Part shown: one piece after another, positions 1-64,000 of the stretch | How the letters are laid out: each line of letters begins with the position of its first letter | Position numbering within the stretch: the first letter of the stretch is position 1 | Source: Dehalococcoidia bacterium | Lineage (GTDB): Bacteria; Chloroflexota; Dehalococcoidia; Lucifugimonadales; UBA3495 | DNA length: 64,000 bases | Assembly (NCBI GenBank): GCA_965232815.1 | Contig: OZ247427.1 | Coordinates: 724,846-788,845 of the forward strand | Reading direction: 5' to 3' | Notes under the pieces: generated by a model | What the model saw: the letters and a program-made list of their open reading frames with translations, nothing else | Told to the model about the DNA's origin: nothing | The model's database searches: none | Made by a program: the position numbers and the translations under genes

Positions 1-327
1 TCTGAACCGCAGCCATACAGGCCAGATGTGGCCTGCCATGGCAGCGACGCCGCTCAGTAATCCGACGCCTGATACAGCGTCCCAGGAACTGGCCAGCGCA
101 TTGAACACCAGGACCGCAAAGAATCCCTTGGCGATGTCCACCGCCCCTACGAAGATTCCCCAGCGAGGGCCCAGTATCCGACTTACGTTGGCCGCCCCTG
201 CGTTGCCGTCGCCGGCCAGCCTGATGTCGGCAAGGGCGTTACCAACCTTTTGAGCGACCAAGTAGGCGGTCGGCAGGCTGCCCAGCAAGTAGCCCAGCAG
301 GACTGCCGCGCCGGACAGCCAAAGCAT
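1..327 (-). CDS. plsY: Glycerol-3-phosphate acyltransferase PlsY (partial, runs off window start)
   Basis: This ORF is missing from the ORF track because it is truncated by the window edge. Reverse translation from ATG at 327 gives MLWLSGAAVLLGYLLGSLPTAYLVAQKVG..AGDGNAGAANVSRILGPRWGIFVGAVDIAKG..HIWPVWLRF. That matches the PlsY G-x-G-N-x-G-A-x-N-V and D-x-x-KG motifs. The frame stays open to position 1. Confidence 0.75.
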   Translation of the reverse strand, partial: MLWLSGAAVLLGYLLGSLPTAYLVAQKVGNALADIRLAGDGNAGAANVSRILGPRWGIFVGAVDIAKGFFAVLVFNALASSWDAVSGVGLLSGVAAMAGHIWPVWLRFR

Positions 328-341
328 TTACCACGTTCCCG

Positions 342-1316
342 TCAGGCCGGTACGAGGCTCCCCGTCTTGACCTGGGTGCACCAGTGCCGGTACTTGGGGT
401 TGTTTCCCACCACGATGTCGAAGTACATGCGCTGCAACTCGCTAGTGATGGGTCCCGGTTCCCCGTTGGCGATGGGCCGGCAGTCGAGTTCCACCACTGG
501 CGTGAGGTGGGCGGCAGTGCCGCTGAGGAACACCTCGTCGGCGAGATACAGTTCGCTGCGGTCGATGGTCCGCATATCGATTTCCAGGCCCAACTCGTTG
601 CGGGCCAATTGCATCACGGTATCGCGGGTGATGCCGCCCAGCGCGTTGTCCTCGAGGCCAGGCGTATAGATGCGCCCGTCCTTGACCATGAACAGGTTTT
701 CGCCGGAACCCTCGGATACGTGCCCGTCGTGGTTCAGCAGGATGGCCTCGTCGAAGCCGCTCAGCGTGGCCTCGGTCTTCGCCAGGATGCTGTTGACGTA
801 GATGCCGCAGGCCTTGATCCGGGCGGGGATCATGGGGTCGTCCACGCGGCGCCAGGACGACGTGCAGCACCGAAGCCGGTCGCTGCCCAGGTAGTTGCCG
901 AACGGGACGGTGATCAGCGTGAAGTCGGCGGCGAGTTCCTGCAGCTTCAGGTTGGCGACCAGTTCCTCGCTCTTGTAGGCCAGCGGGCGGATGTATATGT
1001 CACTGATATGCCGGTTCCGCTCGACAAGCTGGGTGGTGATGTCGCAGAGTTCGTCGGCGGTATATGGGATGTCCAGCATCAGGATGCGGCAGCCGTCCAG
1101 CAGGCGGACGTAGTGCTCCCGCATGCGGAAGATGTTGATCGCTTCCTGTTCGGCGTTCCAGTTGCCGCGGATGCCTTCGAATACGCCGGTGCCGTAGTGC
1201 AGGGCATGGGTCATTACGCTTACTTTGGCCTCGCTTACCGGAACGAACTGGCCACGGAAGAAGACCTGCAGTTCGTCGGCGTTGAAGGAAGCCTGGCCAT
1301 TGGCGTTGGTAGTCAC
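342..1316 (-). CDS. ilvE: Branched-chain amino acid aminotransferase (class IV)
   Basis: ORF 342..1379. The motif EAKVSVMTHALHYGTGVFEGIRG is close to E. coli IlvE ([24 protein letters not shown]). I moved the start to GTG 1316, which has a GGGGG Shine-Dalgarno 6 nt upstream. ATG 1379 remains an alternative. Confidence 0.9.
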   Translation of the reverse strand: MTTNANGQASFNADELQVFFRGQFVPVSEAKVSVMTHALHYGTGVFEGIRGNWNAEQEAINIFRMREHYVRLLDGCRILMLDIPYTADELCDITTQLVERNRHISDIYIRPLAYKSEELVANLKLQELAADFTLITVPFGNYLGSDRLRCCTSSWRRVDDPMIPARIKACGIYVNSILAKTEATLSGFDEAILLNHDGHVSEGSGENLFMVKDGRIYTPGLEDNALGGITRDTVMQLARNELGLEIDMRTIDRSELYLADEVFLSGTAAHLTPVVELDCRPIANGEPGPITSELQRMYFDIVVGNNPKYRHWCTQVKTGSLVPA

Positions 1317-1649
1317 GTAATGCCCCCTTATGAGCAAAGATTGCCGGTCATTATAGCGGCCCCTATCGGGAGTTGCCAATCAGCGAGACCCGAGCGGTCG
1401 ACGCATTATACGGGGAATACTCTTTCGAGATGAGATCGTCGGTTATGCAGACGATTGGTGGTTTTACAAAAAACTCGCAAATGTGCATGTCCATTATGTC
1501 CCGTGCCGAGACGCCGTTTTGATATAACGGGCCCTACCAGGAGCGTCGGCTGCTCGCCTGTTTTACCACAACATGCCGTCGCTCCAACCCTCACGATAAA
1601 TTGCATAACCGAGCAGCCTCAGGTTGGCAGAGCAAAAGGAAATAAAACC

Positions 1650-2336
1650 ATGCCAGACCAATTTTCCGACGAACTCACTCAGCGATTGCGCAAGGCCGAA
1701 GAAGCGGCGGCATACGTGGAAAGGCTTGAAACCCTGGCCTCCGAAGCGCCCGCGCTGCGGGAGCAGGTCAGCATCATGCAGCGGATCCAGGAGCGCGAAC
1801 AGCACCGGAGCGATGCCATCGAGCGCGCCCGCTATGCCCTGGACGCAGCCAACCAGGCCCAGGAAAACCTCCCTGAAATAATCGCCAGCGCGGCCAACCT
1901 GGTCAACCGGCTGGCGGAGACCCTGCGAGAGGTTGACACCTTCCGACGCGAGGCCACCGCCGCCCTCAGCGTGGTCGACCGCATGGACTACGAGGACGAA
2001 CTGGACGAGATTCCGGAGCCGCAGGACCAGGATCAAGTGGACGGATACGGTCGCGATCCCCAATCCACCCGCATGATCATCGCCGCACGCCACGGCAGCA
2101 CCCGCGTGAGGCAGATGATCGATCAATTGTCTCCCGGATTCGAGGTGTTCGCCGGTTGCAACCTGGACGCCTCCCCCATGCGCCGGGAACTCACGAACAT
2201 GATCATGGCGCAGCTGGCGGCAGCGGCGGAGGCGAATCGGCCTCAACCGCGTCGGGCTGCACCGCCACCACCACCGCCGCAGATGTCCGAGCCGCCGGCC
2301 CCGGTCGCACACGAAACCGGCGCCTCTGACGCCTGA
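1650..2336 (+). CDS. Hypothetical protein, coiled-coil N-terminus and proline-rich C-terminus
   Basis: This is the inner ATG of ORF 1455..2336, preceded by AAAGGA (1635-1640). The product starts MPDQFSDELTQRLRKAEEAAAYVERLE and ends in a PPPPPPQMSEPPAP tail. I recognise no family. Confidence 0.5.
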   Translation: MPDQFSDELTQRLRKAEEAAAYVERLETLASEAPALREQVSIMQRIQEREQHRSDAIERARYALDAANQAQENLPEIIASAANLVNRLAETLREVDTFRREATAALSVVDRMDYEDELDEIPEPQDQDQVDGYGRDPQSTRMIIAARHGSTRVRQMIDQLSPGFEVFAGCNLDASPMRRELTNMIMAQLAAAAEANRPQPRRAAPPPPPPQMSEPPAPVAHETGASDA

Positions 2337-2388
2337 CCTCCGGACAAACATCCGGTCCGCAAGCGCGACCCAATAACTCATGACACGC

Positions 2389-2411
2389 AGGGCGGGATTC
2401 ACACCCGCCCT
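2389..2411 (+). terminator. Hairpin AGGGCGGG-attcaca-CCCGCCCT downstream of the hypothetical gene
   Basis: A perfect 8-bp GC stem with a 7-nt loop lies 53 nt after the stop at 2336. The downstream T-tract is weak (cattgc). Confidence 0.35.
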
Positions 2412-2674
2412 CATTGCTGCTGGCAAATGGCATCCATGGGAGGGTTGCGGGTCCGCAGTCGCAGTTGTCATTCGTCGGGAGCGGCGGCCGGCTGCTCAGC
2501 CAGAGCAATTCCGCCGCGGATACCGTGCCATACCTGCCGTTATGGTATGATTCCGTCCGGTTTGCCGCGTCCGGGCACGATCCGGCGCTGCTTTTTTGCA
2601 TGACAGGACTCTGAGGATACTGATGGCGGTTCCGGCAATTTTGACCAACGCCGTCCGCCCAAACGCTGTATAGC

Positions 2675-5600
2675 TTGTTGCAGAATCTGGCACTTCTGCT
2701 TTGGCTGCTGCCCCGACGCTTGCGTTCGGCGTGGGGGCTCTTGGCGGTGACCGCCTTTGGGGTGCTCGCCGCAGTCACTATCATGGCCCTGGGCGCCATG
2801 TATTCCCAGGCCCTGGCGGAGGCAGGACTTCGCCACGCCCTGGCCACCACTTCGCCAACGATCATCAACACGCAGGTCGTGGTGCGCAACCGGCCATTGG
2901 GACCCGAGGACTACGCAGCCCTGCGCGTCGATATTGAGGACACCATCTCATCGGACGTGGGCTACCTGATCCGGAACGTGCACCGTTACGCCAAGATGCT
3001 GCCCACCCTGCCAGTGACCCAGGCGGGCGCGCCGTATGGGGTGGATGACTCTCCCCTGGGCCGTCCTTTTTTCGTCACCGGATTCACGGAAAATACCCGG
3101 TTGGTCGATGGCCGATGGCCGTCGGATACGGTCACCAGGGACGCCGGCGGCTGCCCCAGCCAAGAGGGCGGCTGCCCCAAGATTGAAGGGGTGATGGGCG
3201 TCGACACCGCCCGCCTGCTGGGTTGGGAAGTGGGCAAAGAGACCTGGCTGGTGGTGTACGAGGGCGACGATGAGGAGGCTCCCCAGTACATTGCGGTGAC
3301 CATCGTGGGCCTCATGGAACCCATCGACCCGCGAGCCGAGTACTGGATGGGAGCGGCCGACTACTTCCGGTTTGGCGATTGGGAGGGCCGGCCGGTCGCT
3401 CCCATCTACGTGTCCGAAAACACGTACTTCAACGGCGTCGGAAAACCGTACCCCACGCTGGTCGGCGACTACGGGTGGTTCCTGTACATCATACCCGACC
3501 TGATTACCGCCGAAACTGTCCAGGACACTCGGGACAACCTCACCGCGCTGGAAACCAACATCAACGGACAATTTCCGCGTTCGTACATCCTGACCGGCCT
3601 GGAAAACAGCCGCGGGACGGGCGTGCTCGCCACCTACCAGCGCGAGTTGACCCTGGCCCGCGCGCCGTTATTCCTGTTCATATCCCTAGTGGTAGTGGTG
3701 ATCCTGTACTTCCTGGCGTTGGCGGTTGGCCTGCTGGCGGGAGCGCGATCCTCCGAATCATCGATGATGCGCAGCCGCGGCGCCAGCGTGGGTCAGATCA
3801 GCGGTTTGCTGGCCGTGGGCGAAGGTCTGCTGGTGGTGCTCGCCACCATCATTGGGCCAGTGCTGGCCTGGGGCATTGGGAACGTATTCCTCCTGGGTTC
3901 CATCAATCCCGCCGATCGGGCCGGCGTAGGGGAAACTCCGCTGGACGTGACGCTGTCCTGGCAGATGTTCGCCATGGGATCCATCGGCGGTCTGCTGAGC
4001 CTGGCGGTGCTGACCGTGGCGGGCGGGAGCCTGGCGCGTCTTGGCATACTGGACTTCCTGCGCGCCCGGGCGCGGCCACCCTCGGCCCCGTGGCTGCAGC
4101 GATACTACATCGATGTGCTTGCGGTGATCGCCCTTGGCGTATTGATCTGGCAGATCCGGCAAAGGGGCGGGTTCGTGGAAGGAACCCTGACCGGACGCGG
4201 GCCGTCGTTGGATCCATCGCTGCTGGTGGCCCCGTCTGCCGCCCTGCTCACGCTGGCTTTCCTGATGTTGCGGGCACTCCCGTGGCTGATGATTGCGACC
4301 GCGTGGGTCTCGCAGCGCCTGGCGCCGGCGTGGGTGGCGCTGTCGCTGAGGCGGATGGCTCGTTACCCGCTGCCGTATGCCTCGCTGACCGTGGTCGTAA
4401 CGCTGGCGGCTGCCCTGGGGGTCTTCGCCGGTTCGTTCCAGACCACGCTGGCCAAGAGCGAATCGGATCAGGCCAGCTACCGCACCGGCGGGGACATGGT
4501 GCTGAGCGGCGCCCGTTTCCTGGGCCGCGCTGAGAAAGATCGGCTGGAGCGGCTGCACGCCATCGAGGGAGTGGAGTCAGTGACGCCCGTGGTCCGCGAG
4601 TCAGTTGGGTTTGTGGATGGAGGAGCGCAGCGCGGGGTGGTTATGGGGGTCGACCCAATCACCATGCCCGACGCCTCCTGGTGGCGTGACGATTTCGTTG
4701 ATGGCGAACCCGTCTCGCTGGATACTCTGCTGGCTCCCCTGCGCCGCACCCTGACGCCGGAAGCATCGGGAGCGGCCCTGCCGCAAGGAACGGAACGGGC
4801 CGGGGTATGGGTGAGACGCGACGACGGACAACACGTGGGCGCGGCAGTGCCGCTGCCCTCCTACCGCCTGTGGATGCGTATCGGAAACGACCAGGGACGG
4901 TATCGCAATCTGGAGATGGGAGTATTGGCGCCGCAGTTTGGCGAGGGCGAACCGTGGCAGTATCTCTCCGCCCCGCTGGCCGGAGAACATACCATCCTGT
5001 CGCCGGACGAACGCTGGCGGGTGGTGTCCCTGCACATCTCCGGGGATACATTCTCCCGCACTCCTCCGGGCGGGCTGTCCTTTGACGATATAACCGCGGA
5101 AGGCTCCGATCTGCCGGGCGGCGCCGTGGTGGTGGAAGGTTTTGAGGAGGTTGGACCGTGGACCGCCCTCCCGCAGGGCGGCGCGGTGGCCGACCGTACC
5201 GAGCGAGTGCCGGACGCCGCGCGCTCCGGTGACGCGGGCATGTCGATCCGGTGGGAGGAACCATTGGGCCGATCGCCCAGGGGCATCGTGATCCCGCCGG
5301 GCCAGTTGCCATTGCCGGCGATCGCCGGCCCAGGATTCGAAGCTGGCCAGCGCGTACGGATAACCGTCGACGGCTACGTGGTTCCCACCAGGGTCACCGC
5401 TATCGTGAATCATTTCCCCACGCTCGACACCGGCCGTCCGTTTGTTGTGGTGTCGGCCCACGAACTGCGGGCGTGGCTGGCCCAGGCGCCCGGCGCGAAC
5501 CCAATCACGCCCGACGAGTGGTGGTTTGACATTGCGGACGATCCGAACCTGGACCGGGAAGCGGTGGCCTCGGCCATACTGGACGTCGGGTACCGTCTCT

Positions 5601-6085
5601 CATTCCTGCGCGACCGCGACGCTGCGGTGGATCTGGCGACGAGGAACCCCCTGGCCGGCGGAGCGTGGGATGCCTTGACCGCCATCGGCCTGGCTTCGCT
5701 GGCGCTGGCGGTGGGATTGGCCCTCTGCGCCCACGCTGCGGTGGCCGTACGCGAGCAGCGCATTGACCTGTCCGTGGGCGCGGCCCTTGGTTTGCCCCGC
5801 TGGCAGCGGTACGCGGGGTTGGCGATGGAGCGCGCCATCATCGGCATATTCGGCATCATCATCGGGGGCCTGGCCGGCTGGGCCCTGGCGCGCTGGACCC
5901 TGGGTGAACTGGCGAGCAACGCATCTGGCGGGCCGGTAACGCCTCCAATAGTTTTCATTGCCCAGGGGCCATGGTTGGCTGCCACGTTCCTGTGCCTCGT
6001 CATCGCGGCGGCGGCGGCCATGGCTCTGGCCGCGACTGCGGCCGGCCGGCTGCGCCCGCCTGAAGTGCTGCGGGAGACCGAGTGA
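2675..6085 (+). CDS. Large FtsX-family ABC transporter permease (two FtsX modules, large extracytoplasmic domains)
   Basis: 1136 aa. There are two TM clusters with FtsX-type signatures (..SESSMMRSRGASVGQISGLLAVGEGLL.. and ..VREQRIDLSVGAALGLPRWQRYAGLAMERAIIG..) separated by long soluble regions. The start is TTG 2675, right after an in-frame TAG. Confidence 0.8.
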   Translation: MLQNLALLLWLLPRRLRSAWGLLAVTAFGVLAAVTIMALGAMYSQALAEAGLRHALATTSPTIINTQVVVRNRPLGPEDYAALRVDIEDTISSDVGYLIRNVHRYAKMLPTLPVTQAGAPYGVDDSPLGRPFFVTGFTENTRLVDGRWPSDTVTRDAGGCPSQEGGCPKIEGVMGVDTARLLGWEVGKETWLVVYEGDDEEAPQYIAVTIVGLMEPIDPRAEYWMGAADYFRFGDWEGRPVAPIYVSENTYFNGVGKPYPTLVGDYGWFLYIIPDLITAETVQDTRDNLTALETNINGQFPRSYILTGLENSRGTGVLATYQRELTLARAPLFLFISLVVVVILYFLALAVGLLAGARSSESSMMRSRGASVGQISGLLAVGEGLLVVLATIIGPVLAWGIGNVFLLGSINPADRAGVGETPLDVTLSWQMFAMGSIGGLLSLAVLTVAGGSLARLGILDFLRARARPPSAPWLQRYYIDVLAVIALGVLIWQIRQRGGFVEGTLTGRGPSLDPSLLVAPSAALLTLAFLMLRALPWLMIATAWVSQRLAPAWVALSLRRMARYPLPYASLTVVVTLAAALGVFAGSFQTTLAKSESDQASYRTGGDMVLSGARFLGRAEKDRLERLHAIEGVESVTPVVRESVGFVDGGAQRGVVMGVDPITMPDASWWRDDFVDGEPVSLDTLLAPLRRTLTPEASGAALPQGTERAGVWVRRDDGQHVGAAVPLPSYRLWMRIGNDQGRYRNLEMGVLAPQFGEGEPWQYLSAPLAGEHTILSPDERWRVVSLHISGDTFSRTPPGGLSFDDITAEGSDLPGGAVVVEGFEEVGPWTALPQGGAVADRTERVPDAARSGDAGMSIRWEEPLGRSPRGIVIPPGQLPLPAIAGPGFEAGQRVRITVDGYVVPTRVTAIVNHFPTLDTGRPFVVVSAHELRAWLAQAPGANPITPDEWWFDIADDPNLDREAVASAILDVGYRLSFLRDRDAAVDLATRNPLAGGAWDALTAIGLASLALAVGLALCAHAAVAVREQRIDLSVGAALGLPRWQRYAGLAMERAIIGIFGIIIGGLAGWALARWTLGELASNASGGPVTPPIVFIAQGPWLAATFLCLVIAAAAAMALAATAAGRLRPPEVLRETE

Positions 6086-9000
6086 TGACCGCCATCCTGA
6101 ACCTCGGATACGTTTTGGCCCGCCGGCGACTGATGTCGTCCTTCCGGATCGAGCTAACGGTTTTGCTCGGGGTCACGCTGGCCGTGGTGCTGTTGGCCAG
6201 CGCGGTGGTATTCAACGACCTCCTGGCGGAAACCGCGCTGCGCAGAACGCTGACGGAATCCGAATCTGGCGACGTCAACATGTGGGTACGGGTGTTCAAC
6301 GACCTGGATGATCCACGCACCGCGACCGCCGCCAGTGATAGATACCGGAACGCCCAGCGATTCGTGGCACAGCGCGTGCTGCCGCCCCTGGGTGACGCCA
6401 TCGGCGCGACGTCTTTCCAGGTGGAAACCGCGACCTTCTACTTTACCGGCAAACCCAACCTCGACCTGCCCAACGACGTGCGGCCCCGAGGTCGCGTGCA
6501 GTATTTGTCCGGGTTCCAGGAGGGTAAAGGACGGTTGGTGCAAGGACGGTGGCCCGGCGTCTCCGGTGACGGCGGCTACGATGACGCCACGGGCGCCACC
6601 GACAACATAGTGATCGAAGTGGCGGTGGATCAGACCGGTTTCGAGTTCCTGGGGGTCCCGTTGGGCGAAGGATTCGGAATCATACCGGCCACAGGAGGCG
6701 ATGGGCAACCCACCACGCAGGTTGTGCTCGTGGGCATCGTCGAGCCCACCGATCGGGATGAGGAATACTGGTACCGTCGCGACAAACTGCTCTCGTATCA
6801 CGATGACGACTGGACGCTGGTACCGCTGTTTGTGTCGGAGGAGGGCCTGCGTCAGCAAATGGCGCGGCGATACCCGGGCATCTACACCAGTTCGGCGTGG
6901 TTCCTGCAGGTCGACCGCAACGGCCTGCCGGCTAAGAAGGTGGACGAGTTCCAGTTGTCCTTACGGCAGGTGCGACGCAACGTGGCAAACTTCCTGCCCA
7001 ACGGCAGCACGTCCACCGGCCTCGTAAGGATATTGGAGGACCATGAGGAACGACTCCTGCTGGCCCGCATACCGTTGTTCCTGATGGTGTTCCTGGTCAC
7101 GGGGATACTCGCGTACTACCTGACCATCACCGGCGGCATGGTGATCCGCGCCAGGGCCGCTGAAATCGCGATGTTGAAAAGCAGGGGGGCGACGACATTC
7201 CAGATTGGCGTGCTAACGTTGGTGGAGGGATTCCTTCTGGCCGTGCCGGCGGTGGTGGTCGGGGTTCTGGTATCCCCATTGTTGGCCAAGGCCCTGGGCG
7301 GTCTGGTGTTTGACGCGGCATCGTCGGGGGCGCCCGTTTCCCTCTCCTGGCAGGCGCTGGGCATGGGCGCGGCCGGCGCAGCGCTGGCGGTGCTCGTGTT
7401 GTCATTGGCGACCCTGGCGGCCGCCGGCAAGAGCATCGTCGAGTTCAGGCAGGCCGGCGCCCGGCCCGCGCAAACACCGTTCGTTCACCGGTATTACCTG
7501 GACCTGCTGGCTTTGGTTGTAATCGCGTTCCTGTGGTGGCAGATCTCCAACCGGGGAACCGTGCTCACGCGCAGCCTGGGCGGCCGAGAACTTGAGATAG
7601 ATTTCGCGTTGCTGTTGGGGCCTGCTTTGGGCCTGATCGCCCTGGGCCTGCTGGTGATGCGCTTTTTCCCCATGGCCATGGGATTGCTGTCTCGGGCGGT
7701 GGGCCCCGTGGGTCCCGGCTGGCTGGTGCAGGGCCTGCGTCACATCGCCCGCGACCCCATTGCGCCGGGCAGTCTGGTTGCCCTGCTCATGCTGGCGACC
7801 GCCCTGGGCGTGGTGGGCAGCGCGTTTTCGGCCACGTTGACGCAGAGCCTGGACGATAGAGTCCGATACGAGACGGGGGCCGACATACGCGTCCAGCACG
7901 ACGCCGGACGCATCCCGCGAGCCTATTCCGGCGCCTCCAACCTGGTGCCCAATTCCGCCGAGGTGATGCGAACCGAAGGCAGCCTCTTGACCGAGGGTTT
8001 TGGCTCGCAGCGGGTGTCGGTGCTGGGAGTGGAGTCGGAACGACTGGCCGACGTCGCATGGTGGCGAGAGGACTTCGGGGACGGAAACACTCTGCCCGAT
8101 TTGATGGCCCAGATCACCCCCAACCCGGACGCTCCGGACGGGATTCCATTGCCCGAGAACGTGACCGGTCTCTCGCTGTGGGCTCGCACCGGCGCTCTGC
8201 CGAACCGATTGATCAACGTATCGGCCCGGCTGCGAGACGACGCCGGCCGTCACTACGACATACCGATGGGAGACGTGACCGGCAGGGATTGGCAGAAACT
8301 GGAAGGGGACATCGCTCTGCGCCTGGGACGGACCGGTCGGCCCACAGAGGACGACCAGCGTCCCCGGGTGGACGTGCCGCCGCACACATTCATCAATCTG
8401 CAAATAGTGGGGCGTACCGGTGGCGACAGGCCCGGTGTGGTTTTTCTGAGTGAGTTGATCGCGCATACGCCCCAGGGCGATGTTGTGGTTGACCCGTTCA
8501 ACACCGCGGATGAGTGGACGGTGATCGAGGATTACGTCCGGCCCGGGCTCTACTCTTTCGAAACCAGCCGAAACGTCTCCCGCACCGGAACGGGCGGCTC
8601 GACCGTGTTCAGCTGGTCGCCAGGCGGAATCGGCGCGCCGGGCGTGAGACCGGGTTCCACCACGCCGCCATTGCCGGTGGTGGTCAGCCCCGAGATCCTG
8701 GACGCCGCCGGAGCAGAGGTGGGAGACACCATAAATCTCGGATTGTCCACCTTCGCCCTACCCGTGCAGATCAACGGCGTCACGGATTTCTTCCCCACCG
8801 TGGACCCGCGGGAGCAGCCGTTCGTCATCGCGGATCTGGGCGCGTTCGTGAACTATTCGAACCAGCACGGACGCCGCATTTTTGGCGGCGCGAGCGAGCT
8901 TTGGGTAGACCGTGAGATCCCGCTTGGCGATCTCACTCGGGCCCAGGCCCAAGCTGAAGCCACGGCCAACGCAATCCACAATATCGGAATAAACACCGGC

Positions 9001-9489
9001 CGCGTGATCATCGCAGAGGAGGAGGTGGCGCTGCGCGGACAGCAACCCCTGGCAAACGCCGGCTGGGGCGGATTGTTGGTTATCATGTTCCTGGCTCTCG
9101 CGCTGGCCAGCGCGACCGGCATCGCCCTGTTCTGCTGGCTGGACACACGGGAGCGCCAGACCGAGTTCGCCCTGCTGCGAACCCTGGGAAGCAGCCGGGG
9201 ACAACTCAACGCCGTGGTGTGGTTCAACCTGGCGGTGGTGGTAATCGCAGGAGTCGCGGTGGGAACGTGGGCCGGCGCGCAGATCGGCGCAGCCCTCCTG
9301 CCGGTGCTCGAAGTAGCCGAGGGCGGAGTGCGCGCCACCCCGCCGCTAACCTTTGAGACCGACTGGCGGATGTTGGCGCTGGCCTACGCGGTGCTGGCGG
9401 TGGTCAGCATTGTGTCCGTGATCTGGCTGGCCTATGTGACCGGACGGCTGGAAGTCCAACGGGTGCTGCGAGCCGGCGAGGGCGGCTGA
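6082..9489 (+). CDS. Large FtsX-family ABC transporter permease, paralogue of the upstream gene
   Basis: 1135 aa. There is a 4-nt ATGA overlap with the upstream stop. FtsX signatures are ..RAAEIAMLKSRGATTFQIGVLTLVEGFLL.. and ..TRERQTEFALLRTLGSSRGQLNAVVWFNLAVV... Confidence 0.8.
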   Translation: MMTAILNLGYVLARRRLMSSFRIELTVLLGVTLAVVLLASAVVFNDLLAETALRRTLTESESGDVNMWVRVFNDLDDPRTATAASDRYRNAQRFVAQRVLPPLGDAIGATSFQVETATFYFTGKPNLDLPNDVRPRGRVQYLSGFQEGKGRLVQGRWPGVSGDGGYDDATGATDNIVIEVAVDQTGFEFLGVPLGEGFGIIPATGGDGQPTTQVVLVGIVEPTDRDEEYWYRRDKLLSYHDDDWTLVPLFVSEEGLRQQMARRYPGIYTSSAWFLQVDRNGLPAKKVDEFQLSLRQVRRNVANFLPNGSTSTGLVRILEDHEERLLLARIPLFLMVFLVTGILAYYLTITGGMVIRARAAEIAMLKSRGATTFQIGVLTLVEGFLLAVPAVVVGVLVSPLLAKALGGLVFDAASSGAPVSLSWQALGMGAAGAALAVLVLSLATLAAAGKSIVEFRQAGARPAQTPFVHRYYLDLLALVVIAFLWWQISNRGTVLTRSLGGRELEIDFALLLGPALGLIALGLLVMRFFPMAMGLLSRAVGPVGPGWLVQGLRHIARDPIAPGSLVALLMLATALGVVGSAFSATLTQSLDDRVRYETGADIRVQHDAGRIPRAYSGASNLVPNSAEVMRTEGSLLTEGFGSQRVSVLGVESERLADVAWWREDFGDGNTLPDLMAQITPNPDAPDGIPLPENVTGLSLWARTGALPNRLINVSARLRDDAGRHYDIPMGDVTGRDWQKLEGDIALRLGRTGRPTEDDQRPRVDVPPHTFINLQIVGRTGGDRPGVVFLSELIAHTPQGDVVVDPFNTADEWTVIEDYVRPGLYSFETSRNVSRTGTGGSTVFSWSPGGIGAPGVRPGSTTPPLPVVVSPEILDAAGAEVGDTINLGLSTFALPVQINGVTDFFPTVDPREQPFVIADLGAFVNYSNQHGRRIFGGASELWVDREIPLGDLTRAQAQAEATANAIHNIGINTGRVIIAEEEVALRGQQPLANAGWGGLLVIMFLALALASATGIALFCWLDTRERQTEFALLRTLGSSRGQLNAVVWFNLAVVVIAGVAVGTWAGAQIGAALLPVLEVAEGGVRATPPLTFETDWRMLALAYAVLAVVSIVSVIWLAYVTGRLEVQRVLRAGEGG

Positions 9490-9546
9490 CGCCAGCGCGT
9501 CTAGTCCGGCAATCGCACCCTATTCGCGTCGCCATCGCGCCGGAGA

Positions 9547-10446
9547 CTAAACCAGACCCAGGCTGCGGCACATCTCCAGCATCGCCTTGGCGGTTTCCTC
9601 GTGGGCCACGTCAACCATGTCGCCGGCGTACGTAACGGCGGCAGTGCCCAGCCTCCGGCTTTCATCCATTGCGTCCAGCAGGCCTTGCCAGAACGCGATT
9701 TCCTCGGGCGATGGCGTGAATATCTCGTTCACGATGGGCACATGGGACGGGTGGATCAGGTGCATCCCGGTATAGCCCAGCGCCTTAAGATTGTTGGCCC
9801 AGAACCGCAGTCCGTCGAGGTCGCGGATGTCGAACCAGCCGCCGCTTATGGGCCACTGTATGCCGGCGGCGCGGCTGTCAATGAGCACCTTGCTCCGTAG
9901 ATACAGAGTCTCCGCTCCCTCCAGGGTCCAGCGGTAACCGACGCTCCTTGCGGTGTCGCCGCCCTTCCCGCCGCTGCCGCCCATGTGGGCCACGCGGTCC
10001 GATGCCATGGCGATGTCGTAGGCCATGCGGATGCCCGAGGCGGTTTCCAACCCGGGGTCGATGCAGACGGTGTTCAGTTCCATGCCCGCCTTGCGCTCGA
10101 AATACCGCAGCAGCACGTCTGCCTCCACCACGTCGGCCGGCGACTCCACCTTGGGCAGCAGGATTCCGTACAGGCCGGGCCGGGTCACCGCTTCCAGATC
10201 GAATCCGGTCAGTCCGGTTTCCAGCCGATTGACGCGTACGAACAGCGTCTGGCCGCGTTCCGAAAGTTCGTCGATCATCCTGGCCACCACCGGACGGGCG
10301 GCGTCCTTGTCATACTCCGGCACCGAGTCTTCCAGGTCTAGGATGAGCGCGTCCGGACCGTACTGGGGCGCCTTGCGCATCCAGTCCTCCTTGTTGCCAG
10401 GGACGAACATGACGGAGCGCAGGGGTTTCGTGGTGATGCGTGGCAT
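9547..10446 (-). CDS. HpcH/HpaI aldolase / citrate lyase beta (CitE)-like, malyl-CoA-lyase-type enzyme
   Basis: The motif RSVMFVPGNKEDWMRKAPQYGPDALILDLEDSV is a typical CitE-family N-terminus. The start is ATG 10446 with GGAGGA 9 nt upstream; the ORF track start 10479 is less likely. Confidence 0.8.
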   Translation of the reverse strand: MPRITTKPLRSVMFVPGNKEDWMRKAPQYGPDALILDLEDSVPEYDKDAARPVVARMIDELSERGQTLFVRVNRLETGLTGFDLEAVTRPGLYGILLPKVESPADVVEADVLLRYFERKAGMELNTVCIDPGLETASGIRMAYDIAMASDRVAHMGGSGGKGGDTARSVGYRWTLEGAETLYLRSKVLIDSRAAGIQWPISGGWFDIRDLDGLRFWANNLKALGYTGMHLIHPSHVPIVNEIFTPSPEEIAFWQGLLDAMDESRRLGTAAVTYAGDMVDVAHEETAKAMLEMCRSLGLV

Positions 10447-10549
10447 TGATTGGTTTCCTCCGGGGCGATTTATTCTCACATGGATGATTGGGGCACTCGG
10501 GATAGCGCCGCTTTGGTTGCTACGCTCTGCGACGGCGTTGGACCAGGGA

Positions 10550-11776
10550 TCAGATCACGTCGTCCGCCCTCAGCCGCTCCAGTTCCGCAGCGTCGACGCC
10601 GCACAACTCCCCGAATACGTCGGCGTTGTGCATCCCCAGAGACGGCGCGCCGGGAACGTCGGGCAAGGGCTGGCCATCAAATAGCACTGGGAATCCGGCG
10701 ACCACCTCGTCCACCTCTTCGTCGAACGTGGCGTTGAGCATCGGACGGAGCGCGCCGCGATCCCTGAAGTGGGGGTCGGCCAGAATCTCGGGCACGGTGC
10801 GAACCGGTGCGCAGGGCACGTCGCCGGCCGACAGGCACTCCAACGCCTCGGCCCGGGTCATCTTGCCGATGCGTTTCTGTACCTCGGTTCTGGCGGCGCC
10901 GGCGTTCTCCGAGCGAACCTGGTAGCGCGCGAACCGCTCGTCCTCGATCAAATCGGGAGTGCCGATGGCGTTGCACAGGCGACGCCACTGGTCGTCGCTG
11001 GCCGCCGTGATGATTATCGCGCCGTCGCTTGCGTTGTACTGTCCGGTGGGCCCGCTGCGGCTGTTGTTGCCGGTGCGCAACGGGATGCCGGCAGCCATGT
11101 CTTCTTCCAGATTCTCCATCAGCATGAGCGAGGTCAGGGTATCCATCATGGAAACGTCGAGATAGGATCCCTTACCGGTGCGCTCCTTCTCACGCAGGGC
11201 GGCCAGGATGCTGGTGGCGGCGAACATGGGCGTTACCAGGTCGCCGATGTAGAAGCCGACGCGGGTGGGCGGACCATCGGGTTCGCCGTTGATGTCCATG
11301 AGGCCGCTCATGCCCTGGATCTGAGGGTCGTGGGCCGGTTGGTTAGCATAGGGCCCGGTCTGGCCGTAGCCTGAAATGCTGGCGTAGATGACGCCGGGAT
11401 TCACCGCTGCCACGTCGTCATAGCCAAGACCCAACCGCGTCATGGAGCCGGGGGCCAGGTTTTCCAGCACGATGTCCGACTGCCGCGCCATCTCGAGGAA
11501 CAACTCGCGACCCCTGTCGCTCCTGAGGTTCAGGGTAACGCTCTTGACGCCCTGGCTGCGCTTGAGGAAACGGGTGGCGATGTATTTTTCGGACCGCTGC
11601 TCCGGAAAGATCCCGTCGGGACCGGCAAACGGACCGTTGCCGCGCACCGGATCTCCTCGCCCGGGTATTTCCACCTTGATTACCTCGGCGCCCAGGCGGG
11701 CCAGGGTCATGCTCAGGAACGGTCCGGCCAGGAACACGGTAACGGCCAGAACCCTCAAATCCGAAAGCGGCTGCAT
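10550..11776 (-). CDS. Family III CoA-transferase (CaiB/BaiF)
   Basis: The N-terminus has PLSDLRVLAVTVFLAGPFLSMTLARLGAEVIKVE, and the catalytic-Asp region reads ..AHDPQIQGMSGLM... Starting at ATG 11776 puts GAAGGAG 6 nt upstream. Confidence 0.85.
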   Translation of the reverse strand: MQPLSDLRVLAVTVFLAGPFLSMTLARLGAEVIKVEIPGRGDPVRGNGPFAGPDGIFPEQRSEKYIATRFLKRSQGVKSVTLNLRSDRGRELFLEMARQSDIVLENLAPGSMTRLGLGYDDVAAVNPGVIYASISGYGQTGPYANQPAHDPQIQGMSGLMDINGEPDGPPTRVGFYIGDLVTPMFAATSILAALREKERTGKGSYLDVSMMDTLTSLMLMENLEEDMAAGIPLRTGNNSRSGPTGQYNASDGAIIITAASDDQWRRLCNAIGTPDLIEDERFARYQVRSENAGAARTEVQKRIGKMTRAEALECLSAGDVPCAPVRTVPEILADPHFRDRGALRPMLNATFDEEVDEVVAGFPVLFDGQPLPDVPGAPSLGMHNADVFGELCGVDAAELERLRADDVI

Positions 11777-12297
11777 GCGCATCTCCTTCTCGCAATCGCC
11801 CAGCCCGATGAGGCGTGACGGAGCGGATTCAACCCGATTGCAGCCGGATTATACACGGGGACTTTGCCTCATCCTGGTCCGCCCATGCAACTATGCTCTA
11901 TGGATGGTAGGTGAAAAACGGCATCGATCCTGGCTAATGGAGGCCCGAAGCAGGTCATCATGCCCGGGCCAAAAATTTGGACCCGTCCTTTTGGGGGGTC
12001 TCGATGCGCAAAAGCCAATGTCCACGCTGGTGACATCGTAGCCTACCTTCGCCAAGCGGGCCGCAGTCGCCGTACCCAATCCAATAACCGTTGTTTTCGC
12101 ACCATAGTCAACGTCCGTTTCGTTCGTGATTCCCCCGTACGCGACCAGGGGATGCCCTGACGTTCACTGCAGCAAGGAGCGTATCGGGCGGTAATTGTTG
12201 CTTCCGCGGGGCGTCGTGCATATAACCCCAAACAGCGCCATAACTCGTCAGCTCTCACTAGGAGGTCGTGCGCTCAACTGCAATTGTCCAGCCAACT

Positions 12298-13656
12298 TCA
12301 GATTATCTCGTATATCGACCCATGATTGGGAAGGAAAAACTTGGCGTAGGTCTTTTGGGCGTAGTCGTCAGTCATTCCGGAGATATAGTCGGCAACCCTC
12401 CTTGCACGCTCCCTTTCGCTAGTATCTGATCCCAACCCGTCCTGCCAGTCATCGGGCAAAAAATGGTATTCGTCAAAAAATTTCTTGAACAAAGCCCGGA
12501 TGATATATTTCCCTTTAGCTTCCAAAACCCGTACTTGCGGGGCTGTAATGACAAAATACCAGATTATTTTGTTGACCAAATCAATCTCAATTTCTTTGTC
12601 CCTTGGCATTTCGACGTTGTACAGATAGCGCGATGATACGCAATTAGAAACCCGATGCTCCACACGAACACGTTCCGCAGCGGTAACATATCGGTGGATC
12701 AGTTTCGTAGTCATCTCTTTACGGAATGCACGCTGATTATCGTAGTCGAATTTGCTAGCATTAGTTGTAATACTGGGATTAAATTCATATAGCATTTCAA
12801 CTACATCATTATACAAACTATCAATATCTTCGTCCTCAAATTCAAGTTTCAGGTCTCGCAATACACGCGACATGCGCGTATCGCTACGGGAAAATGTAAA
12901 AGCGTCGATATATTTTGCATGGAGCCCGTCTTCAAGATCGTGAACCGCATAGGCGATATCGTCAGCTTGATTCATAATTTGGCATTCAAAGGAACGCGCT
13001 TTAGCTTCATCGCAACCAGCTTCGATTCGAGCGTCGTGACTTGCCCAGTCGGCGAATGGAAGATCATCGGCGTAAATGAATTTCCTGAAATTTTCATAAG
13101 GAGCGTTTTTGTACTTGAGTTGGGCGTCGATTACTGCCCTCGTTAGGTTGAGACCATGGTATGCAGTGCTTTTCTTTTCGAGCTCATTTATCAAACGAAC
13201 ATTCTGAGCGTTAGCCTCGAATCCGCCATAATTGACCATCAGTTTTTTGAGTTCATCTTCTCCGGCATGTCCAAATGGAGGATGCCCGATATCGTGGAGC
13301 AACGCAGCTGCTTCAACTAATTCAGTATTAGCCCCCAGCCGGAGGGCCAACCCTTTGGCGATCTGCCCAACTTCCAGAGAATGAGTTAACCGCGTTCGGT
13401 AGAAATCACCCTCGCCCGATGTGAAAACTTGAGTCTTGCCTTGCAGACGACGAAACGCGGCAGAGTGAATAATGCGCGCCCGATCCCGTTCGAATTCAGA
13501 CCTTTCCTCATCATCCGATTTAGGCCCTTCGCAGATTCTGCGTTCTTTATCGTGCGCCGTATATTTGATACTGTCAGGTTCAATCGAATTTCGCACGTCC
13601 GGATACCTCGCATTCCTTGGTTTAGAACTGGTAGACTTGCGCTGGTTAGAAATCAT
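12298..13656 (-). CDS. dGTPase-family HD-domain dNTP triphosphohydrolase (Dgt-like)
   Basis: RSEFERDRARIIHSAAFRRLQGKTQVF..RTRLTHSLEVGQIAKGLA..AALLHDIGHPPFGHAGE and the C-terminal ADYISGMTDDYA are hallmark Dgt-family motifs. The gene is strongly AT-richer than its neighbours (37 G+C per 100 nt at 12541-12640). Confidence 0.85.
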   Translation of the reverse strand: MISNQRKSTSSKPRNARYPDVRNSIEPDSIKYTAHDKERRICEGPKSDDEERSEFERDRARIIHSAAFRRLQGKTQVFTSGEGDFYRTRLTHSLEVGQIAKGLALRLGANTELVEAAALLHDIGHPPFGHAGEDELKKLMVNYGGFEANAQNVRLINELEKKSTAYHGLNLTRAVIDAQLKYKNAPYENFRKFIYADDLPFADWASHDARIEAGCDEAKARSFECQIMNQADDIAYAVHDLEDGLHAKYIDAFTFSRSDTRMSRVLRDLKLEFEDEDIDSLYNDVVEMLYEFNPSITTNASKFDYDNQRAFRKEMTTKLIHRYVTAAERVRVEHRVSNCVSSRYLYNVEMPRDKEIEIDLVNKIIWYFVITAPQVRVLEAKGKYIIRALFKKFFDEYHFLPDDWQDGLGSDTSERERARRVADYISGMTDDYAQKTYAKFFLPNHGSIYEII

Positions 13657-13825
13657 TCGCAGAGTCCAGTATCCAATCTTAGCAAACGAGTGTCATCCCT
13701 GTTCGGATGGATCATGCTGGGCACACTGGCGAAATCCTCGTAAGTCTCGAGTAGCTACCGGAAACTGGCGCAATCAATTTTTCAGGCGATCCATAATCAA
13801 CCGATCGCTGCCAGCGAGTAGTCCC

Positions 13826-14035
13826 TTGTGTCGAAGCATCAAAACCCTGCGCCGTTCCGGCGAGCCCGCCACCGACGAAGAGATCCAGGCGGCGGCGTTG
13901 CAATTCGTCCGCAAAATCAGCGGATACCGGCAGCCGTCCAGGATAAACGCGCCCGTGTTCGAGCAGGCCGTGGACGACGTGGCGCAGGCCGCCCGAGACC
14001 TGCTGGACTCGCTGCAAACCCCGGCGTCGCGCTGA
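13826..14035 (+). CDS. DUF2277 family small protein
   Basis: The tail of ORF 13472..14035 reads (L)CRSIKTLRRSGEPATDEEIQAAALQFVRKISGYRQPSRINAPVFEQAVDDVA. That matches the DUF2277 pattern MCRNIKTL..PATDEEI.AAALQFVRK.SG. The start is assigned to TTG 13826. Confidence 0.65.
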   Translation: MCRSIKTLRRSGEPATDEEIQAAALQFVRKISGYRQPSRINAPVFEQAVDDVAQAARDLLDSLQTPASR

Positions 14036-14039
14036 CCCA

Positions 14040-14372
14040 ATGCTGAACCTCACGCCAGCGGAGGCCAGCCGCATCTGCATGGACGAATGTCGCGCCATGT
14101 GCTGTCGCGGACCGATTATCCTGCGGTTGGCGCCGGACGAGGTTGCCGGATTTTACCGGGCCTCTGATCGGCTGGGCGGAACCGTCACCATCACACGCAC
14201 GCCAGACGGCGGCGGAAACGTCCTGTTCCTGGAGCAGCCGGGCGAGGCGTGTCCCATGCTGGACACCGCAACATCCGCCTGCCGTATCTACGACGAGCGC
14301 CCGCGAATCTGCCGGGAGTTTCCGCGCAAGCCTGAGCCCGGCTGCGCGATTTCCGGCTGGACCGACGATTAA
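14040..14372 (+). CDS. YkgJ-family cysteine-cluster (zinc/iron-chelating) protein
   Basis: C-x2-C-x3-CC near the N-terminus (CMDECRAMCC), plus C..C and RPRICREFP as in the UPF0153/YkgJ family. Confidence 0.7.
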   Translation: MLNLTPAEASRICMDECRAMCCRGPIILRLAPDEVAGFYRASDRLGGTVTITRTPDGGGNVLFLEQPGEACPMLDTATSACRIYDERPRICREFPRKPEPGCAISGWTDD

Positions 14373-14399
14373 CGGCGCCGCGTGATGGACGCGACGCCG
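14373..14399. terminator. Hairpin between convergent genes (CGGCGCCGCGT-gatgg-ACGCGACGCCG)
   Basis: An 11-bp stem with one mismatch lies between the stops at 14372 (+) and 14438 (-). There is no clear U-tract on either strand. Confidence 0.3.
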
Positions 14400-14437
14400 T
14401 ATTGAGCGCCTGCTGCTCGAAGTTTCGCGTTAACGGA

Positions 14438-15655
14438 TCAGCCCGCCGTGTACCGCGCCGCCTCTTCCGATCCTCCCGTAGCATCGCCCTCGCTGTAGGA
14501 GTGCGCACCGGCGCCGGCCAACGCGCCGCCCTGCACGATGAGATACTCCTCACGGATGGGGCGACCGTCGAGCCAGCATTCCAGGATCTCCCGGACGCCG
14601 GCGGCATAGCGAGCCTGGGCGGACAAAGACGTGCCGGACGTGTGGGGCGTCATCGCGTGGTTGGGCATTGAGCGCCAGGGATGGTCGTTGGGCGCCGGCT
14701 GGGGGAACCAGACGTCTCCCGCGTAGCCGGCCAACTGGCCGCTCTCCAGTGCCCGCACGATGGCCTCGCGGTTGCAGATCTTGCCCCGCGCGGTGTTGAC
14801 GATGTACGAGCCGCGCTTCATCCGGCCGATCAACTCGTCGTTGAACATATCCTCGGTCTCGGGATGCAGCGGGCAGTGGATGCTGACCACGTCGCACACG
14901 CTGACCAGGGATTCGACGGTAGGGTGGAACGTCGCGCCCAATTCGGATTCGACCTCGGCGGGCAGACGGTGGCGGTCGGTGTAGTGCAGGTTGACGTCAA
15001 AGGGCTTCATCCGCTTGAGCACCGCCAGACCGATGCGGCCCGCTGCCACCACGCCCACGTCCATTCCCTCGATGTCGTACGAGCGCGAGGCGGCGTCCGC
15101 GATATTCCAGCCGCCACGCATGACCCAACCGTACTGGGGGATGTAGTCGCGGACGAGGGCCAGCATCTGCATCACGGCGTGCTCTGCCACGCTGATGCTG
15201 TTGCACCAGGTTACCTCGGCCACCGTGATGCCGCGATCGATGGCTGCCTGCAGGTCCACGTGGTCTGAGCCGATACCGGCGGTGATGGCCATTTTCAGAT
15301 TCGGGGCCTTTTCGATGCGCTCTGCCGTGAGGTACGCCGGCCAGAAGGGCTGCGAGATGACCACGTCGGCGTCAACCAGTTCACGCTCAAAGACCGAGTC
15401 CGGGCCATCCTTGTCGGAGGTAACCACAAACTGGTGCCCGCGCCCCTTCAGAAACTGCTCCAGCCCCAGCCCGCCGGACACCGAGCCCAGAAGATGGCCG
15501 GGCGTAAAGTCCAATGATGCAGGCGAGGGCAGGGTTTGCCCATCGGGGTACGTGCTCAACGCGGGGATGGTCTGGCGCGCATAGTCGGGGGGAAAACCCT
15601 CCACTGGATCGTCGTAGAGAACGCACAGGACTTTCTGGCCGGAATTGGAACTCAT
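14438..15655 (-). CDS. fdh: NAD-dependent formate dehydrogenase
   Basis: The product is colinear with Pseudomonas sp. 101 FDH. Shared blocks are KVLCVLYDDPV.G.P, GSVSGGLGL, DKDGPDSVFERELVDADVVISQPFWPAYLT, TAGIGSDHVDL, CNSISVAEH, GYAGDVWFPQPAP.DHPWR and EYLIVQGGALAG.GAHSYS.G.ATGGSEEAA. GGAGG lies 6 nt upstream of the ATG. Confidence 0.95.
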   Translation of the reverse strand: MSSNSGQKVLCVLYDDPVEGFPPDYARQTIPALSTYPDGQTLPSPASLDFTPGHLLGSVSGGLGLEQFLKGRGHQFVVTSDKDGPDSVFERELVDADVVISQPFWPAYLTAERIEKAPNLKMAITAGIGSDHVDLQAAIDRGITVAEVTWCNSISVAEHAVMQMLALVRDYIPQYGWVMRGGWNIADAASRSYDIEGMDVGVVAAGRIGLAVLKRMKPFDVNLHYTDRHRLPAEVESELGATFHPTVESLVSVCDVVSIHCPLHPETEDMFNDELIGRMKRGSYIVNTARGKICNREAIVRALESGQLAGYAGDVWFPQPAPNDHPWRSMPNHAMTPHTSGTSLSAQARYAAGVREILECWLDGRPIREEYLIVQGGALAGAGAHSYSEGDATGGSEEAARYTAG

Positions 15656-15840
15656 CGATTACCTCCTTGGCAGACGCCCAGACCTCAAAGTTTTTTGATA
15701 GTTTTGAAATTTCGCCTACTTTATCGCGGGGGACCGCCATGCGCAACGTGACCGCACGCCAACTACGGGGCAATTCTGGGGAATCCAACCGTCGGCGCAG
15801 CCAACGCCGGAGAGTGTCTAACGCGCCGGTTTGGTTATCG

Positions 15841-15957
15841 CTAACTCTCGTCCCTCCGCGAACGCCTGGCATTTCGCTCTATGAGGTACTCGGTGAACCA
15901 TCCGATGCCAAACGCTATCGCAACGCACACCAGGATGTAGCCATATGGTTCCGCCAT
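15841..15957 (-). CDS. Possible 38-aa single-pass membrane micro-protein
   Basis: Found by hand, since it is below the ORF-track size cutoff. It reads MAEPYGYILVCVAIAFGIGWFTEYLIERNARRSRRDES from ATG 15957 to TAG 15841. It has one hydrophobic helix and a basic tail, a weak RBS, and sits in the 620-bp gap upstream of fdh. Confidence 0.25.
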   Translation of the reverse strand: MAEPYGYILVCVAIAFGIGWFTEYLIERNARRSRRDES

Positions 15958-16277
15958 GATAAGCACCCATGCAAAGGGTCGGTTATATCCCGACCACTGT
16001 ATGCACTGTAATACGTCCGCCGGTAGCGCGCGGATTGACCATCGGTGGCTGGAAGGTACTCACCTGCGCTCAATGGACGCACCATCCGAGGGCGGGATGG
16101 GCGTTCACCGGCTCTTCTCGGTCGAGCGTTGTCCGCCTCGATAGCACCCGGGTTGGCCGAGGCTATGCAGACATGATTAAGCGATGACGCAGAAACTGGA
16201 ATACCTGTATTCCAACGTTCCGCCATCGCCCCATGTAGGCGTAACGGGAACTCTGGCAATCGGATACACGGGCACCA

Positions 16278-18140
16278 CTACGCCAGCCCATGCTCCTGCA
16301 AGACTGGTTTGATCGCCTCCACCAACGCCGGCAGGTATTCGTTCCAGTCGCCCACGATTCCGTAGTCGGCGGCACGGAAGATGGCCGCCCGGTGGTTCCG
16401 GTTGATGGCCAGAATCACACCGGCCTTCTGGATGCCCACGGTGTGGTTGAACGCGCCCCGAATACCAACCGCCAGGTACACCTGCGGCGCGATGGTACGC
16501 CCGCTGATTCCGACCTGCACGTGGTGGGGCAACCACCCCGAATGCACCACGTTGCGGGTAGTGCAGATGGACGCCCCTATGGTGGACGCAAGATCCTGCG
16601 CAGTGGGCACGCCCTCTTCAGTGACACCCATGCCGACGCCCACCACGACCTCTGCCGATGTGAGTTCCAGCGCCCCGTGCTCCTCCGAGAAATGCTCGCT
16701 GACCAGGGTCACGTCTGCGCCGCCGCGTGTCACGGGCGGAATCGAGTCCAAGCGTACCAACCGTGGCCCATCCTCAGGAGCAGCCGGCGTCAGCACGCCG
16801 GGTCGCAGGGTGACCAGGTTGGGCAGCGTCTTGGACAGGATGGGCGCGACCACGTTGCCGCCCAGCGCCGGCTTGAGTTGAACCAGTTGGCCGGCGCCGT
16901 TGATCTCCAGGTCGATGGCGTCGCCGGTGAGACCCAGGCGTTGGCGGGCGGCGATGCGGGCGGCCAGGTCCCGTCCGTCGGCGGTGGCGGCGAACAGCAC
17001 GGCGTAGGGCGGGTCGGCGGCAATGGCGTCGGATAGGCTGTCGGCGACGCCGCGCCCGCAGATGGGGCCGATACCGGCGGTGTCCAGCGTGAGAACCCGG
17101 TCCGCGCCACCCAGGGTGAGTTGTCGGAGGATGCCGGCCTGGGTGGCGTCGTCGCCGGTGGCATCGCTGATGACCACAGCGACGACCTCGCTCTGGGTGA
17201 TTGGGGTCAGGGCGCGGGCTTTGCCCAACAGTTCCTGCGTAACCTGACGCACGCCGTCGGACGCCAATTCAGCCACCACCCAGATCGGCCGGCCACCGCC
17301 GTCGTAGTGGGGTAGATCGGCATCGTCTGAATCCTGGCCGGCTTCTGCCGCCAATGACGTCAGCCGTTCTCCCAGATGCTCCGCTATCTGCCGGGCCGCA
17401 TCCTCCGGAGTTTCGTCCCGAATGACCACTCCCAGGCGGTCGGGTTCCACAAGGCGGATATCCTCCACCCAGGTCGGCGAACCCTCGAGGCCGAACAGCG
17501 ACAGATCATCGGTGAGGTCGGCGCAAGTGAGTTGCTCGACGGTTTTGCCCTCAGCCTCTTCCATTTCCTCGCGCCCTGGATAGCGTTCCTGGCCGGCTCC
17601 CTCGGTGACGCAAACCACGGCCGGCAGGCCGCATTCGAGGACCTGGTATCCCTCGTCAGTGGCGCGTTCCACGGTGATGCGGTTGGCGGCCCGGTCGATT
17701 TCCAGCTTGCGCACGTTGCTGATGTGGGGGAGGCCCATCAACTCGGCGACCTCCGGTCCCACCTGTCCGGTTTCGGCGTCGCTGCTGTTGCGGCCACACA
17801 CGATGAGGTCGGGCTCCTCGCGCTGCAGGGCCAGCGAAAGCGCCTGGGCAGTCGCCAGCGTGTCGCTGCCGGCCAGTGCGCGGTCGGACAGCAGAACGGC
17901 GCGGTCCGCCCCCAGCGCGTAGCACTGCGTGAGGCCCTCGGCGGCGTTGGGCGGACCCATTGATAGCGCGAGCACGCTATCCGCGTCGCCGTACTTGAGG
18001 TCCACGGCCATGTTGATGCCCAGCAGATCGAAGGGGTTGATCTCGGACGGCACGCCCTCGCGCTGGATGACCTTGTTCTCGTAGTCGAACTGTATGCGCG
18101 AAACCACGGGAACGTACTTCACGCAGACTGCAATTTTCAT
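16278..18140 (-). CDS. Fused electron transfer flavoprotein, beta (N-terminal) plus alpha (C-terminal) subunits
   Basis: The N-terminus MKIAVCVKYVPVV..EINPFDLLGINMAVDLK is EtfB-like. The C-terminus ..GISGRTIAPQVYLAVGIRGAFNHTVGIQKAGVILAINRN..A.IF..ADYGIVGD is the EtfA FAD-binding signature. It is one continuous 620-aa frame. Confidence 0.85.
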   Translation of the reverse strand: MKIAVCVKYVPVVSRIQFDYENKVIQREGVPSEINPFDLLGINMAVDLKYGDADSVLALSMGPPNAAEGLTQCYALGADRAVLLSDRALAGSDTLATAQALSLALQREEPDLIVCGRNSSDAETGQVGPEVAELMGLPHISNVRKLEIDRAANRITVERATDEGYQVLECGLPAVVCVTEGAGQERYPGREEMEEAEGKTVEQLTCADLTDDLSLFGLEGSPTWVEDIRLVEPDRLGVVIRDETPEDAARQIAEHLGERLTSLAAEAGQDSDDADLPHYDGGGRPIWVVAELASDGVRQVTQELLGKARALTPITQSEVVAVVISDATGDDATQAGILRQLTLGGADRVLTLDTAGIGPICGRGVADSLSDAIAADPPYAVLFAATADGRDLAARIAARQRLGLTGDAIDLEINGAGQLVQLKPALGGNVVAPILSKTLPNLVTLRPGVLTPAAPEDGPRLVRLDSIPPVTRGGADVTLVSEHFSEEHGALELTSAEVVVGVGMGVTEEGVPTAQDLASTIGASICTTRNVVHSGWLPHHVQVGISGRTIAPQVYLAVGIRGAFNHTVGIQKAGVILAINRNHRAAIFRAADYGIVGDWNEYLPALVEAIKPVLQEHGLA

Positions 18141-18145
18141 TGGGG

Positions 18146-19540
18146 TCAGACTCCTTGGGACGAGCCGGAGGATATCGTGTCGCGGATTTCCGCATCCAGT
18201 CGCTGGACGCCGGCGCTGGTCGAAACCGGATACCGGTCCGGCGCCCTGAGCTTCCGGTGTTCTTCGGGCAGCGCCGCCAAGCCGTCGGCGACGCGCTCGC
18301 GGGCAGCATCAATGGGACTCGCGGGTATCGCACGTCGCCCGTCAGACATCGCCAACTGCAGCAGAGGTTCGGCGGAATCGATCGCTTCGTGGTCCAGCGC
18401 GATTACGTCGCCGGCCATCATGCCCTCGCCGTTGTAATGCCTGAAAACCTGCTTGCCGCCGGGCAGCGAGGACTTGCCGGCGCTGAGTTTCATCACCGGC
18501 CGGCCGTCGTAGCACACCATTTTGTACACCATGTCGCAATACGGCGCGTCGGCAGACACGCCCACCCGCGTGCCCACGCCGAACATATCGATGGGCGCGC
18601 CGCCCCTGATCAGCCGCTCCAGTTCGTACTCGTCCAGGCCGCCGCTGGCGACAATGCGAACGTAGTCCAGGCCGGCGTCGTCCAGGATGCGCCGGACTTG
18701 CCGGCTCAGGTCATCGAAGTCGCCGGAGTCCAGCCGCACGCCGGTCAGCCGGTGGCCGTCGGCCTGCATCTCTTTCGCCACCTCCACCGCGATGTGGGCC
18801 GCGTTGATGGTGTCGTAGGTGTCCAATAGCAGGATGCTGCGGTCGGGGAACCGGCGGGCATATGCGCGAAAGGCATCAGCCTCGTCGTCGAAACTGGTGA
18901 TGTAGGAATGGGCCATGGTGCCGGTGGGCGGGATGCCGTATCGCCGAGCGGCCAGGACGTTGCTGGTTGCGCCGAATCCGGCGATGTACGATGCCCGCGC
19001 CATGCGCAGGGACGCCTCCGAGCCGTGGGTGCGGCGGGCCGCGAAGTCCGCCAGCGGGCGGCCTTCCGCCGCATCGACGCAGCGCGCCGACTTGGTGGCC
19101 AGGAGGCTCTGGTACTGCACTTGGTTGATGATGATTGTCTCGGCCAACTGCGCCGCGATGACCGGCGCGGTTACTTCCAGCACGGGTTCATCGGTAAAGA
19201 ACAAGCTGCCCTCGGGCATGGAACGCACGCTGCCCGTGAACCGGAACCCGCGCAGGTAGTCCAGGAACTCCTCGGTGAACACGCCGGTGTCGCGCAGATA
19301 GCCCACGCTGGCATCATCGAACGACAACGCGCCTAGGCAGTCGATGGCGTCGTCAATGCCGGCCGCGACCATGTAACCGCGGTCGGGGGGATATTCGCGC
19401 ACGTAGAGGCTGAATGTGGCCTCGCCGTCCATGCCCTCGGCGAAGTAAGACTGCGCCATGGTCAGCTCGTAGAAATCGGTGAGCAGGCCGAGTTCGCCGG
19501 CCGGCACGGGTAGATAGGGCTGTTCGGTCTGGCTGGCCAT
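18146..19540 (-). CDS. pncB: Nicotinate phosphoribosyltransferase
   Basis: LLTDFYELTMAQSYF.., ..GTMAHSYITSF.. and ..VRLDSGD.. are typical NAPRTase motifs. The stop lies 5 nt upstream of the etf start. Confidence 0.85.
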   Translation of the reverse strand: MASQTEQPYLPVPAGELGLLTDFYELTMAQSYFAEGMDGEATFSLYVREYPPDRGYMVAAGIDDAIDCLGALSFDDASVGYLRDTGVFTEEFLDYLRGFRFTGSVRSMPEGSLFFTDEPVLEVTAPVIAAQLAETIIINQVQYQSLLATKSARCVDAAEGRPLADFAARRTHGSEASLRMARASYIAGFGATSNVLAARRYGIPPTGTMAHSYITSFDDEADAFRAYARRFPDRSILLLDTYDTINAAHIAVEVAKEMQADGHRLTGVRLDSGDFDDLSRQVRRILDDAGLDYVRIVASGGLDEYELERLIRGGAPIDMFGVGTRVGVSADAPYCDMVYKMVCYDGRPVMKLSAGKSSLPGGKQVFRHYNGEGMMAGDVIALDHEAIDSAEPLLQLAMSDGRRAIPASPIDAARERVADGLAALPEEHRKLRAPDRYPVSTSAGVQRLDAEIRDTISSGSSQGV

Positions 19541-19673
19541 GGCAATCCGCTGCCGCTGACGGCGTGAATCGTGAGCGGGCGTCCAACTGGAAGTGTCCGC
19601 ATTATCGGGCGGGCCTGCGGCGGTGTCAAACGTCGGTTACACTGTCCGGCACTCCAAAAAGGACGACGACAAT

Positions 19674-20402
19674 ATGAGCAAATTCGCCATTCGCCACGAT
19701 GGACGCGCCCCCGACCAACCCCGCGAGGTCCGCATCACGACCGGTTCCCAGCAGTCCGCCGAGGGGTCCGCCCTGATTGAGATGGGAAACACCTCAGTGC
19801 TGTGCGCCGCATCGGTTGAGGAGGAGGTTCCCCGCTGGATGCGCGGGCGTGGCAGCGGGTGGGTCACCGCCGAGTACGACATGCTGCCGCGGGCCACGTC
19901 ATCCCGCCGCCGGCGCGACCGAGACTCCGGCGGTACCGCGAGCCGGTCCCAGGAGATCCAGCGTCTCATCGGACGCTCGTTGAGGGCAGCGACGGACCTG
20001 CCGGGCATGGGCGAGCGGGCCATCTACCTGGACTGCGACGTGCTCCAGGCGGACGGCGGCACGCGGACTGCCGCCATCACCGGCGCCTACGTGGCACTGC
20101 GGGAGGCGTTGCAGGGTCTGGTTGACGGCGGGGCGCTGGAACGGGTGCCGCTGCGTTGCGCGGTGGCAGCCATCAGCGTCGGCTTGCACGACGGGGAGTT
20201 GCTGCTGGACCTGGACTACGCCGAGGATTCCTCCGCCGACGCAGATTTCAACATCGTGATGACCGACGCCGGAGATCTCGTGGAAATCCAGGCCACCGCT
20301 GAGGGAGAACCGTTCCCCCGCCAACGGGTCGGCGACGCCCTGGCCCTGGCCGCCCGAGGAATGGAAACGCTATTCGCCGCCCAACGGAGGGCGGTGGGGT
20401 GA
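19674..20402 (+). CDS. rph: Ribonuclease PH
   Basis: [18 protein letters not shown]...[32 protein letters not shown]....G...[33 protein letters not shown]. The inner ATG 19674 gives the canonical N-terminus. Confidence 0.9.
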
Positions 20403-20472
20403 TGTGCTAACATCTGTTTCCGGCAGATCGTTTGTGTAATGGGCGACGACTGCGGTAATCCGGATCACTCTC

Positions 20473-20943
20473 ATGACATTTGAACAACAGATGGAACAAT
20501 TCTCCATGGCACACATCCGAGCTGTGGCGGCCCGGGCAGGTTACCAGCTGACCAGGGATGAAACGGATACCGGATTGGACGGCACATTGAAGGGCGACGG
20601 CCCAGGCCGGCCCAGGATCGATTTCCAAGCGAAATCAACTTCTGTTGACATCCGAATAGATGGCCATCTGCACTTCCCATTGCCCGTGCACAACTACGAC
20701 ATACTCCGTGATACGAATGCCGTATCGCCTTCCATCTTGATTGTTGTGCTGATCCCACGCGACGAAAGCGAATGGACCACGCAGACTACGGAACAACTTT
20801 GCCTGCGCCATTGCGCTTATTGGCTTTCACTGGAAGGTCAACCACCCGTGCCCAACACAACCAGCATTACCGTCCATGTTCCGGTTGGCAACGTATTCAA
20901 CAGTGATCAATTGCAGTTGTTGATGAACCAGAGTATCGGGTAG
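20473..20943 (+). CDS. DUF4365-type PD-(D/E)xK (restriction-endonuclease-fold) protein
   Basis: 156 aa. The pattern E..F.MAHIRAVAARAGY......TDTGLDGTL....G....IDFQAKST.. followed by ..PSILIVVLIP fits DUF4365 (D-x-G-hD ... hQxK). GC is lower (50 per 100 nt at 20641-20740). Confidence 0.65.
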   Translation: MTFEQQMEQFSMAHIRAVAARAGYQLTRDETDTGLDGTLKGDGPGRPRIDFQAKSTSVDIRIDGHLHFPLPVHNYDILRDTNAVSPSILIVVLIPRDESEWTTQTTEQLCLRHCAYWLSLEGQPPVPNTTSITVHVPVGNVFNSDQLQLLMNQSIG

Positions 20944-22083
20944 GTGAATGTCATGCAGGTGACAATACGCGACCGAGGAGCCTTGGAATCTCTGTCCGTG
21001 CTAGGTGTTCGCGCCTATCTCAGTTCGCGCGGCTGGGTTAGTGATGGCCCGTGGGGACGTCGCAGACTGGCGACCGTTTACCTGAAAGAACAGGGTGGAA
21101 AAACCTGGGACTTGGTAGTGCCGAATCTGGACACTGTCACAGATTACGCCAGGCGAATTCTTGAGATCGTGGACACGTTGGCACGTGTCGAAGAACGTCC
21201 ACAATTAGACGTATTTTACGACCTCAAGAATGCGGGCGGCGACATAATCCGGTTGACCGCGAGGAACGGAAAATTCGACCAAGAAATGTCATTGAAAGAC
21301 AGCGCCGATCTACTAAACGACGCTTACGATATGCTCGTTGCCGCGGCGCGTTCCGTCGAAAACCCCCAGGCTGTTCACCGTGGCCGGATCAGTTCAGACG
21401 TCGCCGAATACCTGGACGCGGTCCGTCCCATGCCGCACCAATTCGACAGCTACGCCTTGGCCTTGCATTCGCCGGCTCCCATCGGCGTCGGCGAGCAGCA
21501 TGATATGGGCGACGTGTACCACATCCCTTTTGCCCGCCGGGCCACCCTGCAACTGAGTCGCGCTCTGCAATCAACCATCGACGCCGTGGGCGAAGCCATC
21601 GCCGAGGACACGATGGAACCGTTCCAACGCGCTGTGTCCGCTGGTGTCAGCGCCAATTTATGCAGTTCTGTTGCGGGGCTCGCGGAACATGGTCACGGTA
21701 TCGAGATCAGCCTGAATTGGGCACAAACTCGACCGGCAACAGTTCCCAGCCACCTCTACCCGTTCAGCGAAAACTCTGCGGGAATACTACGCGACGCAGC
21801 CGCGGACTTTCGGCGGAATGAACCGTCTTCCGCCGAGTTGATCACTGGCCACATCGCAAGGTTGGAAAGAGAGAAGCCGGATGAGTTTGACGGCAAAGCC
21901 GTCATACTGTCTGTGCGCGATGAACGTCAAATCCGCATCCACGTGGAATTCGCAGAACCGGACTTCGTCAGGGTAATCCAGGCGTTCCGGGATCTGTCCC
22001 GCATCAGCGTCACCGGGGACGTACACAGGGAGGGCAACACTTTTGCATTGCACAATCCACGCAACCTGACGTTGCACGAATAG
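20944..22083 (+). CDS. Hypothetical 379-aa protein, partner of the DUF4365 gene
   Basis: GTG 20944 directly abuts the upstream TAG, and there is an in-frame ATG at 20953. The frame is long and clean with coding-like composition. I can recognise no TM segment, no Walker A and no known catalytic motif. Confidence 0.6.
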   Translation: MNVMQVTIRDRGALESLSVLGVRAYLSSRGWVSDGPWGRRRLATVYLKEQGGKTWDLVVPNLDTVTDYARRILEIVDTLARVEERPQLDVFYDLKNAGGDIIRLTARNGKFDQEMSLKDSADLLNDAYDMLVAAARSVENPQAVHRGRISSDVAEYLDAVRPMPHQFDSYALALHSPAPIGVGEQHDMGDVYHIPFARRATLQLSRALQSTIDAVGEAIAEDTMEPFQRAVSAGVSANLCSSVAGLAEHGHGIEISLNWAQTRPATVPSHLYPFSENSAGILRDAAADFRRNEPSSAELITGHIARLEREKPDEFDGKAVILSVRDERQIRIHVEFAEPDFVRVIQAFRDLSRISVTGDVHREGNTFALHNPRNLTLHE

Positions 22084-22120
22084 GGGTCAGACGAACGGTC
22101 CTGGGTCCCCTTTGGCAGAT

Positions 22121-24781
22121 TTACTCCACCTCTTCTCCCTCAGTATCCAGCACGGTGAGGCCGTAGCCCAATTCGCGCAGCGGTTCCTCCACCTGCTCGC
22201 GGTCGCCCACGACCAGCACTGCGAGGCGATCCGCGCTCAGGTATTCGGCGCCCACCCGGTGCGTATCGGCCAGGCTCACGCCGGTCAGTCGCTCCTCGAA
22301 GGTGTGGAAGTAATCGTCCGGCAAGCCAAACTGGGCCACCGTCACCAGTTGCGCGAGCAGTTGCGCCGGGCGCTCAAAGCCCGCCGGGTACCCCAACCGC
22401 AACCCGTTCTTTGCGTTGTCCAGTTCCTCCTCGGTCAACGGACGCTCGCCGCTGATATCGGCGAACTCCTTGAGCGTCTCGAACACCGCTTCCCGGGTGA
22501 CCGCCGTCTGCACGCTGCCGCCGGCCGCCAGCAACGAAGGAGCGTTGTACCAGGATATCCCGGAGTTGTAGCCGTAGCTGTATCCCTTATCCTGACGCAG
22601 GTTTTGATTGAGCCGGGCTGAGAACTGCCCGCCGAACGCATAGTTCAGAACCGAGATCGCCATGTGATCCGGATGGGCGCGCTCCACCAGTGGCATGCCG
22701 GCCCGAATTACCGACTGCGCGGCTCCCGGTTTGTCGATCAGGTAGATGCGAGGGCCACTCCCGCCGCTGATCAAATCGACTGCGCCGATGCCGGCGGCCG
22801 GTTCCGCCGGCGCTGCCCAGTCGCCAAAATGCTCTTGCGCCGCTGAGATGGCATCGTCCAGGCCGATGTCCCCGGCCACCAGCAGGCACAGGCGGTCCGG
22901 CCGCAAAGACTCGCCATGCCGCGAGACCAGGTGGGATCTCTGTATCCCGGCAACGGTCGCCTCGGTCCCAAAGTTCGAGTGGGCGTACGGCGAACCGGAG
23001 CCGAATACCAGCGTCCCGAAATTGGACTCTGCAACGAACCCCGCGTCATCCTTGGCGCGCCTGAGATCCGTCAATCGCTCCCGACGCACCCGTTCAAGCT
23101 CGTGTTCCGGGAAGTTGGCGTTGCGGGCCACGTCAGCAGTCAGACCCAGCGCATACCCCCAGTGGCGTCCCAGAGTTTCCGCCGTCAGCAACGTAAATTC
23201 CTTGCGTGCCTCCGCGCCCAGCCGCGATCCGATGTGCTCGAAAGCCTCCGAGATTTCCTGGCTGTTGCGGTTGGTGGTGCCCTCGTCAATCATCGAAGCG
23301 GTGAATGCCGACAGACCGGGCAGATCCTCCGGATCACCGGTGGCGCCCGCCCGTGCCATCAGCGCGAAGGACACCAGCGGAAGTCCCGGCTTGTTGGCGA
23401 TGATGATCTCCATTCCATTGTCCAGGCGGCCTCGTTCCGGCGTCGGGGGAACGAACGTTGGCGTGGGACCTCCGTCGGGCTGCTGCGTGCGATCCGCCAC
23501 CAACGACGCCGTGGACAACGACCGCTCCGGATGCACCCGCATGCGCACCTGTCCGCTGTCCATGATCATTTGGTGCACTTTCAAAACATCCTCGCGGGTG
23601 ACCTTGCGGTAGTCGTCCATGACGTGGTTCAGGTGCCCCGGGTCGCCGGTGTAGGTGTTGAAGTAATTCAACGCATCGGCGCGACCGCCGAACCCGCCGA
23701 CGCGGGAGAGCATGCGGTAGTGCTGCATCTCGATGCGGTTGATCGCCCGCTCGAATTCCTCCTCCGTTGGAGGGTCGGTGGCGATACTGGCCAACACTTC
23801 CTCAGCGGCCTCCTCCACCTCGTCCAGCGTGTGCCCCTCCGCCGGCGTCAACTCCATCCGAAACTGGCCGGCGATTTCAGCGGCGTAGTAACTCACACTG
23901 GCCGACTGCGCGATCTGCTTGTCGTACACCAGCGTTCGGTACATCCGGCTGCTGTGCCCATCCGAAAGAATCGCCCTCAGGATGTCGCTGGCATCGTCGT
24001 CGCCCGACAGGTTTGCCGGCGCCAGGCGCACCGAATATTGCCTGGGCAGAGTCACCCGGTCGGTCATCTCCAGTTCAACGCGGCCCGCCAGGGGAGAGTC
24101 CGCCCTGGCGATGCGTCGCACCGCCGGCCCCGGGTCCAGGTCTGCGAAGTACCGCTCCGCCAAACCCAGCGCCTCGCTGGTGTCGATATCCCCGGCGATG
24201 GCGAGGCTGGCGTTGGACGGCGCATAGAAACGCCGGAAGAAGTCCATCACGTCGTCCAGGCTGGCGGCGTCCAGGTCTTCCTGCGAGCCAATGGTCATCC
24301 AATGGTAGGGGTGCGGGAGTGGGAACAGGGCTTGCTGGATGTGCCATTGGGCCATGCCATAGGGTCGGTTCTCATAGCTCTGCCGCCGTTCGTTTTTTAC
24401 CACGTCCCGCTCGGTATCGAATCCCTCCTGGTCCAGCGCGTCCAGCAGGAACCCCATGCGGTCGGCCTCCAGCCAGAGGGCCAATTCCAGGTAATTCGAC
24501 GGCACGTCTTCCCAGTAGTTCGTGCGGTCGCCCGTGGTGGAACCGTTGAGCGTTGCGCCAATCTTCTGCAACGGTTCGAAGTGGCTGGCCTTGTGGTGCT
24601 TCGTGCCGCGAAACATGATGTGCTCGAAGAGGTGCGCGAACCCGGTGCGTCCCAACTCTTCGTCCTTGGATCCCACGTGGTACCAGACGTTGATCGCGGC
24701 CACGGGGATTGAGCGGTCCTGGTGCAGGATTACGTCCAGGCCATTGGGGAGAGTGTGCTTTTCAAATGCGATGCCAGCCAT
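22121..24781 (-). CDS. M16-family zinc peptidase (pitrilysin/insulinase-like, two M16 units fused)
   Basis: 886 aa. The inverted zinc motif HxxEH is in GFAHLFEHIMFRGT. The second half repeats the M16 fold without the motif. Confidence 0.85.
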   Translation of the reverse strand: MAGIAFEKHTLPNGLDVILHQDRSIPVAAINVWYHVGSKDEELGRTGFAHLFEHIMFRGTKHHKASHFEPLQKIGATLNGSTTGDRTNYWEDVPSNYLELALWLEADRMGFLLDALDQEGFDTERDVVKNERRQSYENRPYGMAQWHIQQALFPLPHPYHWMTIGSQEDLDAASLDDVMDFFRRFYAPSNASLAIAGDIDTSEALGLAERYFADLDPGPAVRRIARADSPLAGRVELEMTDRVTLPRQYSVRLAPANLSGDDDASDILRAILSDGHSSRMYRTLVYDKQIAQSASVSYYAAEIAGQFRMELTPAEGHTLDEVEEAAEEVLASIATDPPTEEEFERAINRIEMQHYRMLSRVGGFGGRADALNYFNTYTGDPGHLNHVMDDYRKVTREDVLKVHQMIMDSGQVRMRVHPERSLSTASLVADRTQQPDGGPTPTFVPPTPERGRLDNGMEIIIANKPGLPLVSFALMARAGATGDPEDLPGLSAFTASMIDEGTTNRNSQEISEAFEHIGSRLGAEARKEFTLLTAETLGRHWGYALGLTADVARNANFPEHELERVRRERLTDLRRAKDDAGFVAESNFGTLVFGSGSPYAHSNFGTEATVAGIQRSHLVSRHGESLRPDRLCLLVAGDIGLDDAISAAQEHFGDWAAPAEPAAGIGAVDLISGGSGPRIYLIDKPGAAQSVIRAGMPLVERAHPDHMAISVLNYAFGGQFSARLNQNLRQDKGYSYGYNSGISWYNAPSLLAAGGSVQTAVTREAVFETLKEFADISGERPLTEEELDNAKNGLRLGYPAGFERPAQLLAQLVTVAQFGLPDDYFHTFEERLTGVSLADTHRVGAEYLSADRLAVLVVGDREQVEEPLRELGYGLTVLDTEGEEVE

Positions 24782-24865
24782 AAATCAGCGTTCCTTCAGT
24801 GTGTGGTGCCGCAATTGTAGCACCGGGCGGCGCTTTGAAACGGTGTCCGGAGTCGCCAGGACGGT

Positions 24866-25294
24866 GTGCTATATTCCAAACTGATCATCCGCATCCCGAG
24901 GTTCTTCCCATTGCTTTACGAAGTCGAAGTCGTTGCTGACGGCAACAGTCCCATGGATCTCAACCGCGTGTTCGACCTGCTGACGGACCCTCGATCCGTG
25001 CTGCGTATCGTCGCGCCCGACCCCATGGGCAACGACGTGTGGTGCGATGTGGTCGGATGGGAAGATGGCGCGCCGTGCCCGGCCATGGCCGCGCTGTCCG
25101 AGGACTCGGGCGAGGGAGTGATCATGCTGATCTACGGCGGTGAGGATGGTATCCGCCTCAGGCCGGCCGATGATACGTCCGGATGGGACACCGACGCCTC
25201 AAACCAATGGGGCGAAGCCTGCCTGATGCTCGGCAGCGATGTGGTGATCGAATACGCTCCGACGGACTGGGACTATTCCCAGCACCCGCACTGA
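24866..25294 (+). CDS. Hypothetical small acidic protein
   Basis: ORF with GTG 24866; an alternative ATG 24953 gives MDLNRVFDLLTD... The product is Trp/Asp-rich. I recognise no family. Confidence 0.4.
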   Translation: MLYSKLIIRIPRFFPLLYEVEVVADGNSPMDLNRVFDLLTDPRSVLRIVAPDPMGNDVWCDVVGWEDGAPCPAMAALSEDSGEGVIMLIYGGEDGIRLRPADDTSGWDTDASNQWGEACLMLGSDVVIEYAPTDWDYSQHPH

Positions 25295-25303
25295 CCGGCG
25301 CGA

Positions 25304-26593
25304 CTAGCCACCGGCCTCCGCGCCATCCTCACCAGGAGCGTCGGGCCACGGTTCCTCGACGGGCTTGACATCGGCGGTCAGCGTCGCCAGCACCCTGGGC
25401 ACATCCCGCCGGTATCCGCCCTTGCCGTCCTTGCGGGGCCGTAGGCGCGCCCCCGGCCCACCGTGCAACCGCTGAAATGCCTCATCGTCCGACGCCGGCG
25501 GGCTGCACAGGCTATCGTCCAGTTCGATTGCCGCAATGTACACCCGGCGCGCCGCTGATTCAGTCTGCCGTTGCATTATCTCGCGGTACAAGCGCCAACA
25601 CGCGGGACTCTCCAGCGCTGCGCCCGAGCAGACCAGCGCGACCCGGTCGTAGTTGCGGAACCGGTTCATCGGCGGGATCACCTGCGAGTTGTAGATGGTC
25701 TCCTCATCGTCCGCCAGCAGGCTCCAGCATTGCAGGCCGCGTTGGCGCAACTCGTCCTGCAACCACACGGTGATGTTGGCGTCCACCGTCGACCCGATCA
25801 GCAGGACCCTGCGATGCGGCGTTTCGCTCTGGTGCGGTTGAGCGTGTCCGTTGATGAAATCTGGCGGCACGCCGGCGGACAGCAGGAAAATCTCCGGCAA
25901 TCGAGCGCCCGACCTCGCCAGGGTATCCGCGCCCACAATGCTCGGTCCCTCGTGGCGCAGGGTTTCCAACCCCAGCACTTCGCTCAGATCACAATCCGCG
26001 AAGAGCGTCATGTCCACCACGACATCCTCAAGCAGCGTGCGGCCCAGACGAGTGCGCACCAACGTGGTGTTCCGGAGGTCGCAACGGGTCAGGTTGGCAA
26101 CGTCGAGGCAGGTGGCGGTCAGGCGCGCTCCGCTCAGGTTGGCGTCGGTGAGGTCAGACATGGTGAGGTCGGCCTCGGAGAGATCTGCTCCCGCCAAATT
26201 CGCTCCCACCAGCGTCGAAAAGCCCATATCGCAGTTGGTGAGGTTCGCGCCTCGCAGGTCGGCGTTGTTGAGGTTGCTGCCGCGCAGGTCCGACCGGGTG
26301 AACACGGCGCCCGACGCGTGGGAATCCTCAAAACTCGCGCGAATCAGGTTACAACGGGTCAGGTGCGCTTCGTGCATCCGCGCCCCGGTGAACTTGCCGT
26401 GGCGCAGGTCCGCCGAAGTGAGGTCAATTTGCGTCAGGTCGTCGAAAGAGAAATCAACGCCCGGCATCCGAACGCCACTGAAATACCCGCCCGACAGGTC
26501 GAGGTGGGCACGTTCCTGAAAGAATGTAGCGCGCCAGCGAGCTATGGCAAAGGCTCGCCTCTTGGCGACGGCGACATGCTCGGGGTTGGCCAA
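25304..26593 (-). CDS. Pentapeptide-repeat protein with a C-terminal TIR-like domain
   Basis: Residues about 30-215 are A(D/N)LxX pentapeptide repeats (..ADLRGANLTNCDMGFSTLVGANLAGADLSEADLTMSDLTDANLSGARL..). A linker follows (GPSIVGADTLARSGARLPEIFLLSAGVPPDF), then RRVLLIGSTVDANITVWLQDELRQRGLQCWSL...YDRVALVCSGAALESPACWRLYREI...RVYIAAIELDD. That last region fits a TIR beta-alpha pattern. Confidence 0.6.
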   Translation of the reverse strand: MANPEHVAVAKRRAFAIARWRATFFQERAHLDLSGGYFSGVRMPGVDFSFDDLTQIDLTSADLRHGKFTGARMHEAHLTRCNLIRASFEDSHASGAVFTRSDLRGSNLNNADLRGANLTNCDMGFSTLVGANLAGADLSEADLTMSDLTDANLSGARLTATCLDVANLTRCDLRNTTLVRTRLGRTLLEDVVVDMTLFADCDLSEVLGLETLRHEGPSIVGADTLARSGARLPEIFLLSAGVPPDFINGHAQPHQSETPHRRVLLIGSTVDANITVWLQDELRQRGLQCWSLLADDEETIYNSQVIPPMNRFRNYDRVALVCSGAALESPACWRLYREIMQRQTESAARRVYIAAIELDDSLCSPPASDDEAFQRLHGGPGARLRPRKDGKGGYRRDVPRVLATLTADVKPVEEPWPDAPGEDGAEAGG

Positions 26594-26625
26594 TCCACTA
26601 CTCCGCTCCAGAGACTGCGACTCAG

Positions 26626-27795
26626 CTAATCGTCCCCACCTACCAGCGCGGCCTCCCGGCCGGAAAACTCGGGCATCACTTCGGACGAGAAGATCGACAA
26701 CTGATCCTTGAACTCACTCCACGGCATTCCCTCGGGCCACTGGAGCACGATGTCCTCCAACCCCGGGTACTTCTCCTCGGTCTCCCGCAGGAAGTCGATG
26801 AAGTCGCCGGGCGAGCCGCAGAACCAGGCTTTCTGCGCGACGCCGTCCTCAACGCGTGGAGTGCGCGCCGGCGCGCCGGGCGTTCCCCATGGCCGGCCCT
26901 GTTCGTCGGTGTACCGCACGAATCCAAAGGGCGCGAACCACTTGTATCGCTCGTCGTGGAAGGGGCGGACCCGCTCGATGGCTTCCTCCCGGCTGCCGGC
27001 AATGTAGAAGCCGAAGCCCAGGGCCATGTCGCCGCCCAACGGGATGTCGCGGCCGGCGGCCACCGCGGCAGAGTGATACTGGGAGATCATCTGCTCGGCG
27101 TACAGTTCGCCGGTGAGGGCCACCATGGCCTTGATGCCGCGCTCGGCGATGTAATTCAGCGTGCGCCCGCTGGCGATGGGCTGCCAGATCTCCACTGGTT
27201 TATTCACCGGCCGCGGCACCATCGTGATTTCTTTCAGGTCGTAGCCGCGATAGGGTACGGTCGGCGGGATGGTGTAGTACTTGCCCTGGTGGCTCCAGGA
27301 CTCCTCGTTGAACGCCTTGAGGATGACCTCCATCTGCTCCAGGAACAACTCACGGTTGGCGTCGTTGTCGATCACCGGGGACCCGAACGTCTCAACCTCG
27401 CGGGAGTGGTAGCCGCGGCCGACGCCGAAAATCATCCGGCCGCCGGTCAGGATGTCTGCCATCGCGAAGTCCTCGGCGATGCGCAGCGGATGCCACATCG
27501 GGATGATGTTGAAGGCCTGCCCGAATTTCAGGTTCTTGGTCTGTCCGGCCAGGTGCACGCCCATGAGGATCAGGTTGGGGATGCACTCGTAGCCCTCGTG
27601 CTGGAAGTGGTGCTCGGCCATCCACATGCAGTAGAAACCGCGCTCGTCCATGTGCTGGGCCAGCGCCTGGGCGTGGTCGTATGCCTGGGCCAACTGCTCG
27701 TTGGAGTAGCGACGCTGGTCGGGTGGCGTGCCGTCCGCGCCGACGTTATCCAGGTCAATCTGCCCCACGTACAAAACCGAAAACCGCTTAATCAT
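26626..27795 (-). CDS. LLM-class (luciferase-like) flavin-dependent oxidoreductase
   Basis: MIKRFSVLYVGQ..., ..FYCMWMAEHHFQHEGYE.IPN.., ..GRMIFGVGRGYH.REVETFG.. are typical of the LLM family. Confidence 0.8.
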   Translation of the reverse strand: MIKRFSVLYVGQIDLDNVGADGTPPDQRRYSNEQLAQAYDHAQALAQHMDERGFYCMWMAEHHFQHEGYECIPNLILMGVHLAGQTKNLKFGQAFNIIPMWHPLRIAEDFAMADILTGGRMIFGVGRGYHSREVETFGSPVIDNDANRELFLEQMEVILKAFNEESWSHQGKYYTIPPTVPYRGYDLKEITMVPRPVNKPVEIWQPIASGRTLNYIAERGIKAMVALTGELYAEQMISQYHSAAVAAGRDIPLGGDMALGFGFYIAGSREEAIERVRPFHDERYKWFAPFGFVRYTDEQGRPWGTPGAPARTPRVEDGVAQKAWFCGSPGDFIDFLRETEEKYPGLEDIVLQWPEGMPWSEFKDQLSIFSSEVMPEFSGREAALVGGDD

Positions 27796-27952
27796 CCAGC
27801 CAAAACTCCGCTGTAGTAAGAATTTCGGCAGATTATAGCACGGGGGTAGTCGGGAACAGACCAGCCGGACCCGGGTGCCGGCACGTTATAATACGTGCGT
27901 GAGCCCACGTGGCCACCATCATGGCCCGCCGCGCTAACCCCCGAGGTTCAGC

Positions 27953-28666
27953 ATGACCACCGCCAAGACACCCAAATCGCAAAGCCGTTTCCGCTTGCCC
28001 GATCCGCCGGATCATCCCGACGACAAGATGATCAGTTTCAAGCAGCTAGCTGCGACCGGCCACGCCCATCATCTGGCCCGGCATTTAGGCGATCCTGAAA
28101 CCACCCTGGTCGCCGGCGAACGGTACGTGGTGGTGCGGCCTACCCAAAGCATGGCCGGTAGCCACTATCCTGACCTTCTGGTGGCGTTTGGCGTAGACCC
28201 ATTAGCCTACGAGGCCAGCAACGGATACATCATCGAGGAGCAGGGGAAGCCGCCGGACTTCGTACTCGAGATAGCATCCCGGCGCACTGGGCAAAACGAT
28301 GTGGGTGAAAAGCGCGATGCCTACGCGGCTCTGGATATTCCTGAATATTGGCGTTTTGACGAAACAGGAGAGTCCCACGGAACACGGTTGGCAGGTGACC
28401 GGCTGGTCGGAGACGAATACGTGCCCATACCCATCGAGGAAGCGGCTAGCAACGTGTTGCAGGGATATAGCGCGGCGCTGAACCTGAACTTGCGCTGGGA
28501 GGGCGGCGTCCTTGGCTGGTACGATCCCGACACCGGTCGGCACATCCCCACCTTCGATGGCGAACGCGCCAAAGCAGCTGAGGCCTCGACTCGCGCCGAC
28601 CAAGCCGAGGCCCGCGTGCGTGAACTGGAAGCAGAACTGCGTCGCCTCCGCGATTCGTCGGGTTAG
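27953..28666 (+). CDS. Uma2-family (DUF820) PD-(D/E)xK endonuclease with coiled-coil C-terminal extension
   Basis: ..SHYPDLLVAFGV.., ..KPPDFVLEIASRRT...D...K...YAALDIPEYWRFD.. is the Uma2 core. The C-terminus is RADQAEARVRELEAELRRLR. Confidence 0.75.
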   Translation: MTTAKTPKSQSRFRLPDPPDHPDDKMISFKQLAATGHAHHLARHLGDPETTLVAGERYVVVRPTQSMAGSHYPDLLVAFGVDPLAYEASNGYIIEEQGKPPDFVLEIASRRTGQNDVGEKRDAYAALDIPEYWRFDETGESHGTRLAGDRLVGDEYVPIPIEEAASNVLQGYSAALNLNLRWEGGVLGWYDPDTGRHIPTFDGERAKAAEASTRADQAEARVRELEAELRRLRDSSG

Positions 28667-28813
28667 ATCAGTATCTACCTCCAAGCATCGCCGAAGCCTG
28701 CCCGATGCTGACGCGGTAGTTTCTCACTTCCTCCGCTATTCATGGTTCCTCGATTCCCTGCTCCCCGGGGAGCGTGATCGCAGGCCGACTGCACCGCCCA
28801 CGAACCTACCCGC

Positions 28814-28819
28814 TATAAT
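28814..28819 (+). promoter_or_regulatory. Candidate -10 box TATAAT upstream of the SDR gene
   Basis: A perfect TATAAT lies 36 nt upstream of ATG 28855. The -35 is poor (TGCACC at an 18-nt spacing). Confidence 0.3.
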
Positions 28820-28854
28820 TCCCGCATTCCAATATGCAACAGGGAGGCAATCCC

Positions 28855-29631
28855 ATGGATTTGACCCTCAACGGGAAGATAGCAATCATCACCGGCGGCA
28901 GCCGTGGACTGGGTCGCCAGTGCGCCCTGTCCCTGGGCAGGGAAGGCTGCGCGGTGGGCATCTGTGGGCGCGACGGCGACCAGGTGAGCCGCACCGTGGA
29001 AGAACTCAAGGGACTGGGCATCAAGGCCAGCGGCAGCCAGGCCGACGTCACCAACGATGGCGACGCCGCCCGCTTCCTCCAGGAGACCACCGACGCTTTG
29101 GGATCGCCGGACATCCTGGTGAACAACGTCGGCGGCCGTCGCGGATCCGTACTGTTCGACGAGACCCCGATGGAACTGTTCATGGAGGGGCTGGAGGTCA
29201 ACCTGATCTCGGCGGTGCGCATGGCCAAGCTGACGCTACCCCACATGCAGGCGCAGGGTTGGGGACGCGTCATCAACATCGCATCCATCTACGGCCGCGA
29301 GCACGGCGGTTCCGTGGACTACATGACCGGCAAGGCCGGCATGATCGCCTTCTCCAAGCACCTCGCACTGCAACTGGCCCAAACCGGAGTGCTGGTCAAC
29401 TGCGTCGCGCCCGGCAGTATCGACTTCCCCGGCAGCAGTTGGGACCGATTCCAGCAGAACAACACACCAGAGGTCGTGGCTGACTTCATCGACCGCAACC
29501 TGCCCATGGGCAAGTTCGGCTGGCCGGAACCCATAGGCGAAACGGTGGCGTTCCTGGCATCCGACCGCGCCAACCTGATCACCGGCGCGTGCATCAACGT
29601 GGACGGCGGGCAGTCCAAGTCGCTGTTCTAG
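28855..29631 (+). CDS. SDR-family oxidoreductase (FabG-like)
   Basis: KIAIITGGSRGLG (TGxxxGxG), NNVG, and a Y-x3-K region (..DYMTGKAGMIAF..). GGGAGG lies 7 nt upstream of ATG 28855, so the ORF-track start 28834 is less likely. Confidence 0.85.
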   Translation: MDLTLNGKIAIITGGSRGLGRQCALSLGREGCAVGICGRDGDQVSRTVEELKGLGIKASGSQADVTNDGDAARFLQETTDALGSPDILVNNVGGRRGSVLFDETPMELFMEGLEVNLISAVRMAKLTLPHMQAQGWGRVINIASIYGREHGGSVDYMTGKAGMIAFSKHLALQLAQTGVLVNCVAPGSIDFPGSSWDRFQQNNTPEVVADFIDRNLPMGKFGWPEPIGETVAFLASDRANLITGACINVDGGQSKSLF

Positions 29632-29632
29632 G

Positions 29633-29926
29633 TTGACGACAATGGCGGACTTGGAAACAAAATTCCATCAGGAGATGCTCCGGATATACGATGAGGCGGT
29701 TAAGCTCCGGTATCATCCGACACGCTTCTTGCAAATGGTCGAAGAACACGGCGGTCGCGAAGCGGCGAAGCGACTTCTGGCAGGAGATACTCTGTCCAGT
29801 GGTTTTGTGCGCTTGTTCGAACTCGGTAGGACAGACCTGACGGTCGAATCGTTGGTCTTGAAAGAACCGTGGACCCAATTGTTCACGGACGATGAATTGA
29901 GCGAAGCGGAGCGTCGGCTCGCCTGA
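29633..29926 (+). CDS. Hypothetical 97-aa protein (conserved-looking small helical protein)
   Basis: It starts 1 nt (TTG 29633) or 10 nt (ATG 29642) after the SDR stop. The product reads ..KFHQEMLRIYDEAVKLRYHPTRFLQMVEEHGGREAAKRLL..GRTDLTVESLVL..LFTDDELSEAERRL. GC is lower (48 per 100 nt at 29651-29750). Confidence 0.5.
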   Translation: MTTMADLETKFHQEMLRIYDEAVKLRYHPTRFLQMVEEHGGREAAKRLLAGDTLSSGFVRLFELGRTDLTVESLVLKEPWTQLFTDDELSEAERRLA

Positions 29927-30044
29927 ATTCCGGCGTACCCAGGCTTGGGTTCGTCAAATTGCGCTGCATTGGCAGGGGCGGGTTTTGCAACCCGCCTCAA
30001 TATCATCGGATAAATGCAATCCATTGACCCGAAGGAATCAAAAC

Positions 30045-30575
30045 ATGACCATCACCAATACAACATCATCGATTGCCCATTTGGTGGAGCCATATATCCA
30101 CCGGGGAAATTTCGCCCTATCGTCCGGCGAGGCCGTCGAGTGGTACATCGACGGGCGTTCGTTCATGCTGGACAGTCGCAACGCGGCGGTAGCAGGTAAG
30201 GCGCTGGTCAGCCTGCTCGACCCTGATCTGACGTGCGTGGGCGGGCCGGCCACGGCGGCGATCCCAGTGGTAGCCGCGATCATCCATCAATCGCCGCAGC
30301 CACGCCAGGGTTTCTACGTGAGGCCCACCGCCAAGGACTACGGGATGCTCAACCGCATCGAGGGCAACCTGGCGCCCGAAGTGGCCATCGTTGACGATAC
30401 CTGCTTCTCAGGCGAAAGCATCCTTGCCGCGATCGACGCGGTGGAACAGGCCGGCAGCACCGTCCGGCAGGTGCTGGCTGTGTTCGACCGGGACCACGGG
30501 GGAGCGGCCATCCGCGCCGCGGGATACCGCTACAACTACGTTCTCCAATTGGAAGACGGCAATCCGGTATGTTGA
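30045..30575 (+). CDS. Type I phosphoribosyltransferase, orotate-PRTase-like
   Basis: GNFALSSGEAVEWYIDGR (PyrE-like N-terminus) and the PRPP loop VAIVDDTCFSGESILAAI. GAAGGAA lies 7 nt upstream of ATG 30045. Confidence 0.7.
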   Translation: MTITNTTSSIAHLVEPYIHRGNFALSSGEAVEWYIDGRSFMLDSRNAAVAGKALVSLLDPDLTCVGGPATAAIPVVAAIIHQSPQPRQGFYVRPTAKDYGMLNRIEGNLAPEVAIVDDTCFSGESILAAIDAVEQAGSTVRQVLAVFDRDHGGAAIRAAGYRYNYVLQLEDGNPVC

Positions 30576-30620
30576 CGACGGGCGCTTCTATGGAACGCCG
30601 GCCGGATTATCCCGCTCCGA

Positions 30621-31442
30621 TCAGCTAGCCGGCTGATGCACCGTCCCCACGAATTCCTGCCACGCCAGCACGCACTCCGCCGGCGCTGAGTGCTGCACGT
30701 ACCCGCCGGCTCCAGGGATCCGAGCCAGCGTGCAGTTGGGCATCAGATCGGCCTGACCCTGCGCCCGGTCCGGTATATCGCCCTCGCTGAGTTCACCCAC
30801 CATCGCCAGCGCGGGAGTCTGGATGGTCGGCAGCTTTTCGGAAAGATTCTGGGTTCCCAGGTAGGCCAGCGTTTCCAGCACCACGTGGCTGGCGGTCTGT
30901 CCCATCTGCTGGATGTACCATTCGTGATGCCCGGGCGCGGCGTCCGCGCTGACCCGCCGGCCGCCGGTGGCGCGTGCCCAGCCTTCCACGCCTTCCTCAG
31001 ACACCAGCCGGTAGTAGTTCTGGTACGTGTCCACGCCGGTGAAGTTGTACGGCGACGTGCAGGTGGTTACCGTGTGCAGACGCTCCGGATACTGGTAGGC
31101 GAACTGCAGCGCGATGGTGCCGCCGATGGTCTCGCCAATCAGGTGCACCTTCTCGATTCCCAGGTGGTCCAGCAGGTTTTTCAGGTCACCGGTGAATCCC
31201 TCCAGCGACCAGTTATACCCGGGCTCAGGGACGGTGGAGCGACCGAATCCGCGGGCGTCCACACGGATCACGCGGTATTGCCGTGCCAGCAGCGGCGGCC
31301 AGGCGTACCAGAGCCGGCCGTTCTTGGCGTTGCCGTGGTGCAGGACGATGGTTTCGACCGTCTCCGGATCGCGCCAGGGATCGGTGAAATTATCGTCGTC
31401 GTAGTACATCTCCAGGTTGTCGGCAAGCGGCGCGGTGGGCAT
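30621..31442 (-). CDS. Alpha/beta-hydrolase-fold protein (atypical GETIG nucleophile elbow)
   Basis: ..VLHHGNAKNGRLWYAWPPLLARQYRVIRVDARGFGRS.. and ..KVHLIGETIGGTIALQFA... AAGGAGG lies 5 nt upstream of ATG 31442. Confidence 0.7.
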   Translation of the reverse strand: MPTAPLADNLEMYYDDDNFTDPWRDPETVETIVLHHGNAKNGRLWYAWPPLLARQYRVIRVDARGFGRSTVPEPGYNWSLEGFTGDLKNLLDHLGIEKVHLIGETIGGTIALQFAYQYPERLHTVTTCTSPYNFTGVDTYQNYYRLVSEEGVEGWARATGGRRVSADAAPGHHEWYIQQMGQTASHVVLETLAYLGTQNLSEKLPTIQTPALAMVGELSEGDIPDRAQGQADLMPNCTLARIPGAGGYVQHSAPAECVLAWQEFVGTVHQPAS

Positions 31443-31518
31443 GATGGCCTCCTTATGAATGGCCGAGATACGGCATCGTAGGGGCGAACCAGTATTCGCC
31501 CTTGCACGTGAACATTCG

Positions 31519-31896
31519 TCACACCCCTGATCCGCCACCGGGTGTCTGGTCCGTCAGCGGAATCTGGACGCTGACCCGGTCGACGTCACCGACGCTGCGC
31601 GTGGTATGCCCCCGCCCGGTCAGGTCCTCGCAAAGCTCGATATCACCCACGTTGAAGATGCGCTTGGTGCCGTCGCCCAGGCCAATCTCCACCTGCCCTT
31701 GCAGCGTGATGACGTACTGGCGTCGAGGCGCGGTGTGAAAGTCCACCAGTTGGGTGGGCTTGAGGCTACTGAACTGCACGCCAATCGCATCCTGCATCGC
31801 AGTGCGCAGGGCGTGGCCCATCTGCTCGAAGGGCAACTCCATGTCCTCGATATGGGATTCGCCGTCCTCGCCCGTATAAATCCTGACTACCTGCAT
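31519..31896 (-). CDS. Cupin-like small protein
   Basis: 125 aa, beta-rich, with ..DFHTAPRRQYVITLQGQVEIGLGDGTKRIFNVGDI... It is tentatively cupin-fold. Confidence 0.45.
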   Translation of the reverse strand: MQVVRIYTGEDGESHIEDMELPFEQMGHALRTAMQDAIGVQFSSLKPTQLVDFHTAPRRQYVITLQGQVEIGLGDGTKRIFNVGDIELCEDLTGRGHTTRSVGDVDRVSVQIPLTDQTPGGGSGV

Positions 31897-32137
31897 CTGT
31901 CCAAACCTCCGGTAGGATCCCGAGTGCCCCCATCATAGCACCTGCGTCGTTGCGTCAAAGGATTTGCGATTCTCGGTATTGGATTGCCCAAGGCTCCGGC
32001 ACATCCGAGACTCTGAAACCACGATGTATCCGATTCACACGCCGCGTTGCCGGCTGGTCGGGCTATACCTCAACCACGCGTGATAGACTCCTCACGGATG
32101 CTGGAACCGCGTATCACTCGGACCGGAGGATGAGGGT

Positions 32138-32578
32138 ATGGAAATTGGGGAAACTACCAGGAAACTCCTGGCCGCCAAGAGGGCCAAGGGACTGAGCTTT
32201 GCCGATTTGGGAGAGGCGATTGGCCGGGATGAGGTCTGGGTCGCGGCGCTGCTCTATCGTCAGGCCAGCGCGTCCGCTGAGGAAGCCAGTTACGTTGCCG
32301 CCGAGTTGGGACTTGATCCCGAGGTGGCCGACGAGCTGACCGAGCCGCCGTCGAAAGGCCTGGGTCCGGTCGTTCCCACCGACCCCCTCATATACCGGTT
32401 CTACGAAATAATGCAGGTGTACGGCATGCCGCTGAAGGACATCATCCACGAGAAGTTCGGCGACGGCATCATGAGCGCGATTGACTTCACCCTCAAAGTG
32501 GACAAAGAGGAAGACCCATACGGCGACCGTGTGCGCGTGACGATGTCGGGGAAGTTCTTGCCCTACAAACGGTGGTAG
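32138..32578 (+). CDS. cynS: Cyanate hydratase (cyanase)
   Basis: ..[27 protein letters not shown].., ..[37 protein letters not shown]......[18 protein letters not shown] is the canonical CynS sequence. Confidence 0.95.
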
Positions 32579-32603
32579 CGCCTACGTCCCTCGGGATGCC
32601 ACA

Positions 32604-32641
32604 GGGGCGGAGCAGTAGCATGCGCCGCCCTCATGCTTTTT
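32604..32641 (+). terminator. Rho-independent terminator after cynS
   Basis: Two stems are possible: GGGCGG..CCGCCC, or AGCATG-cgccgccct-CATGCT. A TTTTT run at 32637-32641 follows immediately. Confidence 0.55.
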
Positions 32642-32814
32642 CGCGAACCGCTGCACCTTGAGTTCACTCCGCCACCGCAGCCTTCATCGCTTGACAGTTG
32701 CTGCCAGCGACCACAGCCAGGTGTCGTACGGTTGGTTGACACTCCCGACGCTCACGTGCAGATGGTTCCAGGGTTCTTGTTGGTTTTCCCTTGACCGATC
32801 AAACGGGTGATCGA

Positions 32815-33486
32815 TCAAACCGGTCTCGCAGTGGTGCGCCCCGTCTGGCAAACATCGAGCAGGCAGCAACCATCGCAGCGCGGCGTGTTCTTGGTGCACG
32901 CTTCCTTGTGGTGGCAGTCCAGCAGCGCGTGGTACTCATTGTACACATGGATATCCGCAGGCACGCCGGCGTGAAACATCGCCTGCCAGGCGTCGTAGTT
33001 GTCCCTGCCATCCGGCACAATTCCCACCCGCCGCATGATGCGGATGGTGTACGCGTCGATCACGAACGAGGGTTTGCCCGCCGCGTATACCAGGATGTCG
33101 TCGGCGGTTTCCGGCCCAATTCCGTGGATGCCCAGCAGTTCTTCACGCAACGCTGCGGTATCCCCCGCGAACATGGCGTCCAGGCTGCCGTTGTATTCCA
33201 CGCACACGTGGGCCGCAAAAGCCTTCAGTTTCCGCGCCTTGGCGTTGTAGTAGCCCGACGGACGCACCAACTCGGCCAGCGCTTCCACCTCCATTGCGTG
33301 CACGGCCGGCCAGCCGTCGATGCCGGCCGTCCGAAGGTTCGTCAGGGCAAGTTCCACGTTGCGCCATGCTGCCGCCTGGGTCAGGATGGCCCCGGCTATC
33401 ATCTCGAACCGGCTATCGCCCGGCCACCAACCCTGTGGCCCATAGGCATCCAGCAGACGGCGATAGATGTCCATCAACGGATTCAC
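32815..33486 (-). CDS. Endonuclease III-related HhH-GPD DNA glycosylase family protein
   Basis: ..IAGAILTQAAAWRNV.., ..LLGIHGIGPETADDILVYA.. (HhH) and a C-terminal C-x6-C-x2-C-x5-C FeS cluster (CTKNTPRCDGCCLLDVC). Confidence 0.75.
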   Translation of the reverse strand: MNPLMDIYRRLLDAYGPQGWWPGDSRFEMIAGAILTQAAAWRNVELALTNLRTAGIDGWPAVHAMEVEALAELVRPSGYYNAKARKLKAFAAHVCVEYNGSLDAMFAGDTAALREELLGIHGIGPETADDILVYAAGKPSFVIDAYTIRIMRRVGIVPDGRDNYDAWQAMFHAGVPADIHVYNEYHALLDCHHKEACTKNTPRCDGCCLLDVCQTGRTTARPV

Positions 33487-34217
33487 AAGCGAACCGGTAT
33501 CGACTCCGAGAGTTCTATCCTCCGCTCGTCCACGCGGCAGCGGTAGGCCCAGACCTCGACGCCTCTACCCACTGCCGCTCTGAGTGTCTCCCCCAGCAAC
33601 GGATCAGCGGTGTCATGGGGCGCGAACGCCTCGGCGTCGTCGCGCTGGATCACGAAAATCACGCCGGCCCGGTACCCCGCGTCCATGGCCGCCATCAGGC
33701 TGCGCAGGTGTTTCACGCCTCGCAGCGTGGGCGCGTCGGGGAACAGCCCAACGCCGTCCTCGACCAGCGTGACCGACTTGGTCTCTACGTAGCACGATCC
33801 CGCCGGTCCCTCCAGCAGGAAGTCCAGGCGGCTTTCGCCAAACGTGCTTTCGGGACGCACCCCGGGATACGCGGCGAACTGCGGCAACCGCCCAGCCGCG
33901 ATCGCCTCCGCCACCAACTTGTTGGGCAACCGCGCATCCGCCGACGACAACGTGGTGCCGATGTCCACCAGCGCCAGATCAAAGGCCGTCTTGCGAGTCG
34001 TGCCCTTGGGGGCCGGAATCAGCAGCACTCGAAAACCGGGCACCAGCAATTCCTCCATGCGGCCCGAATTGGGGACGTGGGTCAGGCATTCCCGCTTGTC
34101 AATGTCCACCAGCGCGGCGAAGCGGTTCAGTCGTTTGATAAAGCGGCCCTCAACCATGGGAGGAAACTGCACGACACGCTCCGGGTCAATATCGGTGATG
34201 CGAAGGAATGTCACCAT
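33483..34217 (-). CDS. sfsA: Sugar fermentation stimulation protein SfsA (nuclease-fold DNA-binding protein)
   Basis: ..EGRFIKRLNRFAALVDI......THVPNSGRM.ELL.PG..V...........RKT..DL........L...DARLPN.L.., ..VETKSVTL......LFPDAPT.RG.KHL. The inner ATG 34217 gives a family-typical length. There is a 4-nt overlap with the nth-like start. Confidence 0.85.
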   Translation of the reverse strand: MVTFLRITDIDPERVVQFPPMVEGRFIKRLNRFAALVDIDKRECLTHVPNSGRMEELLVPGFRVLLIPAPKGTTRKTAFDLALVDIGTTLSSADARLPNKLVAEAIAAGRLPQFAAYPGVRPESTFGESRLDFLLEGPAGSCYVETKSVTLVEDGVGLFPDAPTLRGVKHLRSLMAAMDAGYRAGVIFVIQRDDAEAFAPHDTADPLLGETLRAAVGRGVEVWAYRCRVDERRIELSESIPVRL

Positions 34218-34410
34218 GGTAGCAATGGTCAATCCGGTGGCGCAACGAAACACAACCCGCCCGGAATGCTGCCTTGCAAACATCAAGCGCGCTCTGAGAG
34301 TGTTTGCGGAATCCGGCCTTTTGCGCGATGATGTGGCCGCGACCTTCATCCACACTTGGCGACATCCACCCACCGACACTCCCCCAACACCGGATCCCAG
34401 GAGACAGACT

Positions 34411-35346
34411 ATGACCGCAACCGTCTTGCGTACCGCCGTCGGAAACTACGGCCACACCACACCGCTGAAGGATGGCACCGTTTCGTCGGATTCGTTCGGA
34501 ATGGAGCACATCGAGGTTTCGCCCGTGACCAGCATCTTCCGGCGCATGGTGCGGGAGCTGGAGTTCGACGTCGCCGAGATGGCCCTGTCCACTTACCTGT
34601 GCGCCCGGGCTCACGGCAAGCAGTTCACTGGCATACCGATTTTCCTGACCCGCGCTTTCTACCACGGCGGCCTGCTGGTCAACCGGCAAAGCGGTATCGA
34701 AACGCCCAAAGACCTGGAGGGCAAGCGCGTTGGTGTCCGCAGCTACACGCTGACACCGGGAGTCTGGACCCGCGGCCTGCTGCAAACCGAGTATGGCGTG
34801 GACCTGGACGCGGTGACCTGGGTGCTTTCCGGCGACGAGCACGTCGCGGAATACGTCGCGCCGTCCAACGTGGTCTCATCCTCCAACAGCAACCTGGCCG
34901 AGATGCTGGTATCGGGCGAGATAGACGCCGCCGTCGGCGCCGGCGCGGTGGATTCGCCGGACATCGTGCCGCTCTTCAACGGAGCCGACGATGCCGACGC
35001 AGCCTGGCACCGCAAGACCGGAATCTATCCCATCAGCCACATGGTCGTGGTCAAGAACGCTGCCCTCGAGGCCAACTCAGAACTGGCGCAGGAACTGTGT
35101 TCAACCTTCAAAACGGCCAAGAGTCTCTACATGGAGCGGTTCCAGTCCGGCGACGCCAACGATAGCGCCGACCGCGCGCTGCAAAAGATGGCCGAAGTGG
35201 TGGGTGATGACCCCATACCCTACGGTGTCGAGAGTTCCCGCAAGACGCTGCAGACCTTCGTCGGTTTCAACGTTGACCAGAAGGTCATCCCGCAGCATGT
35301 GGACGTGGAGGAGTTGTTCCCCGCCGCAACGCTGGCGGCGCTGTGA
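34411..35346 (+). CDS. 4,5-dihydroxyphthalate-decarboxylase-like / periplasmic-binding-protein-fold enzyme, no signal peptide
   Basis: The true start is ATG 34411 with AGGAGA 7 nt upstream. The product reads ..VGNYGHTTPLKDGTV.......E...VSP..SIFRRMVRELEFDVAEMALSTYL.AR......FTGIPIFLTRAFYHG...V......TPKDLEGKRVGVRSYTLTPGVWTRGLLQTEYGVDL..VTWV. The N-terminal 189 aa of ORF 33844..35346 are antisense to sfsA and are discarded. Confidence 0.55.
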   Translation: MTATVLRTAVGNYGHTTPLKDGTVSSDSFGMEHIEVSPVTSIFRRMVRELEFDVAEMALSTYLCARAHGKQFTGIPIFLTRAFYHGGLLVNRQSGIETPKDLEGKRVGVRSYTLTPGVWTRGLLQTEYGVDLDAVTWVLSGDEHVAEYVAPSNVVSSSNSNLAEMLVSGEIDAAVGAGAVDSPDIVPLFNGADDADAAWHRKTGIYPISHMVVVKNAALEANSELAQELCSTFKTAKSLYMERFQSGDANDSADRALQKMAEVVGDDPIPYGVESSRKTLQTFVGFNVDQKVIPQHVDVEELFPAATLAAL

Positions 35347-35350
35347 ACCT

Positions 35351-36238
35351 TTACACCGCCACCGCATCCTCGTAGGAAACGTGCCCCACCTGGTCCTGGG
35401 GGAATATCTTCCAGTCCAGCATCCACCGGTGCGTCCGCTCGAACATCTCCCGGGTGTAGGTCTCGAACACGATCCGTTCGCCCGTGCCGGCCTTCCTGTA
35501 GTCAAACATGGAGTGGTACTGCTCGGGTAGTTCCTTGAGGAAGTAGTGCTGGTACTTTTCCTTAGCCGTGTCGATCTCGACCTGAGCCCGTTGCAGCGCG
35601 CGGAAGTACGCCCGGATCTGGTCGTTGGAGGCATCGCCGTTGATCAGGAACCCGATCATGAAGCTGGTTTCCAGGATCTTGCGGAAACCCTGCTGCTCCA
35701 GCACATAGCCGGGCGCGCCGAAGACGTTGGCGGCCTCCACTCGCCGGTCCAGCGCCAACTGCATTCGCTCCCGGGGGTTGCCCACAAACTGGAGGTTGAT
35801 CTGCTCGGGAGACAGGACGCTTTGCAACGCCTGCAACCCGGAGAAGTGACTGCCCGAGTGGAACCCGACGGCCACTCCCACACCGGCCAAATCCTCTGGA
35901 TCCCGGAGCGGCGATTCAGGCGCGACCCAGATGGCGCTGGGCGTGATCGAGTACGCATGGCCCCACATCCGTCCGTGCGCCGCGCTGGCCGCCATGGTTA
36001 CCGCCCAATGGCACGCCGAACTGACCTCGCAGGCACGGCCCGCCTCCATGGACTCGAATGCGCCGCGCTTGATCTCGGTGGGCGCGCCTTCAGCCGAGTC
36101 CACCGAGGGGTTGAGCGCCCCGCCCAGCGCGTTGGACGGCACGAACTCATAGTCCAATCCCTCCTCGCCAAAGAAGCCCTTCTCTTCGGCAACCCACTCC
36201 TGCAGCCTTCCGTGGGGAACGATACGGAATTTGGACAT
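35351..36238 (-). CDS. NMT1/THI5-like binding-protein-fold protein, no signal peptide
   Basis: The start is at MSKFRIVPHGRLQEWVAEEKGFFGEEGLDYEFV... It has a type-2 binding-protein-like pattern and no N-terminal hydrophobic segment. Confidence 0.5.
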   Translation of the reverse strand: MSKFRIVPHGRLQEWVAEEKGFFGEEGLDYEFVPSNALGGALNPSVDSAEGAPTEIKRGAFESMEAGRACEVSSACHWAVTMAASAAHGRMWGHAYSITPSAIWVAPESPLRDPEDLAGVGVAVGFHSGSHFSGLQALQSVLSPEQINLQFVGNPRERMQLALDRRVEAANVFGAPGYVLEQQGFRKILETSFMIGFLINGDASNDQIRAYFRALQRAQVEIDTAKEKYQHYFLKELPEQYHSMFDYRKAGTGERIVFETYTREMFERTHRWMLDWKIFPQDQVGHVSYEDAVAV

Positions 36239-36357
36239 TGCGGGCCTCCAGATCGACGGTTTCGTGCCCGCATTGTCCACCATCGCGCCACTTGTATCAA
36301 CTCACCGTGGACAATATCATTGCAGCCGATTCAACCAACGTCGTAAGGTGCCGATTC

Positions 36358-37275
36358 ATGGTCAAGTTTTCCTTCCGTCTCCCCAACGCCGACTACCTCG
36401 GTTTCCCGGCCACCACCGATGCCATTCTCCAAACCGCCCTCAAGGCCGAAGAGGCCGAGTTCGACGCGCTCTTCGTAAATGACCACGTGATTGTGGACGA
36501 CGGAGCACGCAGCGAGCCCTGGCGTAACGTGTACGACCCCTTCATGACCCTGGCCTACGTGGCAGCGCGAACCTCGCGGATTCGGTTGGGCACCTCGGTG
36601 CTGATCATGCCCTACCGGAACCCCGTCGTAACCGCCAAAATGGTGGCGACCCTGGACCAATTGTCCAACGGACGCGCCATCGTCGGCGTGGGATCGGGCT
36701 GGAACGAGACCGAGTATGCCGCGCTGGGCGTGCCTCGCAACGAACGTGGCGCGCGCACCAACGAGTACCTGCGCCTCTGGAAGGCGTGCTGGGAGCCTGA
36801 CCCAGTGTCCTTCAACGGCCGGTTCTTCTCCTTCGACGGCCTGCACACCAGCCCCAAGCCGGTGCAGCAGCCCCACCCGCCCATCTGGATCGGCGGGTCC
36901 AGCCATGCCTCCCTGCGGCGGGCCGCCCGCTTCGCCGAGGTGTGGCAGCCGACACCGACGCCGCTGCCCACCCTGGTCAGCAACTCGCAGTACCTCAACG
37001 ACGTGTCCGCCGAGATCGGGCGCGAGGAGCCGCCCCGGGTGCGCATGAGTTTCAGGGTCATCGTCAGCGGCATCACCGGCGTCTCCGCCTCTGGGAGCGA
37101 CCGTCCGCCGGGTCTGGGCACCCCGGAGCAGATCGCCTCGGACATCAACCGCTACCGACAGGAGGCCGGGCTCGAGGAGTTCCAGCTCAACTGCCACGAG
37201 TGCGGCAGCGTGCAGCAACTGTTGGACACCATCGACGCGCTGACCCAGGAAATAATTCCCAAGGTGGATGCTTAG
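36358..37275 (+). CDS. LLM-class oxidoreductase (F420-dependent-type subfamily likely)
   Basis: The inner ATG 36358 gives MVKFSFRLPN...AEEAEFDALFVNDHV.., ..RIRLGTSVLIMPYRNPVVTAKMVATLDQLSNGRAIVGVGSGW...EY.ALG...ERG.R..EYL.. Confidence 0.75.
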   Translation: MVKFSFRLPNADYLGFPATTDAILQTALKAEEAEFDALFVNDHVIVDDGARSEPWRNVYDPFMTLAYVAARTSRIRLGTSVLIMPYRNPVVTAKMVATLDQLSNGRAIVGVGSGWNETEYAALGVPRNERGARTNEYLRLWKACWEPDPVSFNGRFFSFDGLHTSPKPVQQPHPPIWIGGSSHASLRRAARFAEVWQPTPTPLPTLVSNSQYLNDVSAEIGREEPPRVRMSFRVIVSGITGVSASGSDRPPGLGTPEQIASDINRYRQEAGLEEFQLNCHECGSVQQLLDTIDALTQEIIPKVDA

Positions 37276-37277
37276 TC

Positions 37278-38462
37278 ATGGCAACCCTAACGTCGTTCCC
37301 CACCGACACCGTCGGGAAACGCCGCGCTCTCATGGACGCGGTGGAAAGCGTGCGCGCCACGCTGGAAGCGAGCGCCGCAGAGTCCGAAGAGACCGCCACC
37401 CTTTCCCGGGCATCTGTTGACGCCCTTTACGACTCAGGACTGCTGCGCCTCAAACTCCCTCACGTCCTGGGCGGAGCCGAAGCCGACCCCGTCACTCAAC
37501 TCGACGTCCTTGAAGCGGTCAGTCGCATCGATCCCGCGGCCGGCTGGTGCCTGATGATCGGCGCGGCCAGCCTGGGCGGTTCCGCCGCATTCCTTCCGGA
37601 TGATGCCATCGACGAGCTTTTCGAGGGCGGGATGCCGCCGCGCACTGCCGGCGCGTTCGCACCCTACGGCACCGCGATTCCGGTCGACGGCGGGTACCGT
37701 GTGAACGGCCGATGGCCCTTTGGCAGCGGAGTTCGACATTCCCAGTGGGTCTCCGCCGGCGCTCGGATCCCCGCCGGGGAACCCGGCGGACCACTCCAAC
37801 TCAGAATGGTCATGCCCACGGCCAGCGTGACCATCCACGACAATTGGCAGGTGATGGGATTGCGCGGCACCGGCAGTTGCGACTTTTCCGTGGATGACCT
37901 GTTCGTCCCCGCGCGGTTCGCCTGGGATATTTCACTGACTGAACCCCGACGAGGCGGGCCTTTGTATCGCCTGGGTCGACCCGGATTCGTCACCAACGAG
38001 CACTCGGCGTTCGCCCTGGGAGTGGGTCGCCGCGCGCTGGATGCCTTTGGTGAGGTCTCCGCATCCAAGACCCGTGGCTACAATTCCGCCAATCTGCTCG
38101 CCCACCGGCCCGTTTTGCAGCGCGCCTTGGGCGAGTCCGACATGCGTTTGCGTGCCGCCCGGGCGCTCAACGTCGAAATCCTGAGCGATGCCTGGGACGC
38201 GGTCTGCGCGGGACACACACCCGAACCGGCCCTCCAAGCCCAGATGCGGGCGGTGGCCACCCATACCACCGATGTCGCGGCCGACGTCGCCACACAGGCA
38301 TTCCGCTACGGCGGCGGGTCCGCGCTGTTCACCACCAACATACTGCAACAGTGCCTCCGCGACATCAACGCCGCGGCGCAGCACCAGATGGTCAGCGACA
38401 CCGCTTACGAAAACCACGGCCAGTTCCTGCTCGGCCTCCCCGACGCGCGCGTCATGGAATGA
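37278..38462 (+). CDS. Acyl-CoA-dehydrogenase-fold flavin-dependent monooxygenase/dehydrogenase (HsaA/DszC/SfnB-like)
   Basis: ATG 37278 lies 3 nt after the LLM stop. Motifs are ..ALYDSGLLRLKLP...GG.EADP......LEAVSRIDPAAGWCLMIG.., ..GGYRVNGRWPFGSG..HSQW.., ..WQVMGLRGTGS.DF.V.DLFVP... Confidence 0.65.
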   Translation: MATLTSFPTDTVGKRRALMDAVESVRATLEASAAESEETATLSRASVDALYDSGLLRLKLPHVLGGAEADPVTQLDVLEAVSRIDPAAGWCLMIGAASLGGSAAFLPDDAIDELFEGGMPPRTAGAFAPYGTAIPVDGGYRVNGRWPFGSGVRHSQWVSAGARIPAGEPGGPLQLRMVMPTASVTIHDNWQVMGLRGTGSCDFSVDDLFVPARFAWDISLTEPRRGGPLYRLGRPGFVTNEHSAFALGVGRRALDAFGEVSASKTRGYNSANLLAHRPVLQRALGESDMRLRAARALNVEILSDAWDAVCAGHTPEPALQAQMRAVATHTTDVAADVATQAFRYGGGSALFTTNILQQCLRDINAAAQHQMVSDTAYENHGQFLLGLPDARVME

Positions 38463-38566
38463 TGCTGCCGTTGAAGCGTGGCCTCGTTGAGTCGCGCTCG
38501 CGTTGAACGGTGCTCCCGTCGAATGATCCTCCCGTTGAACCACACCGCCGTGTTATCATCCCGCCG

Positions 38567-39433
38567 ATGCCCGCCGCCATTCGCAAAGCCGTAATCCCCG
38601 CCGCCGGCCTCGGGACCCGTTTCCTGCCCGTCACCCGCTCGGTTCCCAAGGAACTGCTGCCCATCCTGGACCGCCCCATGCTGCAATACGTGGTGGCCGA
38701 GGCTGCGGAGGCCGGCATCACCGACGTTATCGTCGTAACGTCTCCCGGCAAGGAGGGCATTGCCGAGTACTTCCGACCGCGTCCCGACCTTGAGGAACGC
38801 CTGGCCGATGACGCGGCGCTGCTGGAAAAGGTGCGGTCCGGCGCAAGGCTTGCCAACGTTTCATTCGTCATCCAGGAGGAGCCGCTGGGCCTGGGCCACG
38901 CCGTGCTCACCGCCCGCGACGCAGTGGGCGACGAACCCTTCGCCGTCATCCTGCCGGACGACATCATCGCTCACGATCCGGGAGCATTGTCCCAGATGAT
39001 GGCAGCCACCCCCGACGATGCGGCATCCGTCGCAGTCGAGCGTGTCCCCTGGGAGATAGTGCACAACTACGGCGTCGTCGACACCGAGTCGAGCGATGAC
39101 AACCTTCACCTGGTGCGCGGCCTCGTTGAAAAGCCGCCGCCCGGCACGGCGCCGTCCAACCTGTCCATCGTGGGCCGCTACCTGTTGCCCGCAGCCGTTT
39201 TCGACTGCCTGGAACGCACTCCGCCCGGCGCCCGCAACGAGATCCAACTCACCGACGGTTTGGCCCTGCTGATGGAGGACACGCCGCTCTACGCCTGCGA
39301 GTTCGAGGGCATCCGCTACGACGGCGGCAACCCCATGGGCCTGCTGCGCGCATCCCTGGAGCACGCCCTGCAACGCGACGACACTCGTGAAGCGGCCACC
39401 GCGCTCATCAAAGAACTCGCCGCGCAACTGTAA
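38567..39433 (+). CDS. galU: UTP-glucose-1-phosphate uridylyltransferase
   Basis: IRKAVIPAAGLGTRFLPVTRSVPKELLPILDRPMLQYVVAEA..AGI.., ..QEEPLGLGHAVL.A...VGDEPFAVILPDD... Confidence 0.9.
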   Translation: MPAAIRKAVIPAAGLGTRFLPVTRSVPKELLPILDRPMLQYVVAEAAEAGITDVIVVTSPGKEGIAEYFRPRPDLEERLADDAALLEKVRSGARLANVSFVIQEEPLGLGHAVLTARDAVGDEPFAVILPDDIIAHDPGALSQMMAATPDDAASVAVERVPWEIVHNYGVVDTESSDDNLHLVRGLVEKPPPGTAPSNLSIVGRYLLPAAVFDCLERTPPGARNEIQLTDGLALLMEDTPLYACEFEGIRYDGGNPMGLLRASLEHALQRDDTREAATALIKELAAQL

Positions 39434-39456
39434 CCATCTCTTCCAAGGGTTGATCC

Positions 39457-40386
39457 ATGAAAGTAGCAGTGATGGGAGCCGGCAGCATCGGCGGATACTT
39501 CGGCGGGATGCTGGCCCGCGATGGCCACGACGTCACCCTCATCGCCCGCGGTGAGCATCTGGACACCATTCGTCGCGACGGCCTGAAGATGCAGACCGAG
39601 GCCGGCGATTTTGTGGTGCCATGCTCCGCCACCGACAGTCCGGGCGATGTCGGTCCCGTTGACCTCGCCCTGCTCACCACCAAGACATACCACAACGCCG
39701 ACGCGGTGCCGGCCATGTCGCCCATGGTTGGGCCGGCCACGGCGGTCCTCTGCTTGCAGAACGGCATCGATTCGTTCCAGCCGTTGCTGGGCGCGTTCCC
39801 AAACGCGGTGGTATTGCCCGGCGCGGCCTACATCGAGGCCGGCCGCCTGGGCCCCGGGGCCGTCCGGCAAGCCGGCCCAGTTGTTCGCATAGTCACCGGA
39901 CCCGTCCGCGGCGCTGACCCCGCCCACGGCCGACACGCGCAGGCAATCGCCGAAGCGTTTCAGGCCGCGGGAGTGCCAGCCGAAGCCTCCGGCGACATCG
40001 CGGTGACCCTGTGGACCAAGTTCCTGTTCATTGCCACCATGGCCGGTACCAGTTCGTTGGCCCGCGAGTACATCAACGACCTGCTGCCTCGCCCCGAGTG
40101 GCGCAAGATCATCATCGGCTGCATGGAGGAAATCGAACGAGCCGGGCGCGCTTCCGGCGTGGACCTGGCGGCGGGCATCGTAACGGACACCCTGATCTAC
40201 ATCGAGTCCGGCGGCGCCGCCATGCGGGCGTCCATGCACGCTGACCTGGTGGCCGGCCGGCCCATGGAACTAGAAGCCCTGAACGGAGCAGTCGTCCGCG
40301 CCGGCGAGACAACCGGAACGCCCACACCCATCAACGACGTGATCTACGCCGCGCTCAAACCCTACGCGGCCGGCTCTAACACGTAA
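39457..40386 (+). CDS. panE: 2-dehydropantoate 2-reductase (ketopantoate reductase family)
   Basis: MKVAVMGAGSIGGYFGGMLARDGHDVTLIARGEHL..I...GL and the C-terminal ..SM..D...GR..E...LNG.VVR.G...G.PTP.N...Y. Confidence 0.8.
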   Translation: MKVAVMGAGSIGGYFGGMLARDGHDVTLIARGEHLDTIRRDGLKMQTEAGDFVVPCSATDSPGDVGPVDLALLTTKTYHNADAVPAMSPMVGPATAVLCLQNGIDSFQPLLGAFPNAVVLPGAAYIEAGRLGPGAVRQAGPVVRIVTGPVRGADPAHGRHAQAIAEAFQAAGVPAEASGDIAVTLWTKFLFIATMAGTSSLAREYINDLLPRPEWRKIIIGCMEEIERAGRASGVDLAAGIVTDTLIYIESGGAAMRASMHADLVAGRPMELEALNGAVVRAGETTGTPTPINDVIYAALKPYAAGSNT

Positions 40387-40413
40387 CCGCCCGCGCTGCG
40401 GACACGCCCAGGG

Positions 40414-41220
40414 CTACAGCGAATAGCTGCGGAATAATTCCCGCGCCGCCAGCTTGTCGTCCAGCGACCCGAACGCCATTGTGTAGTAGCCGTCGTATCC
40501 TGCTGACTCCAGCCGCCGGAATGTGGCGGGAAAATCGATGTTGCCCTGCCCGGGCAGCATGTGGATTTCCACCTCTCCGGTATTGTCGGCCAGACGCACT
40601 TCGCCGATCCGGCTCACGTCCAATGCGTCGATGAAACCACCAATACCTTCAGGGACCAGGTTGGCGTGGTTAACGGTGAAAGCCCAGCCGAACCGCTCCG
40701 ACGCGATGGCATCAAAGAAGTACCGGCACTCCTCAACGGTGTGTCCCAGGTAGTGGACCTCCGCCGCGTCCGGCTCCCAGTTCAGGTTTTCGAAGAAAAG
40801 GCTGACGCCGCTGTTTTCTGCATAATCCGTCGCCCGCAGCAACCGTTCCCTCGCCGCTTCCATCCGCTCAGGAATCGCAGAGCTGAAGTGCATGCCGGCG
40901 TGGACGACCACGCCATGGGCGGTGATCCGACGGGCCAGGTCAATGTTGCCTCGCAGGTAGGCATCCACGGCGTCGCTGACGTGCGGAGCGAACTCAGCCA
41001 CGTTGACCGAGGACCCAGTGTGCACCGTGACGGCGATCTCGTTGGCGTCCATGACGGTGCGGGCGGCGCGCAGGCGCTCTTGTGGCCAGTTGTCCACCCG
41101 GTTGGGACCGGTGTCCGCCGAAAAGTCGAGGTAGTGGAAACCATGCTCGGCGGCGAAAGCCAGGGAGTCCTCCAGCCTGGTCGCCCCGCCGTCGTAGCCG
41201 ATCCGTTCGATGAAATCCAT
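40414..41220 (-). CDS. Sugar phosphate isomerase/epimerase (xylose-isomerase-like TIM barrel)
   Basis: The inner ATG 41220 (MDFIERIGYDGG..). Motifs are ..VVVHAG.., ..LFFENLNWEP.., ..FTVNHANL.., and ..H.LPGQG.IDF.... Confidence 0.7.
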   Translation of the reverse strand: MDFIERIGYDGGATRLEDSLAFAAEHGFHYLDFSADTGPNRVDNWPQERLRAARTVMDANEIAVTVHTGSSVNVAEFAPHVSDAVDAYLRGNIDLARRITAHGVVVHAGMHFSSAIPERMEAARERLLRATDYAENSGVSLFFENLNWEPDAAEVHYLGHTVEECRYFFDAIASERFGWAFTVNHANLVPEGIGGFIDALDVSRIGEVRLADNTGEVEIHMLPGQGNIDFPATFRRLESAGYDGYYTMAFGSLDDKLAARELFRSYSL

Positions 41221-41228
41221 ATCCGGTG

Positions 41229-41939
41229 TTACACCTCTGCGCCGGCGGTCAACTTGCCGGGAATCCAATCCCGCAGCAGATCCATCAACTCTATCCGGCA
41301 CTCGTCCAGGCGATGTTCCGCCCCTTCATAGAGCACCAACTCCCGCGGATCCTTGGCCCAGTCGTGAATCGCCACCGCACACGAGAATGGCAGCCTGGTA
41401 TCGGCCTTGCCATGCACCACCAGCAGCGGCGTCGGCGACAGCATGCCCGCGCCCTGAGCGCCGTAAGTCTGGGGAGACAGGGACACGACGCCCGCCACGT
41501 GATCGCTGAACGCGCCCGCAGCTATCACCACCGCTCCGCCGAAAGAATGACCTACCACAACCACCGGCCCGTACTCCATGGCTCGCAGAAAGTTGACGCC
41601 CGCCAGCAGGTCCAGGGCGCATTCTTGGATCTCATTGGGTTGCCGGTAGTCCATCCTCAACGAGGTGATCCCGTTGCCGATGAACTCCTCCGACAGATCG
41701 GCGTACATGCCACTGGCCGGCCCGCCGAAACCTCCGCGGGCGCCGCACACCCAGATCACCGCCCGCTTGGTATCTGGCGCAGCATGGAGAATCGCCCGAA
41801 TGTCGCCCCGATTAGTGCGTATCACCAGCCCTTCGCCCGCGTCGCCCTCGTGCGGAGCGCCCACCAGCACTTCTTCAATCGCCATCCCCAGGCGGGATTC
41901 GGCGCCGGATGACCCGCCCGCGTCACCTTGGTTCGTCAT
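41229..41939 (-). CDS. Alpha/beta hydrolase (dienelactone-hydrolase-like)
   Basis: GHSFGG nucleophile elbow, ..LLVVHGKADTRLP.. and ..EGAEHRLDE.. (Asp/His region). Confidence 0.7.
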   Translation of the reverse strand: MTNQGDAGGSSGAESRLGMAIEEVLVGAPHEGDAGEGLVIRTNRGDIRAILHAAPDTKRAVIWVCGARGGFGGPASGMYADLSEEFIGNGITSLRMDYRQPNEIQECALDLLAGVNFLRAMEYGPVVVVGHSFGGAVVIAAGAFSDHVAGVVSLSPQTYGAQGAGMLSPTPLLVVHGKADTRLPFSCAVAIHDWAKDPRELVLYEGAEHRLDECRIELMDLLRDWIPGKLTAGAEV

Positions 41940-41942
41940 GTT

Positions 41943-44300
41943 CTAGTCATCCTGTCCCTCGCGACTCACACCGCCGACCGGCTCTGCCGCTATTTCCTCG
42001 TCATCGTCGTCCAGATGCAGATCCGGCACCTGAGGAGCCTCCAAAGGCAACCCGATAACCATTTCGGTATATTCCCCGGCCTGCGATTGCACCTCGATGG
42101 TGCCGCCGTGCTCCCGGATAATGTCGTTGCATATCGAGAGGCCGAGTCCAGTGCCTTGCCCGGTGGGTTTGGTGGTAAAGAAGGGATTGAAGATCTGTTC
42201 GATGATGTCCGGCGGCATCCCGCTGCCGTTGTCCCTAATCCTCACCTCGACGTGGTCTTCCATACGTCGTGTGGTCAGGGTCAACGTGGGCATGTAACCG
42301 TTATCGCCGCCGGATTCCACCAGGTGGCGTCGTCTTTCGTCAGTGGCGTAGCAAGCGTTGCTCACCATATTCAGGAACACCCGACCGATATCCCGAGGAT
42401 TGATGTTGATATCGTCCATTTCCTCGAATTCGTACTGCAGGTCCAATTGGAAATCGGAATCCAGCGCCCGGGCGCTGTGGTATGCGAGACGCGCATGCTC
42501 ATCCAGCAGGTTGTTAACGCTGCTCATCTGGTGGGTGACGGACTCACGACCCATCAGCAGCATGTCCTGCACGATTCGATTCGCCCGGTCGCCGTGCATC
42601 CGTATGCGTTCCAGGTTTTCGGTCAGGTCGGAGAAGATGTCATCAATCAGGCCCTTTTGCTCGTCATCCAGCGCTCCGTCCTCGTTCTCGTCCAGGGTTT
42701 CGCGCATTTCGACCAGCAACTCCTCAGACGATTCGGAGAAGTTCTTGACAAAATTCAACGGATTCCTGATCTCGTGAGCTACGCCAGCGGTCAGCTGACC
42801 CAGCGAGGCCAGTTTCTCCTGCGCAACGATGCGGTCCTGCGCCGCCGTCAGGTTTTCCAAAACCTCTTCCAGCTCGTGGTTCTTGCCGTCCAGTTCGGCG
42901 TTGATGCCTTCGAGTTCGGCGTTTTTGCCTTCCAGCTCCTCAGCCAGTTGCTCAACCAGGTTCAACCGGATCGCCTCTTGAGCGTGGCGACGGAATACCT
43001 CCAACGCCGCGGCCATGTCGGCCACCTCATCACGCCCGCCGATGTCGACTTCGGCGTCCAAGTCTCCGCCCGCCATTCTTCGCATCCAGCCGGACAGCAA
43101 CTCCAAGCGACGCAGGAGCACCCGGCCCACGAAAAGCCAGGCAATCAGCAAGCCGCCGCCGATGCTGATCAAAGTGATTACGATCAGCAGCAGGCGGCCC
43201 GTGAATATCGCCTGCGACGCGGCATCGGTCGCGACCTGGGCGCCCGCCTCGGCTCCAACCACCAAAGCGTCCACCTCGTCGATCAACAACGCCGCGATCA
43301 ACTGGTTGTTTTCAAGCAGCAATTCCTGGCGTTCGGACAAGGCCAACTGTTCAGCGCGAACGCTGAAACCGTTCCCGTCCGCCAATCCCATTTCAAGCAA
43401 CCGTTCGAATTTCGGGGCGATCTCATCATGCAACGGCGTCCCTCTCAACTGGAACAGGTTGCTTTGGATGTGATGCGCGGACGATTCAAACCGTTCCCGC
43501 AGCGGTTCAATGAGCGACGGCTCCGAAATGATCGCCGCGCTGGACAAAAGCTGCGTCGCGATATTCGCATTGGATCGCAATTCTGCCAGGTGCCGGTATC
43601 GTTCCAGCTGTGCTTCTGACAGGTGCTCCGTCCGTGCCACCTTCGGTTCGTTCAGTTCCTGAAAGCCCGTGACCGTGAAGAAGAGTTGGTCATCCATCTC
43701 CCCCACGATGATGCCGTTGAGTTCGAATCGCAGTTCTTCCAGTTCCGCCCCCATTGTGGCCGACTGATCGCTGAGGGTGAAATTGGACCAGATGCTGTTG
43801 TTGATACCGGCAATGTTATCGATCAACGCCCCCGAATAGGTGTGTATGCGACCGAACCTCGCCTCCTCGCCGCCACGGCCTTCCAGGATGGACAGTTGCT
43901 CGTTGAAGGACTCGTGTGCGTCGGCGATCTGAACTCCCACACCGGCCACTTCATCGGGCGTGGCCGCAACGGATAGCTCTGCGGCCGCTGCAACCAGGTT
44001 ATTGCTGTACTGCGCAACACCGAACGCGGCGGCCAGTTCCGGTACGCTTCCCTCATTGACACGTGTCTGCGCCGCTGCTACCTGGTTGAACGAAATCCAC
44101 CCAACGAGGCAGGCCGCAAAGGTCAATGCGACCGCGCCTCCGATCGCCAGGTAGAGTTGGGCCGATATCCGGAAACGCAGCTCCAGAATGTCCCTGGGCC
44201 GCAACTGCCGAGCTTTTCGGCCGAGCTCGGGGATTCCGCTCAAGTTCGGGCTTCGGAGCCTACGGCCCAGTTCCCGAAGCTTGCCGATCTTCTGCTTCAT
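41943..44300 (-). CDS. Membrane sensor histidine kinase (large extracytoplasmic domain, HAMP, coiled coil, HisKA, HATPase_c)
   Basis: Two TM segments flank a roughly 330-aa sensor. The HAMP is ..RRMAGGDLDAEVDIGGRDEVADMAAALEVF... A heptad coil follows (ELEGKNAELEGINAELDGKNHELE). The H-box is AGVAHEIRNPLNF, and the N/G boxes are ..NACYA.. and ..TKPTGQGTGLGLS... Confidence 0.85.
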   Translation of the reverse strand: MKQKIGKLRELGRRLRSPNLSGIPELGRKARQLRPRDILELRFRISAQLYLAIGGAVALTFAACLVGWISFNQVAAAQTRVNEGSVPELAAAFGVAQYSNNLVAAAAELSVAATPDEVAGVGVQIADAHESFNEQLSILEGRGGEEARFGRIHTYSGALIDNIAGINNSIWSNFTLSDQSATMGAELEELRFELNGIIVGEMDDQLFFTVTGFQELNEPKVARTEHLSEAQLERYRHLAELRSNANIATQLLSSAAIISEPSLIEPLRERFESSAHHIQSNLFQLRGTPLHDEIAPKFERLLEMGLADGNGFSVRAEQLALSERQELLLENNQLIAALLIDEVDALVVGAEAGAQVATDAASQAIFTGRLLLIVITLISIGGGLLIAWLFVGRVLLRRLELLSGWMRRMAGGDLDAEVDIGGRDEVADMAAALEVFRRHAQEAIRLNLVEQLAEELEGKNAELEGINAELDGKNHELEEVLENLTAAQDRIVAQEKLASLGQLTAGVAHEIRNPLNFVKNFSESSEELLVEMRETLDENEDGALDDEQKGLIDDIFSDLTENLERIRMHGDRANRIVQDMLLMGRESVTHQMSSVNNLLDEHARLAYHSARALDSDFQLDLQYEFEEMDDININPRDIGRVFLNMVSNACYATDERRRHLVESGGDNGYMPTLTLTTRRMEDHVEVRIRDNGSGMPPDIIEQIFNPFFTTKPTGQGTGLGLSICNDIIREHGGTIEVQSQAGEYTEMVIGLPLEAPQVPDLHLDDDDEEIAAEPVGGVSREGQDD

Positions 44301-45592
44301 TGGGACGCCCTCCGCCGCGGGTTCAGGGTCTTGATCGGGACATACCCGCCGTCATCCGCGATCGTAGTCAGGAATACGGTATCGGAACCCTGGTTGTCGT
44401 TGTCTCCGTAGCGCAGTACAAACCCGTCCAGGTCAATCGGTTCGGGACTGTAAAGTTGCTCCAGGAAACACTGCCGGTCCACCTCTCGACCGCACCTTTC
44501 CAAACCGGCGATTGCCAACCGGCCGGCCAGATACCCCTCTAAAGAAACGAAGCCTGGAATCGCGTCGCTGTCATGTTCAGCAAGCGATTCCAGATAGGAC
44601 GACACGATGGGAACGGAAACGTCGGTCGGGAACGGCACCACTTGCGTGACGTAGACCCCGGCGCCTCCGGCGCCCAATTCCTCCGCCAAGGCATTGCTGC
44701 CCACGAACGACACGGTCATGAATTCCCAGTCTTCGCCGATGTGCCGCGCCCAGGCAATCAGCGACGCCACCGGCCGATACGCCCCGATTATGATCACCGC
44801 CTGTGGGTCGCCCCTTTTCAGGTCCAGCAGCCCGGTTTTTACCGCGGTGGTGTTTCTGGGATAAAGCCCGACGGAGACCGGTTGCATATCCCGCCGGTTC
44901 AGCGCCTCCCTCGCCCCCTGGTAGCCGGCCCGTCCGAACGAATCGTCCTGGTACATCACTGCGATGCGCGTGATGCCCAGGTCGCCCGTCAACCGCGCCA
45001 CCATCTCCTCGGTTTCCTGGTTGTACGACGACCGCATGTTGACCACGTTGGGCAGGTTGCTCGCGTCCCTCAGAAACGCCGCGCCCGTAAATGGCGCGAT
45101 ATACGGTATTTTCGCCTCGCGCGCCACCGGGGTTGCAGAACGGGAAGTCGGCGTCCCAACCGCCCCGATTAGGGCGAAGACACCGTCGTCTATGAGTTGC
45201 GTCGTGTTGGCGATCGCCAGCTCAGGTTCGTATGTGTCGTCCAGCGAAGTCAGTTCCAGTTGCCGTCCGTGGACTCCGCCATTCCGGTTGGCCTCGGCGA
45301 ACGCCGCTTCGATGCCGAGCTTCATCCCGGCTCCCAACTGGCTCGCCAAACCGCTGAACGCCGCGGATTGGCCAAAAAGGATCCGGTCGTCAAATACGCC
45401 GGGAGATCCTGCTCCCTGGGGCGTCCGGGTTAAAGAAGCCTCAGTCGCAGCGCTGACGCCGGTAGCGGTGTCTGGTCTGAGTGATGCATCAGGAGTATCG
45501 CCGCCACAACTGGCGATACCCAAGGCAACCAAAACAACTACGACGGCATGTCGTAATACCCAGCCTGCTGGTAGGTCGAGTATTCTCCTCAT
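44297..45592 (-). CDS. Type-1 periplasmic solute-binding lipoprotein (LivK/Peripla_BP_6-like)
   Basis: The lipobox is LVALGIASCGG. ..FGQSAAFSGLASQLGAGMKLGIEAAFAEANRNGGVHGRQLEL.SLDD.YEP..A...T.QLI.DD.VFALIGAVGTPTS... ATGA overlaps occur at both ends (45589-45592 and 44297-44300). Confidence 0.8.
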   Translation of the reverse strand: MRRILDLPAGWVLRHAVVVVLVALGIASCGGDTPDASLRPDTATGVSAATEASLTRTPQGAGSPGVFDDRILFGQSAAFSGLASQLGAGMKLGIEAAFAEANRNGGVHGRQLELTSLDDTYEPELAIANTTQLIDDGVFALIGAVGTPTSRSATPVAREAKIPYIAPFTGAAFLRDASNLPNVVNMRSSYNQETEEMVARLTGDLGITRIAVMYQDDSFGRAGYQGAREALNRRDMQPVSVGLYPRNTTAVKTGLLDLKRGDPQAVIIIGAYRPVASLIAWARHIGEDWEFMTVSFVGSNALAEELGAGGAGVYVTQVVPFPTDVSVPIVSSYLESLAEHDSDAIPGFVSLEGYLAGRLAIAGLERCGREVDRQCFLEQLYSPEPIDLDGFVLRYGDNDNQGSDTVFLTTIADDGGYVPIKTLNPRRRASQ

Positions 45593-46002
45593 CCGCCCTT
45601 GCGCTTGACCATCGCCAACCGGTTCTTTCCGTCCTCCCGGCTGTAATGCAATTCGTCCATCATTTCCCGCACCAGGTGGATGCCGAGGCCTCCGATGGGC
45701 CGGTCCTCCAGTGATGCTTCAAGATCCGGTTCCATCGCGTCGTTCAGTGGGTCGAAAGGCCGACCGTCGTCGGAGATCTCCACTCGAACCTCGTCCGCGT
45801 CAGCATCCAGGGATACCTCTATCTCGCTGGCCTCGCCGCCGTAATTGACGATATTCACGCTCAATTCGTCCAGCACCAGGTTCACTTTAAAAATCAGATC
45901 CGGCGGCCAGTCGTCTTGCTCCCCCAGATCCTCCACTATCGCTGCGATTCGTTCCAGTTGGTCCAACGTCGGAGCGATTTTTAGGGATGCTGATGCGCTC
46001 AT
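45589..46002 (-). CDS. RsbW/SpoIIAB-like anti-sigma-type serine kinase (HATPase_c)
   Basis: The inner ATG 46002 lies 2 nt after the upstream stop. Motifs are ..VNLVLDELSVNIVNYGG.., ..ISDDGRPFDPL.., ..GGLGIHLVREMMDEL.Y.R.DGKN.L... Confidence 0.75.
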   Translation of the reverse strand: MSASASLKIAPTLDQLERIAAIVEDLGEQDDWPPDLIFKVNLVLDELSVNIVNYGGEASEIEVSLDADADEVRVEISDDGRPFDPLNDAMEPDLEASLEDRPIGGLGIHLVREMMDELHYSREDGKNRLAMVKRKGG

Positions 46003-46004
46003 TA

Positions 46005-47171
46005 TCAACCCTCTGTGCACCTCAGAGCCAAACAAGTTATATCGTCAAACTGAGGAGCATCTCCGGCGAACTCGGTCACTGTGTCGAATATCGACTCAAT
46101 GGTCGTACGGCAATTATCCATTGGCGAGTCGAAAATCTCCAACAGACGATCCATGCCGAATTCTTCGCTTTGGTCGTTGAATGCTTCGGTAACGCCGTCT
46201 GTGTAGAAAACAACCGTATCGCCCGGCGAGCAGGTGACGCTGGCTTGCTCGAAGTCCGCTCCGTCCATCACCCCCAACGCGATTCCGTTGGTGCTCGGCA
46301 GGACGGTGTGCGTGCCATCTGCGTGAATCAAAACCGGAAGTGTGTGCCCACCGTTGGCGTAGGTCAAAACCCTGCTCTGCGGGTCATACACCGCGTACAG
46401 CAACGTCACGAACATCATCGCTTCGTTGTCCTCGTACAACAGTTGGTTTACCTCGTTCAGCACTTTGGCCGGGTCGTATAGGCCGATCGCAGTTCCTTTC
46501 AACAACGTCCTGCTGGCCATCATGAACAGGGCTGCCGGCACTCCCTTGCCCGACACATCAGCTATGGCGAGGCCGAGGTGCCCATCCTCCAGGTTGAATA
46601 TGTCGAAGAAGTCTCCCCCTACTTCCCTCGCCGGAGTCATGTTCCCGCAGACTTCATAGAACGGCGATTCGGGAAATTCGGTCGGCAGAATACTTTGCTG
46701 CATCTTGCTGGCAATATCCAGCTCGTTCTCTATCGCCACCAACCGCATGCGCGAAGATTCCGCTTGACGCCACGCTTGCAGGTTGTTGAGCGTTCGCTCG
46801 ATGGTCACCCTCAAGTCGTCGAAGTCCAGGGGTTTGGTTACAAAGTCAAACGCCCCGCGGTTCATCGCAGCCCGAATGTTTTTCATGTCCCCATAGGCTG
46901 AGATGATCACCGACCGGGTGTCCGGCGCCACGTCCGGAATCCGCTCCAACAGTGAGAGGCCGTCCATCTGTGGCATGTTGATGTCCGACAGGACCATGTC
47001 AATGTCCGCGTCCTGCCCCAGTTTCTGTAACGCCTCTACTCCGTTCTGTGCGAAAACAAACTGGTACTGGCCCGAGCGGATACTCCGGCGCATCCTCTGC
47101 AGGACCAGCGGCTCCAGGTCGGGCTCATCGTCGACCACCAGTATGCGATATGCTCCTGCCGCCTCATCCAT
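46005..47171 (-). CDS. Response-regulator receiver fused to a PP2C (SpoIIE/RsbU-type) phosphatase
   Basis: The REC is RILVVDDEPDLE....MVLSDINMPQMDGLSLL...VIISAYGD..FDFVTKPLDF. The PP2C is ..PAREVGGDFFDIF.., ..LAIADVSGKGVPAALFM.., ..VVFYTDGVTEA.., and ..QFDDIT.... Confidence 0.85.
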   Translation of the reverse strand: MDEAAGAYRILVVDDEPDLEPLVLQRMRRSIRSGQYQFVFAQNGVEALQKLGQDADIDMVLSDINMPQMDGLSLLERIPDVAPDTRSVIISAYGDMKNIRAAMNRGAFDFVTKPLDFDDLRVTIERTLNNLQAWRQAESSRMRLVAIENELDIASKMQQSILPTEFPESPFYEVCGNMTPAREVGGDFFDIFNLEDGHLGLAIADVSGKGVPAALFMMASRTLLKGTAIGLYDPAKVLNEVNQLLYEDNEAMMFVTLLYAVYDPQSRVLTYANGGHTLPVLIHADGTHTVLPSTNGIALGVMDGADFEQASVTCSPGDTVVFYTDGVTEAFNDQSEEFGMDRLLEIFDSPMDNCRTTIESIFDTVTEFAGDAPQFDDITCLALRCTEG

Positions 47172-47245
47172 GATCTCATCCTCCGCAGTTATCCCGTACC
47201 AATCAGGCTATCAGCGCGGCGCGCCAACTTCGCCACCACCACCAC

Positions 47246-47584
47246 TTAGCCGCTGACGGCTGCGATCGCGTCCTCTTGCGAAGAGTGAATATCGATCACT
47301 CGGTCAAACCCGCTGATTTCGAAAACTTCCCGAACAGTACCGGAGAGTGAACAGATCGCGAATTTGGCATTCTGCTGTTGCAGCTTCCTCGCGGTCTGCA
47401 GGATCACGCGTAGACCCGCACTACTTATGTACGCCAGCCGTTCCATGTCCATAACCACTGCCCGGTCATCAGACTCGATGGCGGAATCCAACTCCTGGTA
47501 AAAAGCCTGGGCGTTGGCGCTGTCGACGCGCTCTTCGGTCTGAATGATCAGAGTTCCGTTGTCCCTTCGTGATTCGATAGGCAT
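47246..47584 (-). CDS. STAS-domain anti-anti-sigma factor (RsbV/SpoIIAA-like)
   Basis: ..VVMDMERLAYISSAGLRVILQTARKL..... carries the conserved phosphorylatable Ser in the DxxxxxxISSxGL context. 112 aa. Confidence 0.85.
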   Translation of the reverse strand: MPIESRRDNGTLIIQTEERVDSANAQAFYQELDSAIESDDRAVVMDMERLAYISSAGLRVILQTARKLQQQNAKFAICSLSGTVREVFEISGFDRVIDIHSSQEDAIAAVSG

Positions 47585-47792
47585 AACCTTTTCCTCTGCT
47601 TAATATTCGTGTCTTCGTCGCGCCGCGATAACTTCGCGCAATCTCGGCGAGTTTCATTTTAGTGTGAAAGTACCAGTGTGCGCACGACACACGAGTAACA
47701 ATTGCGATTTTACGGGCATTTCAATTTTCTGTACAGTGCCGTTGGCCCGATTTTAGGTGGGTGTAGAACCTGCGCAAAGAGCCCCATATGAG

Positions 47793-49232
47793 TCATGCGG
47801 CCCGCGCCGGCCACGCCGGATCGTGATATCCCAGCGGCACTGTCGGACGAGCCCAGTAGGGCTGTGCCTCCGAGAGTTGCAGCACCGGTGCAAGGTGATT
47901 CAGCCGACCGCCAGGGATCTCGGTGGTGGTCGACCACCGGTCAATTTCGTCCTGGGAAAAGTCGGACGCCACGTCGCGCAACTGGTCCTCGGGAACCTGC
48001 CCCTGGTCCACCAGCCACTTCCCAACCTGCGCCAGGGAAATCCGCACCAACCAACTCCCGCCCTCGCGCACTCGCCGTCCCAACGCGATCATCGTACCGA
48101 ACGCCATCAGGTACCCCGTGAGGTAGTCGATCGCCGATACGGGATAGAACTGCGGGCCCGGTTCGGCTCCCGGGAACAACTCGCCCTGACGATGCGTGAT
48201 CCCGCTGACCGTCTGCACCACCGTGTCGAATCCTCGGCGGTCAGACCACGGGCCCACGCGCCCGAAGGCGGACAACGAAACGCAGACGATCCCCGGTCGT
48301 ATTTGCGCCAATTCTTCCGGCGAAAGCCCTCGTTGGGCCAGCGTTCCGGGGCGGTACCCCTGCGAAAACACATCCGCCTCGCGGACCAATCCCCGGAGGG
48401 TGTCTAGTTTGTCTGCATCCCTCAGGTCCAGGAACGTAGAAAGCTTGCCGTGCCCCGTATCGTACTCCTGCGACCGGTTGCTCGGCAGGTGTTCGGCCGC
48501 AATTTTCATCACATCCGCCCCGTGCTCCGCCAGAGTCCGCGCGCAGGTCGGCCCCGCCAGCACCCGTGTCAGATCCAAGACCCTGACGCCGGACAACGGC
48601 CGGTCGCCGTCAGGCAGCGGCTCCGGTGGGCTGTCGCCGATCCGGTCAATCTCCATCAACGGCAGCGATGCCACCGCGGCAGACTGCGGATGCCGCGCCC
48701 ACTCGTCCATGGATCGCACCATGCCGCCCGCGCCTTTGGCTGCGATTATCGCCTCTTCCAGTTCCTGCGCATCCCATTGCGCCACCGCCCGGCTGACCGC
48801 CTCCCGGTCCTCCTCCACACCCAGCACGCTCAGCGCAGCCTCCCGGTGATTCGGAAAATTGCAATGCAGGTAGCTCCACCGTCCGTTCTTGGCGGGATAC
48901 ACTCCCATCACCGACGGCCTCTCGCCGGCAGCCGGCGCTCCGTCCAATTTGAGATACCTGCTGCTCCGTAGCGAAGCCGTAGCCCGCCTGGCGTCCACGG
49001 CCACTTCCTGCCGCCGTCCGGTGCGCAGTTCCCAAAGGTCCGAAACAGCCAGACCAACCGCCGCAAGGCTTGCCGAAGCCGTGGCCCCGATGCGGAACGA
49101 CGTTGGCAAGATGGGGTCGTCCCCACCCGAAAACTCTACGCTGTTGGCTTTGGTGGGATCCCAACCCGGGATCTCCAGCAACCGCTTTAGCAATTCCTTA
49201 TCCACTGCGACTTTTGCTCCTTTTCTGACCAT
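47793..49232 (-). CDS. Family III CoA-transferase (CaiB/BaiF) with a roughly 220-aa N-terminal extension
   Basis: The canonical start motif PLSGVRVLDLTRVLAGPTCARTLAEHGADVMKI appears only at about residue 225. The catalytic region is ..RRGFDTVVQTVSGI... The start is ATG 49232 (MVRKG..) or 49292. Confidence 0.75.
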   Translation of the reverse strand: MVRKGAKVAVDKELLKRLLEIPGWDPTKANSVEFSGGDDPILPTSFRIGATASASLAAVGLAVSDLWELRTGRRQEVAVDARRATASLRSSRYLKLDGAPAAGERPSVMGVYPAKNGRWSYLHCNFPNHREAALSVLGVEEDREAVSRAVAQWDAQELEEAIIAAKGAGGMVRSMDEWARHPQSAAVASLPLMEIDRIGDSPPEPLPDGDRPLSGVRVLDLTRVLAGPTCARTLAEHGADVMKIAAEHLPSNRSQEYDTGHGKLSTFLDLRDADKLDTLRGLVREADVFSQGYRPGTLAQRGLSPEELAQIRPGIVCVSLSAFGRVGPWSDRRGFDTVVQTVSGITHRQGELFPGAEPGPQFYPVSAIDYLTGYLMAFGTMIALGRRVREGGSWLVRISLAQVGKWLVDQGQVPEDQLRDVASDFSQDEIDRWSTTTEIPGGRLNHLAPVLQLSEAQPYWARPTVPLGYHDPAWPARAA

Positions 49233-49522
49233 CGAAACATTTTGCTGATTATTGCGTTTCGAGATAGTACAGCAACCGGGCCGTTCATTCAATTTGATGG
49301 CGTCACCGGTTTTGACATAGCTTTGTTATCGTTGCTTCAGTTTTGTTCATGTATGTTCGCAATTCACAACCATTCCCGAACTCCCCGATTGGTTTGAGCA
49401 CGAATGCGCACGCGAGCCAGAACACGTTTGTCGTTGCCTGTATCGGGCATCGTGATAACATTAAAACCAAAAAAAGGGGCGTGACTGTATCGTCCCACGG
49501 CAAACCGAGCAGGAGGAATCAC

Positions 49523-49969
49523 ATGGCAAACGGCGAAATCATGAGCGCTGAAATCTTCCACCCCGAAGCTTTTCCTTTCAGTACCGACAACCCAAGCGGC
49601 GTACCCGGCGATACCAAGATCGAACCCAACGTCGTCGCGGCCATTGTGGGTCACGTGGTCGGCAGCGTCTCCGGCGTGGACCGGCTGGGCAATCCGGGCG
49701 GCATCCTGCGCGCGGTTGCAGACACGGTGCGGTCCCCGGCAGCGGCCCGGGCCACCGGCGTCGGCGTCGAAGCCGGCCAGAAGGAAGCCATCATCGACCT
49801 GGATGTGGTCATGGTTTATGGACACCGCATTCCCAGCGTCGTGCAGGAAATCCGCGAGACCGTAGCGCAGGAACTGTTCGACCAGATCGGTCTGGTCGCC
49901 AAGGAAATCAACGTCGGCGTCGTCGGCATCGAGTTCCCCAGCGGCTCAAACTCGAGGGGCGTCCTCTAG
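49523..49969 (+). CDS. Asp23/Gls24-family envelope (alkaline shock) stress protein
   Basis: AGGAGG lies 6 nt upstream of ATG 49523. Motifs are ..KIEPNVVAAIVGHVVGSVSGV..., ..GVGVEAGQKEAIIDLDVVMVYGHRIPSVVQEIRETV...L....GL..KEINV.V..I. Confidence 0.8.
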   Translation: MANGEIMSAEIFHPEAFPFSTDNPSGVPGDTKIEPNVVAAIVGHVVGSVSGVDRLGNPGGILRAVADTVRSPAAARATGVGVEAGQKEAIIDLDVVMVYGHRIPSVVQEIRETVAQELFDQIGLVAKEINVGVVGIEFPSGSNSRGVL

Positions 49970-49986
49970 GTGTCCCAGGTTCAGGC

Positions 49987-50565
49987 ATGAACGCCGTCAA
50001 CGGCATACTGGTTACTCTGGGCGCCCTGGCGAGCATTGCCGTCGGGGTGCTTATCCTGCTGGTGGTGACGCAAACATTGTCCCCCCAGGCCGTGCCTGTG
50101 CCGGTCCTCCAGCAGCAGTTGGCCGGCATGGCCGGACACACCGGCGCCATGTGGTGGCGCGATATCGGGATCGCGGCCGGCTTCATCGTGGTCGGCCTGC
50201 TGGTACTGATCCTCGAATCCCGGGCGCTCACCAGAACCGCGGCCCCCGGAATGGTGTTGGTCAGTTCCGATGCCAACGGCGTCGTGCGCCTGTCCGTCGA
50301 AAGCATCGTCCAGTTGGCGCAGCGCACCGCCCAGGGCAACCGGGAGGTGCGCAGCGTCCGTTGCAACGTGCACGCCGGTCCCAGCGGCTTGACCATCAAC
50401 TGCGCGGCGGGTCTGCGCATGGGAGCGGACGTTCCCGCCGTAACCTCCGACGTCCAGCACGACATTCGCGAAGTGGTGGAACGCCTCACCGGCCTCAACG
50501 TAGTCGACGTGCCGGTACGCGCCCGCTACCAGGGCGACCGCGACCAACCGGTCCTCACGAGGTGA
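49987..50565 (+). CDS. AmaP-like alkaline-shock-response membrane anchor protein
   Basis: It has two N-terminal TM helices and then an Asp23-like beta region (..VRLSVESIVQLAQRTA...). It lies immediately downstream of asp23. Confidence 0.55.
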   Translation: MNAVNGILVTLGALASIAVGVLILLVVTQTLSPQAVPVPVLQQQLAGMAGHTGAMWWRDIGIAAGFIVVGLLVLILESRALTRTAAPGMVLVSSDANGVVRLSVESIVQLAQRTAQGNREVRSVRCNVHAGPSGLTINCAAGLRMGADVPAVTSDVQHDIREVVERLTGLNVVDVPVRARYQGDRDQPVLTR

Positions 50566-50569
50566 ACCG

Positions 50570-50791
50570 ATGCCGGGCTTGATACTCTCCGGTGTGATTG
50601 GCGGATTGATATTCGGCGTGATCCTCGTTTGGCAGGGCGCGTCAGCAGCCGGTCTGGTCCTGTTGTTCACCATCGTTGGCTGGCTCATCGGGGTCGTATT
50701 GTGGGTGGTTTGGCGCGCTTACACTGGCCAATTGGATGTCCAGACGGTGCGCACACTCATCGAGCTGATATTCTCCAACAGATCGCGCTAG
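50570..50791 (+). CDS. DUF2273 small integral membrane protein
   Basis: 73 aa with two TM helices (GVIGGLIFGVILV..AGLVLLFTIVGWLIGVVLWVV). It is the usual third member of Asp23 clusters. Confidence 0.65.
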   Translation: MPGLILSGVIGGLIFGVILVWQGASAAGLVLLFTIVGWLIGVVLWVVWRAYTGQLDVQTVRTLIELIFSNRSR

Positions 50792-50878
50792 CCGGCTCCG
50801 CCGCCCAGACCGTGCCTCTGCCGTGAAATGCAAACGGGTTACGCCTGTCCGAGGGCTTCTCGTTGTTGATGCTGAGCG

Positions 50879-50907
50879 TTGACGCTATTTCCCGCCAATG
50901 CTACATT
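50879..50907 (+). promoter_or_regulatory. Candidate sigma70-type promoter (TTGACG - 17 nt - TACATT) for the LLM gene
   Basis: -35 TTGACG at 50879-50884, an exact 17-nt spacer, and -10 TACATT at 50902-50907, 48 nt upstream of ATG 50955. Confidence 0.45.
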
Positions 50908-50954
50908 GACGACTACGAAATGCAGCCCACGACCGCACCCCGGGAGGGATGAAA

Positions 50955-52079
50955 ATGGCCAAGATGGATTTTGGATTGTTCACCACTTGGAACGCCGTCT
51001 ACGAGGGCGACAAGGTCCCCTGGGACCCCGAATATCAGGGCGGCAAGCTCCTGGAAGCCGAAGCCTACAAGCAGAACTTCAAAGAGATCGACCACATCGA
51101 GGACGCCGGCTGGGACTACGTCTGGTTCGGCGGCGGTCACTTTTCCACCCAGGGCAGCATGGATCCCCAGTCCCTGATGCTGTCCGCGGTCATCGCCAAC
51201 CACACCAAGAACATCAGGATCGGCACCTCCATCCACCGCCCGACCCTGCGGTTGCCCGGCGAGACCGTATCTGAGCGGGCGCTGCCTCACGAAAGGTACG
51301 CCTTCGACAACCTCCAGCTGGAGGACCCTTTCCAGGTAGCGGAACAGGTCGCCATAGTTGACCAGGTCAGCGAAGGCCGGTTCATATACGGCCCAGGAGC
51401 CCGCACTCGCGGCTCCGACGAACGCCGGGAGTACTTCTACGAGTACCTGGAACTCCTCAAGCAACTCTGGGATGAGGACAGCTTCTCCGGATTCGAGGGC
51501 AAATACTTCAACTATCCCGCTTTCTATGAGAGCTACATGAGCATTCCCAAACCGGTGCAGAAGCCCATGCCCTTGCTGCTCCCAGTGGACAGCCAGGAAA
51601 GCTTCGTGCCCATGGGCGAGCATGGCTATCGCATCGCCATCGGGGCCGGCAGTTCCCCTCACAACCTGCGGGGTTCCGCCGTCCTTCGCCAGGACGTCCA
51701 AGCCTACCGCCAGGCCTACATAGATGGTGGGCATGAGGGCGATCCCACCACTGTGGTCCGGGTGCCCACCCTCGTCGCCGACACCAAGGAAAAAGCCGAC
51801 CGGCGCGTCGAGAATCTCATGGATATGGCCCGGATTTACTACGCCGGCCGCCTCGCCATCGGCAGCACCGACGCCGGCAGCGCGGGCCCCGAAGCCACCC
51901 AGGAGGTCAACCTCTTCGGCACTCCGGAAGAGGTCGTCGAGAAGATCCACATGTTCCGAGAGGCCTTCACCACCGACGAGATCATGTTCGAGTGCAACTG
52001 GACATCATCCGTCCCCCGCGATGTGGTGATGGACACCCTGAAGTGCCTCTCCGATGACGTGATACCGCACTTCAAGTAG
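50955..52079 (+). CDS. LLM-class flavin-dependent oxidoreductase
   Basis: GGGAGGG lies 6 nt upstream of ATG 50955 (MAKMDFGLF..). The motif ..WDYVWFGGGHF.. and the overall LLM TIM-barrel pattern are paralogous to 26626-27795 and 57359-58492. Confidence 0.8.
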   Translation: MAKMDFGLFTTWNAVYEGDKVPWDPEYQGGKLLEAEAYKQNFKEIDHIEDAGWDYVWFGGGHFSTQGSMDPQSLMLSAVIANHTKNIRIGTSIHRPTLRLPGETVSERALPHERYAFDNLQLEDPFQVAEQVAIVDQVSEGRFIYGPGARTRGSDERREYFYEYLELLKQLWDEDSFSGFEGKYFNYPAFYESYMSIPKPVQKPMPLLLPVDSQESFVPMGEHGYRIAIGAGSSPHNLRGSAVLRQDVQAYRQAYIDGGHEGDPTTVVRVPTLVADTKEKADRRVENLMDMARIYYAGRLAIGSTDAGSAGPEATQEVNLFGTPEEVVEKIHMFREAFTTDEIMFECNWTSSVPRDVVMDTLKCLSDDVIPHFK

Positions 52080-52104
52080 ACCAACCCAAATGTCCATGGG
52101 ACGC

Positions 52105-52137
52105 AACGCCGGGCGACTTTGATCGCCCGGCGTTTTC
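52105..52137 (+). terminator. Rho-independent terminator
   Basis: A perfect 12-bp stem AACGCCGGGCGA-ctttga-TCGCCCGGCGTT runs into a TTTT tract, 26 nt after the stop at 52079. Confidence 0.8.
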
Positions 52138-52206
52138 ATGCTCAAATCACATGGCGCGCCCATGTGCTAAACTACGCCCATCACCACTCCATGGAGCACC
52201 GACGCC

Positions 52207-53334
52207 ATGACTAGCACCACTAAAGACCCCATCCTCGTCGTCATCCAACTCACTGGTGGAAACGACTATCTCAACACCGTCATCCCTTACGCCGACGGTC
52301 GCTACCACGATAGCCGGCCCACCGTCGGCATCCCTGCCGACCAGGTACTTCCCATCGATGACCAGTTCGGCTTCAACCCTGCCGCATCGGAAATCAAGGC
52401 GCTCTACGACGCCGGCAAGGTCGCCGTCATCAACGGCGTCGGCTATCCCACACCCAACCGTTCCCACTTCCGCAGCATGGACATCTGGCACACCTGCGAG
52501 CCGGAAAAGGTCGGCACAGAGGGCTGGCTGGGCCGCGTCATACGCGACATCGACCCCCACGCCGAAAACGTGCTCACCGGCGTCAACTTCGGCCGCGGCC
52601 TCCCCCGCGCCATGGCCCTGACCGGCGTGCCCGTCGCTTCTGTGGCCGTGCTGGAAACCTACGGCGTCCTCACCGGAATCGCCGGCGAACCCGAGCGCTC
52701 CCAGGCCCTCGACATATTCGCCCGCATGTACTCCCCCACCGTCGGCCTCGGCGCAACCATGGACTACCTCGGCCAGACCGGCCTCGACGCCCTCAAGGGC
52801 GCCGACATCCTGAAGGCCGCTCCGGAGATGTACACATCCTCCGTCGAGTACGCTGATACCGGCATCGCCCGCAACCTCCAGGGCATTGCAAAAGTACTCA
52901 CCGCCAACTTGGGCACCCGCGTCTTCTACACCCAGCAGGGCGGTTATGACACCCACGCCAGCGAGGCCGACGTCCATCCCAAACTGCTCGGCGACCTCAG
53001 CCGCGCCGTCAGCGACTTCTACGCCGACCTCCGCGAGCACGACGCCGCCGACAACGTCGTCATGTTCGCCTTCACCGAGTTCGGCCGCCGCGTCAAGGAC
53101 AACGGAAGCGGTAGCGACCACGGCAGCGGCGGAGTGGCTTTCGCCATCGGCGATCCGGTCCGCGGCGGCATGTACGGCGCATACCCGTCCCTTGCCGAGA
53201 ACGACCTCGTCGAAGGCGACCTGGCCTTCAACACCGACTTCCGCGGCGTGTACGGCACCCTGGTCGAACAGTGGCTCGGTCTGGATGCAAAACCAGTCGT
53301 CGGCGGAACGTTCGAACAGCCGGCGTTCGTCTAA
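52207..53334 (+). CDS. DUF1501-family (sulfatase/phosphatase-fold) protein, no recognisable Tat/Sec signal
   Basis: ..LVVIQLTGGNDYLNTVIP.., ..YPTPNRSHFRSMDIWHT.., ..QGGYDTHA.., and ..FTEFGRRVKDNGSGSDHG are DUF1501 hallmarks. Confidence 0.75.
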   Translation: MTSTTKDPILVVIQLTGGNDYLNTVIPYADGRYHDSRPTVGIPADQVLPIDDQFGFNPAASEIKALYDAGKVAVINGVGYPTPNRSHFRSMDIWHTCEPEKVGTEGWLGRVIRDIDPHAENVLTGVNFGRGLPRAMALTGVPVASVAVLETYGVLTGIAGEPERSQALDIFARMYSPTVGLGATMDYLGQTGLDALKGADILKAAPEMYTSSVEYADTGIARNLQGIAKVLTANLGTRVFYTQQGGYDTHASEADVHPKLLGDLSRAVSDFYADLREHDAADNVVMFAFTEFGRRVKDNGSGSDHGSGGVAFAIGDPVRGGMYGAYPSLAENDLVEGDLAFNTDFRGVYGTLVEQWLGLDAKPVVGGTFEQPAFV

Positions 53335-53344
53335 GGAACCCGGT

Positions 53345-53764
53345 GTGACGTCAACTCAACAAAAAGCGGAGCGGTGGATCATATTGCCCGGATCAACCGT
53401 CGGGGGTGAAGTGGGCATTTTCAGTGTTGATTTCACCATTCGACACCGTAACGGAGACAAAACACATGCTCTGAATGGCGTGGTCGACTCTGGCTCTTCT
53501 TTTGTGATCATCCCAGATCACGTGCTCGATGAAATGGGTGTCGAGCGGGAAGATCAGGCTTTGTTCAGGCTTGCCGACGGTTCCGTGCGCGAAATGTCCA
53601 TCGGGGAAACTTTGTTGGATCTGGACGGCAGGACGAAAACTGTTCAGGTGGTCTTTGGTACGGACACCCGCAAGGTGCTGCTGGGTGCCATGGCCCTGGA
53701 AGCGTTCGGTTTGGCGGCCGACGCTAAAAACCACCGGCTCATTCCTGCAGAGTTGACCCTCTAA
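53345..53764 (+). CDS. Retropepsin-like clan AA aspartic protease (small single-domain type)
   Basis: ..ALNGVVDSGSSFVIIPDHVLDEMGV......F.LADGSV.....GE..LDLDGR.....VVFG.....LLGAMALEAFGL..D contains the D-S/T-G active-site triad (VDSGSS). The start is uncertain (GTG 53345 or GTG 53411). GC is lower (47 per 100 nt at 53421-53520). Confidence 0.6.
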   Translation: MTSTQQKAERWIILPGSTVGGEVGIFSVDFTIRHRNGDKTHALNGVVDSGSSFVIIPDHVLDEMGVEREDQALFRLADGSVREMSIGETLLDLDGRTKTVQVVFGTDTRKVLLGAMALEAFGLAADAKNHRLIPAELTL

Positions 53765-53775
53765 CGCACCTACAG

Positions 53776-54972
53776 ATGACTATTCACATCGACGGCAACG
53801 GTTCTGCCCAACCATCATCTGGCGCGGCAATCTACGTCGACACCGAGAACCTGCGGGACTCCGACCACGCACAGAACCTGGTTGACCGGATCGTCGCCGA
53901 CTGGCCATGGGATCACGCTCCGCTCGGCAGCCTGTCTCTCTACGTTCGGGCCGACCGCGTCGCGAGCTGGGAGATGTGGGCGGAGGCCGCATACCCCGAT
54001 CTGCGGGTCAGAGTACGCGGCGTCCAGCACTTCACCAACAACAAGGCCAAGAATTCGGCGGATCTGGCGATAACCGCAGACGCCGTGGCTGATCTCGTCA
54101 CCGGCCAGGCCAACGCGGTCGCGGTGGTGAGCAACGACAGCGACTTCGGAGCGCTGTTCGTCAAGGTCAAGGAACTCGCGCGGTCCGTCGGCGTGGAGCC
54201 AACGCCGTTTCTGTGGATCACGTCGCCGGAAGCAGGCGGCCTGTCATCTGAATTGGAACGCTTCATACCGCAGAGCCTGCGTTGGGATCTGTCGGAATCT
54301 GACCGGCCATCGATCGCAGCAGAGCCGCGTGAGAAAGCCCAACCGGTCCCGCCGCAATTGCCTGTTTCGGAACGTCCTGCCGCATTGCCGGCGGCGCCCC
54401 AGCCCGAGTCCTCAAAATCGCAGAACGAGGCCATCGCGGATGAACTGATTCGCCGTCTCCCTGTCGGGCGGTTCAAAGCTGCCGACGCACATCAGGTGGT
54501 CAGGGCGCATTGGCCTGACCATCCGTCCGCCGGGGAGGCCGCCAGGGTGGGGCAGTTCCTGCTCAACGAACTCTGGCCCATCCTGCAAAAACGCGGCGTC
54601 ACCATGCCCCGCAAGAGTTCCCCCCGTACCTACGAGATAACCCAGGCAGCCAAAGACACGCTGGCCAAACCGATAGCCCGGCCGGCGCCGGACGCGAAAC
54701 CCTCCCCTGAACTCACGCCCGCGCAGTTGGCCGCATCCGTCACCAGCGGCATACCCGACGATATTTTCAAAGCGTCGGACGCTCAGAGCGCCCTCAATAA
54801 TCTGCGGCCCGATCATCCCGCCGCGTCCTATACGGCCACCCAATTCGGCACCTGGTTCGCGAAACAACTCTGGCCGATCATGGAGCAGCACGGCGTCGTC
54901 CTCGCCAGCGAAAAGCCGCGGCGTTATGAAATGACTCCCGACGCCCGCCACCGCCTGACCGCTCTCGCCTGA
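53776..54972 (+). CDS. NYN (LabA-like, PIN-related) nuclease-domain protein with two tandem roughly 80-aa C-terminal repeats
   Basis: The NYN core is AIYVDTENL..., ..KNSADLAITADAV.., and ..VAVVSNDSDFGALF... The C-terminus carries two copies of the pattern P...FKA.DA.......PDHP.A......G.....LWPI....GV......PR.YE.T..A...L. Confidence 0.7.
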   Translation: MTIHIDGNGSAQPSSGAAIYVDTENLRDSDHAQNLVDRIVADWPWDHAPLGSLSLYVRADRVASWEMWAEAAYPDLRVRVRGVQHFTNNKAKNSADLAITADAVADLVTGQANAVAVVSNDSDFGALFVKVKELARSVGVEPTPFLWITSPEAGGLSSELERFIPQSLRWDLSESDRPSIAAEPREKAQPVPPQLPVSERPAALPAAPQPESSKSQNEAIADELIRRLPVGRFKAADAHQVVRAHWPDHPSAGEAARVGQFLLNELWPILQKRGVTMPRKSSPRTYEITQAAKDTLAKPIARPAPDAKPSPELTPAQLAASVTSGIPDDIFKASDAQSALNNLRPDHPAASYTATQFGTWFAKQLWPIMEQHGVVLASEKPRRYEMTPDARHRLTALA

Positions 54973-55082
54973 CCTCAATCCTCCAGCGGCTGCAATATCG
55001 GTCGCCGGCTTACGTGGTATCCCACTGCGCCGCCAGGCGCGCATATCCACTTTTTTGTGACTTCCGTGCGTTGACGCCCCTG

Positions 55083-55099
55083 TGTTCAATCATTGAACA
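55083..55099. promoter_or_regulatory. Perfect 17-bp palindrome TGTTCAAT-C-ATTGAACA at the 5' end of the radical SAM gene (candidate operator)
   Basis: I read it directly from the sequence: 8-nt arms that are exact reverse complements around one central base. It overlaps the first possible start codons of the downstream ORF. Confidence 0.35.
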
Positions 55100-56577
55100 T
55101 GGGTTCGTCAATGTCGGCGGACTACCATCCCATCCCGCCGACTGGGAGCCATGCAATCATGCTCATCAAACGCACACCGGACCGCTACGACAAACTCCAC
55201 ATCCTCGGCGGTATGGCCGCCTCCGACGACATCCTCACCGGCGGCAAGCCCGACGCGGGACCGTCGTACGACCACAAATTCGCCAGCGGCTACGCCACCA
55301 GCGGCCCCAACCGCATCGCATACTCCGACCCCCGAAAAAACCCGGCTCCGGGCATCTACAAGTCCAGCTTGCCCAACGGCAAAAAGGTGAACCTCCTGCG
55401 CGTCATGTTCACCGATTTCTGCAAGATGGACTGCGCCTATTGCCCCAACAGCATCTACGTCCCACGTAAACGCTACGCCTTCAAGCGCGAGGAACTCGCC
55501 GACACTTTCATGGAACTCCACAATCGCCTCGCCGTCGATGGCCTGTTCCTCAGCTCGGGAATCGCGGGCGACGGCACCAGGACCACCCAGCACATGGTCG
55601 AAACAGTGGAGATCATCCGCAAGAAGCACGGATTCAAAGGCTACGTCCACCTCAAGGTCATGCCCGGCGCGTCTCGCGAACTCGTCGAACGTGCCCACAG
55701 CCTGGGCAGCCGCCTTTCCGTCAACATCGAAACCCCTGAGCCCGACATGATGCGACGCATCAGCCCGCACAAAGACTTGCAGAAGGATATCCTCGACCCC
55801 ATGGCCTGGATCAATGAGCTTACTGCGAACAGCAGTGGCGGCGCGGTCGGCCAGGCCACCCAGTTTGTCGTCGGCGCCGCGGATGAGTCCGACCGCCAGA
55901 TCTACAGCCGGGTCGACCAGATGTACACCGACTGGAACCTCAAGCGCGTCTACTACCCGCCTTTCCGGCCCGCCATGCACACACCCATGGAGGAAAAGCC
56001 GCCGGTCCACGCCGGCCGCGAGCATCGCCTCTACCAGATGGATTGGTTGCGTAGGGTCTACAACTTCGCGTCCGACGAAATTGATCTGGCCTTCGACCAC
56101 GGCGGCTTTCTTTCGCTGGAGCAGGATCCCAAAACGGTCATCGCCATGGAGAACCTCGACGCCTTCCCCATTGACCTCAACTCCGCCACCCGCGACCAAC
56201 TCTTGCGTATCCCAGGTATCGGCCCCGTCTCAACCGGCCGGATACTGGAAAACCGCCGTCGCCACACCATCGACAACTGGCGCGACCTCCAGGCCATGGG
56301 CGTCGTCCGCAAGCGCGCCTGGCCCTACGTCGTATTCCCGGGCCAGCGTCCACCGTCCGGGCGTCAGCTTCGCATGGACCTTTTCGGCGAGGCGCAGGAC
56401 CGCCGTGCCGCCGAGGCCGACGGAGTCAGCCTCCCGCCGCCCAAATCGCCAACCCTCTCGTCAATCATGGAAACTCCCGCGACCTACACCGCCGACCACG
56501 CCTGCATCCCCGGCAGCAGGGGAGCGATGTGCGCGGCTTGCCCGGTCATGCGTCCGGAACCGGCCCCTTCACCGTGA
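55093..56577 (+). CDS. Radical SAM protein of the putative DNA modification/repair type (TIGR03916-like) with helix-hairpin-helix
   Basis: The CxxxCxxC is in FCKMDCAYCPN. Other motifs are ..GLFLSSGI.., ..YVHLKVMPGAS.., ..LSVNIETP.., and the HhH ..DLNSATRDQLLRIPGIGPVSTGRILENRR... The start is uncertain (TTG 55093, or ATG 55099, 55111 or 55159). Confidence 0.75.
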   Translation: MNMGSSMSADYHPIPPTGSHAIMLIKRTPDRYDKLHILGGMAASDDILTGGKPDAGPSYDHKFASGYATSGPNRIAYSDPRKNPAPGIYKSSLPNGKKVNLLRVMFTDFCKMDCAYCPNSIYVPRKRYAFKREELADTFMELHNRLAVDGLFLSSGIAGDGTRTTQHMVETVEIIRKKHGFKGYVHLKVMPGASRELVERAHSLGSRLSVNIETPEPDMMRRISPHKDLQKDILDPMAWINELTANSSGGAVGQATQFVVGAADESDRQIYSRVDQMYTDWNLKRVYYPPFRPAMHTPMEEKPPVHAGREHRLYQMDWLRRVYNFASDEIDLAFDHGGFLSLEQDPKTVIAMENLDAFPIDLNSATRDQLLRIPGIGPVSTGRILENRRRHTIDNWRDLQAMGVVRKRAWPYVVFPGQRPPSGRQLRMDLFGEAQDRRAAEADGVSLPPPKSPTLSSIMETPATYTADHACIPGSRGAMCAACPVMRPEPAPSP

Positions 56578-56624
56578 TAAACTGCAATACACTTACGGAT
56601 ACCCCCGCACGAAAGGTTGACGCC

Positions 56625-56861
56625 ATGACGCCGTCTTACATCGACAGGATCACGATTGAACCGGGCAAGCGCAGCGGCCAACCCTGCATTCGCAACATGC
56701 GAATCACCGTCGATGACGTTCTGGAATACCTGGCCGGCGGAATGACCGAGGAAGAAGTCCTGGCAGATTTCCCCTACCTGGAGGCCGAGGATATTCTGGC
56801 CTGCCACGAATTCGACGCCCTCCGTAAAAAGCGCATCGTGTCCTTATCAAGGTACCAGTAA
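56625..56861 (+). CDS. DUF433-family antitoxin-like protein
   Basis: The inner ATG 56625. ..ITIEPGKRSGQPCIRNMRITVDDVLEYLAGGMTEEEVLADFPYLEAEDILAC.. is the DUF433 signature. Confidence 0.75.
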   Translation: MTPSYIDRITIEPGKRSGQPCIRNMRITVDDVLEYLAGGMTEEEVLADFPYLEAEDILACHEFDALRKKRIVSLSRYQ

Positions 56862-56872
56862 CGGCAATTGCG

Positions 56873-57205
56873 GTGAGGTTGCTCTACGATCACAACCTTT
56901 CGCCAAAACTGACGACGATTCTTCAAGATGTGTACCCACAGTCGGTGCATGTGTACTCAATCGGCCTGGAAAAATCTAGCGATGATGCGATTTGGGAATA
57001 CGCCAGAACCAACGGTTTGGTGATAGTCACCAAAGACGCTGATTACCTTGCCATCAGCGCTCAGCTTGGACATCCTCCGAAAGTAGTTCGCATTGGGTTG
57101 GGGAACGGCCCAACGGTCGTTGTCGCCGAGTCGCTTAGATTCCATCACCCTGAGTTGCTGAGATTTTTCGAAGACCAGGGCAGCGCTTTCATCGAATTGC
57201 GTTGA
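56873..57205 (+). CDS. DUF5615-family PIN-like putative toxin
   Basis: MRLLYDHNLSPKL...L......VH.......SDDAIWEYARTNGLVIVTKDADY.. fits DUF5615 (Mut7-C/PIN-like). It lies 11 nt after the DUF433 stop. GC is lower (48 per 100 nt at 56881-56980). Confidence 0.7.
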   Translation: MRLLYDHNLSPKLTTILQDVYPQSVHVYSIGLEKSSDDAIWEYARTNGLVIVTKDADYLAISAQLGHPPKVVRIGLGNGPTVVVAESLRFHHPELLRFFEDQGSAFIELR

Positions 57206-57308
57206 ACACACGCGCGGATCCTCTGCCAGATCACAGGCCCTCCCTCCGCGAACACATGCGCCTTTTGAACGGCAGCCCTGTCAACCGACCGGGCTCTGCA
57301 CATGACGC

Positions 57309-57317
57309 TGGTATAAT
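57309..57317 (+). promoter_or_regulatory. Candidate extended -10 promoter element TGgTATAAT
   Basis: TG-n-TATAAT is read at 57309-57317, 42 nt upstream of GTG 57359, which itself follows GGAGG at 57344-57348. No good -35 is present. Confidence 0.4.
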
Positions 57318-57358
57318 CCTGCCCACCTGATTGCAACGCCACCGGAGGCCACCACCCC

Positions 57359-58492
57359 GTGAAAAGCTACTACTTCTCCGAGTTTCCCTACCACGAATAT
57401 CCCGACGAAGAGGGCGACAAGTATCCATCCCTTCGTCTGACCTTCCCCAACACCTGGTTCAACCCCAACACGGCAAACGGCCTCTTCAAGCGCTACTTCG
57501 ACGAGTGCGTGTACGCCGACGAACTCGGATTCGACGGCATCATGCTCAACGAGCACCACAACACGCCGTCCTGCATGAACGCGGCCACCAACCTTTCGGC
57601 CGCCGTACTTGCCCGCATCACCCACCACTCCAAGATCCTCCTCCTCGGCAACATCCTGCCCATCCACGACAACCCGGTACGCCTCGCCGAAGAGTTGGCC
57701 ATGATCGACGTCATATCCGGCGGCCGCCTCATCTCAGGTTTCGTCCGCGGCACCGGCGTCGAAACCGTGTCCACCAACAACAACCCCGTCGCCAACCGCG
57801 AGCGCTTCGAGGAGTGCCACGACCTCATCATGAAGACCTGGACCACTCCCGGGCCATTCCGCTGGGAAGGCAAGCACTACAACTTCCGCGTGGTCAACCC
57901 ATGGATGGTCCCCATCCAGCAGCCACATCCTCCCATCTGGGTCCCGGGCACCTCGTCGCCCGAAACCGCCGAGTGGTCCGGCCAGCATGGGTACACCTAC
58001 GTCGCCTTCCTCACCGACCTCGATGTAACCGAGGAACTCTTCGGCATGTACACCCAGGCGGCCAACGCTGCCGGCCGAGAGGCCGTCCCAGACAACTTCG
58101 GCTACCTCCTCTGCTGCTACGTCGGCGACACTCAGGAGGAAGCGGACGAACAGGCCAGGCACTTCATCTGGCGGATGGGTCCCACCGTACGGGGCCCCCG
58201 CGAGTACATGGCTCCGGTCGGCTACCGTTCCGCCGCCGGCGCCGCCATCGCCGCCCGGCGCTCCGGCCTCAAGCCCCTCAACGTGCAGACCTTCGAGGAA
58301 CTCAAGGAGAACTACCACATCGTCTGCGGCACTCCCGACACCGTCCTCGAAAAGCTCGAATACCTCCACGGACGGCTGGGCATGGAACACCTCGTCTTCT
58401 ACGGACAGGAATCCCGCATGGGCCACGAGGCCACCATGAAAAACATCGGGCTATTCGGCAAGGAAGTCCTCCCCGTCATCCAGAAGTGGTAG
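57359..58492 (+). CDS. LLM-class flavin-dependent oxidoreductase
   Basis: ..FDGIMLNEHHNTPSCM.., ..GRLISGFVRGTG.E.. and an overall pattern paralogous to 50955-52079. GTG start. Confidence 0.8.
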   Translation: MKSYYFSEFPYHEYPDEEGDKYPSLRLTFPNTWFNPNTANGLFKRYFDECVYADELGFDGIMLNEHHNTPSCMNAATNLSAAVLARITHHSKILLLGNILPIHDNPVRLAEELAMIDVISGGRLISGFVRGTGVETVSTNNNPVANRERFEECHDLIMKTWTTPGPFRWEGKHYNFRVVNPWMVPIQQPHPPIWVPGTSSPETAEWSGQHGYTYVAFLTDLDVTEELFGMYTQAANAAGREAVPDNFGYLLCCYVGDTQEEADEQARHFIWRMGPTVRGPREYMAPVGYRSAAGAAIAARRSGLKPLNVQTFEELKENYHIVCGTPDTVLEKLEYLHGRLGMEHLVFYGQESRMGHEATMKNIGLFGKEVLPVIQKW

Positions 58493-58620
58493 GCATCAAG
58501 AGCGGTCCGGCCGCTTGTTCCACACGCCGGCCGCCGTGACCACCCTGCGCCAGCCGGCAGAGGCAGCCCGCATAGCCGCCCTCGCGACGCCGAGGCAGCG
58601 CAACCCAAGGATAAAGGCGC

Positions 58621-58657
58621 AATAAAACCACCGGGGGCGGGTAGCAAACCCGCCCCC
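58621..58657 (-). terminator. Rho-independent terminator after the usp gene (may act bidirectionally)
   Basis: A perfect 9-bp stem GGGGGCGGG-tagcaaa-CCCGCCCCC at 58633-58657. On the minus strand it is followed by GGTGGTTTTATT. Confidence 0.6.
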
Positions 58658-58687
58658 TAGACGTTACACCCTGTTCGCGCGTGGCCG

Positions 58688-59707
58688 CTACACCGCCAGC
58701 AGTTCCTGTTCCCGCTCTGCCCCGGCATCGCCGGCCGACCCCATGCGGACATCCCGGGGCGCAGGACCGCGCACCAGCAGCGTCGGCATCTGCGAATAGC
58801 GCACTATCCGGTCGGCCACGCTGCCCAGCAGGGCCCTGCCGATCCCGCGACGTCCGTGGGTGGCCATCACCACCAGCCCGTTATCCAACTGGCCGGTGAG
58901 TCGGATCACGGTCTCCGACGGAGTATCCAACCTGTGTACCGCCTCAACGTCAAACGCCGGATACTGTGCGCTCAGTTCATCTGCCTTCCGCCACAGGTAC
59001 GCTTTGGCCTTCTCCGATAGCCTCGCCGCCAGGTTATCCGGCTCAAGGTGCCGCATGGTTGCTAAGTCGTGGCCTGCGCCCCATTCGGTGTTCACGCGGA
59101 AGTATTCCGAGTCGGGCGTGGTTCGCACCAACGTCACCCGTGCTCCAAACGCAGCAGCCAGATCCTGGGCGTAAGGCAGCGCGTATTCGGCAAAATCGGA
59201 GCCGTCCAGCGGGACGATGATGTTGTCCAGGTGATGCGGCACCACGGGGCAGTCCCTTTCGTTGCACCGCGTTATGAGCGTCGGGTTGACCACCGCCCGC
59301 ACGACTTTCGCCGTGACACTGCCCATCAGCATGCGCGACAATCCGCCTCGTCCATGAGTGGACATTGCGATCATGGCGCCGGGCTGCTGCTCCGCCAGGT
59401 TGACGATCGCCTCGTGTGCCGGCCCCTCGCATGCCATCACGTCGATACGGGTGTCGACGCCTCGGCTTTCCAGCAACTGCTTTTCCGCCCGCAGCAACGC
59501 CGAAATCCGGTCGTGCTCCGCTTCCGCCATGGCGCCCCGAAAGCGTCCTTGCCCGGAGTTCGCCTTCCATTCAGGTATCGAATCGTAGGACCGCAACAGC
59601 GTCATCGACGCGCCGGACGCCTTGGCCATGATGCTGGCTGCGGGCAATGCCTGTGCCGACAAATCCGATCCATCCAGGGGCACGATGATGTTGTTGAACA
59701 GTTCCAT
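58688..59707 (-). CDS. Tandem-domain universal stress protein (2 x UspA)
   Basis: It has two copies of ..NIIVPLDGSD.AE.ALP.A...A......L... ending in ..MSTHGRGGLSRMLMGSV and ..MATHGRRGIGRALLGSV (the G-2x-G-9x-G-S/T ATP motif). Confidence 0.85.
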   Translation of the reverse strand: MELFNNIIVPLDGSDLSAQALPAASIMAKASGASMTLLRSYDSIPEWKANSGQGRFRGAMAEAEHDRISALLRAEKQLLESRGVDTRIDVMACEGPAHEAIVNLAEQQPGAMIAMSTHGRGGLSRMLMGSVTAKVVRAVVNPTLITRCNERDCPVVPHHLDNIIVPLDGSDFAEYALPYAQDLAAAFGARVTLVRTTPDSEYFRVNTEWGAGHDLATMRHLEPDNLAARLSEKAKAYLWRKADELSAQYPAFDVEAVHRLDTPSETVIRLTGQLDNGLVVMATHGRRGIGRALLGSVADRIVRYSQMPTLLVRGPAPRDVRMGSAGDAGAEREQELLAV

Positions 59708-60048
59708 GGCTACATCTCCTTATCTTGCGCTGACCGCGGATTTTCGCTTGTGAATCAATGCACATCGTATTACTTGATAACAATTATCTCTTTCACTAAT
59801 ATAATAGCACGTTGGCCTGTTTCCATCAAGGTCACGTCTCCCCGCCAACGCCCCAGCCGAGCTGGACTTCCGCTCCGAATCGGCGCCGGCGCGGCGCGAC
59901 CAGGCGCGGACCATGCCACCGTTCTGCCCCGGCATGGCGCTACGCAACCCCAGGACGTCCCTCACAAAGAAAACCCCCGACAGGCGTAACCCGCCGGAGG
60001 TTGCCGAGTGGAGCCAGTCTGGAGACGTGCCCCAGTCTGGAACTCTGG

Positions 60049-61896
60049 CTACTGACGCGGCTCAATCCACTCGTAGCCGTTGACGTTGCGAATATCACCG
60101 TAGAACAGGTTCTCGCTCCACGATTTGTCATCCAGCCGGGGTCCCACCGCCCATACCGCATCCCACATGTACAGGGAGGCGTAGATGGACTCGTCGTACA
60201 TGAACATGCCCGTCTCCGTCTCCAGCTTGGTGCGCTCGTCAAGGGTGACGGCGCTCTGGGCCCGGATGGTTATATCATCCAGGAAGGGATGGGTGTGCCT
60301 GACGAAGCTGCCCCGGTTCTGCAGGGCGTTGTACAGGCGGGCCGGCGTGTTCGACGGCGAAGTGGCGTGGTTGGTCGCCCCGTTGAAGGTCCGCCCGATG
60401 ACCGTGGGCCGGTAGGTGCCGTAGGGCAGATTCTGCAACTTCACGTCGATTCCGATGTCTTCCCACATGACGGCGATTGCCTCGGCGACTTCGACCTCGG
60501 CGGGCGCGCCCCGCAGCGCCGGCACCAGCGTGATGTTGAATCCTTCCTCTGCATAGCCGGTCTCGGCCATCAGCGCCTTGGCTCGCTCCAGGTCGTATTC
60601 CAGCATCGGGATGTCCGGGAAGCGATGGGCCGCGTAGCTATAACCGCCCACACCCACCGGCGACCGCCTGGCATAGCCCTGCAGCAGGGTCTCCACGATG
60701 GTCTGGGTGTCAATGGCCTTCACCATGGCCTGACGCACCTTCTTGGCCTGCTCCCACTCCGGTGAGCCTATTTCCGTATTGGAGGAAACCCAGGGCAGGT
60801 CCGGGTCGTAGGCGTTTTCTTGATCGTCGGTGCCCACGTTGAAGTACAACCCGCCATGGAAGTGCAGCAGCATCTCCCCGGCGGCCTGGTCCGGCACCTG
60901 CATCAGCCGGGCCCCTTCCATCGCCTGCACCAGGGGGATGGAATCGAAGGCCATTACAAAGGTGTCAAGGTGCCCGGTCTGGAATCCGGCCAGCCGGGTG
61001 GATTGCTCGGGGATTTCCTGAAATTCCAGTTCGTCAAAGTAAGGAGTCTGGCGCCAGTGGTCCTGAACGGCTTTCATCCGCCAGTATTGCGCCGGCCGAT
61101 GCTCGACAATTTCCCATGGACCGGTGCCCGCGATGTCTTTGTCCGCCGCTTCGATCCCAATTTCATCCGACTGCTTCTTGCTGACAATCCAGCTGGCAAT
61201 ACCGGATGGGACGCGGTGGAACTCAGACATGATCACGTCAGGCATGGGCTCCCCGGTGTTCACCATCAGGGTGTGGCTGTCCACAATCTCGATATTGCCC
61301 TCGGGATGATCCCAGAACCGCTGGAGGGCGCTCGCGCGAGCATGCTTGGTGTTGGTGATCCAGTGGGAATAGGAATACACCACGTCTTCGGCGGTCATTT
61401 CGCCATATCCCTTGTGGAACTGCACGCCCTTCCGAAGGTTGAAGGTCCAGGTCGCGAAGTCGTCCGAAATGCTCCACGACTCGGTCAGCAGCGGTTCCGC
61501 CTCCAGGTTACTGTTCCACTGCATCAGGCCCTCCACCACCGGAGCAGTGGAGATGACGAACAGTTGCGGGTTGACCGAATGCGCCGGGTGGCCGCTGAAT
61601 ATGTTGATCTCCTCCTGGCCCATGGTTATCTTGCCCGCCGGTTCCATGGCCATCGTCTGCTGTGATGTGGCCTCGGTCGCAGCCGGCACGGCCGTGGGCG
61701 CAGCCTGTGCGGGCGCTGCCGTGGAATCGCCGGCGGCTGCCTGGGGCGCTTGCTGCTGGACGGCCATCGCCGTCGGTGCTGCTTGCCCCGCCTCCTCCGC
61801 CGGAGCGGCGCCTCCACAGGCGACGATCACCGCCAGGGCTGCTGTCGCCAGGGCCACCGCCCAGAGGCTCCTCTTGAAAACGCTAAAACGATACAT
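60049..61896 (-). CDS. Family-5 (peptide/nickel, DppA/OppA-like) solute-binding lipoprotein, orphan
   Basis: The inner ATG 61896 has GAGGAGG 8 nt upstream. The signal plus lipobox is MYRFSVFKRSLWAVALATAALAVIVACGG, followed by an Ala/Gln/Pro-rich linker and then the SBP_bac_5-like body. No permease or ATPase genes are adjacent. Confidence 0.75.
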   Translation of the reverse strand: MYRFSVFKRSLWAVALATAALAVIVACGGAAPAEEAGQAAPTAMAVQQQAPQAAAGDSTAAPAQAAPTAVPAATEATSQQTMAMEPAGKITMGQEEINIFSGHPAHSVNPQLFVISTAPVVEGLMQWNSNLEAEPLLTESWSISDDFATWTFNLRKGVQFHKGYGEMTAEDVVYSYSHWITNTKHARASALQRFWDHPEGNIEIVDSHTLMVNTGEPMPDVIMSEFHRVPSGIASWIVSKKQSDEIGIEAADKDIAGTGPWEIVEHRPAQYWRMKAVQDHWRQTPYFDELEFQEIPEQSTRLAGFQTGHLDTFVMAFDSIPLVQAMEGARLMQVPDQAAGEMLLHFHGGLYFNVGTDDQENAYDPDLPWVSSNTEIGSPEWEQAKKVRQAMVKAIDTQTIVETLLQGYARRSPVGVGGYSYAAHRFPDIPMLEYDLERAKALMAETGYAEEGFNITLVPALRGAPAEVEVAEAIAVMWEDIGIDVKLQNLPYGTYRPTVIGRTFNGATNHATSPSNTPARLYNALQNRGSFVRHTHPFLDDITIRAQSAVTLDERTKLETETGMFMYDESIYASLYMWDAVWAVGPRLDDKSWSENLFYGDIRNVNGYEWIEPRQ

Positions 61897-61927
61897 ATCC
61901 CATACCTCCTCAGAAATCTGGGCGACT

Positions 61928-61945
61928 GGTATTCCGTCGAATACC
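61928..61945. promoter_or_regulatory. Palindrome GGTATTC-cgtc-GAATACC just upstream of the SBP start
   Basis: Exact 7-bp inverted arms lie 32-49 nt upstream of ATG 61896 on the minus strand. This could be an operator or a 5'-UTR hairpin. Confidence 0.25.
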
Positions 61946-62482
61946 GCGGACAACGTTTGGGCGCAGGGGCCGATTATGTAAATATGGTTAGGGATTGACT
62001 GCGGTCGTGGTCGCGGCCAATCATTTCCAGAACGGCGTTGGCGGGGTCAGCAGATCGGGCGAGAACCACGGTTCAACCGACACTGGCCGGTCATAGCCCG
62101 ATTCGGTTCTGTCCCTGCGTACGCGAGGCGAGATCCGATAGCGGGCTCCGCGTTCTGCCACCCCGGTGGCGGTATTCACCATTTCTGTACGCCGATGCAA
62201 CGGCTTCCAACTGGTCTTGCGTTTTTGGATCGGTATTGCAGGTTTACGAGAGTCGTTTGATCAATCCCGGCCCACTAACTCAACGAAATTCGCCCCAGAT
62301 AGCTTAATATATCCCGCTTTATTGGTATTGTATAGCCAAATACTTTTGATTATCGTCAACGATAGTTATCATGTAAACGAATTACGTCGCAACCATGCGC
62401 CATCATCATCGCGGTCTGCATCATGCATGGACCAGCCAACAAGCAACCGCCCCGTTTCCCCGCTTCCCGCGTCCGCATCCAC

Positions 62483-62516
62483 AAAAATATCGGGGGCGAC
62501 CGTGCTGGTCGTCCCC
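62483..62516 (-). terminator. Rho-independent terminator after gcvH
   Basis: On the minus strand, GGGGACGACC-agcac-GGTCGCCCCC (9 bp plus 1 bulge) is followed by GATATTTTTGT, 46 nt after the gcvH stop. Confidence 0.6.
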
Positions 62517-62562
62517 GAGTGCCAGTCGCAGCGCGCGCCGCGACCTCTATGTGTGCGCAGTT

Positions 62563-62949
62563 TTACAATTGACCGATATATTCGTCGTAGGCCGCCGCAT
62601 CAAGCAGTTGGTCCAGCTCCGCCGCATCGCTCATGCTGACGCGCAGCATCCAACCGTCCCCGAAGGGATCGTTGTTCACCAGCTCCGGCTCCTGGGCCAA
62701 TCTCCCGTTGACCTCTGCCACTGCTCCACTCACCGGCGAGAACAGGTCCGATACGGCCTTCACCGATTCAATCTCACCCATCTTCGCCAGGTAAGCAACC
62801 GGGTCGCCCACCGCCGGCAATTCCACGTACACTACGTCGCCCAACTGGTCCTGCGCGTAGTGCGTGATGCCGACCAGCACCGTGTCAGACCCATCTTCAG
62901 ACACGACCCACTCGTGCTCCCGGGTATATTTGCGGTCGTCGGGATTCAC
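62563..62949 (-). CDS. gcvH: Glycine cleavage system H protein
   Basis: ..KYTREHEWV......V.VGITHYAQDQLGDVVYVELP.VG.........GEIESVKAVSDLFSPVSG.V.EVN..L...PELVN.DP.G.GWM.. contains the lipoyl-lysine motif ESVK. GTG 62949 gives the family-typical 128 aa. Confidence 0.9.
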   Translation of the reverse strand: MNPDDRKYTREHEWVVSEDGSDTVLVGITHYAQDQLGDVVYVELPAVGDPVAYLAKMGEIESVKAVSDLFSPVSGAVAEVNGRLAQEPELVNNDPFGDGWMLRVSMSDAAELDQLLDAAAYDEYIGQL

Positions 62950-63037
62950 TTTGTCCAATACCTCCGTGATGTCTGTGGTGGCCGCGGGCAGCCCGCGCCA
63001 TCCATCTATGATGCCACATCCAGGGCGCAACGCCCCG

Positions 63038-64000
63038 TCAGTCAGGGCGCCGGTAGAACGGTAATTCCGTCGTGGTCACATCGGCCGCGCGCCCGCGAAT
63101 ATCGACCTGCAGTTCCGTGCCCGGCTCGGCATGTTCGGCGTCCACAAAAGCCAAGGCGATGCAACGCTCCAGCGTCGGTGAATAGCTCCCGCTGCTGACT
63201 GTCCCCACCACTGATCCATCCGCCAGCACGTCGTATCCGGCCCGTGGCGCGCTCCGACCCGGCATCGTCAGCCCAACCATTTGCCTCGGCGTCCCGTAAA
63301 CCCGTTGGTGGTCCAGCACGTCCGCCCCGTTGAACCCGCCGTCCCGCCGTACGAAGCGACCCAGTCCGGCCTCAATAGGCGAGATGCTGTCCGACAACTC
63401 ATGCCCATGCAGGGGCAGCCCGGCTTCCAGCCGCAACACGTCCCGCGCTCCCAATCCGCACGGCGCTGCTCCGGCCCCGGTCAATCGCTCCCAGATGGCC
63501 GCCGCGTCCGAGGCCTGAACCGCCAGTTCGAATCCATCCTCACCGGTGTATCCGGTGCGCCCGACAAATATCCGCCGACCGTCGATATGTCCGCGTCCCC
63601 AGGTGTAGGGACGCAACAGGGACGGCTGCGGGTCTCGTCCGGGATTCCGTGCCAGCCGCGCTCCCGGGTTGAAATCCTCGCACAACCCGTCCACGATCCC
63701 GGCGGCTTGCGGCCCCTGGACGGCGATCAGTCCGGTGGCCATCGTCCGATCCGTTATCTGCACGCCCCGTCCGTCAAAGTGTCCCGCGAGTTGCCGATCA
63801 AACCACAGCGCCACTTCTTCACGGTTCCCGGCGTTCGGGATCAGCAGAAACTCATCATCCGAAAGCCGGTAGAAAATCGTGTCGTCAATCACCCCGCCCC
63901 GTTCGTTGCAGATGAAGCAGTACCTGGCGCGCCCCACCCGCAATCCCGATGCGGATCCGGTCAGCAATAGGTCCAGCAAACCCGCCGCGTTCGGCCCGCT
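63038..64000 (-). CDS. gcvT: Glycine cleavage system T protein (aminomethyltransferase), 5' end beyond the window
   Basis: ..ARYCFICNERGGVIDDTIFYRL.DDEFLLIPNAGN.., ..GRTGYTGEDGFEL.., and ..GLGARD.LRLEAG.PL.GHEL... The frame stays open from 63979 to 64000, so the annotated TTG start is not the real one. Confidence 0.9.
   Translation of the reverse strand, partial: SGPNAAGLLDLLLTGSASGLRVGRARYCFICNERGGVIDDTIFYRLSDDEFLLIPNAGNREEVALWFDRQLAGHFDGRGVQITDRTMATGLIAVQGPQAAGIVDGLCEDFNPGARLARNPGRDPQPSLLRPYTWGRGHIDGRRIFVGRTGYTGEDGFELAVQASDAAAIWERLTGAGAAPCGLGARDVLRLEAGLPLHGHELSDSISPIEAGLGRFVRRDGGFNGADVLDHQRVYGTPRQMVGLTMPGRSAPRAGYDVLADGSVVGTVSSGSYSPTLERCIALAFVDAEHAEPGTELQVDIRGRAADVTTTELPFYRRPD

Follow-up and report, generated by a model that had tools for sequence, protein, structure and literature searches.

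Sp-dGTPase of Shewanella putrefaciens CN-32 (structure 9P8W) is a single-gene anti-phage system with an HD and HD_assoc architecture and a patchy distribution among relatives (bioRxiv 10.1101/2021.04.26.441389, PMC12265719). It is dGTP-specific, and Thermus thermophilus TT1383 (2DQB) is a broad dNTPase; both are among the nearest characterised relatives of the protein described below. Tal et al. found that 53% of the homologues with at least 45% identity to Sp-dGTPase lie beside defence systems, and that just 10% of those with less than 45% identity lie beside defence genes (bioRxiv 10.1101/2021.04.26.441389). Clover, which consists of the dGTPase CloA and the nucleotidyltransferase CloB, belongs to the same dNTPase superfamily (PMC12265719). 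Escherichia coli Dgt (4X9E, 6OIY) and TT1383 represent the housekeeping dNTPases, which are core enzymes with genes of native composition. In addition, core-flanked defence hotspots of Pseudomonas aeruginosa (cDHS1 and cDHS2, PMC10250203) and E. coli (PMC10121019) contain variable DNA of lower GC content between core genes. Such a site is filled or empty according to the strain and has no tie to one mobile-element family, and the exchange presumably proceeds via recombination in the flanks.

In the present study, we analysed a dgt gene in a 64-kb stretch of DNA (hereafter, the window) from an uncultured, GC-rich Chloroflexota host, which would be Dehalococcoidia-like going by the names of its relatives. 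As in the case of Sp-dGTPase, the gene stands alone in a small cassette and is patchily distributed among relatives; however, the host is not a proteobacterium, the neighbouring genes are metabolic, and the C-terminal helical region of the protein is highly divergent. Unlike Clover, the cassette has no partner nucleotidyltransferase but just a pseudogene fragment of a dehydrogenase. Similarly to the core-flanked hotspots, the site has variable DNA of lower GC content between conserved genes and is occupied or empty depending on the strain; however, with a single gene in 2 kb it is very small, it shows diverged versions of that gene or no gene at all instead of a menu of systems, and it covers a divergent promoter region. 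The fold and the catalytic motif are predicted to be those of E. coli Dgt and TT1383, whereas the gene, in contrast to those of housekeeping dNTPases, appears to be accessory and compositionally foreign.

Results

The dgt gene (12298..13656, minus strand) is an intact open reading frame of 452 aa, predicted to encode a Dgt-family dNTP (probably dGTP) triphosphohydrolase; if translation began instead at the GTG at 13596, the product would have 432 aa, as does the closest homologue. The family motifs reported in a first-pass annotation of this DNA were confirmed in the translation (RIIHSAAFRRLQGKTQVF at aa 61, RLTHSLEV at 89, LLHDIGHPPFGH at 119, and GMTDDYA at 427). The product belongs to the Dgt family by its score against TIGR01353 (325.6 bits, cut-off 152.35, covering profile positions 1-388 of 389) and by its domain architecture, with Pfam matches to HD (PF01966, E=4.4e-15) and HD_assoc (PF13286, E=3.2e-19). 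The metal-binding H...HD...D and catalytic H/E residues, which are shared with Sp-dGTPase, are all present (H92, H121-D122, H130, E133, and D232) and are invariant or at least 90% conserved among 27 relatives, including all three allele classes. The catalytic His/Glu dyad sits at HD+9 and HD+12, as in CloA (H117/D118/H126/E129; PMC12265719). Judging from these residues and the profile matches, the encoded enzyme appears catalytically intact. The dN/dS ratio of dgt between the window and L001, a pair with the same allele type (type A, see below), was 0.062, indicating purifying selection.

The AF2 model of the protein (pLDDT 78, pTM 0.79) has a predicted dGTPase fold, and the top Foldseek matches were 7lwz (TM 0.65-0.67), Sp-dGTPase (9p8w, TM 0.64), and 2dqb. 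CloA was also matched by the model (TM about 0.6), although the two proteins are only about 20% identical in sequence. Among solved structures, the best sequence match was the anti-phage Sp-dGTPase (200.8 bits); TT1383 was fairly close (167 bits), and E. coli Dgt (4x9e) scored 82 bits. The differences between alleles are clustered at aa 241-360 and 391-420, and within the HD core (aa 61-180) they share 83-100% identity.

The protein shares about 41% of its residues with Sp-dGTPase when 363 aligned columns are compared, and 32% in the Foldseek alignment; both values are under the 45% from which the enrichment in defence islands was described. The protein reaches neither of the NCBIfam anti-phage models (NF041026, 335.7 bits vs a cut-off of 400; NF003701, 285.8 vs 383); every other allele and the native-composition controls are likewise under these cut-offs. 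The score against the housekeeping-type model PRK03007 (329.2 bits) is nearly tied with that of NF041026, and the model for E. coli-type housekeeping Dgt (NF003429 / PRK04926) gave 142.1 bits against a cut-off of 405. The PADLOC dGTPase model matched the protein with 414 bits and near-full coverage, but homologues of native composition (L010, L018, and L020) scored 413-433, so that this match is uninformative. Run with such controls, neither PADLOC nor NCBIfam discriminates; as the first-pass annotation had said, a defensive Dgt cannot be told from a housekeeping one by its sequence alone.

The gene order DUF2277-CxxC / dgt / CoA-transferase-CitE is occupied in the window and in three other assemblies. 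One of these, L002, is at 0.964-0.966 DNA identity to the window in the flanks, vs 0.616 inside a segment of 2,036 bp (11788..13823). This strain-variable AT-rich cassette spans the full intergenic region between the divergent CoA-transferase and DUF2277 genes; its edges are sharp and located exactly where the flank homology stops, and it coincides almost exactly with the interval (11777-13825) that had been marked as an islet by composition. At the protein level, the flanks of the window and L002 are 99.0-99.8% identical and Dgt is 64.1% identical. In two assemblies from different samples, L130 and L131, which also have same-species flanks, an unrelated 166-bp spacer, identical in both, takes the place of the cassette; their homology to the window breaks off at 13824 and restarts at 11787. 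This empty allele is known from two short contigs that end 80-110 nt past the junction. Same-species flanks are therefore found with three states, namely the A allele of the window, the B allele of L002 (64% aa identity), and the empty 166-bp spacer, and by these sequence comparisons the cassette behaves as a polymorphic unit with at least three states in one species-level group. The six sampled loci with these flanks hold dgt alleles or the empty spacer alone and no variety of systems, and L132, L133, and L214 have an orthologous CoA-transferase gene without an adjoining dgt. As for the first-pass proposals to search relatives for a missing gene and to ask whether the gene is syntenic and universal among them, the empty sites were found, and dgt is syntenic but not universal.

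L001, which represents a more distant species, carries the allele type of the window (Dgt, 85.5% aa identity; flank proteins, 80-96%), and the identity of the CoA-transferase to that of the window is 99.0% in L002 and 91.9% in L001. Hence, the Dgt tree conflicts with the flanks, in which L002 is nearer to the window, whereas L001 is nearer in Dgt; L004, with tblastn coordinates out of frame (22 stops), was left out of the tree reading. Between the window and L002, dS in the flanks is 0.13-0.15, whereas Dgt has a saturated pS of 0.84 and a dN of 0.32, and this points to ancient divergence of the two Dgt proteins, not fast local evolution. Between the window and L001, the dS of dgt is 1.4 vs 0.76-1.24 in the flanks, and the window-type allele may be as old as the split of these two species.

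The left flank of the cassette is a CaiB/BaiF-type CoA-transferase gene (10550..11782, minus strand; Pfam CoA_transf_3 in orthologues), followed by a CitE/HpcH-like lyase gene (9547-10479). The true start of the CoA-transferase is probably the second ATG at 11776, behind an AGGAG at which the homology of the empty-site allele begins. On the right, the DUF2277 gene (13826..14035, plus strand; PF10041, E=3.7e-27) is followed by a gene for a CxxCxxCC domain (14040-14372; PF03692, E=5.8e-9). Homology with L130 and L131 reaches 2 nt before the DUF2277 start codon, which is TTG in the window and ATG in the empty-site allele. Both flanking operons, DUF2277-CxxC-(FDH-ETF) and CoA-transferase-CitE, are conserved and metabolic. 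At the cassette edges, no terminal direct or inverted repeats and no target-site duplications were found; neither a tRNA nor transposon or integrase hallmarks were seen at the cassette, and no Rfam family was found in the window. Transposition or site-specific integration was therefore rejected as the likely mechanism, on the lack of target-site duplications, terminal inverted repeats, and a tRNA.

The long gaps on both sides of dgt, noticed in the first-pass annotation, measure 169 bp on the right and 515 bp on the left. The former, the upstream part of the cassette (13657..13825, GC 0.52), lies between the divergent starts of dgt and the DUF2277-CxxC operon and must hold the promoters of both. 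A weak sigma-70-like match (ATGACA-17-GATACT) is found upstream of dgt at 13696-13668 on the minus strand; a consensus scan for promoters and terminators gave no more sites than expected by chance. This part could not be aligned with its counterparts in the other alleles (identity 0.5-0.6), and none of the other loci compared contains a match to it. The downstream part (11783..12297, GC 0.57) is non-coding, with no intact open reading frame homologous to anything, and its counterpart measures 455 bp in L001 and 492 bp in L002 but just 104 bp in L083. When the gaps downstream of dgt in the window, L001, and L002 are aligned, GTGTATAATCCGGC is the sole conserved block. From this alignment, a conserved extended -10-like box, TGTATAAT (11848..11855, minus strand), was recognised; it lies 66-72 nt upstream of the CoA-transferase start and is likely the promoter of the CoA-transferase/CitE operon, supplied by the cassette. 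Because the cassette spans the divergent promoter region, each of its alleles would have to supply the promoters of both flanking operons.

The start-less Rossmann-like remnant described earlier in the left gap is present (11891..12120, minus strand; GxGxxG at about 12014-12097). It resembles a decayed N-terminus, approximately the first 35-40 residues of the NAD-binding domain, of a UDP-glucose/GDP-mannose dehydrogenase, although it is weakly identifiable: PF03721 matched the window copy with E=0.12 and the frame-corrected L002 copy with E=5e-5, both under the gathering score. An adh_short gene follows dgt in L086, and an SDR origin of the remnant was considered and rejected in favour of the UDPG_MGDP_dh_N N-terminus. 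The homologous copy in the divergent L002 allele is frameshifted and about 70% identical in DNA; thus, the remnant appears to be old cargo of the cassette and not, as had been suggested, the sign of a recent local rearrangement.

The GC content of dgt is 0.458 (GC3, 0.466), and that of the six neighbouring genes is 0.64-0.67 (GC3, 0.78-0.84); for the whole cassette, it is 0.49, vs 0.63-0.65 in the flanks. Among all 1,359-bp windows of the 64 kb, dgt is the GC minimum, 6.3 SD below the mean of the remainder. The strong anomaly that the first-pass annotation had noticed is therefore real, although its local counts need correction (39 G+C per 100 nt at 12541-12640 and 74 at 14441-14540, not 37 and 72). 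All 11 members of the Dgt clade with DNA fetched, the window included, are lower in GC than their own flanks by 0.08-0.17, i.e., AT-richness is common to each sampled member of this clade in GC-rich Chloroflexota hosts. Homologues with at most 45% identity are mostly within 0.06 of their flanks, with the exception of L153 (41% identity, -0.10). The sister clade, from JGI metagenome loci, has native composition in hosts of 44-48% GC. Equally AT-rich genes in related loci are those of EcoRV restriction-modification (GC 0.44 and 0.51) and a BrnT toxin (0.49).

Across several GC-rich host species, the dgt allele lineages keep a GC3 of 0.45-0.54 although their synonymous divergence is saturated, whereas the hosts are at about 0.8; dgt is thus about 17 GC points under its hosts, and about 35 at third codon positions. 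Synonymous substitutions between the window and L001, polarised with L002 and L083 as outgroups, comprised 9 AT-to-GC and 8 GC-to-AT changes, a balance consistent with compositional equilibrium but, with just 17 usable and saturated sites, unable to carry weight. By these comparisons, AT-rich composition appears to be a stable trait of a mobile Dgt lineage, and the composition of dgt gives no date of acquisition, because the whole clade is AT-rich at all loci examined.

The first-pass annotation had also proposed to examine the neighbourhoods of homologues, and the outcome was mixed. The genes around dgt are metabolic in the window and in all three syntenic relatives, and no known defence gene lies in the immediate neighbourhood within the window. 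Elsewhere, one member of the Dgt clade adjoins an EcoRV-type restriction-modification system, HigB/HTH, and an IS, and a second adjoins an IS. Among 5.8 billion proteins, no donor more than 68% identical to Dgt was found besides the syntenic copies, and the best full-length relatives in JGI metagenomes are 45-48% identical (best, 48%, L174). A phage or plasmid source of the cassette is unsupported: no close relative was found in IMG/VR (best full-length match, 37% identity; partial N-terminal-only matches up to 48%), INPHARED (36.5%), or PLSDB (about 35%), collections that are poor in Chloroflexota elements.

Discussion

Anti-phage defence genes usually vary in presence between strains or exist in very different versions. 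The dgt cassette likewise shows patchy presence and turnover among close relatives, and this presence/absence and allele turnover strengthen a phage-defence role of Dgt, which we regard as plausible. With moderate confidence, we favour the explanation that the locus is an accessory single-gene dGTPase cassette that is swapped by homologous recombination in its flanks and probably functions in phage defence by nucleotide depletion. As presumed for core-flanked defence hotspots, the conserved flanks would recombine and thereby exchange the states of the cassette, and fluctuating or frequency-dependent selection from phages may keep the deep allele lineages together with the loss. By analogy with Sp-dGTPase, the enzyme would hydrolyse dGTP (or dNTPs) to deoxynucleoside and triphosphate, and this hydrolysis during infection would starve the replicating phage DNA. 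The C-terminal helical region (aa about 241-420), the most variable part, may by the same analogy be the regulatory and oligomerisation surface for phage cues or inhibitors.

A serious but rather unlikely alternative is a non-defensive Dgt, which would keep the dNTP pools balanced or avert mutations, as do E. coli Dgt or Thermus TT1383, and would be dispensable or redundant, so that it is lost and replaced; the odd composition and the allele turnover would then be by-products of a recombination-prone intergenic site. The metabolic neighbours and the scores under all anti-phage cut-offs, with PRK03007 nearly tied (329.2 vs 335.7 bits), fit this explanation, as does the finding of Tal et al. that Sp-dGTPase homologues of less than 45% identity are seldom beside defence genes (bioRxiv 10.1101/2021.04.26.441389); purifying selection fits any enzymatic role. 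However, three states including absence in one species are unexpected for a housekeeping gene, and so are saturated synonymous divergence between strains with flank dS of 0.13-0.15, a clade-wide foreign composition in common with restriction-modification and toxin genes, and restriction-modification, toxin-antitoxin, or IS neighbours in other genomes.

The first-pass annotation had interpreted the gene as a recent horizontal acquisition. The horizontal part of this claim agrees with our results, since the cassette is absent from L130 and L131 and replaced with a 64% identical allele in L002, and dgt appears to be a compositional alien among the accessory genes that are exchanged horizontally. 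Its recency is unsupported by the L001 dS and the clade-wide AT-richness. A single recent acquisition from an AT-rich donor, un-ameliorated and with a local rearrangement leaving the remnant, would account for the strong compositional anomaly, for the occurrence of the sister clade, with native composition, in hosts of 44-48% GC, and for the same-species contigs without the cassette. Nevertheless, the allele type of the window occupies the equal position in another species (L001) with a dS not below that of the flanks, three further deep allele lineages at the same or other sites all have the low GC3 despite saturated synonymous divergence, no non-syntenic donor above 68% identity was found among 5.8 billion proteins, and the remnant is also in the divergent L002 allele. 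The L001 and L002 comparisons thus largely refute a single recent acquisition, which we consider improbable. Even less credible is an assembly or binning artefact, i.e., a chimeric join placing foreign low-GC DNA in a GC-rich contig. Metagenome-derived relatives do break assembly at the cassette junction; however, an AT-rich dgt between equal flanks is found in four independent assemblies, including contigs of 204 kb, 338 kb, and 3.7 Mb (the last with the window's own protein), and promoter and start signals of the flanking operons are integrated with the cassette edges. This agreement of assemblies makes an artefact very unlikely.

Apart from the favoured explanation of the cassette itself, a tentative and on the whole doubtful idea is that active maintenance, and not a past transfer, accounts for the AT-richness of the Dgt lineage. 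One possible cause is selection to throttle, through rare codons, or to silence an enzyme that destroys dNTPs and is toxic. Another possibility could be lack of recombination: alleles too diverged to recombine would escape GC-biased gene conversion, a hypothesis invoked for bacterial GC content (PMC4450053), and approach an AT-biased mutational equilibrium, like a bacterial idiomorph.

No aspect of the cassette is unprecedented in kind, considering the defensive dGTPases (bioRxiv 10.1101/2021.04.26.441389, PMC12265719) and the core-flanked low-GC defence hotspots (PMC10250203). If the defence reading is true, nucleotide-depletion immunity of the SAMHD1 / Sp-dGTPase type reaches uncultured soil Chloroflexota. 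Since sequence models fail to separate defensive from housekeeping Dgt, population-genetic behaviour may be useful instead as a flag for defence candidates, namely presence/absence, deep alleles between identical flanks, and foreign but stable composition. The three-state locus also supplies defined alleles with which phage specificity or escape from inhibitors can be compared. Furthermore, the persistence of AT-richness in dgt, with its synonymous divergence saturated, is relevant to the debate of selection vs biased gene conversion. If the lack of recombination is the cause, the locus would serve as a natural experiment on the determinants of bacterial GC content, and would exemplify a balanced polymorphism, long-lived and trans-species, at a gene for immunity by nucleotide depletion.

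Results

The dgt gene (12298-13656, minus strand, 452 aa) appears from its sequence to encode an intact dNTP triphosphohydrolase of the Dgt family. All four motifs named in the first-pass annotation were found in this reading frame, the protein has the Pfam domains HD and HD_assoc, and it matches the dGTP triphosphohydrolase model TIGR01353 over its full length (325.6 bits, cut-off 152). The metal ligands and catalytic dyad (H92, H121-D122, H130, E133 and D232) are all present and are invariant or nearly so across 27 relatives, with the residue spacing given for CloA, the dGTPase of Clover, and for Sp-dGTPase, the anti-phage dGTPase of Shewanella putrefaciens CN-32 (PMC12265719). An AlphaFold2 model (pLDDT 78, pTM 0.79) matches the structures of the Vibrio cholerae dGTPase (7LWZ), Sp-dGTPase (9P8W) and a Thermus dNTPase (2DQB). 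By sequence, the nearest solved structure is 9P8W (200.8 bits), whereas E. coli Dgt is distant (82 bits). The position of the start codon is uncertain; GTG at 13596 is an alternative, to which the start of the closest homologue (432 aa) corresponds. An identical protein is on record in one 3.74-Mb NCBI contig.

Three other assemblies (L001, from a more distant species, L002 and L083) have dgt at the same site, flanked by DUF2277-CxxC-FDH-ETF and, on the opposite side, by CoA-transferase-CitE-FtsX-FtsX. The key finding is a conflict between the history of Dgt and that of its flanks. Between the window and L002, flank proteins are 99.0-99.8% identical and Dgt 64.1%; the corresponding values are 80-96% and 85.5% for L001, 87-97% and 67.9% for L083, and 80-96% and 63-67% for the pairs L001-L002, L001-L083 and L002-L083. 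DNA identity between the window and L002 is 0.964 in the left flank, 0.966 in the right flank and only 0.616 at 11788-13823, and the edges of this cassette are sharp, at the ribosome-binding site of the CoA-transferase gene and the start codon of DUF2277. By a codon-based estimate, the flanks of this pair have a dS of 0.13-0.15; their Dgt has a pS of 0.84, which is beyond saturation, and a dN of 0.32. In the pair of the window type (window and L001), Dgt dS (1.41) is no lower than flank dS (0.76-1.24). These values show that the divergence of Dgt is old and does not come from local fast evolution, and the dN/dS of 0.062 for the latter pair indicates strong purifying selection on a working enzyme. 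Differences between alleles cluster at aa 241-360 and 391-420; identity across the HD core (aa 61-180) is 83-100%. In published structures, oligomerisation and allosteric control are functions of the C-terminal helical region (PMC12265719). The clustering agrees with a regulatory or inhibitor-facing surface that has diversified, but does not count as evidence for positive selection.

In L130 and L131, contigs of different sample origin whose CoA-transferase is 98% identical to that of the window, an unrelated 166-bp spacer lies between this gene and the DUF2277 start codon. Their homology to the window breaks off at 13824 and starts again at 11787. Both contigs have the same spacer sequence, which has no match in any other fetched locus. 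Since the L002 allele and this empty site exist beside the window allele, the species-level group has at least three states: allele A (window type), allele B (L002 type) and empty. In more distant genomes, the neighbour of the orthologous CoA-transferase (88-92%) is a molybdo-oxidoreductase gene, and dgt is lacking. By these comparisons, dgt is evidently an accessory gene. No terminal repeats were found at the cassette, and no tRNA or Rfam element in the window; cassette exchange by homologous recombination in the flanks would be the simplest mechanism. Both cassette-less contigs (L130:1-289 and L131:1-262) stop 80-110 nt into DUF2277, just beyond the variable junction, which looks like an assembly-graph branch arising from co-existing alleles in the samples.

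Other variable sites were observed. At a second locus with the order adh_short, CoA-transferase, enoyl-CoA hydratase and NUDIX, dgt lies upstream of the SDR gene in L086 (8548-16001), and a 222-aa ORF without a Pfam match takes this place in L132 (11007-16173), which points to another site at which this cassette family is present or absent. In two related genomes without dgt (L133:9224-10324 and L215:1725-2518), inserts separate CoA-transferase and CitE, adjacent genes in the window; each insert has small AT-rich ORFs for which no Pfam match was found (three in L133, two called in L215) and, after them, a PfkB kinase gene. In L133, where GC was measured, the ORFs have 0.49-0.54 and the kinase gene a native 0.68. 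It is a second place at which this operon varies.

The long non-coding gaps reported to bracket dgt are real (515 bp, 11783-12297; 169 bp, 13657-13825), as is the start-less frame in the former: at about 11891-12120 on the minus strand it reads ..KTTVIGLGTATAARLAKVGYDVTSVDIG.. and is what remains, in decayed form, of the N-terminal part of a UDP-glucose/GDP-mannose dehydrogenase-like gene. As the divergent L002 allele also has this remnant, frameshifted, it is old hitch-hiking cargo. The sole conserved block of this downstream gap, GTGTATAATCC (11848-11856, minus strand), is likely an extended -10 element of the CoA-transferase operon. The cassette takes up a divergent promoter region, so every allele, the empty one included, must supply the promoters of both flanking operons. 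The start codon of DUF2277 is TTG in the window (13826-13828) and ATG in the empty allele (L130:107-109); thus, the cassette edge reaches the translation start of the neighbouring gene. Elsewhere, about 620 bp of non-coding DNA (15656-16277) separate the formate-dehydrogenase-like gene from the ETF genes; this gap is well conserved with L002 (about 0.85-1.0) and is larger in L001, with two extra ORFs (L001:5419-6102 and 6931-7320).

The compositional anomaly of dgt noticed earlier proved to be extreme: GC is 0.458 and GC3 0.466, against 0.64-0.67 and 0.78-0.84 in six neighbouring genes, and no other 1,359-bp segment of the 64 kb is as poor in GC, with dgt lying 6.3 SD below the mean of the others. 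Coarse and fine GC profiles likewise gave dgt as the outlier. Among clade members (identity to the window of at least about 48%) with locus DNA fetched, including those in other genomic contexts, dgt GC is 0.08-0.17 below flanks of 0.59-0.65. Homologues of 45% identity or less are mostly within 0.06 of their hosts (exception L153, 41% identity, -0.10). A neighbour-joining tree places the AT-shifted genes in a single clade; its sister group, at native composition, belongs to hosts with 44-48% GC. GC3 is 0.45-0.54 in every allele whose synonymous divergence is saturated. Accessory genes in related loci are equally AT-rich (EcoRV endonuclease 0.44, its methylase 0.51, BrnT 0.49), a parallel to the core-flanked defence hotspots of P. 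aeruginosa, where GC is lower as well (PMC10250203).

Several other stretches of lower GC were seen in the window. A 156-aa ORF with a DUF4365 domain (20473-20943, plus strand, E=5e-16; GC 0.53 in a region of about 0.63) is a further small, compositionally foreign gene, possibly accessory or defence-related. Adjacent DUF433 (110 aa, GC 0.57) and DUF5615 (110 aa, GC 0.51) genes at 56529-57205 (plus strand), with GC below their surroundings, presumably form a toxin-antitoxin-like module. Small ORFs without a Pfam match and with GC 0.53-0.55, at 62166-62639 (plus, 157 aa), 29713-30024 (minus, 103 aa) and 53393-53734 (minus, 113 aa), may be further accessory islets or not genes. At 41943-47584 (minus strand), where GC is slightly lower (0.55-0.61), a signalling cluster comprises a HAMP histidine kinase, a periplasmic binding protein, a response-regulator-SpoIIE phosphatase and a STAS-domain protein (partner-switching module).

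Discussion

The Dgt-family enzyme of the window is intact and maintained by selection, and its gene sits alone on a cassette that varies between strains; this cassette is very probably accessory and exchanged by recombination. An assembly artefact is hardly conceivable, being excluded by four concordant assemblies. The first-pass annotation proposed a recent horizontal acquisition; a single such event is contradicted by the L001 and L002 comparisons and is very improbable. Because low GC is common to the clade and has been kept through saturated divergence, the AT-richness does not mark a recent event; it is therefore a sign either that the gene belongs to a mobile pool or that its composition is maintained.

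An anti-phage function, by analogy with known systems, is somewhat favoured. The cassette would be swapped between strains through its flanks, fluctuating or frequency-dependent selection would keep several deep allele lineages as well as loss, and during infection the enzyme would strip dGTP or dNTPs and block phage DNA synthesis, as in Tal et al. (bioRxiv 10.1101/2021.04.26.441389) and PMC12265719. Identity to Sp-dGTPase (about 41% over aligned columns, 32% by Foldseek) falls short of 45%, the value at which Tal et al. found its homologues enriched in defence islands. The protein also scores under the cut-offs of both NCBIfam anti-phage models, and none of the native-composition controls separates from it on NCBIfam. 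The PADLOC match (414 bits) is uninformative, since native-composition homologues from Chloroflexota and Binatia score 413-433. A dispensable housekeeping-type dNTPase agrees with these classifier results and with the metabolic neighbours of dgt in the window, but fits poorly with the three-state polymorphism and the foreign composition, and we consider it rather unlikely. In other loci, dgt adjoins an EcoRV-type R-M system, HigB/HTH and an IS (L084) or an IS (L085), or lies between CoA-transferase and SDR genes (L086). In L084, the endonuclease and D12 methylase pair (2483-4298), about 3 kb from this clade-member dgt, is AT-rich (0.44 and 0.51) in flanks of 0.62-0.67 GC.

Precedents exist for the Dgt family, for dGTPase-based defence and for core-flanked variable loci. 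Less ordinary are a locus of one gene that resembles an idiomorph and has deep allele lineages shared between species, and a GC3 about 35 points below that of the host, lasting through saturated divergence, which could come from selection on the expression of a toxic enzyme or, alternatively, from escape from GC-biased gene conversion (PMC4450053).

Follow-up and report, generated by a model that had tools for sequence, protein, structure and literature searches.

Bacterial TIR domains are usually taken for NAD+-consuming immune effectors. A gene that joins pentapeptide repeats to a TIR-like domain, lying in a 64-kb stretch of Dehalococcoidia DNA (the whole of which is called the window here), raises the question of whether its product is such an effector or whether the domain serves some other purpose.

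Gene organization

The open reading frame is real and occupies the minus strand with exactly the bounds and length first reported for it (Table 1). Its start codon is TTG, and the orthologues all align from residue 1. A shorter start at M43, as in P0001, P0002, P0004 and P0005, was rejected because residues 1–42 are kept in all orthologues and a ribosome-binding site precedes the TTG. The gene encodes, in order, an N-terminal helix, pentapeptide repeats, a linker, a domain of TIR fold and an acidic, disordered tail. No RNA genes turned up when the 64-kb window was scanned with Rfam and for tRNAs.

Table 1. Features of the pentapeptide-repeat/linker/TIR-like gene and of its immediate neighbours (window coordinates)
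Feature	Position	Strand	Details or basis
Complete CDS, pentapeptide-repeat/linker/TIR-like protein	25304..26593	-	429 aa + stop; ORF list, orthologue alignment
Shine-Dalgarno-like GGAG	26601..26604	-	7 nt 5' of TTG, inside 32-nt spacer; sequence reading
Basic N-terminal helix, residues 1–30	26504..26593	-	pI 11.8; AF2 helix at residues 4–24
Pentapeptide-repeat beta-helix, residues 31–205	25979..26503	-	35 repeats, ~8.75 coils, net charge -9
Family-specific linker RHEGPSIVGADTLARSGARLPEIFLLSAGVPPDFI, residues 206–257	25823..25978	-	Column conservation, 153 relatives
TIR-fold domain, residues 258–406	25376..25822	-	TIR_2, canonical-only profile, AF2, PDB folds; dN/dS 0.13
D295-D296-E297 codons, clade-specific acidic motif	25703..25711	-	End of bB/start of BB loop
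Codon of L335, homologous to AbTir catalytic E208	25589..25591	-	hmmalign and hmmsearch alignments with AbTir, PdTIR
Disordered acidic Pro/Gly/Glu tail, residues 407–429	25307..25375	-	pLDDT <50, pI 4.05, dN/dS 0.37
Luciferase-like (LLM) oxidoreductase, upstream, co-directional	26626..27795	-	PF00296 E=1e-42; stop codon 26626–26628
Small convergent gene, 127 aa	24911..25294	+	TTG start, GAGG ribosome-binding site; alignment A2, 51 invariant columns

Pentapeptide repeats, linker and tail

The original prediction described about 180 residues of A(D/N)LxX repeats, and this description holds: the five-residue register runs without a break through all 35 repeats. They match PF00805 in eight stretches (E=9.6e-41; 137.4 bits, cut-off 20.2), and a sequence search matched solved pentapeptide structures in the PDB down to an E-value of 2.5e-23. 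The AF2 model places a beta bridge at each fifth residue from 32 to 177, giving a right-handed quadrilateral beta-helix, with pLDDT values of ~81–86 over most of residues 31–140 that drop to 55–73 by 141–180. The repeat domain has a dN/dS of 0.08. The preceding helix, which is kept among the orthologues (dN/dS 0.11), probably caps the beta-helix, as the model suggests. At the other end of the protein, the tail noted as Pro/Gly/Glu-rich is indeed acidic and Pro/Gly-rich over residues 411–429, is disordered in the model and is the least constrained part of the protein.

The stand-alone proteins MfpA, Qnr, Np275/276, HetL and Alr5209 likewise form right-handed quadrilateral beta-helices from A(D/N)LxX repeats. 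MfpA and Qnr are DNA mimics, and the acidic charge of the repeat domain resembles theirs. The window repeats nevertheless fall far under every NCBIfam equivalog cut-off (for Qnr, 46 bits against 240) and the window protein showed no evidence of an association with topoisomerases. The stand-alone proteins, moreover, lack the C-terminal linker and TIR domain that are present here.

The linker, GPSIVGADTLARS...LPEIFL..AGVP, had been remarked upon as conserved-looking. It proved to be the part of the pentapeptide-TIR family that is most widely conserved, with H214 found in 145, P217 in 140, S218 in 144, T224 in 144, S228 in 146, F236 in 149 and G241 in 150 of the 153 aligned relatives. The motif of the whole family reads H-x-GPS-x-IG-x-DT-x-x-S...IP-x-x-FL-x-x-GVP, of which the window protein carries H214, G216, P217, S218, D223, T224, S228, P233, F236, L237, G241, V242 and P243. 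No Pfam family matched residues 206–257.

The TIR-fold domain

The C-terminal region had been called a divergent TIR domain, and HMM, profile and fold searches agree in that call: the protein joins its pentapeptide repeats to a true TIR-fold domain. TIR_2 (PF13676) matches the full protein with 26.5 bits (E=1e-5), just under the 28-bit gathering threshold, and the isolated domain with 29.3 bits (E=1.3e-6), above it. With a profile built from canonical relatives only, the window domain aligns over its whole length (47.9 bits). The family profile also matches AbTir (2.7e-11) and PdTIR (1.2e-9), as well as TcpB, the SPARTA TIR, RUN1 and L6. The AF2 model of the domain (pLDDT 86.2, pTM 0.83) was made from an input alignment that held canonical TIR domains and so biased it towards the TIR fold. 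It bears out the predicted strand-helix order, beta-alpha-beta-alpha, with five strands (bA 262–267, bB 288–293, bC 317–322, bD 352–358 and bE 381–384) and helix aC at residues 330–345. When this model was compared with the PDB using Foldseek, the best folds were the TIR domains of L6, RPS4, RUN1, TcpB, SPARTA and TLR15 (TM 0.6–0.64, E from 7e-4).

Flavodoxins were also among the fold matches, with weaker scores (E ~3e-3, TM ~0.5), and no flavodoxin family matched in Pfam even at E<=10. The original prediction had noted that GST replaces the usual SYS, and the relatives do have (Y/H)S(S/H) at that site. A flavodoxin/FMN reading of this GST was rejected: T269 occurs in the window protein only, the consensus of its clade being GS(V/Y), and the flavodoxin HMM match is absent.

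Among characterized proteins the domain is most usefully set beside the TIR_2 NADases AbTir (7UWG/8G83), PdTIR (3H16) and TcpB/BtpA (4LQC), which the family profile matches at 1e-8 to 3e-11. Common to both are the order of strands and helices, D271 (the aA cap), W290 (in bB), D295 and D316. The window domain differs from them in having A331 and L335 for the WxxxE residues, GS(T/V) for the bA-aA 'SH/SYS' and an extra invariant D296-E297, and in being fused to a pentapeptide beta-helix. The TIR domains of animal TLR, MyD88 and MAL do not hydrolyse NAD+ and act by TIR-TIR assembly. Structures of MAL and TLR TIRs are among the fold and profile matches of the window domain; no specific sequence kinship to the animal adaptors was detected beyond the TIR superfamily, and the window protein, unlike them, is prokaryotic and beta-helix-fused.

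The pentapeptide-linker-TIR family

The family to which the protein belongs comprises 1017 clusters at 50% identity (match E<=1e-3), and TIR_2 was matched by 41 of 45 sampled members. Its canonical members, annotated 'hypothetical protein', have the three modules and the linker motif in common with the window protein; they keep the FISYS motif and strong TIR and TIR_2 matches, and glutamate occupies the catalytic column in 117 of the 153 aligned family members. The three canonical loci inspected adjoin toxin-antitoxin or defence-type genes: one holds two copies in tandem, flanked by VapBC and ParE and beside smpB, the second adjoins HepT/MNT and ParE, and the third a further pentapeptide protein and DUF6602. 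PADLOC matches of canonical relatives (PDC-S66, SAVED-TIR and ThsB) come via the TIR domain alone. We infer that the canonical members are NAD+-cleaving abortive-infection proteins. The linker plus TIR region found no match on plasmids by tblastn.

The window protein belongs to a glutamate-less group with a D-D-E motif, which forms a monophyletic clade within this family in a midpoint-rooted neighbour-joining tree. In contrast to the canonical members, with their toxin-type neighbours and occasional tandem copies, this clade is single-copy and, within one lineage, syntenic.

Loss of the catalytic motif

Residues equivalent to the WxxxE motif were located with MAFFT and with an ungapped hmmalign alignment to a profile made from canonical relatives, AbTir and PdTIR only. 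Both place A331 at the position of AbTir W204 and L335 at that of E208, the catalytic glutamate of AbTir, whose substitution in E208A abolishes activity (bioRxiv 10.1101/2023.05.19.541320). In the orthologues the catalytic column contains L, Y, F, S or H and never E (77/77 sequences), and the W and E of WxxxE are both absent from every one of them. To our knowledge, all known TIR enzymes require that glutamate for NAD+ cleavage.

The W-x4-E element that the original prediction considered retained is literally there, as W333 and E338, but out of register with the TIR WxxxE by +2 and +3 positions, respectively. W333, two positions off, gives way to Ser in 24 of the 77 orthologue sequences and to Ala in one. 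The alignment of the catalytic glutamate, on which the original prediction had staked its enzymatic reading, thus went against it. Judged from these alignments, the TIR domain is very unlikely to be a canonical NADase.

Other residues have become fixed in the clade. L264, W290, D295, E297, D316, C322 and R334 are invariant across the 77 orthologue sequences, and D296 is missing from only one of them (76/77), whereas canonical relatives mostly have L, A or M at position 296 and K, E or R at 297. Position 338 is E or D in 73 of the 77, one helical turn past the canonical catalytic position. E338 was considered as a relocated catalytic glutamate and set aside, since a salt bridge to the invariant R334, at i/i+4 spacing, is the simpler explanation. 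Loss of the canonical glutamate is not proof that catalysis is gone: D295-D296-E297, C322, R334 and E/D338 could form another active or binding site on that face of the domain.

Genomic context and inheritance

Eighty Dehalococcoidia species genomes, retrieved via the small neighbouring gene (A2), were compared. The order SDR, LLM, pentapeptide-TIR and small gene is found in 71 of them; it is the order in the window and in loci L001–L006, L088 and L089. Locus L001 also carries a CAP12-PCTIR TIR gene. The LLM protein is 68–98% identical between loci, and at the deepest split it is still 72–77% identical, against 28–36% for the TIR-like domain. The pentapeptide-TIR gene is lost in about nine of the 80 genomes. 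It is a long-resident, single-copy, vertically inherited gene of SAR202-like Dehalococcoidia and does not look like an island gene.

The small convergent gene, whose stop lies 9 nt from the pentapeptide-TIR stop, is present in 186 Dehalococcoidia species genomes and has no match in Pfam, NCBIfam, the PDB or PADLOC. It was rejected as an obligate partner or antitoxin, since it stays in genomes that lack the pentapeptide-TIR gene. The family profile was also used to look for another TIR gene close by that might act as catalytic partner, and it found none in the window or in the 80 flanks.

The flanks are insertion-prone, and the window contains the candidate defence genes PDC-M02A/B (20.5–22.1 kb) and Uma2 (28 kb). 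Given candidate defence genes within a few kilobases, an immune-related role, for example as sensor or adaptor, may be considered. PADLOC-DB 2.0 gave no significant match to the window protein, the sole one being a partial match to Aga_REase-TIR (E=0.005, 13.5 bits).

Possible functions

Loss of the glutamate, together with a fixed and vertically inherited locus, points to a repurposed immune-type module and not to an active single-gene defence effector. The reading that we favour, while giving it roughly even chances, is that of a domesticated immune-type module which serves as a non-catalytic TIR-fold scaffold or ligand-binding module and not as an active sensor-effector. The product is a cytoplasmic protein of three modules in which the basic helix probably caps the acidic quadrilateral beta-helix, followed by the linker and the TIR fold. 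The lineage has lost both WxxxE residues as well as the bA 'FISYS' and has gained the invariant D-D-E on the ligand-binding face, and the gene has turned into a fixed single-copy vertical resident just downstream of the LLM oxidoreductase. The TIR-like domain would no longer hydrolyse NAD+; it may instead have a regulatory role without catalysis, associating with itself or binding a ligand, and be coupled to the binding target of the beta-helix, possibly a nucleic-acid-binding protein. A bolder version, which we hold to be rather doubtful, is that the whole lineage domesticated an abortive-infection-type pentapeptide-TIR gene as a housekeeping gene and rebuilt the pocket around D-D-E, Cys and Arg for a new chemistry or ligand, possibly linked to the LLM oxidoreductase. 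Such a rebuilt pocket, if real, would be a prokaryotic case in which a TIR domain has evolved a function other than that of an NADase.

The original prediction had offered an NAD-consuming single-gene sensor-effector, an offer that the missing glutamate of all 77 orthologue sequences and the fixed chromosomal residence of the gene speak against. It may be recast with a relocated acid (E338 or D295-D296-E297) that cleaves NAD+ or a related nucleotide while the beta-helix senses the invader. The invariant acids would suit this, lying just past the C-terminal end of bB, which is the ligand face by flavodoxin/TIR topology, and so would the E or D kept at 338, although an ordinary intrahelical salt bridge can account for the latter. 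The strong constraint on the domain (dN/dS 0.13) is likewise what an enzyme would show; the W and E of the motif are nonetheless gone from every orthologue, a change of that glutamate alone being enough to kill AbTir. Finally, the canonical relatives resemble defence or toxin genes and candidate defence genes lie close by in the window, but the locus itself is fixed, syntenic, single-copy and vertical down to <30% domain identity, which is atypical of abortive-infection effectors, and PADLOC yielded only its one partial match. An enzymatic effector of this kind is unlikely.

A partner of the upstream LLM oxidoreductase, encoded in one operon with it and using a TIR fold repurposed for a nicotinamide or flavin cofactor or for regulation of the enzyme, is very unlikely. 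In all 78 loci the two genes are co-oriented, separated by a median of 39 nt (<=60 nt in 43), the 32-nt gap originally reported for the window was confirmed, no terminator-like site occurs in the spacer and the adjacency is kept at the deepest divergence sampled. The co-transcription suggested earlier is therefore plausible. It is not obligatory, in that four genomes have Uma2 insertions separating the genes and LLM is kept where the pentapeptide-TIR gene is cleanly missing (L064, L071, L073, L077, L082 and L085). LLM has also evolved far more slowly than the TIR-like domain, so that tight co-evolution is not evident. The flavodoxins among the fold matches would fit a cofactor role, but they are surpassed by TIR domains in TM-score and lack any counterpart in Pfam, and the partnership leaves the pentapeptide domain without a role.

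That the gene is a decaying, pseudogene-like remnant of a past defence gene, functionless now, would explain its lost catalytic residues, its faster evolution than the neighbouring genes, its absence from some genomes and its occasional frameshifted copies (L005, P0010, P0011 and P0023), but is almost certainly wrong, with a full-length intact ORF in 77 of 78 loci, the clade-specific residues invariant and a dN/dS of 0.08–0.15 in all structured modules (against 0.37 for the tail), on which a pseudogene was rejected. In the 'decayed TIR scaffold' put forward earlier, scaffold thus comes closer to our reading, whereas 'decayed' is wrong because the ORF is intact, selection on the domain is purifying (median dN/dS 0.13) and new invariant residues have become fixed.

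The non-catalytic, domesticated module that we favour concerns a clear TIR homologue which has lost its catalytic motif across a lineage and yet is kept by purifying selection in an unchanging chromosomal position; it counsels caution against the automatic annotation of bacterial TIR domains as defence effectors. The pentapeptide-linker-TIR family is large (>1000 clusters) and experimentally uncharacterised, a search of the literature having found no experimental study of a pentapeptide-TIR protein. Within it, the glutamate-bearing island form and the glutamate-less resident make up a natural pair of the same architecture, from which the role of bacterial TIR folds without enzymatic activity may be learned.

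Architecture of the protein

The pentapeptide-TIR gene starts with TTG, preceded at 7 nt by a GGAG sequence that lies within the 32-nt spacer following the TAG stop of the luciferase-like oxidoreductase (LLM) gene. The long N-terminus is genuine; since all orthologues align from residue 1 onward and residues 1–30 are under purifying selection (dN/dS 0.11), the start at M43 given in some database entries is probably wrong.

The original prediction had described pentapeptide repeats, a conserved-looking linker, a divergent TIR domain and a Pro/Gly/Glu-rich tail, and this description proved correct. The repeats match Pfam Pentapeptide (137 bits, E=9.6e-41) and solved pentapeptide proteins (down to 2.5e-23); their five-residue register is unbroken over residues 31–205 (35 repeats), and the domain is acidic, with a net charge of -9 in the window protein and an orthologue median of -9. 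No Pfam model covered the linker when the window protein was scanned. It is the family's most widely conserved segment, H214 being present in 145, S218 in 144, T224 in 144, S228 in 146, F236 in 149 and G241 in 150 of 153 relatives. The tail is acidic, Pro/Gly-rich, disordered in the structure model and weakly constrained.

TIR_2 matched the full protein with 26.5 bits (E=1e-5) and the isolated C-terminal domain with 29.3 bits, over the 28-bit cut-off. An exhaustive phmmer search with residues 203–429 returned 1017 clusters at 50% identity (E<=1e-3), nearly all with an N-terminal region of 150–250 aa followed by the linker and a TIR-like domain; among 45 sampled family domains, TIR_2 matched 41, TIR 26 and ThsB_TIR 18. 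A profile of the family domain matched the solved structures of AbTIR (2.7e-11) and PdTIR (1.2e-9), together with those of TcpB, TIR-STING, Cat1, SPARTA TIR-APAZ, L6 and RUN1. A second profile, made from canonical members only (pentapeptide-linker-TIR proteins that keep the catalytic WxxxE glutamate), covers the window domain at positions 3–143 of 145 (47.9 bits). The AlphaFold2 model of residues 258–410, built from an alignment that included canonical TIR domains, has a five-stranded beta/alpha topology (mean pLDDT 86.2, pTM 0.83). Its best Foldseek matches in the PDB are the TIR domains of L6, RPS4/RRS1, RUN1, TcpB, SPARTA and TLR15 (TM 0.60–0.64), with flavodoxins and receiver domains ranking behind them (TM about 0.5). 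By both homology and fold, the C-terminal domain is a TIR domain.

Catalytic motif

Helix C of AbTir carries the WxxxE motif, with W204 and the catalytic E208; the E208A substitution abolishes NADase activity (bioRxiv 10.1101/2023.05.19.541320). The register was taken from two concordant alignments, a MAFFT alignment of 153 relatives and an hmmalign alignment to the canonical-only profile that included AbTIR and PdTIR. Since the strand C to helix C segment aligns without gaps (LVCSGAALESPACWRLYREI versus VVLSTDFIKKDWTNYELDGL), W204 corresponds to A331 and E208 to L335 of the window protein. The W-x4-E element that the original prediction took to be retained (W333 and E338) is out of register with WxxxE by +2 and +3, and the catalytic glutamate, whose conservation the original prediction had proposed to check by alignment, is absent. 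Glu occupies this column in 117 of the 153 relatives but in none of the window protein's 77 orthologue sequences, where the residue is L (51), Y (16), F (5), S (4) or H (1). The canonical TIR catalytic machinery is absent: the protein belongs to both the TIR superfamily and the pentapeptide-repeat family but lacks the catalytic features that define TIR NADases.

Other residues have become invariant. The bA motif reads LL(I/V)GS in the window clade (the glutamate-less Dehalococcoidia orthologues) as against (F/C)IS(Y/H)S in canonical members. L264, W290, D295, E297, D316, C322 and R334 are fixed in 77/77 orthologues, D296 is found in 76 and E or D at 338 in 73; D296 and E297 are specific to the clade, canonical members having L/A/M and K/E/R there. 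From the fold topology, S268 and D271 (after bA), D295–E297 (after bB), C322 (end of bC), and R334 and E338 (first turns of aC) would share the side of the domain on which TIR enzymes hold NAD+. That the domain is still enzymatic through a relocated acid is possible, if rather doubtful; the conservation of E338 has a mundane explanation, in that its i/i+4 spacing from R334 could account for it by a salt bridge.

Locus and inheritance

In all loci found through the protein itself (the related loci L001–L006, L088 and L089 in other genomes, with TIR-like domains 24–68% identical to that of the window), the gene order is SDR (opposite strand), LLM, the pentapeptide-TIR-like gene and a convergent gene of 115–127 aa. 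The alignment of this small gene has 51 invariant columns, and its product has conserved Cys and Trp residues (e.g. QWGE.CLML) and no match in Pfam, NCBIfam, PDB or PADLOC. The GTG start at 24866 chosen by the ORF finder is probably wrong, the TTG at 24911 being likelier.

The small gene was used as an independent probe against one genome per GTDB species, giving 186 matches, of which 80 loci were kept, all from Dehalococcoidia or Chloroflexota MAGs (one a 'SAR202 cluster bacterium'). The pentapeptide-TIR-like gene is directly convergent to it, with LLM upstream, in 71/80. In L064, L071, L073, L077, L082 and L085 it is cleanly absent, since LLM abuts the small gene (68–310 nt apart); rearrangements affect L016, L051 and L079. 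LLM and the pentapeptide-TIR gene are co-directional in 78/78 loci, separated by <=60 nt in 43, 60–300 nt in 31 and about 0.85–1 kb in four, in which a Uma2 gene is inserted between them. That the pentapeptide-TIR protein partners the co-directional LLM enzyme, by binding a cofactor or by regulation, is unlikely, as the LLM gene persists without the pentapeptide-TIR gene and Uma2 genes intervene between the two.

Across the deepest divergence, LLM keeps 72–77% identity to its window counterpart, the small gene 60–66%, the linker about 50%, the repeats 34–45% and the TIR-like domain 28–36%. The pentapeptide-TIR gene has thus long been part of the lineage and changes more rapidly than the genes around it. 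When 150 family members are placed in a midpoint-rooted neighbour-joining tree, all 19 glutamate-less D-D-E sequences group into a single clade, whose sole extra member is a frameshift-corrupted entry. The gene is not decaying, since the ORF is intact in 77/78 orthologue loci and median pairwise dN/dS (410 pairs, dS 0.15–1.0) is low (repeats 0.08, linker 0.15, TIR-like domain 0.13, tail 0.37); these values contradict a functionless remnant, which is hardly credible.

Orthologue copies in L005 (5280..6564) and in the database entries P0010, P0011 and P0023 are split or frameshifted, either inside the TIR-like region or immediately ahead of it; several are from MAGs assembled from long reads, and assembly indel error or a true pseudogene are alike possible. 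In the more distant Dehalococcoidia (L002, L003, L088), a second LLM paralogue and a gamma-glutamyltranspeptidase gene follow the block in place of the M16 peptidase, and several LLM paralogues occur within 20 kb.

Defence-type genes

Genes of the locus and defence-type genes in the window
Gene	Position	Strand	Product (aa)	Remarks
dGTPase	12298..13656	-	452	PADLOC dGTPase, E=1.9e-124; Pfam HD and HD_assoc
PDC-M02 component A	20473..20943	+		PADLOC, E=9.6e-49
PDC-M02 component B	20944..22083	+		PADLOC, E=1.5e-98
Small convergent gene	24911..25294	+	127	TTG start; stop 9 nt from pentapeptide-TIR stop
Pentapeptide-TIR	25304..26593	-	429	TTG start
LLM	26626..27795	-
Uma2-family putative endonuclease	27953..28666	+		Between LLM and SDR; weak PADLOC PDC-S03 match, 7.8e-12

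The dGTPase gene, which was probably acquired horizontally and would act against phages by depleting dNTPs, lies in the window's only low-GC stretch (0.497 at 12–14 kb, about 0.63 elsewhere). The abutting PDC-M02 pair, a PADLOC candidate defence system, is separated from the pentapeptide-TIR gene by about 3 kb and stands just past the M16 peptidase; the B protein, the one of the two scanned against Pfam, had no match. Uma2 lies between LLM and the pentapeptide-TIR gene in four other genomes (L004, L048, L053, L055), and its differing positions around the locus suggest that Uma2 genes are mobile. In L001 the SDR–LLM gap carries, in place of Uma2, an insertion (4169..8527) with a 958-aa protein (no Pfam match), a CAP12-PCTIR TIR-like gene and an Asp_protease_2 gene, and for this reason the gap beside the conserved block seems to be a hot spot where defence-type cargo varies.

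Canonical relatives and proposed function

Three canonical loci, all with the glutamate intact, were compared at the DNA level. L087 has tandem pentapeptide-TIR paralogues (8001..10070) between VapBC and ParE, adjoining smpB; L090 and L091 have one copy beside a HepT/MNT pair and RHH-ParE; and in L092 (7001..9393) the copy has as neighbours another pentapeptide protein, DUF6602 and an ISP_coupler protein. Each of the three loci has the look of a variable island. Canonical relatives match PADLOC solely through generic TIR models (PDC-S66, SAVED-TIR, ThsB, Aga-TIR) and are labelled 'hypothetical protein' in source databases. Full-text literature searches found no characterisation of a pentapeptide-TIR fusion, pentapeptide repeats being mentioned merely as variable modules in conflict systems.

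Ancestrally, the family probably served abortive infection as one protein, sensing through its beta-helix and cleaving NAD+ through its TIR domain, and it would have been domesticated in the SAR202-like lineage. There the TIR-like domain would have lost canonical NAD+ hydrolysis and most likely become a self-association or ligand-binding regulatory module on the acidic beta-helix; the latter could be a nucleic-acid mimic that docks onto a protein binding DNA or RNA. To such a module, joined to a nucleic-acid-mimicking beta-helix, we give about an even chance; the probability left over by this and the alternatives belongs to functions not yet imagined.

The window protein represents a variant, within an uncharacterised fusion family, that lacks the glutamate throughout its lineage. 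To a specialist, a bacterial TIR that is catalytically dead would not in itself be surprising; the interest lies in the natural contrast between an island-borne, glutamate-bearing form and a glutamate-less form at a fixed locus, and in the size of this unstudied family.

Follow-up and report, generated by a model that had tools for sequence, protein, structure and literature searches.

A nuclease domain of the LK-nuclease or NYN (DUF88) type, followed by a single or duplicated C-terminal winged helix-turn-helix (wHTH), is a stereotyped bacterial architecture (PMC2848206). The paper that dealt with the OST-HTH domain also described an extended insert between helix 2 and helix 3 as a LOTUS feature, common to archaeal CDC6 (PMC2848206). 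Among the small retropepsin-like proteases of clan AA, APRc of Rickettsia has been characterised (PMC4140852). The locus analysed here, which lies in a window of 64 kb (the whole stretch of DNA under study) of a sponge-associated SAR202 bacterium, brings relatives of the two groups side by side: a small retropepsin-like protease gene and, 11 nt further on the same strand, a gene for an NYN protein with two copies of a C-terminal module (Table 1). To our knowledge, no well-defined substrate is available for any bacterial NYN (PF01936) protein. An earlier note, made from the sequence alone, had listed the protease ORF with its VDSGSS motif, a stretch of low GC, the 11-nt gap and the 398-aa NYN ORF, and all of these were found where it had placed them.

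Table 1. Features of the protease–NYN locus, with positions counted from the first nucleotide of the window.
Feature	Position	Strand	Basis or remark
Gene for a small aspartic protease (retropepsin-like, clan AA), 139 aa	53345..53764	+	ORF, profile matches
D-S-G catalytic-type triplet (D48 S49 G50) of the protease	53486..53494	+	read directly in the sequence
11-nt spacer, protease stop to NYN start	53765..53775	+	without Shine-Dalgarno-like motif
NYN-(wHTH)2 protein gene, 398 aa	53776..54972	+	ORF
NYN (LabA / LK-nuclease type) domain, residues ~14-175	53815..54300	+	PF01936, 34.7 bits (gathering score 24.2)
Pro/Ala-rich variable linker, residues 176-210	54301..54405	+	composition, homologue comparison
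Winged-helix module copy 1, residues 211-297	54406..54666	+	AlphaFold2 model
Variable linker between modules, residues 298-314	54667..54717	+	low pLDDT
Winged-helix module copy 2, residues 315-398	54718..54969	+	aligns to copy 1

The NYN ORF opens with an ATG at 53776 and contains the segments AIYVDTENL, NSADLAITAD and VVSNDSDFG. Pfam matches the NYN family over residues 17-138 (E 3e-8, above the gathering score), and 119 of the 120 homologues listed come with a precomputed PF01936 match. Fourteen positions are invariant among 24 homologues, namely the acidic D22, E24, D60, D96, D102, D106, D121 and D123, together with N25, N93, S94, S119, N120 and S122; the acidic residues were placed at catalytic positions by motif (YVDxEN, NSADxAI, SNDSDF) and not by structure. 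With all of these acidic residues kept, the PIN-like NYN domain, which is itself acidic (median pI 4.7), is probably a metal-dependent endonuclease and most likely an RNase. The linker that follows is indeed Pro/Ala-rich, as had been noticed before (P+A fraction 0.51); its length varies between 26 and 45 aa and its identity to homologues is 0.29. Full-length homologues of the protein form 287 clusters, which belong to Chloroflexi/Dehalococcoidia wherever the source names a taxon, and 54 genomic loci of the family were collected. The sole PHROGs match, phrog_37744, falls on the NYN core and has no known function, NCBIfam and PADLOC gave no useful match, and PDB sequence searches with the module profile and the whole-protein profile returned chance methyltransferase matches (E ~0.7) or nothing.

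The C-terminal part consists of two tandem copies of one module, as the earlier note had proposed: they share 35% identity over 78 aa (E 5e-14, BLASTP), and both are kept in 24 of 24 aligned homologues. The borders first read by eye, 54421-54670 and 54710-54960, agree to within ~15 nt with those from AlphaFold2, 54406-54666 and 54718-54966. The single-domain AlphaFold2 model of copy 1 (pLDDT 92.9, pTM 0.82) has the topology H1-S1-H2-h-H3-S2-S3-H4 of a winged helix-turn-helix; two models agree on this canonical arrangement (pLDDT 88 and 93), and copy 2 reaches pLDDT 91-96 in a two-domain model. Copy 2 is the most conserved stretch of the protein (identity 0.75), copy 1 is basic (median pI 9.5), and the linker between them, modelled with pLDDT <50, is 12-53 aa long with an identity of 0.24. 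The module carries the motifs W-P-x-H-P, F-G, L-W-P, G-V and P-R-x-Y-E; its helix 3 is 18 residues long, and one helix more follows at the C-terminus. Its best Foldseek matches are all DNA- or RNA-binding winged helices (forkhead, PadR, Fur, MukE/JetB, Stn1, Cdt1, DsrD), generic wHTH matches that define the fold class and not the family. The worry that the repeat might map to a known domain was half borne out, in that the fold is a generic winged helix, yet no family with an established function emerged. No family in Pfam, NCBIfam, PADLOC or PHROGs matches the module, which is a domain family without an earlier name.

An exhaustive profile search of 1.84 billion representative proteins found the module in 114 clusters (50% identity), almost always C-terminal to this NYN subfamily and in one to three copies. 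Pfam reports NYN in 59 of the 70 module proteins tested, and the family NYN profile finds it in nearly all; six module proteins lack NYN, and in two of these the module is fused to a different nuclease domain (DUF5615 PIN-like, HSDR_N). The family members traced to named genomes come from Dehalococcoidia (SAR202) and from Limisphaerales MAGs, several of them from sponge metagenomes, and the NYN-module gene appears to have been transferred into Limisphaerales. Because the module nearly always lies C-terminal to the NYN subfamily, we regard the protein as a new variant of the bacterial design of NYN plus one or two wHTH. The earlier idea of a new nucleic-acid- or ligand-binding module gains support from the winged-helix model, from the lack of a known family or a LOTUS signal and from the attachment almost only to nucleases. 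Most likely, the modules serve to hold or select a nucleic-acid substrate, the role that has been proposed for single or duplicated OST-HTH/LOTUS domains in the usual NYN proteins of bacteria, and a flexible Pro/Ala linker joins the NYN domain to them.

The protease ORF starts with GTG, with AAGGA 7 nt upstream, and ends with a stop codon at 53762-53764. It contains VVDSGSS and, further on, LLG (in VLLGAM), and both marks of the group, the D-T/S-G triplet and the downstream hydrophobic-hydrophobic-Gly motif, are present. The protein matches PF13975 (gag-asp_proteas; E 2.5e-5, 25.2 bits, curated cut-off 28.2), PF13650 (Asp_protease_2; E 1.8e-4, 22.6 bits, cut-off 24.3) and NCBIfam TIGR03698 (E 2.2e-10, 40.8 bits, cut-off 57.35) with significant E-values, yet all three scores fall under the curated cut-offs. 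PF13650 or PF13975 is precomputed for many of its 391 homologues, including many at 60-80% identity. Orthologues have D-T-G at the active site, and many paralogues from the same islets are degenerate there, with D-T-R, N-A-Q or S-T-G. The gene has a GC content of 0.543 overall and 0.47 over 53421-53520, against 0.62-0.65 in its neighbours; GC3 is 0.61 in the protease, similar to the 0.58 of the DUF5615 toxin gene, 0.74 in the NYN gene and 0.82-0.86 in the flanks, which speaks for a protease independent of the NYN gene. PADLOC gave nothing significant for the protease (best PDC-M08B, E 0.017). Inspection of the sequence by eye found no membrane anchor, a feature that APRc presumably has. The upstream gene is a member of a multi-copy family of small retropepsin-like genes, which populates variable islets in these sponge-associated SAR202 genomes.

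Downstream of the NYN gene, a TIGR03916-like radical SAM gene and a DUF433/DUF5615 toxin-antitoxin pair were found, in keeping with the earlier reading, and the 64-kb window holds no further protease or NYN copies. In related genomes, the islet bounded by DUF1501 and the radical SAM gene varies in content: it has 0-4 retropepsin-like genes, in some cases a SWIM zinc-finger gene, and 1-2 NYN-wHTH genes. The description of the region as an accessory stretch suits the protease, the NYN gene and the toxin-antitoxin pair, which are variable or fast-evolving, but not DUF1501, the radical SAM gene and the luciferase-like monooxygenases, which are highly conserved syntenic genes with 85-98% identity. 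The dN/dS ratio is ~0.21-0.22 for the protease and the NYN gene and 0.03-0.09 for the flanks; the two genes evolve 3-10 times faster than the flanks. A promoter and terminator scan of 52000-57500 gave nothing above shuffled expectation, and none was seen between the protease and the NYN gene, which are probably co-transcribed in this genome. Two other partnerships were considered and rejected: the radical SAM gene lies downstream of the NYN gene in only ~30 of 50 loci, its place being taken by housekeeping genes in L008, and the protease, considered as a partner of DUF1501, stays with DUF1501 at one locus (L053) but with the NYN gene at another (L010), so that neither link is fixed.

We hold with fair confidence to an explanation whose parts stand together: the 398-aa protein would be a lineage-restricted variant of the design seen in bacterial LabA / LK-nuclease proteins, and the protease and the NYN gene would be separate things that are neighbours by chance in one lineage, the protease being no conserved functional partner and, as we infer from sequence comparison, functionally independent of the NYN protein. 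The earlier note had instead paired the protease with the RNase, for example through proteolytic activation. In its full form, that proposal would make the protease and the NYN nuclease, or the three genes with SWIM, a functional conflict system of the defence or toxin-antitoxin type, in which the protease activates or inactivates the nuclease by cutting, for example, the Pro/Ala linkers by which the winged-helix modules are attached. The genes are indeed 11 nt apart on one strand with no terminator between them, of 50 SAR202 loci, 31 have the protease directly upstream of the NYN gene and 47 have it somewhere upstream, both genes evolve fast, both families duplicate in one islet, the linkers of the NYN protein are long, variable and disordered, and the DUF433/DUF5615 pair adjoins the islet in the window. 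However, the adjacency is seen only within one syntenic, flexible SAR202 (Dehalococcoidia) block, and because the pairing is confined to this lineage the 47 cases stand for a single evolutionary event. Three of the 50 loci have no protease, and elsewhere the SWIM gene (nine loci) or more than 1 kb separates the two genes. The co-occurrence across genomes that the pairing led one to look for was absent outside the block: a family HMM found no protease within 4-5 kb at any of the six informative loci (four Limisphaerales, L055 and L057). The closest paralogues, 63% identical to this protease, sit in other islets among unrelated genes, between hydantoinase genes or beside an MTase-Mrr fusion, Uma2 or SocA_Panacea; many paralogues have lost the DTG glycine, and PADLOC, silent on the NYN protein and the module, does no better than its E of 0.017 on the protease. 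In the literature, searches for NYN together with retropepsin and for a defence role of retropepsin-like proteins in bacteria turned up nothing relevant. We consider such a conflict system unlikely. A more specific form, in which the DUF1501-radical SAM islet is a new kind of conflict module (defence or addiction) whose protease controls the NYN nuclease by cutting disordered linkers and whose modules sense or target foreign nucleic acid, seems very unlikely; on that reading, the protease might form a heterodimer of active and inactive subunits, some copies having dead active sites. As counterpoints to independence, an operon would agree with the spacing, the shared strand and the want of a promoter or terminator between the genes, the adjacency is kept in most SAR202 genomes, both genes stand apart from their flanks in dN/dS, and the expansion of both families in the same islet might point to a joint role in genetic conflict.

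The NYN-wHTH protein could also be a housekeeping RNA-processing enzyme of the SAR202 clade, its fast evolution reflecting weaker constraint only. The gene occupies a fixed chromosomal position in 50 genomes and is usually single-copy (a second NYN gene occurs in the islet at four loci), it is under purifying selection (dN/dS 0.21), and its GC is close to the genome average; moreover, the genes on either side of a three-module relative in L055 are pdxS and pdxT, and housekeeping genes follow the NYN gene in L008. On the other hand, the taxonomic range is very narrow (the 114 clusters), there is the apparent transfer into Limisphaerales, some islets hold extra paralogues, and the elevated dS of the gene, 1.4 against 0.7 in the flanks, points to replacement of alleles instead of simple vertical descent. 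We consider this explanation rather unlikely. A further alternative concerns the module itself, which might be a highly divergent OST-HTH/LOTUS domain, the protein then being an ordinary LabA-like NYN-LOTUS RNase missed by current models. Its architecture, NYN followed by C-terminal copies, is identical to that described for bacterial NYN (DUF88) proteins, which end in one wHTH or two (PMC2848206), module and LOTUS domain belong to one fold class (wHTH, the module at pLDDT 93), an insert and a short helix lie between helix 2 and helix 3, and by eye W-P-x-H-P...F-G-x-F-L loosely resembles the bacterial LOTUS pattern P-D-F-D...Y-G-x-x-K-L. The repeats had nevertheless not looked like LOTUS at first reading, and this impression held, with no signal by HMM, profile-profile comparison or Foldseek. 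Pfam PF12872 matched neither the whole NYN protein nor, with E-values up to 10 admitted, any of 21 isolated module sequences; when the module profile was compared by hhalign with one of bacterial LOTUS domains, the probability was 0.5% over 11 columns, a weak test as both profiles are shallow; the solved bacterial LOTUS structures 2kpm and 2kzv were outside the top 50 Foldseek matches of both models; and helix 3 of the module has 18 residues. The LOTUS profile had been reached from an approximate consensus, which led to 2kpm and 2kzv, and a fragment of 2kpm then gave the 67 bacterial LOTUS proteins that, with 2kzv, went into the profile used in hhalign. Divergent LOTUS kinship appears doubtful.

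The module is a new model for domain databases to build, attached almost exclusively to nuclease domains (NYN, rarely DUF5615 PIN-like or HSDR_N) in few traceable lineages. That it may serve for substrate recognition, as a counterpart of LOTUS in LabA/MARF1-type RNases, is a clear biochemical hypothesis, and the NYN-(wHTH)2 protein, compact and confidently modelled, would be a reasonable test case for the substrates of bacterial NYN proteins. A fast-evolving islet of sponge-associated SAR202 genomes, where retropepsin-like, SWIM and NYN genes expand together, likewise stands out from the comparison. The statement that the protease activates the RNase is unsupported by the present evidence and should stay out of the annotation.

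Among described systems, the LabA-like / LK-nuclease proteins (PF01936, COG1432 with OST-HTH/LOTUS; Anantharaman et al. 2010, PMC2848206; Matelska et al. 2017, PMC5499597) come closest: they share an NYN domain at the N-terminus whose acidic residues are conserved, one or two linker-joined C-terminal winged helices (here also three), a gene neighbourhood that is not conserved across taxa and the prediction of a standalone RNA-degrading enzyme. Yet the module described here is unseen by PF12872, lacks LOTUS profile similarity and has its own motif set, and its family is tiny, with 114 clusters at 50% identity. Eukaryotic MARF1 / Limkain b1 (NYN with RRM and LOTUS repeats) likewise joins an NYN endonuclease to tandem winged helices thought to bind RNA, but it has bona fide LOTUS repeats and RRMs, and no sequence kinship was found beyond the NYN superfamily. 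The upstream protein resembles the small clan AA retropepsin-like proteases (PF13650 / PF13975, TIGR03698) in its protease fold of ~130-140 aa with D-T/S-G followed by hydrophobic-hydrophobic-Gly, and would presumably be, like them, a homodimeric aspartic protease; it differs from them in scoring under the curated cut-offs and in belonging to a multi-copy family, many of whose paralogues lack the DTG glycine.

The C-terminal half of the NYN protein found no match in Pfam, NCBIfam, PADLOC or PHROGs, and its two units share 35% identity across 78 residues (E 5e-14), which bears out the tandem repeat of an unrecognised module proposed in the earlier note. When 21 units were scanned singly against Pfam, with E values up to 10 allowed, only scattered single matches appeared, none of them to OST-HTH. 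AlphaFold2 modelling of the C-terminal 189 residues (37-homologue alignment) produced two independent compact domains (pLDDT 91-96) joined by a disordered linker. A single unit, modelled from 21 unit sequences (pLDDT 92.9, pTM 0.82), adopted the topology H1-S1-H2-short helix-H3-S2-S3-H4, i.e. a canonical winged helix-turn-helix with an additional C-terminal helix. Foldseek searches of the PDB and viral models returned winged-helix proteins only (among them forkhead, DsrD, SSV1 F-93, PadR, Fur/Zur/PerR, MukE/JetB, Stn1, Cdt1 and MarR); since E values were 0.01-0.2 and TM-scores about 0.5, the generic fold was recognised but no single family was prominent. The module is confidently predicted to be a winged helix, and it defines a rare nuclease-associated domain family.

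Among 1.84 billion representative proteins, a profile of the unit found the module in 114 clusters; the E value is below 1e-10 for 79. Pfam NYN is present in 59 of the 70 longer matches, and with an NYN profile made from the family itself the domain is detected in nearly all 70. Most of these proteins (about 270-320 aa) have one module, SAR202 proteins two and several proteins of about 490 aa three. The module also follows DUF5615 (PIN-like) in protein P0160 and HSDR_N (restriction-endonuclease-like) in P0163, and its placement on the C-terminal side of three distinct nuclease folds makes a nucleic-acid-binding or targeting role the simplest reading. P0160 comes from a Tara Oceans contig, and DUF5615 is one of only two non-NYN domains fused to the module. 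One three-module protein, of 492 aa at locus L055, is encoded between pdxS (SOR_SNZ) and pdxT (SNO) and so interrupts what is normally a contiguous, standard pair.

The ORF layout, motifs and low-GC protease described in the earlier note agree with the coordinates, family matches and composition obtained here. The protease matches Pfam gag-asp_proteas and Asp_protease_2 and NCBIfam TIGR03698 (clan AA) at E 2.5e-5 to 2.2e-10, all three scores lying below the curated cut-offs. Its GC content is 0.47 at 53421-53520 and 0.543 over the entire gene; GC3 rises from 0.61 in the protease through 0.74 in NYN to 0.82-0.86 in flanking genes. Residues 17-138 of the NYN protein match Pfam NYN above the gathering score, and this domain is likely an active nuclease, since D22, E24, D60, D96, D102, D106, D121 and D123 are invariant in the homologue alignment. 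Median pI is 4.7 (acidic) for the NYN domain, 9.5 (basic) for module 1 and 7.8 (near neutral) for module 2.

Coordinates of features in the window and at homologous loci (L numbers)
Feature	Position	Strand	Remark
Luciferase-like monooxygenase paralogue	26665-27690	-	
Luciferase-like monooxygenase paralogue	36406-37260	+	
Luciferase-like monooxygenase paralogue	50949-52079	+	
DUF1501 gene	end at 53334		5' neighbour of protease ORF
Protease ORF	53345-53764	+	139 aa; GTG start, AAGGA 7 nt upstream; VVDSGSS, later VLLGAM
NYN ORF	53776-54972	+	398 aa
Radical SAM gene	55093-56577	+	TIGR03916 match 285 bits, below 343.5 cut-off
DUF5615	56873-57205	+	PIN-like toxin of DUF433/DUF5615 pair; 1.9 kb downstream of NYN
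Luciferase-like monooxygenase paralogue	57359-58492	+	
Upstream NYN-wHTH paralogues	L037:4371-5354, L043:4323-5249, L048:3696-4865, L052:4008-4943		
SWIM gene	L001:4570-5004	+	
SWIM gene	L022:2508-2936	+	
Closest protease paralogues	L060:5001-5420, L062:5001-5420		63% identity
Islet protease paralogues with altered D-T-G	L001:3762-4181, L006:3350, L009:3375, L023:4432, others		
Three-module NYN protein	L055:5001-6479		

The full-length NYN protein has 287 homologue clusters, the best 120 of which are about 355-430 aa long and, where the source is named, belong to Chloroflexi or Chloroflexota. A scan of species-representative genomes gave 54 NYN-module loci, 50 of them from Dehalococcoidia/SAR202 (sponge-derived MAGs included) and four from Limisphaerales with a shorter NYN and one module. 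The Dehalococcoidia loci form one syntenic block, in which a luciferase-like monooxygenase and DUF1501 precede the variable islet and radical SAM and a second monooxygenase follow it. Identity to the window is 85-98% for the flanks, 48-80% for NYN and 25-82% for the protease. Median dN is 0.29 for NYN, 0.45 for the protease and 0.025-0.09 for the flanks, with dN/dS of 0.21, 0.22 and 0.03-0.09, respectively; both islet genes evolve fast and are still under purifying selection. Their elevated dS (1.4 and 2.0, against about 0.7 in the flanks) hints at allele replacement. The Limisphaerales proteins (L049, L050, L051 and L054, from Verrucomicrobial MAGs) are 42-48% identical to the SAR202 protein, which suggests horizontal movement of the gene between the two lineages; their accessions resemble those of many SAR202 genomes, and one genome holds two copies. 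Directly 5' of the main copy, some SAR202 islets have another NYN-wHTH gene, a divergent paralogue with 23-33% identity.

The earlier note had also cast protease and RNase as a functional pair, for example through proteolytic activation. The 11-nt gap and the absence of a terminator make co-transcription plausible in the window. In 31 of the 50 SAR202 loci a protease ORF lies directly 5' of NYN, at a distance within 150 nt. A SWIM zinc-finger gene separates the two in nine, a bigger gap or an additional NYN paralogue in seven, and the family HMM found no protease in three; 24 loci have one such ORF, 13 two, nine three and one four. Outside the SAR202 block, no protease-like ORF occurs within 4-5 kb of the NYN-module gene at the four Limisphaerales loci, L055 or L057. 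Co-occurrence is thus confined to one block, the adjacency counts as one lineage-specific event, and a dedicated partnership is unsupported. Within the protease family (391 homologue clusters), the paralogues closest to the window's protease (63% identical) sit away from NYN, between hydantoinase A and B genes and amid Uma2, SocA_Panacea and MTase-Mrr_cat genes, whereas the NYN-adjacent copies of the same genomes are just 28-49% identical. This distribution, with the variable position, indicates that retropepsin-like genes behave as a multi-copy accessory family settling in variable islets. Protease activation and a defence-system role, which lack independent comparative support, are possible but improbable. 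The hydantoinase A/B islet, a second variable one, is crowded with Uma2, SocA_Panacea, PaREP1 and a fusion of the MTase-Mrr_cat-NA-iREase1 type; it has the look of a SAR202 hotspot where defence and toxin-antitoxin genes accumulate. Many islet protease paralogues have lost the catalytic-loop glycine, with D-T-R, N-A-Q or S-T-G replacing D-T-G; these are probably inactive subunits that might pair with active ones as heterodimers.

The description of the surroundings as an accessory stretch holds for the DUF433/DUF5615 pair, which is accessory (only about 3/50 loci, low GC3), but not for DUF1501 and the monooxygenases, which are core-like, or for the radical SAM gene, kept at 76-94% identity and 3' of NYN in about 30 loci (at L008, housekeeping genes follow NYN instead). 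TIGR03916 is a putative DNA modification/repair radical SAM family, normally linked to a UDG-like gene; no such partner is evident near the window's gene, which ends in a helix-hairpin-helix and for which alignments of homologues suggest a true start near 55159 (MLIKRT...). The SWIM gene (about 142 aa; Pfam SWIM, E 2e-7 to 7e-6) is absent from the window's own islet; SWIM-like ORFs lie 5' of NYN in about 21/50 Dehalococcoidia loci, often between the last protease and NYN. The window holds at least four luciferase-like monooxygenase paralogues, consistent with the flavin-monooxygenase expansion described for SAR202.

Nearly all bacterial OST-HTH (LOTUS) proteins carry one or two copies of that domain behind an N-terminal DUF88/NYN 'LK-nuclease', with 2kpm named as structural representative (PMC2848206). 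This architecture is identical to that of the NYN-module protein, and the link between module and LOTUS was therefore tested directly. A rough LOTUS consensus query retrieved the solved bacterial domains 2kpm and 2kzv; with the real 2kpm fragment as query, 67 PF12872 proteins were then collected for alignment. Comparison of the module and LOTUS alignments by hhalign gave a probability of 0.5% (both profiles being shallow), and neither 2kpm nor 2kzv was in the top 50 Foldseek matches of the module. The NYN protein follows the known NYN-plus-wHTH design in a new form.
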